The position numbers were made by a program, and so were the translations under genes. From Basidiobolus meristosporus CBS 931.73 (taxonomy: Eukaryota > Fungi > Basidiobolomycota), in assembly GCA_002104905.1 (NCBI GenBank), contig MCFE01000651.1:1-49625 (forward strand): a stretch of DNA of 49,625 nucleotides, in the 5' to 3' direction. Shown piece by piece: positions 1 through 49,625 of the stretch. Every line of letters begins with the position of its first letter. Within the stretch, counting starts at the first letter, position 1. Below the pieces are notes generated by a model. The model worked only from the letters and a program-made list of their open reading frames with translations, made no database searches and was not told the origin of the DNA.

Positions 1-168
1 CCCTAACCCTAACCCTAACCCTAACCCTAACCCTAACCCTAACCCTAACCCTAACCCTAACCCTAACCCTAACCCTAACCCTAACCCTAACCCTAACCCT
101 AACCCTAACCCTAACCCTAACCCTAACCCTAACCCTAACCCTAACCCTAACCCTAACCCTAACCCTAA
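1..168. repeat. Telomeric repeat tract (CCCTAA)28
   Basis: Perfect CCCTAA array from base 1; C-rich strand on + marks a left chromosome end. Confidence 0.99.
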
Positions 169-512
169 GAATTTTTGCTCCTTCCTTCTCTTCTCCCTGC
201 TAATTTTCCTAACCCAGGAATAATCCATCCATCTACCCTTGTCCATCCATCTATAAATTCTGACTTCTGGAATTTTTGCTCCTTCCTTCTCTTCTCCCTG
301 CTAATTTTCCTAACCCAGGAATAATCCATCCATCTACCCTTGTCCATCCATCTATAAATTCTGACTTCTGGAATTTTTGCTCCTTCCTTCTCTTCTCCCT
401 GCTAATTTTCCTAACCCAGGAATAATCCATCCATCTACCCTTGTCCATCCATCTATAAATTCTGACTTCTGGAATTTTTGCTCCTTCCTTCTCTTCTCCC
501 TGCTAATTTTCC
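169..512. repeat. 101-bp tandem repeat, 3 full copies plus a partial
   Basis: GAATTTTTGCTCC unit starts at 169, 270, 371 and 472; copies look identical; unit contains CCTAACCC. Confidence 0.95.
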
Positions 513-552
513 CACCCACCCACCCTATCCTACCCTCTTCTGCTTATTTCTT

Positions 553-1281
553 ATGCCTTCCCTCCATTCCCTTCAGATATCCTTCCTTGAGGAAAGGCTT
601 GCACTTGTTGAAGCTGAAAATGCTTTACTCAAGAAACAAGTTCAAAAGCTGTTTTCTGCCTTTTCTGATCTGCAAGAATCTATTGTCCCTGTGCCAACTC
701 TTCCTGTCAGCAAGACTCCCCAAGAATCATCTGCTCCTGCTCACTCTTCCTACTCTGAAGCAGTCAAAAAGCCTGTTCCTGCTTCTTCAAGACATCCTGC
801 TGCTCCTCCCAAGACTAAAAGAAAGTTTCCTGCCACTTCTGATTTGCCTCCTGCTACTGACTGGGCTGTCTGCTACTTTGCCAATGTGGAGTTTATTCCT
901 ATATCTGAGCATAGGATGTATCTCAAGCAACAAGGTTACAATTTATCCAAGATTGTAAACATGAGATTTATCAACCATCACACTCTGGAGGTAGTACTTG
1001 GCAAAAGTATTGCTAAAGAGTTCTCTCAAAATGTCTCTGACCAGTTTTACTGGGAACCTACTGACCATGCCTTCAAAGAGTTTCCTGATTCTCCAGTTTA
1101 CAAGACCTTCTCATTAGAGGAATCTCTGCTTTCAAGATTCACTTCACTTATCAAAAACTCCCCTTCACCTGCTGTTACTCACTTCTTAAAAGATTATTAT
1201 ATCTCTCAAGCTTATCTACTTCACTCCCCCATGAACCTGAACTCCAGTGTACTCTGGGATACTGCCTTAACTTTAGCTTAG
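553..1281 (+). CDS. ORF1/gag-like protein: N-terminal coiled coil, P/S/K linker, C-terminal globular domain (242 aa from first ATG)
   Basis: Open frame; heptad-like LEERLALVEAENALLKKQVQKL; SYSEAVKK linker; domain YFANV..ISEHRMYLKQQG..IVNMRFI..TLEVVL resembles fungal retroelement ORF1 proteins from memory. Confidence 0.6.
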   Translation: MPSLHSLQISFLEERLALVEAENALLKKQVQKLFSAFSDLQESIVPVPTLPVSKTPQESSAPAHSSYSEAVKKPVPASSRHPAAPPKTKRKFPATSDLPPATDWAVCYFANVEFIPISEHRMYLKQQGYNLSKIVNMRFINHHTLEVVLGKSIAKEFSQNVSDQFYWEPTDHAFKEFPDSPVYKTFSLEESLLSRFTSLIKNSPSPAVTHFLKDYYISQAYLLHSPMNLNSSVLWDTALTLA

Positions 1282-1753
1282 ATTTATTCATATTCAACTT
1301 AGTGTTTACTTTGGGAATCTTCTATTCCCGGCTGGCTTCTTTATTTGTAGTTAGACTTGTCTGCAATCAAATAAAGATTTCACCTACCTTGGTGACTTTC
1401 CCTCCCCTAACCCTTGCCTAGTAATTAGGCCAGTGATTGCCCAGATATTCCTCTCAGTTCCCCCAGTCTACTGGCCATTCTGGCCACAATTCAGCTACCG
1501 CAAATCAGTACAACTCACCTCAGATATACTCAGATACTCACTTCTCAGGCCTGGCTTTCCAGGAAACCTCTCTCAGACCTAGCTAACTAGGAAATACAGT
1601 ACCACTCAGCTTCTCAACTCTCAGACCTGGCTTACCAGGAAGATATCTCTCAGACCTAGCTTTCTAGGAACTACTTCAGATTAACATGGCTTCTTTAGAT
1701 ACTTGTCATAAGTAAATAAAGATTTCACCACTTGGTGACTTTCCTCCCCCTAA

Positions 1754-1950
1754 CCCAGTCTCAAACTGGAGGGTGGGGCCAATGCATTTGAATATGCTAA
1801 GCAAAAGGGAGCGGAACACTTGGAAGATAGTTCTTTCTCTTGCTACGTCCTGATGCAGCCCACCCAAGATATACAATACACAACCCCTGTGGCAGTGATG
1901 CAATGCGTAGAAGATTGTTGAGAGCAAAATGTTCAATACAATTAGTCCAA
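1754..1950 (+). pseudogene. 5'-truncated family B secreted-protein gene (3' third only)
   Basis: Aligns by eye to 33565-33756 (GPSLELEGG..KQKGAEH..LMQPTQD). Confidence 0.85.
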
Positions 1951-2318
1951 TGACATGAGCTGAAAATGTAGGTAGTCATCACTATGCTACAACTGAAAAT
2001 TTTCAATCAATAAAATTCAAATGACATTCTTTTACTTGTTGTTACTTGCGATTAGCTTTTTACTTGCACACACCTGTATCATGATCAGAGCTGCGGGGAT
2101 TAATATTAGATACTTGCTTATGTACTAACATACTCACCCTCAGTCATTAGCAATGCTGCCCTCCACCAAAAAGTATGATATTAGAGAGAATGTCTGACGG
2201 GGTTACCGGATTGACTTTGGTAACACAAAGATTTGAGATTGACAGACTGCCCAGTGACTATTAGCATTGTGATATTTCCTCTTATCATTTTTGTGCAAGC
2301 TAAGGAACACAATAAAAG

Positions 2319-2400
2319 TGATGAGGGTGGGGTTTGAATCCACACCTCCAAAGAGACTGCGAACTGAACGCAGCGCCTTAGACCACTTGGCCACCTCACC
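2319..2400 (-). tRNA. tRNA-Leu(CAG): tRNA-Leu(CAG), degenerate copy (probable pseudogene)
   Basis: 82-nt copy of 34129-34210; anticodon CAG kept; T-arm/B-box GGTTCGAA changed to GATTCAAA, plus other CpG transitions. Confidence 0.8.
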
Positions 2401-2411
2401 AGCTTGTACTT

Positions 2412-2739
2412 TGTTACAGAGTAAGGAGTTACTCAATGTTAAGTGACATCAACGCATACAAAGTTGACTTAGTAGCCAGGGAAAAGCAAATCAAAGACAA
2501 ATCACCAGACTCACAATAACGTATAAATACCAAGCAAGCAACTAAATAAAAAGAGAGTTTTTGGTTATAGGCAGAAAAGTGTAGTAGGAACAAATATTGG
2601 CTTGAATATATTTCTACAAATTCACCACCCCAACCTTTTAAAGAGATATTCTTACACTGCCCTGTTGAATCTACAAGATAACATACACAGTATCCCTTTT
2701 TGTACTCTCTAATGGACATTACTCTTTAAGTATGTAACA
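2412..2739 (+). repeat. 5' LTR of Ty3/gypsy element (328 bp, TGTTAC...GTAACA)
   Basis: 6-bp terminal inverted repeat; followed by a PBS; homologous to 5696-6022. Confidence 0.9.
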
Positions 2740-2743
2740 GAAT

Positions 2744-2761
2744 TGGTGCTCACAGCAGGGG
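2744..2761 (+). other. Primer-binding site TGGTGCTCACAGCAGGGG
   Basis: TGG start 4 nt after the LTR; complementary to a tRNA ending ...GTGAGCA-CCA (Ile- or Thr-type acceptor is an inference). Confidence 0.75.
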
Positions 2762-5602
2762 GCAGTATTAGACATAAGGAATCTATCTCTTATAAGAAGA
2801 ATGGAAGATGACTGCGCTACAATGGGAATGAAGACTGGTCACAATTAGCAATTTCTTAGGATATCAGACCAAAGATCCTATTGCTTGGCTACAGGAATGT
2901 GAAGTAAGTCAAAGGCAAATCAATGGGATCTAGCAGATCTTCCAATAATTGCAGGTGCCTATATGAAGGAACTGGCAGCTACTTGGTATGAAGAAAATGA
3001 AGGGCTTTTGACAGATTGGGAAACCCTCAAGCAAAGATTAAAGGAAAAATACGTCACAATGGCAAGAATGGATGCATGGCATCAAAACCTGAAGAATTTA
3101 CAACAGAAAGATGAATCAGTAGCAGAAGTTGCCACAAAAGTATTAAGATTATTTGCAAGGTTGGGATACTCCCTGGAGGAAGATAAGATCAAAGTGTTTC
3201 TTGATGTTCTTCACTCTAAGATCCAAATGGAGGTCAGAAAACATAGTCCCACAACTCTGGTCAAGCAATTTCTTTTGCCAAGGAGGAGGAACAGTATCTT
3301 GGAGGCTAGACAAGGGAAAATGTCAATGAGAAAACGCATGCAACATTATCAACTCTGCCAACAACATCATGGGATAGTCAACTGGATAAACTGGCAGCTA
3401 AATTTGATCAAATGGAGCTTAATTTATTAGCCAGTCAGAAGACAAATTCTAGTTCTATCCCCAGTTCAAACCACATCCCTCCAAGAAGGGAACAAGGATG
3501 CTTTGGTTGTGGAGAACCCATATGTATGTTGAGGGATGGTCCTTATTCCAAGTTAGTACCAACTGCAGGAGCAAATACACAAAGAGAAGGAAATACCTTG
3601 CAAGAGGATGACAAATATAGGAGCCATTCAGAGGTCAAAATAGTAGAAGACATGACAGACTCTATATATATGTTGGAAAAAAGGCAATGGATACAAAGGG
3701 ATGAATCCCCAAAAACTGAATGCATGATAATAGAAACTGGAGGGGGGAACAATAAAACCATCTGGTGTAGCAACATCAATGGATATCACTCAAGTTGCAC
3801 ACCAAATAAGGAATCAGGAAATCCCTGTTCCAGTTCAAAGCCTTTTATAGTGGCCTATGTTGAAACAAGAGTTAAACCATTCAGAACAACATATGAATCA
3901 TATACAAGTAATGGCATTGGAGCAACTGCAAGAGGATATTTGAGTAGCACAAATACTTATAAGTATCAATCAGAATCAATATCCAGTTGTTATAGACACT
4001 GGGGCAAACTGTAGTATCATTTCTGCAGACTTGCAACAAAAGTTATAGCTGAAAACTCAAGATACTTGCCCACAACAGGTGCATAACTTTGGAGGACAAT
4101 TACACTTAAGTAAGTGCGTAGTGCCAAAATTTTTCCTTTTGATTGATCACTGTGTATTACCAAGTTCTTTGGTAGTTATTGATCCCAAATGCAACTTGCT
4201 ATTAGGGATGGATTGGATCAAAAAATACCAAATTTAACTGGACTTTGCAATGAAGGAGTTATCTTTTGGAACCCCAGAAGGAAGATGTAAGATACCAATT
4301 CTTACTAGACATAAGGGGACAGAGCAGGAAGAAGAGCAAATCCTGCTTATCATGATCAGACCAATGGAAAAAAAGGAAAAAACTCCAAAAGTCTTAGTAG
4401 AAGAAAAGTAACAAATAGGCACCTTATTAAGGAAACTTGCTAACATATTTGCCAAGGACATCAAAGATGTAGGTCAACTACAGGGTGTAAGACACAAAAT
4501 AAATACAAAGTTGGTGGCTCTGATAAGACAAACATATTACCAAGTATCAAAGAAAGAAAATGAACACATACAAGATGAAATCTTGAAGATGCTAAGAAAC
4601 AATATCATTGAACTATTGCAATCACCATGGGCAGCCCCAGTAGTTCTGGTGCAAAAGAAAGATGGAACATTCCATTTCTGTGTGGATTATCAAAAGCTAA
4701 ATGCTGTTACTCAAAGAGATGCATCCCCACTCCCTCAAATAGAAGAATTATGGGATGCATTGATAAATGCAAAATACCATTCAACCCTGGATGCAGCATT
4801 GGGATACTGGCAAGTTTTAATGGATCCGGGAAGCCAAGAGAAGACAGCATTTGTTACAAGATATGGGTTGTACGAATTTAAAGTTATGCCCTTTGGACTA
4901 ACAAACGCTCCAGCCACTTTCCAACGCGCAATGAACCAAGCCTTCCAGGATATTTTATGGAAATACGTGTTGATTTTCTTGGATGATATCAAACATTCGA
5001 AAAATTGAAGGAGTTATTATGCAATACACCAATTCTAGCATATCCAAATTACGAGCAAGAATTTATAGTCACAACGGATGCTTCAAAACAAGGGCTAGGT
5101 GCAGTATTATCCCAGTTGGACAAACAAGGGAAGGAACGAGTAATACGTTTTGCAAGTCGCTCTACGCAGAAAAAAACTATTCAAGTTCCCTAGAAGGACT
5201 TGCAGTAGTATGGGCGGTGAAACATTTCTGACATTATTCATTGGGACAGAATCAGAGTATCAAACGATTATTGGGAAAGTTTACACAGGAAATTGCTAAC
5301 TGGGGCATGGAACTGACCAAAGTTCTATTAATATACCGGTCCACGCAACACGAGGAAACAGGATACTCACTAGCATACTTACTATTCGGATACAATCTAA
5401 CTCTTCCGGATAATTGGCAACCGCAAGAACCGCAATTAGTAGAAGACTCATGGAAAATTTGACTCCAAGAAATACAACATACGGCAGGGTTACCGGATTG
5501 ATTTTGGTGACACAAAGATTCGAGATTGACAGACTGCCCAGTGCCTGTTTGCATTGTGATACTTCCTCTTATCATTTTTGTGCAAGCTAAGAGTAAAATA
5601 GA

Positions 5603-5684
5603 TGATGAGGGTGGGGTTCAAACCCACGCCTCCGAAGAGACTGCGACCTGAACGCAGCACCTTAGACCACTTGGCCACCTCACC
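5603..5684 (-). tRNA. tRNA-Leu(CAG): tRNA-Leu(CAG), slightly degenerate copy
   Basis: Copy of 34129-34210 with three CpG/GpC-context transitions (D arm and T loop GGTTTGAA). Confidence 0.8.
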
Positions 5685-5695
5685 AGCTTGTACTT

Positions 5696-6022
5696 TGTTA
5701 CAGAGTAAGGAGTCACTCAATGTTAAGTGACATCAACGCATACAAAGTTGACTTAGTAGCCAGGGAAAAGCAAATCAAAGACAAATCACCAGACTCACAA
5801 TAAGGTATAAATACCAAACAAGCAATCAAATAAAAGGAGTTTTTGGGGTTATACGCAGAAAAGCGTAGTAGAAACGAATATTAGCTTGAATATATTTCTA
5901 CTAAGTCACCATCCTAATCTTTTAAGAGATATTCTTACACTATCCTGTCGAATCTACAAGATAACACACACGTTGTCTAGTTTTGTACTCTCTAAAGAAC
6001 ATTACCCTTTAAGTACGTAACA
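5696..6022 (+). repeat. Second Ty3/gypsy LTR (327 bp)
   Basis: TGTTAC...GTAACA; roughly 85-90% similar to 2412-2739 by eye; no PBS follows and no polypurine tract precedes. Confidence 0.88.
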
Positions 6023-6027
6023 CTTCT

Positions 6028-6252
6028 TGCTACAAACTAAGGAGTAAACATACATCAACGCGTACAAAGACATTTCAGTAGCCCAAAAAAAAGACAAATC
6101 GCATTTACTCACAATAAGTTAAAAATACGAAGCAAAAAATAAATAAAGGAGTTAGTAAGAGCGGTAGAAACGATTATTACCCTGAGTATATCTCTACACG
6201 TCACCATACTAACATCTTGAAAGATATTCTCATACTACCCAGTCGAATCTAC
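6028..6252 (+). repeat. Older diverged, truncated LTR of the same family
   Basis: Collinear matches (TAAGGAG, ACATCAACGC, AAAGACAAATC, CTCACAATAAG, AAGATATTCT, GTCGAATCTAC); begins TGCTAC. Confidence 0.75.
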
Positions 6253-7084
6253 TGCTGTGTGCAAATCTAGGAGACATTGCTCAGTGATGAATTCAACTCG
6301 CGAAAAATACTACTTTGTACCGGACAAACTAGACTGTTTTCAGTTTTGGAACGTGATCTGACTCATTTATGTTGGTCATCCTAATCTTACTTTGCACCAA
6401 ATCAATCATGAAGCTTTCTCTTACCCCCCCCCTATTCATCGCTACTCCCTACCCAGTCATGGTGCTTAAAGAGAGAAAGGACTTTATAGTTTCTTGGAAC
6501 TATGCTCAGCACATAATGATTACTCGGATAAATTATCTGTATTTGTGTACATGCTAATGACGCATGGTGACCTCAAGTGGTTCAAGGCCTTCATTGCTAA
6601 AAAAGGTACTACGGCATTATATATATCAATGACAGAACCTCTTTAACCAGCTTTACGATCGATTGCTCATTGAATAACAAAAGTGAGCCTTCAGCTTGAA
6701 CCAATGCAAATAATTACACAATATCAAAGCAGTGTTTGAACATATACTATATACATAATCCAAGAATGCGTTATGGTTGCTCATAATTGGATGACTTTTC
6801 TCTACGATATCGGCAACAGTCAGGTGCATGTACCCAAGATATATAAAGATTACAAATCAAGAGTATTTCGAGCACACAGTCTTGACAGACTAAACATCCA
6901 GGTGGATTACCAAAGGGGATTTCCAATATATAATTTAATATAACGTCGCCAGTACCTGCATGTTGTACGACTTACAAACTTAGTGATTGGCAGTCGTGAG
7001 AACTAAGAAGGTTGGCCGGGACTACACATAAACGAATATAAAGCCCAAAGAGGAGTATCCATTCAAGAAACACTTAATAACAAA

Positions 7085-7640
7085 ATGCTTTTCAGAAATA
7101 CCCTCTTAGTCAGTGCTTTGATACTTGCATCCTCTTTTGCCGCTCCTCTTGACCGCAACCAGCCCGGCATTACGGCAACCCCCGAGCATGTGGAGCTTTA
7201 TAAAAACGTAAATGCGTGTAGCGAAGAATTTTCATCTTCACTGAAGACAATTCCCGCTGGTAAGGAAGTAAGGTTCGCGGAATGTGTGAAGATGATCCAG
7301 GAGTTTACTCAAAGTCTGGTAACACCTAGCAATAGCGTGGTAAAGCGTGCTCTTGATGCAACTAATGGGGTTGACGTATTTTTCGATGCCCGGGATCGCT
7401 TCGAGAAGACGGCAAAAAGCTGGGAGAACTCAAATCTAGTCTGTGGGGTGACTAAGCAAAAAGGTGGTAAGGATATTTGCGGCTGTAACAAAGGTTACTG
7501 CTGGAGAAGAGTAAGTTGGCATGATATTTCCTGTACAGAAACAGTAACTTACAAGGTATTCAGTGCCATGGTGGAGTAGGGATTATCTCGTTTGGTATTG
7601 GATATGCAGCAAAGTGCACCAGAGTGTGTTTCGTATATGC
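7085..7640 (+). CDS. Family E secreted Cys-rich prepro-protein, copy 1 (3' exons deleted)
   Basis: TATA at ~7036, signal peptide, KR site (VVKR|ALD), CGCNKGYCWRR then a GTAAGT donor. Compared with copy 2, about 250 bp carrying the last exons is missing after ~7626. Confidence 0.65.
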
Positions 7641-7831
7641 ACTGTCTCACTTACGAGAATCACTAGCTAGGCATAAGGTTTGGGGTCATGTTTTAAGTAG
7701 CAACTGGCGAGGCAACCAGGCTAAATCAATCTATCTTGCATAAAGCTAGTGCTATGAACGAAGCCTAATAGAGTGGGATCGAGAAGGTGATATAAATCGG
7801 GGAAGTTCGCATGAGACTCCACCAGCCAGTC

Positions 7832-8362
7832 ATGCAGCTTTCCTTCCTCTTGCTAGTTTCCGCCATCGCTTCGTTGCAAGCAATATCGGCTACCCCACTC
7901 GGTGACTCCCAGGTAGCCTTCACCAATGAGCCATGCGTCGAACAACAGGGTGCTTGTTATCAGGACACTTCGGTCCCCAGTCAAGAATACCAGCCGTCAA
8001 CTGAGGAGGGGGATGATTCGGAGATGAGTGATCCAATGCAGACAAGCGAGACTTCGGGTGAGCAGCCAGGGTTCTCTGGGCTGCAAGGGTTCGACATTTC
8101 CAATCTTCAACCATCCCAAGCCTTGTTGGACAACATCAATGGCCATTCCTCCAGTAAAGCCAATGCCTTGTCCAACTCAAACCAGTTCGACCAAGCGCAA
8201 GTCATTGATCAAACCCTGTACCAGCCCAAGCAGCAACAGCCACAAATTATCATCACTCAGCCAGCAGCGCGTGCGCTTAGAGGGGGATACAAGAAGTATA
8301 AGAGATCTGCTCGTCGCCACTTCAAAGTTAGATATTTCAGTGGAAACAGATACTCGGATTAG
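7832..8362 (+). CDS. Family A secreted acidic/Q-rich protein with basic tail, copy 1
   Basis: Signal peptide MQLSFLLLVSAIASLQAISA; core ALSNSNQFDQAQVIDQTLYQP; tail KKYKRSARRHFKVRYF. Second ATG chosen because TATAAA at 7791 is only 15 bp from the first ATG. Confidence 0.8.
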   Translation: MQLSFLLLVSAIASLQAISATPLGDSQVAFTNEPCVEQQGACYQDTSVPSQEYQPSTEEGDDSEMSDPMQTSETSGEQPGFSGLQGFDISNLQPSQALLDNINGHSSSKANALSNSNQFDQAQVIDQTLYQPKQQQPQIIITQPAARALRGGYKKYKRSARRHFKVRYFSGNRYSD

Positions 8363-8584
8363 CAATAGAATAAAGGCAAAAGCCATGTAACTACACATAT
8401 CAGGTTTAGTATGATGAGCTCCACAAAATAATGGAAGGAAATTGAAAAAATAAGAAACTATGGAAACGTTTGCAAAATACTGAGGGTATGAGTAATGACC
8501 TGATTAGTCAAGGAAAGGTGAGCTATGCTATACATAATAGTAATTTACCCAGTACACAAATTCATTATTCAACTGTTTCTCCAC

Positions 8585-8910
8585 ATGCGCTTTGTTACCG
8601 TAGCAGTGATTCCAGGCCTTGCCACGAATCATGTAGCCGTTGATGCCCCTGTTCTTTTCCACGTACTCGCGAGTATAGAAGGGCTCATTATCGCATCTCA
8701 CCATGTGCACAGTATGCGGCCGATTACTACCAAAACATTCGAGCTTTGCCTGTCGTTAAGACGCCCAATGCACAATCCCCGCTATTGCGCCAGGCTTTCA
8801 CCACCGTGATCAGAAAGCACAATAACCTGAACATTACTAATGCCAACGGCACTAAAGGCCTCGTGACAAAATACAGATAAATCAACCTAAACAGAGAATA
8901 TTGAGTAGGC
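8585..8910 (+). pseudogene. Family B pseudogene (frameshift, internal deletion)
   Basis: Homologous to 33259-33756; frame broken after the signal peptide; middle deleted. Confidence 0.8.
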
Positions 8911-9633
8911 AAAACAAATAAACCCTCCTTGCGCGACTACCCTACTCTCAGAGTCTCACAGACTATCAATTCATGGTAGACACAGTGCACCAGTCCAAAA
9001 AGAATTGATAAACTACAACGACAGACATCGAAGGGACACTTGACATTTGGTTGGTAGCAGGGTGAAATAGTGCATGCAACAGTTCAATCAGCGTTATATA
9101 TCAACTAACGTATTGGAGAACCGGTAGGTCCCTACTTTGGGATGTCAGTAAGCCTTTGTGAGCGCCATTTTCAATGTTTATGTAGCTGCTGCATCGAACT
9201 GTAAAATAAGAGTATCGATATTGGGAGTTAAATTGCCGTAAACATGATTTTTGGTCTAAGCCAAAATACGATTGTAGTATTCGTGAGACGCAAAACGACT
9301 CATACTACGACTTTTCAAGCAAGGGCTTGATGTGTGCACACAGGAATGGCACTGTTCTTACGTAGTTGGTTATTTCATAGTCAATGTTTCCAGTACGGAG
9401 CAGTATATATAACACAGTTTTTTTTGTCTCTTCTAATATTGTGGGATTTGGTCAAGCTTCCACCAGTAATAAGCCTTCTCTTTGGAACACTTTCTGATAG
9501 GCAATTACCAGCACTAAACCTTCTCTTTGGAATACTTTGAGATAGACAATTCTTCCAAAAATTTTCCTACTAGTAACTGAGGTTTGGGGAACCAATATAA
9601 AAGAGAAACGTAGCATGGTATGCTGCCATAACA

Positions 9634-10332
9634 ATGCTTTTCCGTATAACTGACCTCGCTATTCTGGGTGTACTTGCCGCCTCTGTAACAAGCAAGCCTC
9701 TGGACCCTAAGATTGGCACAAACGGATTACTTCCTCCTTTGACATACTCCCCCATTGTGGAGGAGTTTCCGCCTAACCTGCCATTCACAAGTGTAACACA
9801 TCAATGCCTGATCAATAGTATGAACTATCCTACTTGGTATTCGGCCGTGCTTTCCTCCGAAGCAGACTTGCAGTTCCTAGACTGGGAGTATCCAATGAAC
9901 GAAACTAATTACCAGGTTGATGATAGCGAGACCTCTGTGTCCCCTAACTCCATTCCCAACGGAGTCATGGGCTATTGTAACGGAGAGGATGGCGCCTATG
10001 GATCTACCTATCAGTTGTATTATCCAAAGATCAACCAATGCTACAACATATCGCCCAAGCCCAATGTGGGAGTCATGAATTTCAGTCCTTTCACTGAGAA
10101 TACTTTCTGCTTCTTCAGTGAGGCTAACTGCCGTGGAGAGCGTGTGTGTGTCTACCGAAGCCTATCAAATCCTAGCTCAGATGGATTGATTGTCCCAGCA
10201 ACTACCAATATGCTAAGCAACGGAATCCTCAGTACCTTGGCTTTGTCTCCCAAGCCAGCAGATGGATATGTTTCACCACTATGTAGTGTGATTAACCCTC
10301 CCAACACCCATCTTGAGAGGAGCCAGTGCTGA
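9634..10332 (+). CDS. Secreted protein F, unknown function, Cys-containing C-terminal domain
   Basis: 232-aa ORF with signal peptide, CpG-normal coding composition, and AATAAA downstream. Confidence 0.8.
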   Translation: MLFRITDLAILGVLAASVTSKPLDPKIGTNGLLPPLTYSPIVEEFPPNLPFTSVTHQCLINSMNYPTWYSAVLSSEADLQFLDWEYPMNETNYQVDDSETSVSPNSIPNGVMGYCNGEDGAYGSTYQLYYPKINQCYNISPKPNVGVMNFSPFTENTFCFFSEANCRGERVCVYRSLSNPSSDGLIVPATTNMLSNGILSTLALSPKPADGYVSPLCSVINPPNTHLERSQC

Positions 10333-10701
10333 AGTAAAGACTAGCACCAACATATAGATAATCAATAAACAGCAAATGAAATCCCACATGCACTGAAGCA
10401 ATAGCAAACGACAGTTATCTTAACGATAACCAACATCCATGACCCAATACCCTGTACACTACACACAATGTAACTTTCAAGACTAACGTAGTTAATAATA
10501 CCATGGTTAAATACTCAGCTTAAGTGGAGTGAGTGCTATTTAACCAAAATTATGCGATAATCGTCCAAGCGTGAACTACTAGCAGGTATAGTGACTTGCA
10601 GTGTCACGCCGGTTAATGACATTGGCAGTCAATGTCGATATGGAATCAGTTCATCTATACTTACAAACAATGCAAGCGCCGGACGAATCAGTATTATCTC
10701 A

Positions 10702-13700
10702 CATTACCTGGTCCAGCTTTTGTAATACCTCCGTGATTGCGTCACGTGTCAATAAAATTTTGCGTGCTCAATCACGATTCGATTCTTCCAAGTGGCAGTC
10801 TATACAGCTTCACGAATATTTAGCTACGTAAATAGCCAGACGACAGGTAACGTACATGTAAGCTGAAATCTAACTAGTCTGACAGTAAACGAAGCACTGT
10901 ACCTCGATAAGTGACTTTCTAAAGCCACGGAAGCAACGTATTTGAATCCTTCATCTCGCCGAAGACACTCAGCCCAAAAGTAGGTTCGTAACTAGAACGT
11001 AAAGATAATCAAAGCATAGGCGGTCATGTCTATCCCCCCCTGCTTGATGTGCATTACATAACACACCATGAAAGCCATCGTAGTTCTAACCAAAAATGGT
11101 CAGTATCTCAACTACTTGATAAGTGATCATCATCAAAAAAAATGATCATTTGCCAGAAATTTCGATCAATTTGTCATCCAGTTTCACGAGCCCATTATAT
11201 AACGTGACTCGATGAACCTGGTTTGGTATTCAGAACTAAATTACAATGCCAGCCAACCTTCCACGCAGAGCACTACTAGCCATCACCAGCTATAACGAGC
11301 CCTTCTACGCCAACGGCAGTAAAACCGGACTGTTTTACACCGAAGCATTGCATCCTTACGAAGCGCTTGTTGAGGCCGGGTTTGAGGTCGATTTTGCGTC
11401 CGAGACTGGTACCTACGGAGTGGATGAGCACTCCCTCTCTAAGGATTTCCTGTCCGAAGATGATCAAAAGGTGCTGGCCGACCCTTCACATCCTTTCAAT
11501 GTCAAGCTGAACTCGCAGCTTTACAAGGCGGAAGATCTCAACCCTGCTGACTACGGGCTGTTCTTTGCCTCTGCTGGCCACGCAACCCTGTGGGATTATC
11601 CTACAGCTCGTCACCTGCAGCATATTGCTGAAGACATTTATAAGCGCGGGGGTGTGGTTTCGGCTGTATGTCATGGACCCGCCATTCTCCCAGGTATTAT
11701 GGACAGTACCACTGGTAAGTCCATCATTGCTGGCAAAACGGTTACTGGGTTCACCACTGAGGGTGAGGAAATGCTAAATCTGCTTGAGCTGATCAAATCG
11801 GCCAATGTGGCTACAATCGAGGAAGGAGCAGCGGCGGTCGGGGCAGAGTATGTGGCACCCCCTACTCCTTTTGCCGACTTTACTCAGACTGATGGTCGTG
11901 TGGTCACTGGCGCTAACCCTGCAAGTGCCAAATCTACTGCGGTGAATGCTATCAAAGTGTTCTCGAGTCTTTGAGAGGCTGTCCATGTGTATAATATGTA
12001 ATCCTTGTTCATTGTAAAGAGAGCAACAACCTTCTATGCAAATAAAATAAGCAAATATAACGTACATAGTCATTGTATTGGTAGGTGAACTAACCCTAAG
12101 TACTACCATTGGGGGCTATAGCTTTGTTTACCCTAAACCAACTAATGCAGAGTATGATCAGGTCAAGTGGAACGGTATGCATTTAACCAAAACTTGAGGA
12201 TAGTAACTAGAGCGAGTACAGTCATATCTAGTGATGGGGATTAAGTGTCAATGTTCCTACTTCTTACCGAACAAAATGATATTATCTCATACTTTTGATG
12301 CCGCCTATCAGGGTTAGAGTGAAGGCCTCCCAAGATATCTTGAAGAACCTCAAAAGTGCCATATCCTACCTCACCACCTTAGACGAGGTCAACCTCCAGA
12401 GGATTGATGCATTTGGTATTAGTGCCACTCAATCCAGTACTTGGCTCTTATGAATTATCTAACCTTTCCTACCTGCTATCGTAGAATGTACATTAGTTAA
12501 GAAACTACATCAGTAGTATATGGCTTTCAACCTTTCTAGCCTCAACTACAACATTTACGTCCTAATCTGCCTACTTGGTCCCGAGATTAGGCTGGTATGA
12601 AGTTTAAGTTTGATGGAAAAAGGAAATTGAAATCTTTGCTTACTTTATCTTCCAGTGAGACAGGGTAATATGTGTGTGTTTCTTTGCATAGTCCAAGTTG
12701 AGATCATGGCGGTTTTGTTATGGAGCAACAACCCTAATCACAAAAATGAAAACACACACAAAGATCTACAGTTTGATACTCCTTGACAATGCTGCCTACT
12801 TGGTCAAGTACAGTGGTAATAATTGAGTGATATATACTCCGGGGATAGTGGTAATTTCGACCTATAAAATATCAAGCGCTGTAACATTGAAACATGCATT
12901 TCATATTCCGCTATTTTCCCATGTTTGCAACCTGAGCCAAGACAAGAGTTGTGTATGCATGCATGCAAATTGTATGGAATGTGTTTCCTGTGGAAGATAA
13001 GAATAATATTATCAACAGATTGATAGACAGGCCTGCTTTGTTCAGGTACCAAGGATGTCAGAAGTCAATTAGTGGCTCATAACTCTGAGGAATTACGCTA
13101 TTACACATCTATGGTAGTTACTCCATTAATATTTTAATGATTAATTGGCTTGTTTACATCTTTTATACAGAAACCTTCGCTTTCACCAACTTTTCCGAAA
13201 ACTTCTACAACTCCTCCTGCAGTTGCTCATCCCCGGCATAAGCACTGGGTTGGATTTCGTTTGCAATCGGGATAAAGCACCACTTATACAAGATTGGTTG
13301 GCAGACTTGGCAGAATTTTGGAATGTTCGAAGGGATTTCCTGCTTTACGTGAGAATCACTGCGTTGTTGAAGTCGACGAAGATGTTTCTATCACATCTTG
13401 AATTACGTATGGAATCGAGTTTGCCAAAAGCCCAAGAGGTTGTATCTTATTGGAGGGAAGACCCACAAGCTGATCCAAGCTAGTGGATCGCTACATGAAA
13501 CCTACCCGGTTGGGAATTTACTCTGTGGGTCTAAGCACTGAGTGAAATGTGGTATTATCTCAGATCTGACATCCACAGCATTACCTGTTCCAGCCTTTGT
13601 AATACCTCCGTGATTGCGTCACGTGTCAATAAAATTTTGCGTGCTCAATCACGATTCGATTCTTCCAAGTGGCAGTCTATACAGCTTCACGAATATTTAG

Positions 13701-14190
13701 CTACGTAAATAGCCAGACGACAGGTAACGTACATGTAAGCTGAAATCTAACTAGTCTGACAGTAAACGAAGCACTGTACCTCGATAAGTGACTTTCTAAA
13801 GCCACGGAAGCAACGTATTTGAATCCTTCATCTCCCCGAAGCCACTCAGCCCAAAAGTAGGTTCGTAACTAGAACGTAAAGATAATCAAAGCATAGGCGG
13901 TCATGTCTATCCCCCCCTGCTTGATGTGCATTACATAACACACCATGAAAGCCATCGTAGTTCTAACCAAAAATGGTCAGTATCTCAACTACTTGATAAG
14001 TGATCATCATCAAAAAAAATGATCATTTGCCAGAAATTTCGATCAATTTGTCATCCAGTTTCACGAGCCCATTATATAACGTGACTCGATGAACCTGGTT
14101 TGGTATTCAGAACTAAATTACAATGCCAGCCAACCTTCCACGCAGAGCACTACTAGCCATCACCAGCTATAACGAGCCCTTCTACGCCAA
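10702..14190. repeat. Near-identical 612-bp direct repeat pair (10702-11313 and 13579-14190): promoter plus first 22 codons of both Hsp31-like genes
   Basis: About 4 mismatches by eye at a constant offset of 2877. Confidence 0.9.
11246..11974 (+). CDS. HSP31: DJ-1/PfpI family, Hsp31-like glutathione-independent glyoxalase, copy 1
   Basis: TGLFYTEALHP (catalytic Glu), FFASAGHA, nucleophile elbow AVCHGP, VTGANPASA. Confidence 0.93.
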   Translation: MPANLPRRALLAITSYNEPFYANGSKTGLFYTEALHPYEALVEAGFEVDFASETGTYGVDEHSLSKDFLSEDDQKVLADPSHPFNVKLNSQLYKAEDLNPADYGLFFASAGHATLWDYPTARHLQHIAEDIYKRGGVVSAVCHGPAILPGIMDSTTGKSIIAGKTVTGFTTEGEEMLNLLELIKSANVATIEEGAAAVGAEYVAPPTPFADFTQTDGRVVTGANPASAKSTAVNAIKVFSSL

Positions 14191-14851
14191 TGGTAGTAAG
14201 ACTGGACTTTTCTATACGGAAGCATTGCATCCTTACGAAGCGCTTGTTGAGGCCGGGTTCGAGGTTGACTTCGCCTCCGAGACTGGTACCTACGGAGTCG
14301 ATGAGCACTCCTTGTCGAAAGACTTTCTCTCCGAGGATGATCAAAAGGTGCTGAACGACCCTTCACATCCATTCAATGTCAAACTGAACTCACATCTTCG
14401 CAAGGCGTCGGACCTCAACCCTGCTGACTATGGCCTATTCTTTGCCTCTGCCGGGCACGCGACCTTGTGGGATTACCCTACGGCTCGTGGCCTACAGCAT
14501 ATTGCCGAGGACATATACAAGCGTGGAGGTGTTGTTTCAGCTGTGTGTCATGGACCAGCCATTCTCCCAGGCATCGTTGACAGCACCACAGGCAAATCCA
14601 TCATTGCTGGCAAGAAGGTCACCGGGTTCACCACGGAGGGTGAGGTGATGCTTAGCCTGCTTGATATTATCAAATCAGCCAATGTGGCTACAATCGAAGA
14701 AGGAGCGGCCGCTGTTGGAGCCGAGTATGTGGCACCCCCCACTCCGTTTGCCGATTTTACACAAACTGACGGCCGAGTTGTCACTGGAGCTAACCCAGCA
14801 AGCGCACGATCCACCGCTGAGGATGCCATCAAGGTGTTCTCGAGCCTCTAA
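14123..14851 (+). CDS. HSP31: DJ-1/PfpI family, Hsp31-like glyoxalase, copy 2
   Basis: Same motifs; I count 14 aa differences from copy 1. Confidence 0.93.
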   Translation: MPANLPRRALLAITSYNEPFYANGSKTGLFYTEALHPYEALVEAGFEVDFASETGTYGVDEHSLSKDFLSEDDQKVLNDPSHPFNVKLNSHLRKASDLNPADYGLFFASAGHATLWDYPTARGLQHIAEDIYKRGGVVSAVCHGPAILPGIVDSTTGKSIIAGKKVTGFTTEGEVMLSLLDIIKSANVATIEEGAAAVGAEYVAPPTPFADFTQTDGRVVTGANPASARSTAEDAIKVFSSL

Positions 14852-16204
14852 AGGGCAATATCTGTGTATAGAAGTAGATAGGCATTCAATAAATTTCTTA
14901 ATTAACTCTCAATACTGTCTACATTGGTACTTCATGTTTAAAGATTTCTGCATCTGGTGATGGTAAAGCTATTGGATGCTATGGAGTATCAAAAAAAATC
15001 CTCTGGCTTCTTGTTGCCGCGTTGTACTTTTGCATTTTCTACAATGCAGAGAGGACTAGCGGAAATGTCATGTGTATTCGGAGAGCTGAGAAACTGTGAA
15101 AGTTAAAGACTTTTCCCAGTCTTTCTAAAGGATTTTATAGAGATGACTCTAGCAAAGGAGCCACAAGACATCATCAATGCTATCATTATGATTGATTAGT
15201 TAGCAGTGTTTGGAGTCCATGGATATGACCAGTTGTGGTGTAAAGCACAACATACTCTCACACTTGCAGCGTGCGTTTATCTTAAGGAGCCTGTTTGTCA
15301 GACTTTTGAGTTTGCCAACTATAGTTCTCTGAATTTCACTACTTGGAGAGTGTCACTGTTGATCATTTTATCTTGCCTGGCCTGTCTACTGGCTGAAGCA
15401 TGTAGAAATATATTTTTCTTGCTTGCTACTTCCACTATAGATAAGACCATTGGGATTACTCTTGACCACATCCGCGCACTTGCTTCCACGCCAATTGTGC
15501 AAGAGAACAACACCACAGAGATGAAGAATCCATGTGATGGCTTTCCTGTTTGTAATCCCGCATGGTTCTCTAGGGAGGTGGTGTCTGGACAAGCCCCTTC
15601 AGCCAAAAGGCCATTGAGGATAGCGATGTAGCCAATGGTGCTTATCACACATCCAAAGTTTAGGCAGTGTGCAAACATTGAGCATAACGGAAGCCATCTA
15701 TTGCTTTCATGGCAAGTCCCACTGTTTTGGAGAGCGAGTTTGCATGATCCCACATGGCCCTGGCTCTTAATATAACACAATCATCCCTGCCGTCTCCGCT
15801 CTCATTAACACCGCCATTGCCAATACCTTCAAAATCACAGCTTCCAGCCCCATTTCCGTTATTGCCACCATTGCTAACCCCTCCGCTCCCACCATCACTA
15901 CCGCCGCTACTGTTACCAGTATCAAAAGCACCACTACCACAACTACCATTCCTATTATCACCACTGCTACCGCTATTTCCATTGCCAGCGCCGCCACCTC
16001 ATAGTTTTAGACATCAAGGCCTTTTCCTCCGCATTATTTAAGCAGGCTCTGTTACATGGCTACGTACAATTGACCAATGGATGACTGAAACTAATTTTAT
16101 GCAATATATGATACCTGTTGCTTGACTAGCATGCAGTTAGTGTCACGAATAAAAAAATGGTTACTTGAATGGCATTGAGAAAGTAATAGAAGTGTGGCAA
16201 CTTT

Positions 16205-16620
16205 GTGAGGGAATCCCCCATCCAGTCATGCAGCTTTCCTTCCTCTTGCTTGTTGCAGCAATCATATCTTTATGAATCTCAGGTATCTCACATCAACAAC
16301 CTATGTGCTGAGCAGTTAGGAGCTTGTTATCAGAAGGAAGTGGCTTCCAACACAGAATACAAATCCTTGACTGAGAATGAAGGCAACTTAGATATGAGTG
16401 ATTGAATTATAATAAGTAAAGTTATAAAGAATTGGCATTTTTAATGGCTGCTTTTTCAGTAAGGCCAATGCATTATTGAACCTTGAGTAGTTTGACAAAG
16501 CATAGGCCATCAATTAGACCCTCCATCTACCCATCATGAATGTAAGTGATTTGCTTGGTGGTTATACTCTGACCTGCCAGCCTCATGTGCTTCAAAGTCA
16601 TTAAGAACCGTTGCTGAGTA
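16205..16620 (+). pseudogene. Old family A pseudogene
   Basis: CAGTCATGCAGCTTTCCTTCCTCTTGC, GCTTGTTATCAG and GCCAATGC..TTTGAC blocks are collinear with family A; multiple stops. Confidence 0.7.
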
Positions 16621-19168
16621 TTGCATAGAACAATGCACCTCAATATGGCTTCATGTTACTGTGTGCTATTTGCCAGCTTTTGCTCCCTTAATAAATGAGT
16701 AAACAACTGAGTTCCATACCAATCACACACAAGTATGAAGGCAGCAAGTGCAGCTAAGATATCAACATTGTGAATGCACATTCAAATCTACCACTACATG
16801 CATATACAGAGAGCTTGGAAGGCAGGATTTCCAGCCATTCTCATCTGGCCTATGCACCCATATATAGCACCTCTAGGCCACATCAAGGAGTCAGCTTGTA
16901 ATTCCCAAGTTCATACTGGTGTATATGTTTTGCTTCAAATGTTGTTTCTATTTACCAAAGTGTTATTGTGTAGCTAAAGTGGCATAGTAGCTTTCCTCTT
17001 CACTGAATACTTGCATCTTAAATTGAAACTATTGGTTAATGACCAAGCAATACAGTTCTACTATTGTTGGTATATATTGGTGACTATTTATAGTTTGATC
17101 AATATGGTATTATTTATGCTATACATAAATCACTTTTAGTCAGCATACACACATATTTTGAAGAGTATTACCAACATGCACTGGAACTAAAGCATCTCAC
17201 TCATTGCAATGTTATATAAAATCAAGGAGTGCCCAGCATCCTGAAGGAGCCCAACACTCAATACAATATGCCTAATTCACCAGTTTGCATGAGTATTCAT
17301 ACCTTGTGCACCATCAAGATTCTCAAGGATACATTGAATTCACCATAATATAGATGGGCTAGTCTTTATGAGTAATGATGAAAGGCTGCTATGTATTGGT
17401 AATATCCATGATAAGTTTTGAAGGAATGTCTAAAATTGCTGACAAAGGCAGTTAAACTTTATGTGAGCAATTTTGACAAATGCTATCAGTTTGTTGCAGG
17501 ATTCTTGGAGATATTGGAGTTTACTGAGTGAGTAAGTAGATTATTTAGCATTCACTCAATGATATGTTGTAAGTAAAAGTAGTATTTGTACTTTTGGACA
17601 CTTTTTGCAAGACAAGCATGTAAAATATGCTTAGGAATGTTGCAAGAGTATGTGTGCAAAGTTTGGGGCTGTATTGGCTACTTGGAGACATTTCATTTCC
17701 TAAGTGCCTGTACTTTTGGGTGGAGCTATTTCAAGTGAACCCCAACAAGAAGCTTGGTTGGAGCTCTCTTAGACTTGTAGGCTATAATCTAAGTGATCAA
17801 GTTAGGTGGATGTTTAGGTGTAATTACAAAATTTACCATGTAATGTGTTTGATGTAGGCAATAGTTTTGTGTGCTTGAATATCAAGTTCATTGTCTTGGG
17901 CATACATTAGAAGACACAATGTAATATGCATGGAGCTCTGGGCCCAGTATACTTTGTCAGGAGTATAACTGCAGCTTCAGTGATCCAACCAAAAAGCACC
18001 TATATAGTACACCCAGCCCTCCATTTGGTTTTTGATATTACCATATCCTATTCTCATCTACTGCCTTTTGGTTCAGTCCAATCTTGACTATATAAGCTCC
18101 CAAGCTTCTGGTCTAGCAAATTTCTGGTTGAGGCAGAGAGATGATGGTGAAGAAAATGCTGTGTACCTGAATCATAAGCATTGTCACTGTCAAAACTTAA
18201 TTGTTCATATATGGTTAGAACTGATTAACAGAGTCAAAAAATCTTTTAATAGGTTCATTGTCTCATCATGGTAATGGCAAATGCCAAATGTTGACCTCTA
18301 AGTGCTCACTCAACTCAAGTGACCCCGGTGAAGCGGTACCAATGCAGTGCCCTTGTCTCCCCAAGAGAGTCTAAAATGCAATCCTGAACAAGGAGTGAAG
18401 GAACATACTGCGGGCCTTTACATCAAGAAATTGGCCAAGATTGACTTCATTACCCTGAATTTCAATGCCGCCAACCAAGGCAAGAATGAAGGCCTCAACC
18501 ACAGAGTGGAGGACTTCAATCTAGCTATCTTGGATGAGGCTGATACCTCTGCATCAGGAGGATATGCTACCTGTGCCGTATAAACTTATTTCATGGGGAG
18601 AAGCTATGTCGTTTATTCAACGACTTGCCAGAGGCAAAGAGTGTGGCGCCTTCCCTGCTTAGAGATGGAACATGGGTACCAAAGGGCTCGTATATCAAAC
18701 CTTCATTCAGGCAAGCTACACTGATAAATCAATTGTGGGAATCCAGGTTTTCGAGTGTATTGGCACAGTCAATGCCGAACACATATAACTAATCAAAAGT
18801 GCGTATATTGCAACAAGAAAGTCCAAGGTAACCTCAACTAATCCCTGTACTATCCGCTCAATATTGTCGACTCTTGACAAACAACAAATAAATTTATTCA
18901 CACGAGTACTCTAAGCCAACCGGGTTAAATCAATCTATCTTGCATAATGCTATGAACGAAGCCTAATTGAATGGGATTGAGAAGGTGATATAAATCGGGA
19001 AAGCTCCGCGTAGATGCGTAGAAGATTGTATATCAACGACTGAACCAGCTTTACGACCAATCAAAGGATTATTGCAATTATGGGTGCAAACAAGAACCAT
19101 CCTCAAAAAAGCAAAGCAATATCCGCTAGTTGTTAGGAGTGACCATTCAAGAAACACTTAACGACAAA

Positions 19169-19826
19169 ATGCTTTTCAGAAATATCCTCTTAGCCGGCAT
19201 CCTCTTTTGCCGCTCCTCTTGACCGCGACCAGCCCAGTATTACGGCAACCCCCGTGTATGTGGAGCTTTATAAAAACGTAAATGCATGTAGTGAAGAATT
19301 TCCATCCTCACTCAAGGCCATTCCCGCTGGTAAGGAAGTGAGGTTTGCGGAATGTGTGAAGATGATCCAGGAGTTTACTCAAAGCCTAGGAGCACCGAGC
19401 AATAGTGTGGCAAAGCGTGCTCTTGACGTATTTTTTGATGCCCTGGATCGCTTTGAGCAGACAGCAAAAAGCTCAAACCTCGTCTGTGGGATTACTAAGC
19501 AAAAAGGCGGCAAGGATATTTGCGGCTGTAACAATGGCTACTGCTGGAGAAGGGTAAGTTGCCATGGAATTTCCTGTACAGAAACAGTAACTTACAAGGT
19601 ATTCAGTGCCATGGAGGAGTAGGGATTATCTCGTTTGGCATTGGATATGTAGCAAAGTGCACCAGAGTGGTGTTACATCAACAATATTCAAAGGTTTAGT
19701 AAGTTTGCATTCTTACTGACGCTAAAGTCTTTTTGCAGTGGCTCCGAATATCAGACATGCACCAAGGACTCGGACTGCGTTTTTGACAACACTAATTGCG
19801 CCAAGAACTACTGTGCCCTCTTTTAA
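19169..19826 (+). pseudogene. Family E copy 2: frameshifted signal peptide but complete Cys-rich 3' exons
   Basis: Deletion gives an early TGA. GTAAGT donors at 19554 and ~19699, CAG acceptor at ~19738. Last exon GSEYQTCTKDSDCVFDNTNCAKNYCALF*. Confidence 0.75.
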
Positions 19827-20063
19827 GCATCACTCTTCCCAACGTCTACATTCTCATTGTCTACTGCTAGCTTTATACTATAAAGCACTTGGTTGAAATT
19901 AAATGCTGATTACTATTTCGTGTATGCACTGGCTCACATTTTTTGAGAAGTAGCAAACGGCGAGGCACCCAGGTTAAATTAATCTAGCTCGCATAAAGCT
20001 AATTGTGTGGGATCGAGAAGGTGATATAAATCGGGAGAGACCGCATGACTTCACCAGTCAGTC

Positions 20064-20510
20064 ATGCAGCCTTTCTTCCTCTTACTAGTTTCCGCCATCG
20101 CTTCACTGCAAGCAATCTCCGCTACCCCACTTGGTGGCTCCCAGGTAGCCTTCACCAGTGAGCCATGCGTCGAACAACTGGGTACTTGTTATCAGGACAC
20201 TTAGGCCCCCAGTCAAGAACACCAGCCGTCAACAGAGGAGGTGGATGATTCGGAGATGAGTGGGCCAAAGCAAACGAGCCAGACTTCGGGTTGCAAGGGT
20301 TTGACATTTCAAATTTACAACCATCCCAAGCCTTACTGGACAACATCAATGGTCATTCTGCCAGTAAAGCCAATGCCTTGTCCAACTCAAATCAGTTCGA
20401 TCAGGCGCAAGTCATTGATCAAACCCTCTACAAATTATCATCACTCAGCCAGCAGTAGAGGTGGGTACAAGAAGTATAAGAGATCTGCTCGTCGCCACTT
20501 CAAAGATACT
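20064..20510 (+). pseudogene. Family A pseudogene
   Basis: Collinear with 7832-8362; frameshifts, an in-frame TAG and deletions. Confidence 0.85.
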
Positions 20511-20723
20511 CCAGAAAATCATGGTGAGTTCCACAAAATACTGGAAGAAAATTGAAAAAATAACGAGTGAAGGGAATGCAAAATACCGATGGTACTCAAA
20601 AAGTATAATAATTGTGTGAGTAATGACCTGATTAATCCATGAAATATATAACCCTAAGCAATTTTCCCAGCTAACCCATATTGTATGCTATACAACAGCC
20701 CACAAATACGTTATTCGCTCCAC

Positions 20724-21193
20724 ATGCGCTTTATTACTGTAGGCCTTGCCGCGAATCAAGTTGCCGTTGCTGTTCTTCTTCATGCACTCGCGAGTATAGA
20801 AGGGTTCATTATCGCAGTTTACCATGTGTACAGTATGCGACCGATTACCACCAAAACGTTCGAGTTTTGCCTGTTTTTAAGACACCCAATGTCCGATCCC
20901 CGTTATTGCGTCAGGTTTTCACCATCGTGACCAGAAAGCAAGATAGCCTGAGCATTGCTAATGCCAACAGCAATAAGGGCTTCAATGTCAAGTATCAAGC
21001 AGGGCCCAGCCTTAAACTGGAGGGTCGGGGCAACGCATTAGTATATGCCAAGCAAAAGGACTATAGTTCTTTCTCTCCCTACGTTCTGATGCAGCCCACC
21101 CAAGATGTACAGTACACAACCCCAGTAACAGAGACACAATGTGTGAAAGAACAAAATATTCAATACACTCATTGTGCTGACAATTGCGCCTAA
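20724..21193 (+). pseudogene. Family B, frameshifted after the signal peptide
   Basis: Signal peptide and mature region are in different frames; ends CADNCA*. Confidence 0.8.
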
Positions 21194-24100
21194 TAGATAA
21201 ATCAGCCTTAACTGAGAATATTGAGTATGCAAGACAAATAAGCCCTCTTTGCGCGACTACCCTACTCTCACAGTATCATAGACTATCAATCCACGGTAGA
21301 CACGGTGTACCAGTCCAAAAAGAATCGACATTTGGCAATACCCCACAACGACACACACCGGAGGAACAGGGACACTGTAGGGTAAATAGTGCATGCAACA
21401 TAGCCGGGTAGAGAAGCTCAATCAGCGTTGTGTATCAACTACCGCATTTGGAGAACTGGTGGGCTCCTACCTTAAGATGTCAGTGAGCCCTATTTAGCGC
21501 CAGTTTCAATGTTTGTGTACTCATTCCATCGATCTGTAAATAGTTGTATCGATATTGGGGGTTAAATTGCCGTAAATGTGATTTTTGGTTCAAGTCGACA
21601 TACGATTGCATTATTCGTGAGACGCAAAATGACTCATACTACGATTTCTCAAGCAAGGGCTTGAAGCGTGCACACAGGAATGGCACTGTTCTTACGTAGT
21701 TCGTTATTTCATAGTCAATTACTCTAGTCCGGAGTAGTTTATATAATACTGTTATTTTCGTCGATTTCAATATTATGGGATTTGGCCACGAAATGAGTGA
21801 AAATTTTTATCGATTTTTCCCCTATAAATAGGGGGCATCTGTCGTTTGGTATCGTTACGACTGTACTTTACAGGATTATGTATATAGTACATTCCCAGTC
21901 TTTGTTTCCCAACAAAGACACTAATACCAAGCTGGTAGATGAGATGTAGTGCGCTGTCCGTAAAGGGAAGTGTGAACAGTGGCCGATCGGTCTTTCGGGA
22001 CCTTAGGACCTGTTCAGTTGATGAACTTGCCGGTTGATTATTCCAACAGCCTGGCGAGGACGGTCTGCACATTCTGACAGCTTGTTGTTAACCAAATATC
22101 ATCAAAAATCAAATCAAAATACCAATATCTTTCGCTACATATTCATATTGAAAATCAGCAAGCAAAGAAAAGAAAAATACTTAAAATTTTGATTGCAAAA
22201 TGACATACTTGGATTACAGTTTTCTGATCTTTAAAATCAAAATTCATAACTGGATGTTTAAGCGGGCACACAACTTTGCATAAAAATCGGAAAAGAGTAA
22301 GTCGGTAGTCGAACTTTATTGTAGCGGCTACTGGTGACCATCCACTCAGACTTGCCAACCTCTGACTGCTCCAGTGCGCTTGGTTTTCGTTGCTCTGTTG
22401 CCAGCCTCACGCGTTCCCCAAGTCTTTAATAACCTTGCCATCTCGCAATTACTTGAAGATGCCAATGTCAACACTAGGCTCCAGAGGACAACGCCCTCGA
22501 CATGGATCGAAATCATCAGCAGGGACCCACTACTCAAGCCTTCACCCAACCAGTTCTCCAGAAGCTTGAGCTACAGATAGACGCCACTCTACCCAACTGC
22601 TCACTTGTTCGAAAATCGAAATTTAGCAAAAGATAGAATGAAGGGGCTAAGAGTTATGGGATTGAGATTATTTATTACAATGCTTTAATATTCATTACCA
22701 TCGCTTTAGGTTACCTTTACTGTTCCTTAATAGACCCATACCACACTCACATACCTCAGGAATGACTGTATGGTGACACTCCTGCGTAATGATTTCGGGC
22801 AATAGCTATCTGTGCTGGGTCATAGGGCCAGTGGGGGGGGGTACAGAGAGGCATTGTAATTATCAATCTATTTATCTCGCTTCTAGCTCGATCCCCTAGT
22901 ACCACAGACACTGTTTCAAAGGTGAAGTCCTTACTCCGGTAAGTCAGGTCCAAAAGCGTACGTGTTCTCTTAAAATATGCCTTGCATTGTTGTATACTAC
23001 ACTCACATCTCAGTAACCATGGTCTATGGGTAGACAAATGCGCCAAAGAAAACGCTCAATCCGGAAGAAGAGTGTTTGACACGGTTATTCTGGAGATTGC
23101 CGACTTGATTCCTCATAGCTCATCTTACAATGGGAAGTGCGGAGTTTGGCTGGCATACCAACGAATGCACCGAAGTATTGAGGATGCATGGCTGTTATCG
23201 TACTTCTATTTCTCATTCAAAAAGGCTTCATTGAAATGAATGAACAAACCTGCGGTGTTACATACTCAGTTTTCTTGCCACCAACGCAGTGAATGTAGCC
23301 TCGATTCGGGTCTATCATCTCAGCCCAACACTATGCCAAGACTTAACCCGCTCTAGAGACATGAACAACTTGACTGGATTGATGGCCTAACCGAATATTT
23401 TGTTATGGCTTGACAAGGACAATGAACAGCACTTATTGATTCATTAAATTGCACTTTGCACATTTCACCAGTACTCTTGGTTCAACTCTAAGTAGGGCAA
23501 TAGTGGCAATACCAATGCTACCTAAAAGTCTAACAACGCACTTGTATGCACAAGCTCATGTCGTGATATGAGGGAAAGAGGATCAGGCAGTTAGTGCCCA
23601 GATGGTAAATATCTTAATCTTCAGTGTGTATTTCCACGGGTAAAGTCTTATTAATGTAAGCTGCGGATAAACTTCACCACTTTAATGAATGGAAAGTAGT
23701 AAGCTTCTTATCCACAAAGCCATTGCATACCACTTAGTCATATCTATATTTACTTGTATGTGGAATGACGAAAAATCAAAGAGTCATCCAACAAACACTT
23801 GCGTGTTATTGCAAATAGCGGCATCTAGATTTAAAATCAAGATTCATCGGTATTTTTGGGGTTCTCTAGCTAGTGTTTATCGCAGACCATGTGCAACAAT
23901 GTTATATATCATTTATACTTTATAAGCGACAGTGTTACCTAGGACTTTGCATATCCCGATTGAATATCATTACCGCTTTAAGTCTCAAACGGTATTCACT
24001 CTCATTCCATTGTTACAGACTGCTTAGCCACAACAGCCATAGAATGTACATGCTACAGTAAACGTAATTATCAACATTGTCTATGCATCTCGAGGTCCTG

Positions 24101-24457
24101 ATTTACTTTCCCGTTAGAGACCAAAGATGCCTTATTGGTGTAGAACTACCCCTACACAATAGCATATCTGATGAGCAACCCGGTTTATGGATTTTGATTT
24201 TGTGTATTAATACCACATTAACTCTGTACCACTATGCCATAATGCTGCAGCTTTGTGGAACTGGTTTACATTACCCAGGTAGCCTTCTGAGCTGGTTTAC
24301 ATTACCCGGGTAACTTTCTTCTCTTGCACAACCATTTGTAGAGCTAGCCACAGCGACTATTGACAAAAGTATGTGCAACAATGGGGAAATGACGCCTATA
24401 TATTGAGCTCACCTTGCTGCTAGACATCATTCACACACTAAGCTCTCAATCAAAACA

Positions 24458-24655
24458 ATGATGAAGAAACTTGCAGTCTCCTTGATGGTCGCCTTCCTTG
24501 TGGCCAGCTCCAGTTCCGGCTCCGTAGATGCTCTCTCGTGCCAAGCCCAAGGGAACTCAAGAGGCTCCTTGTGCGTTTCCGGTAGCTGCCCCACCGGTTG
24601 GAGATCCGTGTTCTGGGATACTGGATGCAAGTCTGGCCAAAGATGCTGTATCTGA
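24458..24655 (+). CDS. Beta-defensin-like secreted peptide, copy 1
   Basis: Signal peptide plus 40-aa mature peptide C-x10-C-x4-C-x12-C-x5-CC, net about +3; TATA-like element ~24397. Confidence 0.85.
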   Translation: MMKKLAVSLMVAFLVASSSSGSVDALSCQAQGNSRGSLCVSGSCPTGWRSVFWDTGCKSGQRCCI

Positions 24656-25732
24656 TAATCAATAAATCCAATATGTTCAATGTTGAATTTACACACAATA
24701 ATGCAGATGCTAGAAACAGAACAGAGTATTCGGAGATTGGCGCTTAAGAAGCAAGCAGTAACTATGGCCAAAGTGTAGCAAAACATGTTAGCCTCCTCTT
24801 TATGTGAGTGAGTGTTTTGCACAGAGGAAGGATAAGTAACAGTGTACATGATGTCCTGTATTGCTCATGCGTCAAGAGGACTTGCTTACTTTACATATTA
24901 CAACTTTCCTTACCTGCCATTATGGAGGCCAGTTGTGTTGACACTCTCTACTTGCGCCCTTCAGGCATAAGTCAAAGTTTGATATTCCGGAACACCAAAG
25001 ATGTTGTATCTACCTAATAAATTATCTAATGAATTATCGGGTAAGTCGTTGTAAAGAATACATCATATTTCAATTCCCAAGTGGGACAGCAATCTCATAT
25101 CTATATTTACTTGTAGCAAAATCAATGCAAGTCGTTACAAACACTAAAGTTATATCAAATACTTGCGTGTTATTGCAAATAGCAGCATCTAGGCTTAAAA
25201 ATCAAGGTTCATTTATACTTTATAAGCGACAGTGTTACCTAGGACTTCGCGTATCTCGATTGAATATCATTACCGCTTTAAGTCTCAAATGGTAGATTTG
25301 ACTGTAATCAATGTACCCACACTCATTCCGTTGTCACAGACTGCTTAGCCACAACAGCCATGGAATGTACATGTTACAGTAAACGTAATTATCGAGATTG
25401 TCTATGCATCTTGAGGTCTTGATTTACTTTCCAGTTAGAGGCCAAAGATGCTTTATTGGTGTAGGACTACCACTACACAATAGCATGTCTGATGAGCAAC
25501 CCGGTTCATGGATTGCCAATTTGTTTTTGTGTATTAACATCATCTCAATGCTGCAGCTCTGTGTAACTGGTTTACATTACCCAGGTAGCCTTCTTCTCTT
25601 GTACAACCATTCCTAGAGCTAGCCACAGCGACTATTGACAAAAGTATGTACAACAATGTGGAAATGACGCCTATATATTGAGCCAACCCTGCTGCTAGAC
25701 ATCATTCACACACTAAGCTCTCAATAAAAACA

Positions 25733-25930
25733 ATGATGAAGAAGTTTGCAGTCTCCCTGATGGTCGCCTACCTTGTGGCCAGCTCCAGTTCCGGCTCCGT
25801 AGATGCTCTCTCGTGCCAAGCCCAAGGGAACTCAAGAGGCTCCTTGTGCGTTTCCGGTAGCTGCCCCACCGGTTGGAGATCCGTGCTCTGGGATACCGGA
25901 TGCAAGTCCGGCCAGAGATGCTGTATCTGA
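25733..25930 (+). CDS. Beta-defensin-like secreted peptide, copy 2
   Basis: As copy 1; one F->L change in the mature peptide. Confidence 0.85.
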   Translation: MMKKFAVSLMVAYLVASSSSGSVDALSCQAQGNSRGSLCVSGSCPTGWRSVLWDTGCKSGQRCCI

Positions 25931-26997
25931 TAATCAATAAATCCAGTACGTTCAATGTGGAACGTACACATGACAATGCAGATGCTAGAGACAAGCCGTA
26001 TTGTATATACGGAGATTAGTGCTTAAGAAGCAAGATGCAACTATATAGCAGTATAATGGGAGTCAATAGTATAGCAAAATATGCTGGTCTCATCTTTGGG
26101 GCTTAATATGTGCAACTGTATCGGGAACCATCTATTGAACTGTTGTTTGCCACAGTGCTATATATCATTTACACTGTATAAGCAACAATGCTGCATATCA
26201 TGATTGCTATAACTGTCAATAAGTAGAGTGAATGTAACCATTACATTGTTATTCGTGTATAGAGCTGGTTTACATATCCCATTGTTACAGACTGCCTAGC
26301 CACAACAACCGTTGAGTGAGTGCTTTGCAAAGAGGAAGGATAATTAGCAGTGTACGTAATAACCTATATTGCACATGCTTCAAGAGTACTTGTTTACTTT
26401 ACAGGTTACAACTCTCCTTACCTGCCATTATTGAGGCCAGCTGTGTTGACACTCTCTACTTGCGCCCTTCAGGTATTGATCAAAGGTTGGTATTCCGGGA
26501 CACCAAAGATGTTGTATCTACCTAATAAATTATCTAATGAACTATCGGCAAAGTAGTTCTACACTTGAAACTAACAGGGAAGGCTTACTTTCAGCCGTGT
26601 GGTACTGCATTTAGAACATTCTTCGTAGATGAGTGTATTGCACGGCAAAAGCTGTGTGGCACAAAATGTGATGAGTAGCCCAGTTCAAGGATTGCTACCT
26701 TTGATTTTGCATATTATTGCCGCATCATTTATATGTATGAATAAAGAGGTGACACTATGCCATACAAGAAATACCATTTAAATGCTACTGCTCTTTTGAT
26801 GTTGGCCATCAATACATATAATTTCCTGGAACTGGTTTACATTACCGAGGTAACCTTCTTCTCTTGTACAACCATTCGTAGAGCTAGCCACAGCGACTAT
26901 TGACAAAAGTATGTGCAGCAATGTGGAAATGACGCCTATATATTGAGCTAACCTTGCTGCTAGACATCATTCACACACTAATCTCTCAATCAAAACA

Positions 26998-27195
26998 ATG
27001 ATGAAGAAATTTGCTGTCTCCTTGATGGTCGCCTTCCTTGTGGCCAGCTCCAGTTCCGGCTCCGTAGATGCTCTCTCGTGCCAAGCCCAAGGGAACTCAA
27101 GAGGCTCCTTGTGCGTTTCCGGTAGCTGCCCCACCGGTTGGAGATCCGTGTTCTGGGATACTGGATGCAAGTCTGGCCAGAGATGCTGTATCTGA
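26998..27195 (+). CDS. Beta-defensin-like secreted peptide, copy 3
   Basis: Mature peptide identical to copy 1; 3' UTR interrupted by piggyBac. Confidence 0.85.
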   Translation: MMKKFAVSLMVAFLVASSSSGSVDALSCQAQGNSRGSLCVSGSCPTGWRSVFWDTGCKSGQRCCI

Positions 27196-27202
27196 TGATT
27201 AA

Positions 27203-29477
27203 CAAGTAGAGATTCGGCCGGACCATTTGGTCCAAATTGGACCAAATGGTCTAATTAAATACAATTGTTTTTTCTGGATGGGTGTCTTACTTTGTTTATT
27301 TCATATCATATTCTGATAAACAAGAATCTGAATATTTATTTTTTGGAGTTGTTTTGATAATTCGTCATATTCGTTTTATCTTTTCTTAAGACTTAAACCA
27401 TGCCTCCTGCCAGTAAACATCTTGATGTTAATGTGCGTGTATCAGTATCCAAGCGATTTATCAAACATAAGGAAGTCAAACGACTTTTATCTCTGCGTTT
27501 TGACTGGAATACACCTGGTTTGAGCTTCAAGGGAGTTACCACTGCACGCTCAACAGTCAACGGCAATTTGAAATATGATGTGATTTTGGATCTGGTACCG
27601 GGGATTACATTGACTCTTTCACAAAACTGTTTAAAGTATATCAAGACTAACAGTAATGATACCTTGGGAAACATTGAACCTGCAACTGCTAATACTACCG
27701 AGAGTATTGTTACTAAAGACCTATTGGAGGATGCAATCCAAGAAGAGGAGCAGGAGGAAGATGAAATTGACCTTACTGCAGCAGACACCTGGATAACTGG
27801 GGAAGTATATATTGATTCCCGTACAAGTGGGCCAGCTGATGGTTTTACCTCCTTGAAAGCTTGGTTAAATATGAAAAATGCTAGAAATGCCTCACCACTG
27901 GATTATTTCTTGTTCTTCCTTCCTTTAGATCACTTTCGCACTATCGTTTGGAGGATTAATACTTATGCAACTAGCATTGGCCCCTGGACTGACATTACAT
28001 TTGCCGAGTACATGATGTGGATTGCATTAATCAATCATTCCGACAAAAAAGCTTACTGGAAGAAAGGCTCTTCTCATTTCTTAATGAACATTGACTTTAC
28101 GGAATATATGTCGTATAGAAGATTTAAAGAGATTCTGAAAATGCACGTTCTTGAAATCCCTTCCCGAGAACATCAAGAAATCGATGCTCTTTATCAAATT
28201 AGATCAACTATTGACGCCTTTAATGAGCACATGAAAACTTGTTTAGAGCCCTGCAAGTATTTAGTCATTGACGAATCAATGAATCAATGGTTAGGAGCTG
28301 GTTTGCCCAATGTTAAGAAAGTCCCAAGGAAGCCGCATCCCATCGGACAGGAGTTCAAGACTTTAGCAGACCATCACACTGCTTGTATCCTGAGAATAGA
28401 TACAGTGAGTGATTGGTTACAGAAGGAATATGACAATGATCCTGGTATGTCCAAGTTGACTTCCACTGTCAAGCGATTAGTCAAGCCTTGGTTTGGTACT
28501 GGCCGTACCGTTATTGCTGACTCTTGGTTCGGATCCCCAAATATGACAATGATGCTGGCTGAACTTGGTCTGTATTCCATTATGCAAGTGACTAAACGCT
28601 GCTACTGGCCATGTGGTATGCCCACCACCGATATTGTTGCCAGTGTTGGCAACTTGTATTGTAGAATCCTGTCTTGAAGAAACAACATGTGCTCCATTTA
28701 CTATATTTGTAGGTTCGGTTGATGCTGCTAATAACCTTCAAGATAATTTGACATCTTATCATGATGTTATATGTACAGAAAGATGGGAGATGCGTTTCTA
28801 CGGCTTCATCCTGGGTATCTGTGACGCCAATGCCTATAGCTCTTATTGTACATTTTCTTATCAAAAGCGTGGCGTATCTCATTTCTCTTTCAAGGATATT
28901 TTAGCATACAATTTCTTGCAATATTGTAAGAATTTGGCCGGTTCAGACATCAAGGGGCCCTTGGGTAGTCAGAGGCAACTCAGAAGTGATGAAAATCACA
29001 CTTACCTGTCGATGAGTAAAGGTTATGGCTCAAAGCGCCGTAGATTAGCTTGCAAAACTTGTACTGCCGCTCATGTTACAAGCACTAAGGTTGAGTTTTC
29101 ATGCAGTTGCAACCCTGGCCACCCAATGTGTAAGGACTGCTATACCAGGCACTTGAAGGTGGTATATGAAAAAACAAATAATGCTCAATAATTCTTCGCA
29201 GTAAGTAGGATTGGCCATGAAATGTTTGAAATATAATTGCTTAAAGCCATACCCATTATTCATCAATGAAGTGTTAGACCATTTGGTCCGATTAAAATTT
29301 GCCAAAAGTTGCTTCAGTAAAGGTAATATAAGACAAAGTATTTGCAACCATTTTGAAAAAATTAAAATACCAGCACAAAGTGTATACCAGAGAGATTTCA
29401 TAAACTTCATTTAGACTTCATATATCCTTGCTATGAGGTCAAAATAATTTAAATACAATTGGGCTAATCTCTACTTG
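27203..29477 (+). mobile_element. piggyBac-family DNA transposon, 2275 bp, TTAA target-site duplication
   Basis: TTAA at 27199-27202 and 29478-29481; 12-bp TIR CAAGTAGAGATT; subterminal GACCATTTGGTCC repeats. Flanks rejoin to the defensin 3' UTR seen in copies 1 and 2. Confidence 0.92.
27400..29191 (+). pseudogene. piggyBac transposase, frameshifted near 28.6-28.7 kb
   Basis: VIDESM, KPHPIG, VIADSWFGS and VDAANNL (DDD motifs); C-terminal Cys-rich CKTC..CSC..CKDC..H; split over two frames. Confidence 0.88.
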
Positions 29478-29866
29478 TTAATAAATCTATTACGTTCAAT
29501 GTTGAATGCTAGAAATAATGCAAGTATACAAAGTAGCTGGATAAAGAAGTAAACAGTGTATGTTGGGGTATTCTAACCATACATGCTACACATCATTTAC
29601 AACAGTATAAATAAAAGTGCTACTCTGTCAAAAACCTCTGGTGGATGCTGGACAATAAGTATAAATACACTGGTAGATGTATGTGACTATTTATTCCCAT
29701 AAGATCAAGGCCTGGGATCCCATTATAATCACTAATTAGTCTTAGTGCTTCTGTTTGATGCTTCCTATTCTGTTTATAGAATCATCAACCTAGACTAGTG
29801 CTTCCAACAGTAATATTTGTGTGTGAATTTCATGATAGCATATTACCAAATCTTGTGAAAGGTTAT

Positions 29867-29920
29867 TCACCCTATTCACCCTACTCACCCTACTCACCCT
29901 ACTCACCCTACTCACCCTAT
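29867..29920. repeat. 9-bp minisatellite (TCACCCTAY)6
   Basis: Six contiguous units. Confidence 0.9.
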
Positions 29921-30584
29921 TAGGATCACTTAACCTACAGGCAAGCTCCCAAATACATAAACTGCCAATAGATAGTAATAAAAGGGTAAAATAAATCTAG
30001 CAAAATACCTATATGGCTGCAGGAGTACTCAAAATAAGAGTTCTAGATAATCTATTTTTCCTGCTTAGAAACACGTTGATTTCTTCAGCACTTACATAGA
30101 TCAGCGCAATGGCTGTTGCAGATTCAAAGTGGCGTCCGGCTGATAGATGCTTAACGGTCTCAAGGTTATTTAGGATATACGTTGAGTTCTAGGTTGTTTG
30201 GTAACAGAAATTAAACAAAGCCTTTTCTAAAGGAAGCCAGCGCTACTAAGGCAAAAGCAAAGACCTCAGGGGTGCCATATCATATTAACCGCAACAGAAA
30301 AGGATTGTCTTCAGAAGTACGGAGCATGTGACACGATACTGATTGCTGGAACAGATGCCTGTACATGGCAGTTGTACACGTATATCTGATCAAAAGCATG
30401 TAAAACTCTGCTCTCACGCTATACTTAGACAATCAAAGTAGCAGTTCACACATATATAATAAAGTGCAATGAACATAATACAGCTGGGTCAAAGGAATGT
30501 TTATTAATTCACAATGCTTCAGCTAAATATCCTTAACAGCAACATCTTCAAGAGTCCACCGGCTATGTAGGCACCAACCAAACC

Positions 30585-30803
30585 CTACGAGATTACCCAT
30601 GTCTGGCTATTCACACAGGCGGTCCCCTTTCTCCCTTCGAGGATCTGCTTGTAGGACAGTTCGCCAGTTCCGGGTCCTCTCCAAGTCCAGCGAATCCCTC
30701 TGACTGTGACTGAGGCGTAGTTTCCATTGTTAGCTCTCTTGGCTCTGGCAATTTCTTCTCTGACATCGGCAGCATAAAAACAGGCTTCTTGATCGGATAC
30801 CAT
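30585..30803 (-). CDS. 72-aa orphan protein (MVSDQEACFYAAD...)
   Basis: ATG in GCCATGG context 56 bp below AAGGTGATATAAA; coding-like composition in otherwise AT-rich DNA. Confidence 0.55.
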   Translation of the reverse strand: MVSDQEACFYAADVREEIARAKRANNGNYASVTVRGIRWTWRGPGTGELSYKQILEGRKGTACVNSQTWVIS

Positions 30804-32364
30804 GGCTGAGGAAATGGAGTGCAATAAGTCTTGAGACTGACAAGCCCACACCTGCTGCTTTATATCACCTTGTCCATATGGTGGCTTAGTGTTGGCTGCT
30901 TCATGTGCCCTTTTCTACTAAGTATAGTGGCTTCCCACTTCAAGTGCTAAGTCTTAGGCCAAGCTTGGAGAAATGATCTAGAACAGTTGAGGCCAAATCT
31001 GCAACATTACCTGAGAAAACAAGTTTTACAACATATTAGCTGACAATGACGTGCCGATTAAATGAGTAATTGCACAGAAAATATAGGAATCACTATCTTT
31101 CTCAACATACTTTTCTATTGAATAGCGAGGCAAGGAGCGTAACCAACTTCAATTCTGAGGCCATAGCCCATCGCCAAAATTCACCAACGGAAAGTCCAAC
31201 TCAAAGCCATTGAAATCATCACACATTTGTAGTCTCTATGGCCCTCGCTGATGTCTCACCGTGCATAATAATTTGCAGTACTGGCTAAACACAACAGTGA
31301 ATAATTCCTTCTTGCCGGCACCGTCTCTACGCACCATGCCGGTCATTGGCGACAAGGATTTGCACCAATCAGCAATGAGTCTGTTCTTGTAACTACAGGT
31401 TATATAATAAACCTTCCCAAAAGAATGACCGTGGTAGTCGGTGGCTGAGCTCTTAATCCGACGCTGTACTCCATCTGTGGCAGGGTGAAGTTAGCAATTG
31501 ATAAGAGTATGTGTCTAGCAAGAAAACATCGCCATCCAAGCCATCAATTGTAATAGCATAATTAAGTGAACAGTCACATTTGGCTTTTTCTTGACAAATA
31601 ACTAATTGAAAACGCGTGTACTACAATAAGAAATTCCCAAGCAGCCTCAACTATCCAAGGCACTATCCACTCAATATTCCCAACTCTTGGCGAACAGCTA
31701 ATCAATTTATTCTCGCCTGTACTGTGCTGTACACCCCATGACAGTCGTATCGTTCACCAATCAGCAACAACCCTAGGTTCTTGTAATAACAGGTTAATTT
31801 AATAAGTCTGCCCCAAAGCTTGACTGTGGTGGCTGCTCTCCAGTTGCGGCAGGGTCAGATCAGCAATATATTTAATCATGTGTATAGCAAGAAAACAGCA
31901 CTACCAAAGGACAATACCTTCCAGGCAATGACAGGACTATTGTAAGAGACACTTGCCTTAAAGATGGAATAAAGATACCAAAAGTGCATGTTAAGCTCAC
32001 AGGACTACACTGATACAAAGGAGTACCAAACCCCATTGAAATTGACTGCAACGACCTTGGACTTTCTCGACGGTAACCCTTAAGCTCATTAGTAAAAAAT
32101 TACCGAAGTCCTTACTAACACGGATAGTTATTGCAAAAACTGAGAGAATTTTGAATGATATTAAGGATATCATTGACCAGATCGCCTTCATTCATCACAC
32201 TTTGAAGTGCAGCCTATACTGTGTAGCCTTGGTTCGAAGAGGTAAAGTAGCAAAGGTTAAATCAATCTAGCTCGCATAAAGCTAGCGCTATGAACGAAGC
32301 CTAATTGAGTGGGATCGAGGTGATATAAATCGGCAAAATTCGCATGAGACTCCACCAGCCAGTC

Positions 32365-32889
32365 ATGCAGCTTTCCTTCCTCTTGCTAGTTTCCGCCATC
32401 GCTTCGTTGCAAGCAATTTCCGCTACCCCACTCGGTGAATCCCAGGTGGGCTACACCAATGAGCCATGTGTCGAACAACAGGGTGCTTGTTATCAGGACA
32501 CATCGGCCCCCGGTCAAGAATACCAGCCATCAACTGAGGAGGGGGATGATTCGGAGATGAGTGAGCCAATGCAGACAAGCGAGACTTCGGGTGAGCAAAC
32601 AGAATTCTCTGGGTTGCAAGGGTTTGATATTTCAAATTTACAACCATCACAAGCCTTGTTGGGCAACATCAATGGCCATTCCTCCAGTAAAGCCAATGCC
32701 CTGTCCAACTCAAACCAGTTCGACCAAGCGCAAGTCATCGACCAAACCCTCTACCAGCCCAAGCAGCAACAGCCACAAATTATCATCACTCAGCCAGCAG
32801 CGCGTGCGCTTAGAGGTGGGTACAAGAAGTATAAGAGATCTGCTCGTCGCCACTTCAAAGTTAGATATTTCAGTGGAAACAGACATTAA
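32365..32889 (+). CDS. Family A secreted protein, copy 3
   Basis: Intact ORF, near-identical to 7832-8362. Confidence 0.82.
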   Translation: MQLSFLLLVSAIASLQAISATPLGESQVGYTNEPCVEQQGACYQDTSAPGQEYQPSTEEGDDSEMSEPMQTSETSGEQTEFSGLQGFDISNLQPSQALLGNINGHSSSKANALSNSNQFDQAQVIDQTLYQPKQQQPQIIITQPAARALRGGYKKYKRSARRHFKVRYFSGNRH

Positions 32890-33065
32890 GTCTAGTGAAA
32901 GTAAATTTACGAAATAAAATGAGCAACATATTACTCGGTATACTGATGATGTACAGTACTCAAGAATTTGCTGATATGCACACACGGAAACAGTGGCATT
33001 TATCGTTGTACACAATGACATTGTGAGTATTGAAGAGAAGTATGGGCAGCGGTGATAGAGCCATG

Positions 33066-33087
33066 TATATATATATATATATATATA
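33066..33087. repeat. (TA)11 microsatellite
   Basis: Direct reading. Confidence 0.9.
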
Positions 33088-33258
33088 CAGAGGCTGTCAT
33101 TCCAGTGCATGTGTTTTATATGTTACAGGCTTCCTCAATAAAGTCTATAACAGAATGTAACAAGACTCACTTTATGCCCTCGACTTAACCTTATTATATA
33201 GCCTCCCATGCTATATAGCGGCCTATGCAACTAACTCATTTCTCAGCTATTCTTCAGC

Positions 33259-33756
33259 ATGCGCTCTACTACCGTAGCAGTGATTCTAGGCCTTGCCGCT
33301 CTTCAAGTTGCCGTTGCTGCCCCAATCGGCTGTTCTTCTCCATGCACTCGCGAGTATAGAAGGGTGCATTATCGCAGCTTACCATGTGCACAGTATGCGA
33401 GTGATTGCTACCAAAACGCTCGAGTTTTGCCTGTCGTTAAGACGACGAATGTCCAATCCCCGTTATTGCGCCAGGTTTTCACCACGGTGACCAGAAAGCA
33501 CGATAACCTGAACATTGCTAACGCCAACAGCAACAAAGGCTTCGATGTCAAGTATCAAGCAGGGCCCAGTCTCGAACTGGAGGGTGGGGCCAACGCATTA
33601 GAATACGCCAAGCAAAAGGGAGCGGAACACTCGGAAGATAGTTCTTTCTCTCCCTACGTTCTGATGCAGCCCACTCAAGATGTACAATACACAACCCCTG
33701 TGGCAGAGATGCAATGCGTAGAAGATTGTCCAGAGCAAAACGTTCAATACAATTAG
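33259..33756 (+). CDS. Family B secreted protein
   Basis: Signal peptide, APIGCSSPC+R/Y-rich N-terminus, core PLLRQVFTTVTRKHDNL..YQAGPSLE; stops slightly earlier than its paralogs. Confidence 0.8.
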   Translation: MRSTTVAVILGLAALQVAVAAPIGCSSPCTREYRRVHYRSLPCAQYASDCYQNARVLPVVKTTNVQSPLLRQVFTTVTRKHDNLNIANANSNKGFDVKYQAGPSLELEGGANALEYAKQKGAEHSEDSSFSPYVLMQPTQDVQYTTPVAEMQCVEDCPEQNVQYN

Positions 33757-34128
33757 TGTGATGACATGAGCTGAAGATGTAGGTAGTCATCACCACGCTA
33801 CAACTGAAAATTTTCAATCAATAAAATTCAAATGACATTCTTACACTTGTTGTTGCTTGTGATTAGCTTTTTACTTGCACACACCTGTATCATGATCAGA
33901 GCTGCGGGCATTAATATTAGATTTTCGCTTACGTACTAACATACTCACCCTCAGTCTTTAGTAATGCTGCCCTCCACCGAAAAGGTTGATATTAGAGAGA
34001 ATATCTGGCAGGGTTACCGGATTGACTTTGGTAACACAAAGATTCGAGATTGACAGACTACCCAGCAACTGTTAGCATTGTGATATTTCCTCTTATAATT
34101 TTTGTGCAAGCTATAGGAATAACAAAAG

Positions 34129-34210
34129 TGATGAGGGTGGGGTTCGAACCCACGCCTCCGAAGAGACTGCGACCTGAACGCAGCGCCTTAGACCACTCGG
34201 CCACCTCACC
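34129..34210 (-). tRNA. tRNA-Leu(CAG): tRNA-Leu(CAG), intact
   Basis: Acceptor GGTGAGG/CCTCATC, anticodon stem CTGCG/CGCAG with loop TTCAGGT, long variable arm, GGTTCGAACCC, then a T4 terminator. Confidence 0.95.
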
Positions 34211-34524
34211 AGCTTGTACTTGGTCCTTACGAAAGAGTTTGAAAGGAAATATTCTTGAAGTACTACCATCACTCGAAGCAAGCATCATAAAGTATCTTTA
34301 CCTACTGTTTTGTCGTTACCCATCAGTGTTTTTTCATAATGAAGAAATGGCAATCGAATTTACGATCAATAAATACAAAATCCCGGGTTTGGCAGACTAA
34401 ATTAAACTGAAAATCAGTGGAAGTACGTAGATCTTTTCCTATGTAAATCATTTGTAAACGGAGCAATTGTCTAGATGATACTGAGTAAGAATATACAAAG
34501 GTAGCATATAAGTATCATTCGGTC

Positions 34525-34830
34525 ACTCTTACTAAGTGGGATCGCGAAGGTGATATAAATCGGGAGTACAAGAAGTTACGCCACTTTAAAGTATGCTCCA
34601 GAAAATCATGGTGAGTCCCACAAAACAATGGAAGAAATGAGTAAAAATAAGAACTATGGACATGTGTGAGGGGAATGCAGAATGCTGACAATCGTTAGAA
34701 GTGTGCCTGCAGGAACGCAACAGTAGCAGAGACAGAACAAAACGTTCAATACAGTTAGTGTGCTGACAAGATAAATAAAGTTGAACTGAGAATAACCATT
34801 CTTTGCACAGTCTCACAGACTATTGATCCA
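34525..34830 (+). pseudogene. Collapsed A-B cassette relic (A promoter fused to A 3' end and B 3' flank)
   Basis: GGGATC..AAGGTGATATAAATCGGG followed directly by TACAAGAAGT..CCACTT..CCAGAAAATCATGGTGAG, then B-downstream CAGTCTCACAGACTAT. Confidence 0.6.
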
Positions 34831-36199
34831 TCCTCATTAAAATCAATTTCCATAACTGAATGTTCAAGTGGGCACACAACTTTGCATAAAAATTGGAAAA
34901 TAGTAAGTTGGTAGTCAAACTTTATTGTAGTGACTACTGTTGACCATCCACTCAGACTGCCAATACCCACTATCCTTGTGTCACTTGTATTCTCCAACTA
35001 TAACAGAGAGGTTGTGCTTTTTAGGAACCAGATGAGAAATATGGTACCCAATGTGCATCAACATTCAAAACTTAGCCAACTTTGCTATGTTAGAAATTCT
35101 AGTACCCTGACTGATTTTCCCTAACTCAGACATAACTAATCCCAGTTATAGTTTACTTTATCCCACCTCACAATCTATTTTTAGCTGTCATACCTAATCA
35201 ATTTGCATGTGGAATTACATTATCAACTTATCTGCCAAGCCTTCCCAGGTGATTAGTCCTCTTAGATTCATTCAACCACTTGGCAGTTACTAAGATATCA
35301 ACTGATTGATGATGCAAACACTTTCCTGTGGAAGTGCTTGATGAAGGACAGCAAGACGCCTGCTGAATACTGTGTAAAAGTCTTCTTAACCATACAGCTT
35401 TCAGTATTTGAAGTAACAGCTACTTAGTGAATATGTAGATGTATCATACTAAGGGACATGTGTTAAATTAGGTCTCATACCAACTTGGGTAGCAACTAGA
35501 TTTCTGTACCCTGTATTCAAAGCATATGAAGAATCAATGCAATATACTGGCTGAATCCAGCTAATTGCCAGCTGAATGCCAGCTGAATATCATCAAGTAA
35601 AAGTAAAAAATCCAAGTATGAAACATTTCATCAGGAGGTTCATTGGGAAATTTGCCATTGATCATAACAGTTATAACCTACTTTCTTTCAATAACTTGGT
35701 CAAATCAATCCAAATAGTGCTGCGTGCCACTTGACAAAGTAAGCCTGTATATTTTTATTGCTGCCAGCCATTCTTGTTGTCTTAGTAATATGGTACCCTC
35801 AGAGACCTGCAACAACTACTTGCATATAGCTACAGATTTTGGCATTGCATTCAGCAACTAAACTTGTGTTTGCAATTGCAACTACTTGATAAGCCAGTAT
35901 TGCCAAAAGTTCTTTCAATCCTATAAACTCAAAGGCGTATCTTGAACTTGGCAGGAAAGCATTAATGAGTTCTGAAAACATTGAATGTTACTTTGCTAAT
36001 AGTGTGGAACATAGTAAAGTGATGTATGTGACTACATATGTTTGTGTTAGGTCCTGGACATAAATTGGGTTGGCAATACAGAAAACATAAGTTGGCACAT
36101 TTGGTCCAATTGGATTAGCACTGTTGTGCAAGCAAGACATACACTACTAAAATGCACATAGCACCCTATGAAAAACTTCAAATTTTGATATTTTACTTT

Positions 36200-39100
36200 T
36201 ACTACATGGTGTTTGGGTGGTATTCTACTGGCATTTAGCTGGGATCCAGTCAGTGAACTTCATTAAATTTTTCAAGTGCATTTAACTCTGGAAACAACAG
36301 TCTAGTTGCCACCAAAGTTGGTATGAGTGCTAAAGTGGCACAAGTCCCTCTGTTTGGTATATCCACAGGCTGTCAAAGTTGCTGTAACATCAAATTCTCA
36401 GAGAGAACCTCAACAAGTCCTGATCTCCTATGGTATCTGACTGGCATCCTGTGGTGCATCCACTGTCCTCTAAATTTTGTCCCCAATCAATATCAGGGTG
36501 TCATAAAAGATCCTGTATTAAGCTCTTACAAGTGTACCTTAAGTGTCTCAGCAGATCCTTTTAGTTATCTAATTCAGCATAAGTGCCACAACAACATTAG
36601 ATATATAGTTCTGATTGAGCGGGCACACAATTGCCACTGAATATACAATATCTGGGTATGTTCCAATCAGATATACATCAGACTTCTAGCCATACATTGG
36701 TAAGTGAATACTGGGCTTTCAGATGGCACCAAGCCCTGTTGATTTGGTAGAATGTTGACCAAGATAAGATGTATCTCCGCTATAATAGCTGCTGATTCAC
36801 AGTTTTCTTTTGGTACTTCTTAAGTATTTCTTGAATGTACTTGAACTGGCTGAGAATAATAGTCTGGGTTCCTCTGACTTTGGAGTATGTTTTCCTTACA
36901 AATTAACTGAGCTCTCCTAGATTGGACATTCTGAACTCCTTAAATTGGATGAATTTATTCCCCCCTGATTTTTCTTGCTTATTAGTGGCTATAATAAGAT
37001 TAGACATATATAGAGCTAGTAAAACTGGAATCTCACTATCTATTGTACAGTAGATACTATGGTCAGAATCACTACTCTGAATACTAAAAGATTATAAACA
37101 GGGATCTATCTTGCAATTTGAAGCTCTTGGTGATTATAAGAGACCATATTGAGATTTTTTAAGTTTGCAGATCTGATAAGGGTTATCTTGGTCAAAGAAC
37201 TCATCAGGCTGGTTCATGTTTACTTCCTTATGATGTTTATCACTCAAAAATGCTGCTTATACATCTATTTGACACATTTACAACTTTGACTTGGCTTCAG
37301 TAGGCAATATCAATCAGATGGAATTAAAATTGACTACTAGTCAAAGATATCAGTGTGGCCCAGTCCAATTGATTGAGAGTACCCTTTTGTCACAGGCCTT
37401 GCTTTGTATCCTTCAGTTGTACCATCAGCCTTCATTTGTCTTGAAGACCCATCTGCATACAGTTGATTTTTAGTTGATTGATAATTAAACACTGCCCCAT
37501 GATTAATTATTTGTTGGGACCAGATATTCCTCAGTCATTGCAGATCTTCAAAACCTTCTCTGAGGGCTATTGCAGGCCTCCTTTACAGTCTGGGGCCCAT
37601 CACTATATACTGAAGAGGCATAGGCCAAGTCTGGACCCTTATTGATTTAGTAATTTGGGCTATATGTAATCCAGCTGAATATCCTGCCTTGTGAAACTCT
37701 AAAGATCACCTCTGGGATATTTCTGAGCACTGGTTTGGACTGAAATCAAGTTGAAGAGTCCTCTGGAGTGAAAAGATTCCCATTGCTTTGCTCCAATTCA
37801 ATTGCAACTACTGGTGGATATGAGATTGAATTTCTGTTATCATCAAATAACATCTTGTGTGAAGATATTGAGTTTTACTAGACAACACATCCCTGGATCT
37901 GCTCAGCCTTTTTGCTTTGGTATTGTGGTGAATGTACACCTTACTACCATCCAAATAACCCAAAGAATGCATTTTACACTTTTTAATGCATATTTTGGCC
38001 AATTTCCAGACAGTCTCTAAGCATATGATGAGCAGCCAACTATTCCAAAGTGCTTTACACTTGGTATGTAGCCATACCATGCCTTAGATGGAGGAGAATC
38101 ACAAGGTATGACACTATAATCCCAACTGTTAAGACATACAGCTGTGGCAAGTGATTTCTCTCAGATATCTTAGGATAATAGCTGATCTCAGATCTTGCCG
38201 TATAGGTTATTTATCTGTGGGAATGTTCTGACACTGCATTTTACTGTGTGAAGTATTGTACAGTAGTCTCTTGCTTCATCCCATGAACTTTGCACAAGTG
38301 GATGAGCAGTTCTGAAATATATTTTCTGCCAATGCCAGAGTGTACTTTCCTAATTTTCCAGAAATCATAGGATAATTTTTGATCATGGATCATAAATCTT
38401 GCCATATCAATTATTGATCTGTTAGCACATTCTGCTACTCCATTTTGCTGTGGGGAGTATGGTACAGTAGTCTCTTGCTTTATCCCATAAATCTTGCAGA
38501 AGTGGACAAAGAGTTTTGAGGTATATTCTCCACCACAGTCAGAGCGTATTTTATTGCTTTTTTCACCAGTTTCTCTCTCCACCATGGCTTTAAGCTCCCT
38601 GAACTTAGACAGAGCTTCTTACTTTACTTCCATGCAAGAGACCCACACATATCTTGCATAATCATAACAAATGTGATTAAATATTTCATTCTGCCAAATA
38701 TTATATTTGCATAGGTCAATGCATATCAGAGCATATTAGATCCAATGTTTTATTAGTTTTGACTGACCCATGACTCTCCAATGGTTATCTGGCCTGTTTC
38801 CCCTATATGACAGCCTCATAATGCTCCTAACTGGCTGGGGGTAATCTGATCTTTGATTGTGTTGCACAAATAATCATAGCAATGTCTCCAAATGTCCTGT
38901 ACCAAAGCTTTGGTGTTTCTTCATTTAAGTAACTTACATCAACTTGCAGATACAATGAAATATGAGTCAGCATATATGGAGTCCGGCTTCTAATACCCAG
39001 AGCAATGTGGGCAACTCTTGTTTGCATGCATATTTAGTGCAGATATGAATAGTCTACTGGTGGCTGATAATGCCTTCCAGGCATTCTTTGTAATTTTGCT

Positions 39101-39366
39101 GTTGCGCAATAGACTAGCAATTTGTCTTTATTGTTGTGCAAATGCAGTCAACAGCACTTTGTTCTTTCTCCTGGCACTTTAAGGCTTATGCTCCTACAGT
39201 TTTAGGAGGGCATTCTTTTCCCATAACAATGTCCCAAAGGCCTCTTTCCTGTAGCAGCATATTCATCTTCACCATCCAGACTTGATGTGAGATCCAGAAT
39301 GGCATTCCTTTCACCAGAATCACCATTGCAGTACTACTGTCACCACCAATACCAGCTTCTCTACAT
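36200..39366 (-). mobile_element. Highly decayed Ty1/copia sequence (probably two copies)
   Basis: Gag WMVKMNMLLQERGLWDIV (~39.25 kb); integrase IRSDCGGEY..PYSPQQNGVAE; RT MNQPDEF..ICKLKKSQYGL (~37.15 kb); GTxPDI-like RT/RNase H motif appears twice (~37.63 and ~36.66 kb). Many stops; ends not resolved. Confidence 0.8.
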
Positions 39367-39758
39367 ATAGATTATGTAAGTACCAAAATGATTTCCACTT
39401 TGTCAACCACTTATGCCTGCCTTGCTGTTAAAGCACCATTATGGTTCCCTTATTGCAACTCCATACATTTATCTACAAAGATAGTAGTTACCCTCAAATA
39501 TGTGCAGTTAATAGACTATACAGTTTATCAACATCTTGAAAGGTACCCAACATACATACTTGGGGATAACCCTTACCCTCTTATATATATTCACTACTAC
39601 ATAGGTTGGCTGATAAGCTGTGAAGCACAATCCGTCTGTAATGATGATGATGAAGTAGAACATAAATACGTATATACCTCATTTGTCACTAAAAGCCTGA
39701 GGATGGGATGAGTATTTTATTATTGACAGAGTAGGAATCTTGGTTTTGCATATATACA

Positions 39759-40089
39759 TTAATATCTGCGGAGGCGTCGTTCACAACAAATACACGATGG
39801 TTGATCATAATCGCCCTCATCTGGGATAGGTGGCTGAATGTATGTAGGCGTAGATGGTTGGAACAACGTCTGATCTACTAGCTGCACTTGGGAGTATTGA
39901 TTTGAGTTGGAGAGAGCTTGGGCATCTTGCGCAGAGTTAGCCTGGATGCTGTCCAGCAACGGTGAGGCATCTGGGACATCCGATGGGTAGTCTGTCGATG
40001 AATATGATTCAAGGTATGGTGTCTGGTTGTTGTATGTATCGATGGGCCAAGAATACTATGGTGGATAGAATGTAGGTATTGTGGTGCAT
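39759..40089 (-). pseudogene. Family C pseudogene
   Basis: Homologous to 42924-43295; deletion frameshift after the signal peptide. Confidence 0.8.
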
Positions 40090-40558
40090 ATTGGTGCTTA
40101 GTGATACTCAACGATTACCTTTATCCATACTTTTATACATGATAGTCATGATTGATCAACGATTGTCAGCTACCCAAGCACAGTTTACTAAATTATCTAG
40201 CCAAAGTTAATCATCATTTTATTCAGAACAACGAAATGAAGAGGCGATTATCATTTCACATACATTTCACATTCAATAGTGAAATCACTGATCATCGACC
40301 AACTTAGCCAATCATTGGTTTGCATGACGAAAAATAAATAAACATCAATTGACCAATTGGCATCCAAGATTGGCATTCATAAGTATTGTTCTTATGTAGC
40401 CTAATATCTAGCTTTGTCAATATTACGGGATAAAATCTATGGATATTTGAGCCATTGGTCAATACTTTGCTGAGCTAGATATAGGATTTAGCATAACAAA
40501 TTATGCCAACTACTGTTATAAAATGAGCTTGTGAATAGTGCTACACTGCTCATCAAGA

Positions 40559-41122
40559 ATGCAACTCACTATCGCTTTATTGGCCTTCTACATTGCCTCC
40601 ATCCAGGCAATCCCTGTTGCAATAGATGAAGCTTCTCAGGTCAGCTACGGTAACAATTCGTGTGGGGAGCAAGTAAGCCCCTGTTACCAAGAAGCTCAAT
40701 CCCCCGGATACGACTATCAACCAGAACAGGATGACGGTGGCGAGGATGATTTTGATATGACTGAGGGCGAAGGCGAAGGCGGAGACTCAATGGAAGACAC
40801 TACCACCCAGCCAGAGTTATCGTATAGTGCTGAGTCGGGTATTCCTGACTTCAATATAGCTGATATACAGCCACGACAGGCCTTGTTGGACAAAGTAAAT
40901 ACTCACTCCTCCAATAAGGCTGATGCACTATCAAAATCCAATCAGTTTGACCAGGCCCAGGTCATCGACCAAACCCTTTATCAACCCAAACAGCAACAAC
41001 CTCAAATTATCATCACTCAGCCAGCGCCTCGTAGCTATGGTGGCAGCAGAAAGAAGTACAAGAGGTCAGCCCACAAGGATTTTAAGATCAGATATTTCAG
41101 TGGGAACAGATACTTGGATTAA
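40559..41122 (+). CDS. Family A secreted protein, diverged copy
   Basis: TATA ~40517, signal peptide, acidic middle, ALSKSNQFDQAQVIDQTLYQP, basic tail RYFSGNRYLD. Confidence 0.82.
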   Translation: MQLTIALLAFYIASIQAIPVAIDEASQVSYGNNSCGEQVSPCYQEAQSPGYDYQPEQDDGGEDDFDMTEGEGEGGDSMEDTTTQPELSYSAESGIPDFNIADIQPRQALLDKVNTHSSNKADALSKSNQFDQAQVIDQTLYQPKQQQPQIIITQPAPRSYGGSRKKYKRSAHKDFKIRYFSGNRYLD

Positions 41123-42024
41123 TATTACGAATAAATATCCCATTTGAAGTCATTGAAACATCAGCAGCCTTAGTGTGCAAACTGCTATACCACAGGTATT
41201 AACAATGGTTGCTACTTGCCTTGTTCCGAAACCGCAACTTTAATTGGGTTTTTGCATATAAATTCTTGATAAGCACTATTTTTTAACTTTTTGAATTTCC
41301 AGTAAGAACGCTTCTTTTCCCCCTAATATCGCTCAAAGTAACAGTCTGCCCATCTACAGAGCCAGTAGATAAACTCAGGGAAGTGTTGGAGAGTGTCATT
41401 GAGGAAGTAAAAAGCGATATGACTCATACTACGAGTTGTCAAGCGAGCGCTCGAAGCGTGCACACAGGAATGGCACTGTTCTTACGTAGATCATTATTTC
41501 ATTGCCAGTTTGCAGAAATATCTTTCATCATAAATAATACCTTCGATTTTTTATCCCCAAAATTGTGGGTCTAATTATGAAAATTTTCCTCACTTCTTTT
41601 GTGGTAAATATAGCGCTACACCCTCTAGGCAACGGTAAGACTGTATATAGTACATTCCCAGTTGCTAGTTGAGTTATAGTGAGCAGTGACTGATCGGTCC
41701 TTCGGGATTAAAGGTTGTATTCACTTGATGAACTTGCCGGTGATTATTTCAACAGCCTGACGAGGACGGCCCGTTCATTCTGAGAGGTTGCTAATTGATA
41801 CACAGGCTAAAATAAACCATTTGATGGAAAGTATGCTTAATACAAGCAAATGAACGAAACCTCAATAAACTCCATATAGATATAGATATATAAGCACTAC
41901 CTAGCAGTTTGTTTGTAATCTATTAGTAATGTATGGGAACCATGGGTATCCAAACTATACTATATAACTTGCTGTGCTATATATTCATCAGTGTACTTCC
42001 GTGTGAACGGAACTATTCGACAAG

Positions 42025-42561
42025 ATGCGTTTTACTACAGCAGCAGTGATTTTGGCCCTCGCTTCTCTTCAACTGGCGGTTGCTGCTCCAATCGGTTGCT
42101 CTTCTCCCTGTACCAGCGAGTATAAAAGGGCTCATTATCGTAGCTCACCATGTGCACAGTATGCGGAAGGCTGCTATCAGAATGTCCAAGTTTTACCCAC
42201 CATCAAGACAACAAATATCCAAGCCCCATTGTTGCGTCAGGTGTTCACTACCGTTACCAGAAAACACGACAATCTGAGCACTGCAAATGCCAGCAGTGAT
42301 AAACGCTTCAACGTGAAGTACCAAGCAGGTCCCAGTCTCGAAGCAGAGGGCTCAGCTAGCGCATTAGAATACGCCAAGCAGAAGGAAGCCGAGCACTCGG
42401 ATGACAGTTATTCGAATCCCTATGTCTTTATGCAGCCCACCCATGATGTGCAATACTCAGAACCCATGGTTGAGACCCAATGCGTCTCAGACTGTCCTGA
42501 GCAAAATGAACAATTTCCAGAGCCTATGGAGAATACCGAATGTGCTGATAATTGCGCTTGA
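42025..42561 (+). CDS. Family B secreted protein
   Basis: Intact 178-aa ORF with signal peptide; ends CADNCA. Confidence 0.85.
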   Translation: MRFTTAAVILALASLQLAVAAPIGCSSPCTSEYKRAHYRSSPCAQYAEGCYQNVQVLPTIKTTNIQAPLLRQVFTTVTRKHDNLSTANASSDKRFNVKYQAGPSLEAEGSASALEYAKQKEAEHSDDSYSNPYVFMQPTHDVQYSEPMVETQCVSDCPEQNEQFPEPMENTECADNCA

Positions 42562-42923
42562 AGTAGCCTAATAAAGCTTACATACTCTTTCTTTCAACCA
42601 TGAAGAAATAGGGAATTTACTAGAAACAGTATGAATAGTATGATGCCAAGTGAGCAATACACCAATTAATGGGCATATATACCCGGGCTTAACTCTCACC
42701 CTCCCATAAATATTCACCTCATATGATGGCTGATAAGCAGGGAGGCATAATCCGTCTGTAATGATGGTGATGGAGTAGAACATAGATACATACATTTATG
42801 CCTCTTTTCTCACTAAAAGCCTGCGGAAGGGATGAATATTTACACAATGCATATCTCTCCATGTACTCTGGTTTCCCTATTTTATTGTTAACAGCGTAGG
42901 AATCTCAGTGCTCCATGTTTACA

Positions 42924-43295
42924 TTAATATCTGTAGCGGCGTCGTTCACAACGACTACACGATGGTTGATCATAATCATCACTTTCGTATTTGTCTTCGT
43001 CCTCATCTGGGATCGGTGATTGCACATATGTAGGCGTAGATGGTTGGAATAACGTCTGATCCACCAACTGCACCTGGTCATATTGATTTGAGTTGGAGAG
43101 AGCTTGGGCATCCTGCGCAGAGTTAGCCTGGATGCTGTCCAGCAACGGAGAGACATCTGGGAAATCCGATGGGTAGTCTGTCGATGAATATGATTCAAGG
43201 TATGGTGTCTGGTTGTTATATGTATCGATGGGAGATGCATAGGATGCACCGGCCAAGAATACTAAGGTGGATAGAATGTAGGTATTGTAATGCAT
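42924..43295 (-). CDS. Family C secreted acidic protein with CSRC-RRRYRY tail
   Basis: Signal peptide MHYNTYILSTLVFLAGASYA; core ALSNSNQYDQVQLVDQTLFQP. Confidence 0.8.
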   Translation of the reverse strand: MHYNTYILSTLVFLAGASYASPIDTYNNQTPYLESYSSTDYPSDFPDVSPLLDSIQANSAQDAQALSNSNQYDQVQLVDQTLFQPSTPTYVQSPIPDEDEDKYESDDYDQPSCSRCERRRYRY

Positions 43296-44062
43296 TTTGG
43301 TGCTTAGCGATACTCGACAATTACTTTTATCCATACTTTTATACCTGATATACATGATAGGCATGATTCATCAATGATCATCAGCTACCCAAGCACAGCT
43401 TACTAAATTATTTAGCCAAAGTTAATCATCATTCTATTCAGAACAACTAAATGATGAGTTGATTATCATCTCACATTCATATCACAATCAATAGTGAAAT
43501 CAATGGTGTTAATCAGTGACCAAGTTAGCCTACCATTGGGTTGCATGACGAAAAATATATAAATATTAATTGACCAATCGGCATTCAACATTGGCATTCA
43601 ATATCAGGTTTGTACTAGCAAATATCGAACCTCAAGTCTTCAACTAGGCGAGACCACTCGTGATAACTACGATTGTTTATTTATCGTATTTACGAACCAA
43701 GTATTGTTCTTACATAGATTACATGATATCTAGCTTTGTTAATATTACGGAATAAAATCTATGGATATATGAGCCTTGCTTTCCTGAGTTAGGTAATTAT
43801 CAAGTGATAGCGAGAATGCTACTTGTTGTTGCTTGGCTGGTTTTATGCGTTCCTACTATCCAAGTGACTCCTGGTTACGTTGAGATCATTTGAACGGATA
43901 TCAATAGCGTTCTTATTACCTATCCTTCATCTATCACAGCTATCTATTAAAATGTGAATACATCAACGTAGTTATGCTCATCAATATCCAAGCCTTGATA
44001 TATAGTCAAACGCACTATATATGAAAGATTGTATGAGGCAAAATACTCATTCGTCCTTCAAG

Positions 44063-44617
44063 ATGCGTGCAACTACTATTATGATGATTTTGGCCCTTGT
44101 GTCTCTTCAGACCACCATCGCAGCCCCAGTCCCATGCTCTTCATGTTCCCGCAAGTATAGAAGAGTCCGTCAACGTAGCTCACGATGCTCTGACCAAGAA
44201 AGCAACTGCCACTCGAGTAACCAAGTTCAACCGATTGTTGAAGTGCCAAATGTCCAAGCCCCATTATTGCGACAGGTGTTCACTACCGTTACAAGGAAAA
44301 ATGACAATCTCAACACTGCTAATGCGAATAGTGACAAGAGCCTTAATGTGAACTATCAGGCTGGCCCCAGCCTTGAGGCAGAAGGTGAAGCAATTGCCAC
44401 TGAGTTTGCTAAACAGAAGGGGGACTCTTCCTCTGCAGATGATTCATCATATCCCGTGGTTGTGGTTCAGCCCTCGCAAGACGTTCAGTATGCAACACCA
44501 GTAGTGGATACTCAATGTATTGAAGGTTGCTCAGGCCAGGATGTACAGTACATGGAACCCCTGGCAGATGCATCATGTGGTGACAATTGTGCTGATCAGT
44601 TAACTGAGCCTATGTAA
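44063..44617 (+). CDS. Family B secreted protein, diverged paralog
   Basis: Signal peptide MRATTIMMILALVSLQTTIA; same core motifs. Confidence 0.82.
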   Translation: MRATTIMMILALVSLQTTIAAPVPCSSCSRKYRRVRQRSSRCSDQESNCHSSNQVQPIVEVPNVQAPLLRQVFTTVTRKNDNLNTANANSDKSLNVNYQAGPSLEAEGEAIATEFAKQKGDSSSADDSSYPVVVVQPSQDVQYATPVVDTQCIEGCSGQDVQYMEPLADASCGDNCADQLTEPM

Positions 44618-45517
44618 GACACTCTGTAGTTGATCAATAAACCTCATTGATTCATATATAAGCGATCAGAAGTAGGCACGTTACCTCTGTACTGTAACTG
44701 GAGCCTCCATTCGAGTATGTGCAATTGCCACTATGGGTGCTTCATGCTGACATGAACAACAGTGCAATTGCAACATGGTTTGTTCAATCGTAGAGTTAGT
44801 GAGGGGAGCGTACAGAACTGCGTACTAATCAACACATATACCTTAGTGTTTATAGACCAACTAATGGGGAAAGTAGCACATATGGAGATAGCCTTATTTA
44901 CTTAGAAATCAGATGCATAGAACACACCAACCAAGAATGTAGGCATTGTAGTACATCTCGATGCTTAGTGATGTTCGTTTATCCATACATCTATACATGA
45001 CTCATCGACAATCCTCGCTACCCAATACAGTTTACTAAATTATCTAGCCGAAGTTAATCATCATTTTGTTCAGAACAACTAAATGAAGAGGCGATTATCA
45101 TTTCACATGCATTTCACATTCAATAGTGAAATCGGTGGGATTGATCAGCGACCAACTTAGCCAATCATTGGGTTGCATAACGAAAGATAAATAAATATTA
45201 ATCGACCAATTGGCATTCAATATCAGGTTTGTACTTGCAAATATCGAACCTCAAGTCTTCAACTAGCCGAAACCACTCCTGATTATAAAATAAGTCTATA
45301 AGTACGATTTTTTAGACGTATTGGCGCATCAATTTATCTTATTTACGAGCCAAGTATTGTTCTTACATAGATTACATAAAATTTAGCTTTGTCAATATTA
45401 CGGGATAAAATCTATGATGTTTGAGCCATTGTCCAATACTTTGCTGAGCTAGATATAGAGTTTAGTAACTACGGTTATAAAGTGAGCTTGTGACTGGTGC
45501 TACACTGCTCATCAAGA

Positions 45518-45591
45518 ATGCAACTCGCTATCGCTTTACTGGCCTAAGTACTCTAAGATCAGATATTTCAGTGGGAACAGATACTTGGATT
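45518..45591 (+). pseudogene. Family A gene with ~480-bp internal deletion
   Basis: First codons of the 40559 gene joined to its last codons (AAGATCAGATATTTCAGTGGGAACAGATACTTGGATTAA). Confidence 0.75.
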
Positions 45592-46565
45592 AATATTACG
45601 AATAAATATCCTATTTGAAGTCACTGAAACATCAGCAGCCTTAGTGTGTGAGCTGCTATACTACAGGTATTAACAATGGTTGCTACTAGTCGTATTCTAT
45701 AATATACATGAATCGCAACTATATTTTACCCTTTATGAATTTCCACGCTCCTTTTCTCTCTTGCAAACTTGTATATGAGGCAATTCCTATGCTCTGATGT
45801 AAATATCACTCATAGTAACAGTCTGCCAATCTACAGAGCCAGTAGATAAACTCAGGGAAGTGTTGGAGAGTGTCATTGAAGAAGTAAAAAGCGATATGAC
45901 TCATACTACGAGTTGTCAAGCGAGCGCTCGAAGCGTGCACACAGGAATGGCACCGTTCTTACGTAGATCATTATTTCATTGTCAAGTTGAAGGGATATCT
46001 TTCGTTATAAATAATACCTTCATTTTTTTATCCCCAAAATTGTGGGTCTAATTGTGAAAATTTTCCTCATTTCTTCGGTTATACACATAGCGCTACACCC
46101 TCTAGGGAACGATAAGACTGTATATAGTACATTCCCAGTTACTAGTTGAGTTCTAGTGAGCAGTGACTGATCGGTCCTTCGGTACTAAAGGTTTTATGCA
46201 GTGGATGATTGATTATTTCAGCAACCTGGAGAGGACGGCCTGTTCACTCTGACAGCTTGTTTATTAATATTCGAACTAAACTAGTCCATTTGATGGAGAG
46301 TATGCTCAATGCAAACAAATGAATGTCTAAACTACTGGAGACTTATAAAACTACTATAGCTTATACAAGTGAGTATGTTATTTCACTTGCTGGATTCCTC
46401 AACGTCAATAAACTCCATATATATAGATATATAAGCACTACCTAGCAGTTTGTTTGTAATCTGTTAGTAGTGTATGGGAACCATGGGTATCCAAACTATA
46501 CTATATAACTTGCTGTGCTATATATTCATCAGTGTACTTCCGTGTGAACGGAACTATTCAACAAG

Positions 46566-47102
46566 ATGCGTTTTACTACAGCAGCAGTGATTTTGGCCCT
46601 CGCTTCTCTTCAACTGGCGGTTGCTGCTCCAATCGGCTGCTCCTCTCCTTGTACCAGTGAGCGTAAAAGGGTTAATTATCGTAGCTCACCATGTGCACAG
46701 TATGCGGAAGGTTGCCATCAGAATGTCCAAGTGTTGCCAACCATCAAGACAGTAAATGTCCAAGCCCCATTCTTACGTCAGGTGTTCACTACTGTTACCA
46801 GAAAACACGACAATCTGAACACTGCTACTGCCCGCAGTGATAAAGGCTTCAACGTGGAGTACCAAGCAGGCCCCAGTCTCGAAGCAGAGGGCTCAGCTAG
46901 CGCATTAGAATACGCCAAGCAGAAGGAAGCCGAGCACTCGGATGACAGTTATTCGAATCCCTATGTCTTTATGCAGCCCACCCATGATGTGCAATACTCA
47001 GAACCCATGGTTGAGACCCAATGCGTCTCAGACTGTCCTGAGCAAAATGAACAATATACAGAGCCCATGGAGAATACCGAGTGTGCTGATAATTGCGCTT
47101 GA
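46566..47102 (+). CDS. Family B secreted protein
   Basis: Intact; close paralog of 42025-42561. Confidence 0.85.
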   Translation: MRFTTAAVILALASLQLAVAAPIGCSSPCTSERKRVNYRSSPCAQYAEGCHQNVQVLPTIKTVNVQAPFLRQVFTTVTRKHDNLNTATARSDKGFNVEYQAGPSLEAEGSASALEYAKQKEAEHSDDSYSNPYVFMQPTHDVQYSEPMVETQCVSDCPEQNEQYTEPMENTECADNCA

Positions 47103-47447
47103 AGTAGCCTAATAAGCTTACATACTCTTTCTTTCAACCATGAAGAAATAGGGAATTTACTAGAAACAATATGAATAGTATGATGCCAAGGGAGCAATAC
47201 ACCAATTAATGGGCACATATACCCGGGCTCAAATCTCACCCTCCCATAAATATTCACCTCATATGATGGCATAATCCGTCTTTAATTATGGCGATAGAGT
47301 AGAACATAGATACATACATTTATGCCTCTTTTCTCACTAAAAGCCTGCGGAAGGGATGAATATTTACACAATGCATATCTCTCCATGTACTCTGGTTTCC
47401 CTATTTTATTGTTAACAGCGCAGGAATCTCAGTGCTCCATGTTTACA

Positions 47448-47828
47448 TTAATATCTGTAGCGGCGTCGTTCACAACGACTACACGATAGTTGATCATAAT
47501 CATCACTTTCGTATTTGTCTTCGTCCTCATCTGGGATCGGTGATTGCACATATGTAGGCGTAGATGGCTGGAATAACGTCTGATCCACCAACTGCACCTG
47601 GTCATATTGATTTGAGTTGGAGAGAGCTTGGGCATCTTGCGCAGAGTTAGCCTCGATGCTGTCCAGCAACGGAGAGGCATCTGGGACATCCGATGGGTAG
47701 TCTGTCGATGAATATGATTCAGTTGAATCAAGGTATGGCGTCTGGTTGTTGTATGTATCGATGGGAGATGCATAGGATGCACCGGCCAAGAATACTAAGG
47801 TGGATAGAATGTAGGTATTGTAATGCAT
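47448..47828 (-). CDS. Family C secreted protein
   Basis: Intact; close paralog of 42924-43295. Confidence 0.8.
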   Translation of the reverse strand: MHYNTYILSTLVFLAGASYASPIDTYNNQTPYLDSTESYSSTDYPSDVPDASPLLDSIEANSAQDAQALSNSNQYDQVQLVDQTLFQPSTPTYVQSPIPDEDEDKYESDDYDQLSCSRCERRRYRY

Positions 47829-48385
47829 ATTGGTGCTTAGTGATACTCGACAATTACTTTTATCCATACTTTTATACATGATAGGCATGATTGATCAACG
47901 ATTGTCAGCTACCCAAGCACAGCTTACTAAATTATTTAGCCAAAGTTAATCATCATTTTATTCAGAACAACTAAATGAAGAGGCGATTATCATTTCACAT
48001 GCACTTCACATACATTTCACATTCAATAGTGAAACCAGTGTTGTTGATCAGCGATCAAGTCAACCAATCATTGGGTTGCATGACGAAAAATAAATAAGCA
48101 TCAATTGACCAATTGGCATTCAAGATTGGCATTCAATATTGGGTTGGTCCTAGCAAATATCGAACCTCAAGTCTTCAACTAGGCGAGACCACTCGTGATT
48201 ATAAAATCAGTCTATAAGTATGATTTACACTATACGTGTTAGCGTATTTATTTCTCGTATCCATGAGCTAAGTATTGTTTTTACATGGATTACATAATAT
48301 CTAGCTTTGTCAATATTACAGGATATATGAGCCATTAGTCGATACTTTGCTGAGTTAGATATAGGATTTACTGTTATGCAGTTCT

Positions 48386-48640
48386 AGAGTTCTAACCAGA
48401 ACAGGATGAGGGCGAAGGTGAAGGTGAAGGCAGAGACTGAATGGACGGCAATACCACTCAGCTAGAGTCACGTGTTCCTGACTTCAAGACAAAGTCAAAG
48501 CTCACTCATCCGAGTCACCCAACCAACAACGCGGATGCACCCTCTCAGTCCAATCAGTTTGACCAAACCCTCTACCAGCAAAGCAGCAACAATCCCAAAT
48601 TACCATCACTCAGCCAGAAACCGCTAGCTATGGTGGTAAC
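48386..48640 (+). pseudogene. Family A relic
   Basis: CCAGAACAGGATGA..GGCGAAGG, SNQFDQTLYQ and PQ..ITQP blocks; no 5' end. Confidence 0.7.
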
Positions 48641-48882
48641 ATAATCATATCTATGGCGTAGCACGATGGGGAGCAGGACAAGGCTGTCCAGTTTGCAAGA
48701 TAATAAGCCAGCTACGATTAGTGGACAGTAGATGAATTGGATAATGATGGAAATAAACAATAAATCATAGTAGCTGGGGAAGTTGTTGGCTGGCTGTCAC
48801 TGAACGCTCTGTATTAGCACGCAGTAGGCACATAAGAATTTATTTATGACAGAATGAAAAGGATTGATTATATTTGTTTGCA

Positions 48883-49036
48883 TTAATATCTGCGTCTACG
48901 GTTGCGTCGTTGACAACGGTTGCACGACGGTGAATCATTGTCGTCGCCTTCATCCAAAGCGACAGTTTGCACGTATGACGGCACAGATTCAGGTTAGTAC
49001 AATGTCTGATCGTATTGGTTCTGGTTAGAAAGAGCA
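48883..49036 (-). pseudogene. Diverged family C relic
   Basis: ALSNQNQYDQTLY*..PSCNRCQRRNRRRRY*; no start codon found. Confidence 0.65.
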
Positions 49037-49625
49037 CTGGTTAGGTAATAGTTAATCAGAGTGAATAAAGTTAATCACTTTCAATTAGAGTTGATTGGGA
49101 TTTGTTTATTCAATATCAAGTAAACACGACAACTATCAGTATGTTGGGCAGCGCCATTCTATCATTGGTAGTATTGTGGGTTTGATTCTATAAATGCTTG
49201 AATATACAAATCCATTGATTCATAGAAATATACATGAATTGGGTAACTATAGAGTAACTGCGAGAATGCTACTTGTTGTTATTTGACAGGTTCAATATAT
49301 TACTACCATTCAGGTGAGTCCTGGTGATATCGAGAGCGTTCTTACATCCGTCACAGCAATTGAAAGCTAATCAGCTACATCAACCATCAATATCCAAGAT
49401 ATAATACGTAGCCAAATGCACTATATATCTTCCCAAGTGTATGAAGCAAAATACTCAGTAACCCTTCAAGATGCGTCTCGGTGCTTAGTGATGTTCGTTT
49501 ATCCATACAGTTATACATGATTCATCAACGATCATCACTACCCAAAGTACAGTTTATTAAATTATCTAGCCAAAGTTAATCATCATTTTGTTTAGAACAA
49601 CTAAAAGAGTCGATTATCGTTTCAC

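What the first reader, a model, noticed from the sequence alone, without database searches (positions are those of the whole stretch)
32365..49625. Three-family secreted-protein cassette (A, B, C) co-amplified through the subtelomere
Seen: about 8 A, 8 B and 5-6 C copies or relics in 50 kb, kept together (E-A-B at 7-9 and 19-21 kb; A-B at 32-34 kb; C<-A->B->C<- twice at 40-48 kb). All are signal peptide + Q/N/S/D/E-rich body + R/K/Y-rich charged end, and I recognise no enzyme or Pfam motif. Inference: a co-regulated, co-assembling extracellular structure (spore coat, adhesive, functional amyloid or coacervate) from oppositely charged blocks.
Basis: partly seen in the sequence, partly recalled or inferred. 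Interest (0 to 1): 0.75.

Follow-up and report, generated by a model that had tools for sequence, protein, structure and literature searches.

The report
Basidiobolus-only secreted disordered protein gene cassette
Near one chromosome end of the frog-gut fungus Basidiobolus meristosporus, neighbouring genes for small exported, apparently unstructured proteins known only from this genus have been copied and broken repeatedly; their conserved parts seem to work together, but their job is untested.

Summary
The gene families are real, but the finding needs correction. The window is a chromosome end of Basidiobolus meristosporus.

- **Copies found:** A has 3 intact and 4 broken copies. B has 4 intact and 3 damaged. 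C has 2 intact and 2 damaged.
- **Two modules, not three families:** A and C share an almost invariant 39-residue core (hhalign E 5e-15). B has a different core.
- **B is reversed:** B has a basic Cys-rich front and an acidic Cys-containing end, not a basic end.
- **Real genes:** intact copies have signal-peptide-like starts, their own TATA boxes and dN/dS of 0.10-0.30. AlphaFold2 predicts no fold.
- **Genus-restricted:** a profile search of 1.84 billion proteins found only Basidiobolus proteins. Pfam, PDB and two metagenome scans found nothing.
- **A and B are linked beyond this window:** GenBank accessions are consecutive at 4 of 4 other loci tested. A and B subtypes diverged in parallel. 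B. ranarum gene models join a B core to an A- or C-type core in one protein.
- **Why they sit together here:** co-amplification comes from segmental and tandem duplication with heavy decay. No promoter motif is shared between families.

Co-assembly outside the cell is plausible but unshown. Cationic-peptide precursors are a close rival. Other notes of this scan describe further acidic-front, cationic-tail secreted families in this genome.

The parts
1..168 (.). Telomere repeat (CCCTAA)n. It shows that the window is a chromosome end.
   Evidence: Read directly.
1754..1939 (+). B relic covering only the 3' third of the gene. It lies next to tRNA-Leu(CAG) at 2318-2400 and is the remnant of a further A-B unit cut off at the chromosome end.
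   Evidence: tblastn. 1754-2414 matches 33565-34224 at 91.5%. tRNAs.
7085..7579 (+). E1, a 164-aa Cys-rich protein with a signal-like start and no Pfam match. It lies upstream of A in unit I.
7832..8362 (+). A1, intact (176 aa from MQLSF; an upstream in-frame ATG lies at 7811). Order of parts: signal, Cx6C, acidic block, core, basic K/R/Y/F tail.
   Evidence: Closest annotated relative is P0002, at 98% identity.
8556..8877 (+). B relic, frameshifted, with its 3' half deleted.
16219..16556 (+). A relic with several stops and frame changes.
19218..19622 (+). E2, 82.5% identical to E1 over the 143 residues that tblastn aligns. The signal-peptide region is out of frame.
20049..20508 (+). A pseudogene with an in-frame stop after the Cx6C and a frameshift through the core. 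The same shifted reading appears in annotated models P0021 and P0034-P0036.
20681..21193 (+). Damaged B. A frameshift removes the signal peptide, and one Cys of the Cx6C pair is replaced.
32365..32889 (+). A2, intact (174 aa; an upstream in-frame ATG lies at 32344). It is 94% identical to A1.
   Evidence: dN/dS against A1 is 0.13.
33259..33756 (+). B1, intact (165 aa). Order of parts: signal, basic 4-Cys block, B core, acidic end with one CxxC.
39762..40152 (-). C0, frameshifted near its 5' end.
40559..41122 (+). A3, intact (187 aa), a deep paralogue 55% identical to A1. It lies head to head with C0.
42025..42561 (+). B2, intact (178 aa, 8 Cys).
   Evidence: dN/dS against B4 is 0.30.
42924..43295 (-). 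C1, intact (123 aa from MHYNTY). Order of parts: signal, acidic Y/S/T/D-rich block, A-type core, acidic stretch, CxxC plus Arg/Tyr tail.
44063..44617 (+). B3, an intact divergent B paralogue 56% identical to B2. No A gene lies upstream of it.
44918..45001 (-). C relic, 5' end only.
45546..45593 (+). Last roughly 50 bp of a deleted A gene. It is followed by the A-B spacer, which is homologous to 41075-41854.
   Evidence: blastn self-comparison.
46566..47102 (+). B4, intact, 92% identical to B2.
47448..47828 (-). C2, intact (126 aa).
   Evidence: dN/dS against C1 is 0.27.
48435..48725 (+). A relic in which part of the core is still recognisable. The gene is degraded.

Best explanation
**What it is.** This is a Basidiobolus-restricted, modular superfamily of small secreted proteins without a predicted fold. 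It is amplified by subtelomeric segmental and tandem duplication, with birth and death of copies.

**The two conserved modules**
- Core 1 is found in A and C: ALLD-x12-ALSNSNQ(F/Y)DQxQxxDQTLYQP.
- Core 2 is found in B: PLLRQVFTTVTRKHDNLNxAxA...KYQAGPSxExEG.
- Both modules are embedded in variable charged blocks.

**Layout of each protein**
- A: signal, Cx6C, acidic block (-11 to -22), core 1, conserved basic tail (+8 to +12, ...YKKYK(R/K)xAxxxFK(I/V)RYFSGNR(H/Y)).
- B, the mirror image: signal, basic Cys block, core 2, acidic block with CxxC pairs.
- C: signal, acidic block, core 1, short CxxC plus Arg/Tyr tail.

**What is shown**
- The families and their layout in the window.
- Purifying selection on the intact copies.
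- Restriction to the genus.
- No predicted fold.
- A-B neighbourhood at other loci, and parallel divergence of A and B subtypes.

**What is inferred**
- The proteins are exported.
- Core 1 proteins and core 2 proteins act together outside the cell, most likely by binding each other or co-assembling into an extracellular material on the wall, spore or adhesive surface.
- The assembly would use short beta-prone conserved stretches (VFTTVT in B; QVIDQTLY and QIIITQ in A), complementary charged blocks and Cys pairs.
For: **Families and map:**

**Shared and separate modules**
- A and C share a core: hhalign 98.4%, E 5e-15.
- A and B share only a weak N-terminal similarity, the signal plus Cx6C-YQ (58%, E 1e-4).

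**Real genes**
- dN/dS is 0.10-0.30 in every pair of intact paralogues where dS could be estimated.
- A TATA box lies upstream of each ATG.
- The cores are the most conserved part: mean majority fraction is 0.82, against 0.53 for the acidic block.

**No fold:** pLDDT is 52 for A and 37 for B.

**Genus restriction**
- The profile search gave 28 hits in 1.84e9 representatives, all named Basidiobolus meristosporus or B. ranarum.
- JGI metagenome contigs gave nothing, and neither did PDB sequences or Pfam.

**Link between the A/C core and the B core**
- GenBank accessions are consecutive for A then B at 4 of 4 other loci tested, and for one A-C pair.
- At least eight JGI gene models run A into B.
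- A and B distances correlate over 9 pairs on contigs of the same length (Mantel r = 0.67, p = 0.0004).
- B. ranarum models P0063, P0064 and P0067 read B N-half, B core, spacer, A core, A tail.
- B. ranarum models P0070 and P0073 read B core, spacer, C-type core, CxxC/Arg tail.

**Mirror charge blocks:**
Against: - There is no expression, secretion or assembly data.
- All three families are net acidic (A -3 to -17, B -1 to -9, C -13 to -15). They cannot neutralise one another without a further polycation or metal.
- No upstream motif is shared between the families.
- Q+N content is 21 per 80 residues, below the level I recall for prion-like domains.
- Within the window most units have lost A, B or C. 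A frameshifted A allele has itself been copied to several loci. Duplication is therefore not driven by a need to keep the set complete.
- All A-B pairs descend from one ancestral pair, so neighbourhood is partly inheritance.
- The composite B. ranarum proteins are gene models.
- The shallow alignments (14-16 sequences from one genus) weaken the AlphaFold2 'no fold' result.
Confidence: 0.4

Rival explanations
1. The proteins are charge-masked peptide precursors. Each is a pro-protein whose acidic block neutralises a cationic piece, and that piece is released after export as an antimicrobial or signalling peptide.
- In A the cationic piece is the C-terminal 16-23 residues.
- In B it is the N-terminal 4-Cys block.
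- In C it is the CxxC/Arg tail.

On this reading the families are neighbours only by descent.
For: - The design of signal, anionic block and cationic block is present in all three families.
- A carries a KR or RR site 16-23 residues from the C-terminus in most members of both species.
- The A tail is nearly identical between species, FK(I/V)RYFSGNR(H/Y).
- The same subtelomere holds other small Cys-rich secreted ORFs.
- Other unchecked notes of this scan describe several further acidic-front, cationic-tail secreted families in this genome.
- The fungus lives among gut and soil bacteria (PMC9391592).
Against: - The dibasic site is not conserved in position or type. It is KR in B. meristosporus, and KK at that position with RR or KR seven residues upstream in B. 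ranarum. It is absent in P0015, P0063 and P0065.
- The most conserved part is the neutral core, which this model leaves unexplained.
- The charges do not match: the A N-block is -11 to -22 against a tail of +8 to +12.
- The model does not explain the B-core plus A/C-core composites or the parallel divergence of A and B.
Confidence: 0.3
2. These are independent lineage-specific small secreted proteins that act on hosts, vectors or competitors (effector-like). They have no mutual interaction. The cassette is a by-product of subtelomeric duplication.
For: - Lineage-specific small secreted protein families without Pfam domains are very common in zygomycete fungi, and Entomophthoromycotina have many (PMC9391592).
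- The location is subtelomeric, with rapid gain and loss of copies.
- No promoter motif is shared between families.
Against: - dN/dS of 0.10-0.30 and near-invariant cores argue against an arms-race family.
- A-B order is kept in three deeply diverged subtypes in which dS is saturated.
- Composite proteins exist in B. ranarum.
Confidence: 0.22
3. These are not real genes but chance ORFs in repeated subtelomeric DNA.
For: - Many copies are broken.
- No homologue is known outside the genus.
Against: - Synonymous change is 3 to 10 times more frequent than non-synonymous change.
- The families are conserved between two species at 36-55% identity, with invariant cores.
- TATA boxes and signal-like N-termini are present in every intact copy.
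Confidence: 0.03

Closest known systems
Lineage-specific small secreted protein (SSP) orthogroups of zygomycete fungi (PMC9391592)
   Same: - Under 300 aa, with a signal peptide and no Pfam domain.
- Restricted to a genus or family.
- Many copies.
   Different: - Here the families share defined modules: core 1 in A and C, core 2 in B.
- They are kept as ordered neighbours.
- They appear fused in a sister species.
- They evolve under purifying selection.
Subtelomeric multigene families of fungi, such as yeast FLO/EPA adhesins and PAU/DUP genes (from my own knowledge)
   Same: - Position next to a telomere.
- Segmental and tandem duplication.
- Frequent pseudogenes and unequal-crossover units.
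   Different: - No sequence relation.
- No GPI signal and no Ser/Thr repeat stalk.
- The products are short and lack any recognisable binding domain.
Anionic-propiece/cationic-peptide precursors of antimicrobial peptides, such as animal defensin and cathelicidin precursors (from my own knowledge)
   Same: One secreted chain carries a signal peptide, an acidic block and a basic block.
   Different: - No conserved cleavage site.
- The most conserved part is a neutral core, not the propiece or the peptide.
- In B the order is inverted.
- No sequence similarity: weak Pfam matches to Myticin-prepro and Evasin lie far below their cut-offs.
Ustilago maydis Rep1 repellents and hydrophobins, which are secreted surface-coating and amyloid-like proteins (from my own knowledge)
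   Same: - Small secreted fungal proteins.
- They could self-assemble on wall or spore surfaces.
   Different: - Rep1 is a chain of repeated peptides, each flanked by KR sites. Hydrophobins have a fixed 8-Cys pattern and are hydrophobic.
- A, B and C are hydrophilic and not repetitive, and match neither family in Pfam.
Oppositely charged adhesive proteins of marine animals, such as mussel foot proteins and sandcastle-worm cement (from my own knowledge)
   Same: - Disordered secreted proteins with Tyr/Lys/Arg/Gly-rich basic stretches (GGYKKYKR in A).
- Separate Ser/Asp/Glu-rich acidic stretches.
   Different: - The resemblance is one of composition only, over short stretches.
- All three Basidiobolus families are net acidic.
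- There is no evidence for DOPA, phosphoserine or glue.

Membership tests
Any Pfam family | Match at or above the curated gathering score. | tested here: not met
   A, B, C, E and F have no match, or only matches at E of 0.014 or weaker and well below the cut-offs (DUF4597, Myticin-prepro, Evasin).
CBM1 (fungal cellulose-binding module; UniRef's name for some B proteins) | Match to the CBM_1 profile, a 4-Cys module of about 36 aa with conserved aromatic residues. | tested here: not met
   The Pfam scan of B2 and B3 at E up to 1 gave no CBM_1 match. The UniRef name seen is probably a pattern match to the acidic CxxC repeats.
Hydrophobins | Eight Cys in the pattern C-CC-C-C-CC-C, and a hydrophobic mature protein. 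| tested here: not met
   A and C have 2 Cys. B has 6-8 Cys arranged as Cx3C, Cx6C and CxxC pairs. The mature parts are hydrophilic. There is no Pfam match.
Kex2-processed repeat precursors (Rep1 repellents, dikaritin-type RiPP precursors) | Several repeated core peptides, each ending in a KR site. | tested here: not met
   A, B and C contain no internal repeat of a core peptide. A has a single dibasic site that is not conserved.
Antimicrobial-peptide precursor design | A signal peptide plus an anionic block plus a cationic block. | tested here: met
   Charge maps. This is a design, not a homologous family.
Antimicrobial-peptide precursor design | A conserved processing site between the propiece and the peptide. 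| tested here: inconclusive
   KR in B. meristosporus A. KK with RR or KR upstream in B. ranarum. Absent in P0015, P0063 and P0065.
Antimicrobial-peptide precursor design | The released peptide kills or inhibits microbes. | not testable with these tools
   Needs synthetic peptide assays.
Q/N-rich prion-like domains | About 30 or more Q+N in 80 residues (criterion recalled from the literature, not checked here). | tested here: not met
   The maximum is 21 Q+N per 80 residues in A of both species.
Subtelomeric multigene family | Copies lie within tens of kb of a telomere repeat. | tested here: met
   Telomere at 1-168, with copies from 1.7 to 48.7 kb.
Subtelomeric multigene family | Paralogues at many different chromosome ends. 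| not testable with these tools
   Copies occur on more than 20 other contigs.

The most novel reading that the evidence does not exclude
Core 1 proteins (A, C) and core 2 proteins (B) form a two-component, genus-specific extracellular material. It could be a hetero-assembly, cross-beta or electrostatic, that coats or glues Basidiobolus spores or hyphae. As far as I know this lineage lacks hydrophobins, so the material would fill that role. The composite B. ranarum proteins would be the single-chain version of the same material.
Probability: 0.15. Interest if true: 0.75.

Novelty: new variant of a known kind. Interest (0 to 1): 0.45.

Why it matters
Early-diverging fungi carry thousands of small secreted proteins of unknown role. 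Two-thirds of their orthogroups have no Pfam match (PMC9391592).

This cassette offers something that can be tested. Two sharply conserved short modules are kept as neighbours, diverge in parallel and appear fused in a sister species. That makes a clear prediction: the modules bind or co-assemble.

If the prediction holds, it would define a new extracellular building block in a fungus that lives in vertebrate guts, travels on insects and occasionally infects people. If it fails, the locus is still a clean example of birth and death of an orphan gene family at a chromosome end. It also shows that several annotated Basidiobolus 'proteins' are merged or frameshifted models.

Tried and rejected
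- **Core 1 against core 2:** local hhalign gave E 0.06 and probability 0.9%. I treat them as separate modules, although a by-eye alignment looked suggestive.
- **Structure route:** both AlphaFold2 models had low confidence. I ran no fold search, because matches to such models are meaningless.
- **ESM Atlas:** no usable hit for A or B.
- **PDB sequence search:** profiles of A and B gave nothing at E up to 10.
- **JGI metagenome scans:** the A and B profiles found pattern matches but no relatives.
- **Shared promoter motif:** no k-mer of 8-12 bases is common to the upstream regions of A, B and C.
- **Cassette carried by a mobile element:** the DNA between the unit-I copies is not homologous, despite a spacing of about 12.2 kb. 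I saw no terminal repeats around the units.
- **Synteny in other contigs and in B. ranarum:** I used consecutive GenBank accessions and equal contig lengths as proxies instead.
- **Earlier findings by sequence:** nothing returned.


Full report
**Where we are.**
- The window begins with about 28 CCCTAA repeats at 1-168, so it is a chromosome end.
- Every named protein hit belongs to Basidiobolus meristosporus CBS 931.73 (K493DRAFT tags) or B. ranarum (K7432 tags).
- The window is a whole 49,625-bp contig: its own proteins are listed with that contig length.
- Earlier notes of this scan name the same organism.
- Basidiobolus is an early-diverging fungus of amphibian and reptile guts and an occasional opportunistic pathogen (PMC9391592). 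Nothing here identifies these genes as toxins or effectors. I only describe where copies are broken.

**Checking the observation.**
- tblastn of representative ORFs against the window, a blastn self-comparison and frame-by-frame reading of the damaged copies give the map in 'parts'.
- A has three intact copies (7832, 32365, 40559) and four broken ones.
- B has four intact copies (33259, 42025, 44063, 46566) and three damaged ones.
- C has two intact copies (42924, 47448; minus strand), one frameshifted copy and one relic.

Two repeat units exist.
- Unit I is (E>)A>B>, at 7.05-9.45 kb, 19.1-21.8 kb and 32.25-33.8 kb. Copies are 72-94% identical in DNA. A truncated fourth copy abuts the telomere-side elements at 1754-2414.
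- Unit II is C<A>B>, repeated four times in tandem between 39.5 and 49.6 kb, with unit lengths of about 3.2 and 4.5 kb.
- Only the 32-kb unit I copy has both A and B intact.
- Only the first unit II copy has an intact A, and its C is frameshifted.

The counts were somewhat high, however, and 'C<-A->B->C<- twice' holds only once.

**Are these genes?**
- Each intact copy begins with a hydrophobic stretch ending in small residues at -3 and -1: SLQA|I in A, AVA|AP in B, SYA|SP in C. No trained signal-peptide predictor was available.
- UniRef names two family members 'Secreted protein'.
- Each has a TATA box within about 100 bp upstream of the ATG. B genes share a double TATATA element even between paralogues whose synonymous sites are saturated.
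- Nei-Gojobori estimates for intact paralogues give dN/dS of 0.10-0.30 in all pairs where dS could be estimated.
- These are constrained coding genes, not chance ORFs, and not a fast-evolving arms-race family.

**Anatomy.** Alignments of 16 A, 14 B and 4 C proteins show a modular plan.
- A: signal, then a Cx6C loop, then a length-variable acidic block (net -11 to -22). Next comes a nearly invariant neutral core, ...LQPxQALLDxVxxHSSxxxxALSNSNQFDQAQxxDQTxYQPxQxxPQIII.... Last is a conserved basic tail (+8 to +12) ending FK(I/V)RYFSGNR(H/Y).
- C: signal, then an acidic Tyr/Ser/Thr/Asp-rich block, then the same core (PLLDxxQxxSAQDAQALSNSNQYDQVQxVDQTLFQP). An acidic stretch follows, and a short SCxRCxRR...RY tail ends the protein.
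- B is the mirror image: signal, then a basic block with Cx3C and Cx6C, then a different invariant core (PLLRQVFTTVTRKHDNLNxAxAxxxKxxxVKYQAGPSLExEG). It ends with an acidic block carrying one to three CxxC pairs.

Profile comparisons give these results.
- A and C share their core (98.4%, E 5e-15, 39 columns).
- A and B share only a weak N-terminal similarity, the signal plus Cx6C-YQ (58%, E 1e-4).
- The two cores are not significantly alike.

The 'three families' are therefore two conserved modules in three arrangements. In A, conservation is highest in the core (0.82), then the tail (0.69), and lowest in the acidic block (0.53).

**Fold and relatives.**
- AlphaFold2 with the family alignments gave mean pLDDT 52 for A and 37 for B. 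No secondary structure appeared beyond the signal helix and one short helix in B. This fits intrinsic disorder, though the alignments are shallow and come from a single genus.
- Pfam, PDB sequences and the ESM Atlas gave nothing.
- An exhaustive HMMER profile search of 1.84 billion representative proteins with the A alignment returned 28 proteins, all named B. meristosporus or B. ranarum.
- The word-based searches also returned only Basidiobolus proteins, plus one unnamed 774-bp ENA contig for C.
- Two JGI metagenome scans found no relatives.
- The superfamily is restricted to the genus as far as these collections can show.
- Cluster sizes suggest dozens of copies per genome: 22 member sequences for an A cluster, and 23 and 32 for two B clusters.

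**Is the A-B(-C) association more than inherited neighbourhood?** Inside the window it is fully explained by duplication of whole units. Four things go further.
1. At four of four other loci tested, A and B have consecutive GenBank accessions, with A first (ORX78058/59, ORX84567/68, ORX80709/10, ORX88651/52). One A-C pair is also consecutive (ORX75167/68). This assumes accessions follow gene order on a contig.
2. At least eight JGI models run A into B, for example P0005-P0007, P0020, P0025 and P0034-P0036. That again shows adjacency, and perhaps read-through transcripts.
3. Three deep subtypes of A (45-55% divergent) each sit with a matching subtype of B. Over nine pairs, A and B distances correlate (Mantel r = 0.67, permutation p = 0.0004).
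   - The pair has therefore stayed together through divergence that saturates synonymous sites.
   - The trees are not perfectly congruent. A3 is nearer the type-2 A proteins, while B2 is nearer the type-1 B proteins.
4. B. ranarum has composite gene models.
   - P0063, P0064 and P0067 lie on three different contigs. They read: signal, Cx6C, 17 residues, B core, start of the B mid-region, a Met/His/Lys-rich spacer, A pre-core and core, A tail.
   - P0070 and P0073 read: B core, spacer, C-type core, CxxC/Arg tail.
   - The spacing from Cx6C to the B core is the same 17 residues as in stand-alone B proteins.
   - The order (B then A) is opposite to the genomic A>B order, and the spacers occur in neither family.
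   - If real, these are 'Rosetta stone' fusions, which argue that the two cores work together.

**What argues against a neat co-assembly story.**
- All three families are net acidic. Their blocks complement each other: the A tail is +8 to +12 against the B end at -9 to -15, and B front plus core is +6 to +8 against the A front at -11 to -22. Even so, the mixture would need a further cation.
- No upstream k-mer is shared across families.
- Q+N content is modest.
- Decay is rampant. A frameshifted A allele has itself spread to several loci and is annotated as protein (P0021, P0034-P0036).
- Unchecked notes of this scan report several other Basidiobolus families with an acidic front and a conserved cationic tail, read as peptide precursors or glue.
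  - A fits that design and has a KR or RR site near its tail.
  - The site is not conserved in place or kind, the charges are not matched, and the precursor idea leaves the invariant neutral cores unexplained.

**Verdict on mechanism.**
- I am confident (about 0.85) in the description: a genus-restricted, modular, probably disordered secreted superfamily under purifying selection. It has been spread by subtelomeric duplication with birth and death, and its two modules are evolutionarily coupled.
- I give about 0.4 to the reading that core 1 and core 2 proteins bind or co-assemble outside the cell. Short conserved beta-prone stretches (VFTTVT; QVIDQTLY, QIIITQ), charge blocks and terminal Cys pairs are the candidate contacts. 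This is inference from sequence only.
- The other readings: about 0.3 for charge-masked peptide precursors, about 0.22 for unrelated effector-like secreted proteins linked only by descent, and about 0.03 for non-genes.

**Novelty and interest.**
- I found no paper on these proteins. They are 'hypothetical' in both annotated genomes.
- Orphan secreted families and subtelomeric amplification are both familiar. The new part is the two-module, split-or-fused architecture with mirrored charge blocks.
- I rate it a new variant of a known kind, with interest 0.45.

Noticed in passing
window 20049-20560; proteins P0021, P0034, P0035, P0036: A frameshifted A allele gives the alternative-frame peptide ...CKGLTFQIYNHPKPYWTTSM...PSTNYHHSASS. 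The same reading appears in at least four annotated B. meristosporus 'proteins'. The pseudogene was therefore copied to several loci, and those models are probably mis-annotations.
   Followed up: partly
proteins P0061, P0062, P0078 (B. meristosporus, one 50-kb contig); spacers of P0063, P0064, P0067 (B. ranarum): In some A-type proteins the acidic block is replaced by extremely Met-rich runs (MDMDMDMNM, MPMMMM). In others it is replaced by His/Lys repeats (KPKKHHTWE) and MEMPTMEKT repeats. The composition recalls Cu(I)-binding Met/His motifs, which might point to metal binding.
   Followed up: no
window 33140-33258, 41905-42024, 43943-44062, 46446-46565: All B genes carry a double TATATA element, two copies about 10 bp apart, 40-70 bp upstream of the ATG. 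It is conserved even between B paralogues with saturated synonymous divergence.
   Followed up: partly
window 1754-2414 versus 33565-34224: The 3' end of a B gene plus the adjacent tRNA-Leu(CAG) recurs at 91.5% identity right next to the telomere-side retroelement. A further A-B unit was apparently truncated at the chromosome end. tRNA-Leu(CAG) lies at 2318-2400, 5601-5685 and 34128-34210.
   Followed up: partly
window 11246-11974 and 14123-14851: There are two intact paralogous DJ-1/PfpI-family genes of 242 aa (Pfam E 1.3e-08). They lie inside a 1.3-kb duplication that is 90.6% identical.
   Followed up: no
window 27400-29191: A piggyBac-like transposase (DDE_Tnp_1_7, E 1.6e-32) is split into two overlapping ORFs. 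It is probably a frameshifted copy.
   Followed up: no
window 7085-7579, 19218-19622, 9634-10332, 15684-15881: Two more orphan secreted-looking Cys-rich families have no Pfam match. E (164 aa, 7 Cys) travels with A in unit I and is fused to A in model P0008. F (232 aa, 8 Cys) has a weak paralogous fragment at 15.7 kb.
   Followed up: no
proteins P0037, P0045, P0052, P0018, P0006, P0062: UniRef gives some of these proteins the domain names 'CBM1', 'SCP' and 'C3H1-type'. My Pfam scan of the window's B genes found no CBM_1 match. I did not scan the proteins that carry the other two names. All three names look like spurious pattern hits.
   Followed up: partly
window 7785, 20017, 32318: Unit I copies are spaced 12,232 and 12,301 bp apart, although the DNA between them is unrelated (only short matches). 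This could be coincidence, or the trace of an old 12-kb tandem duplication whose interior has been replaced.
   Followed up: partly
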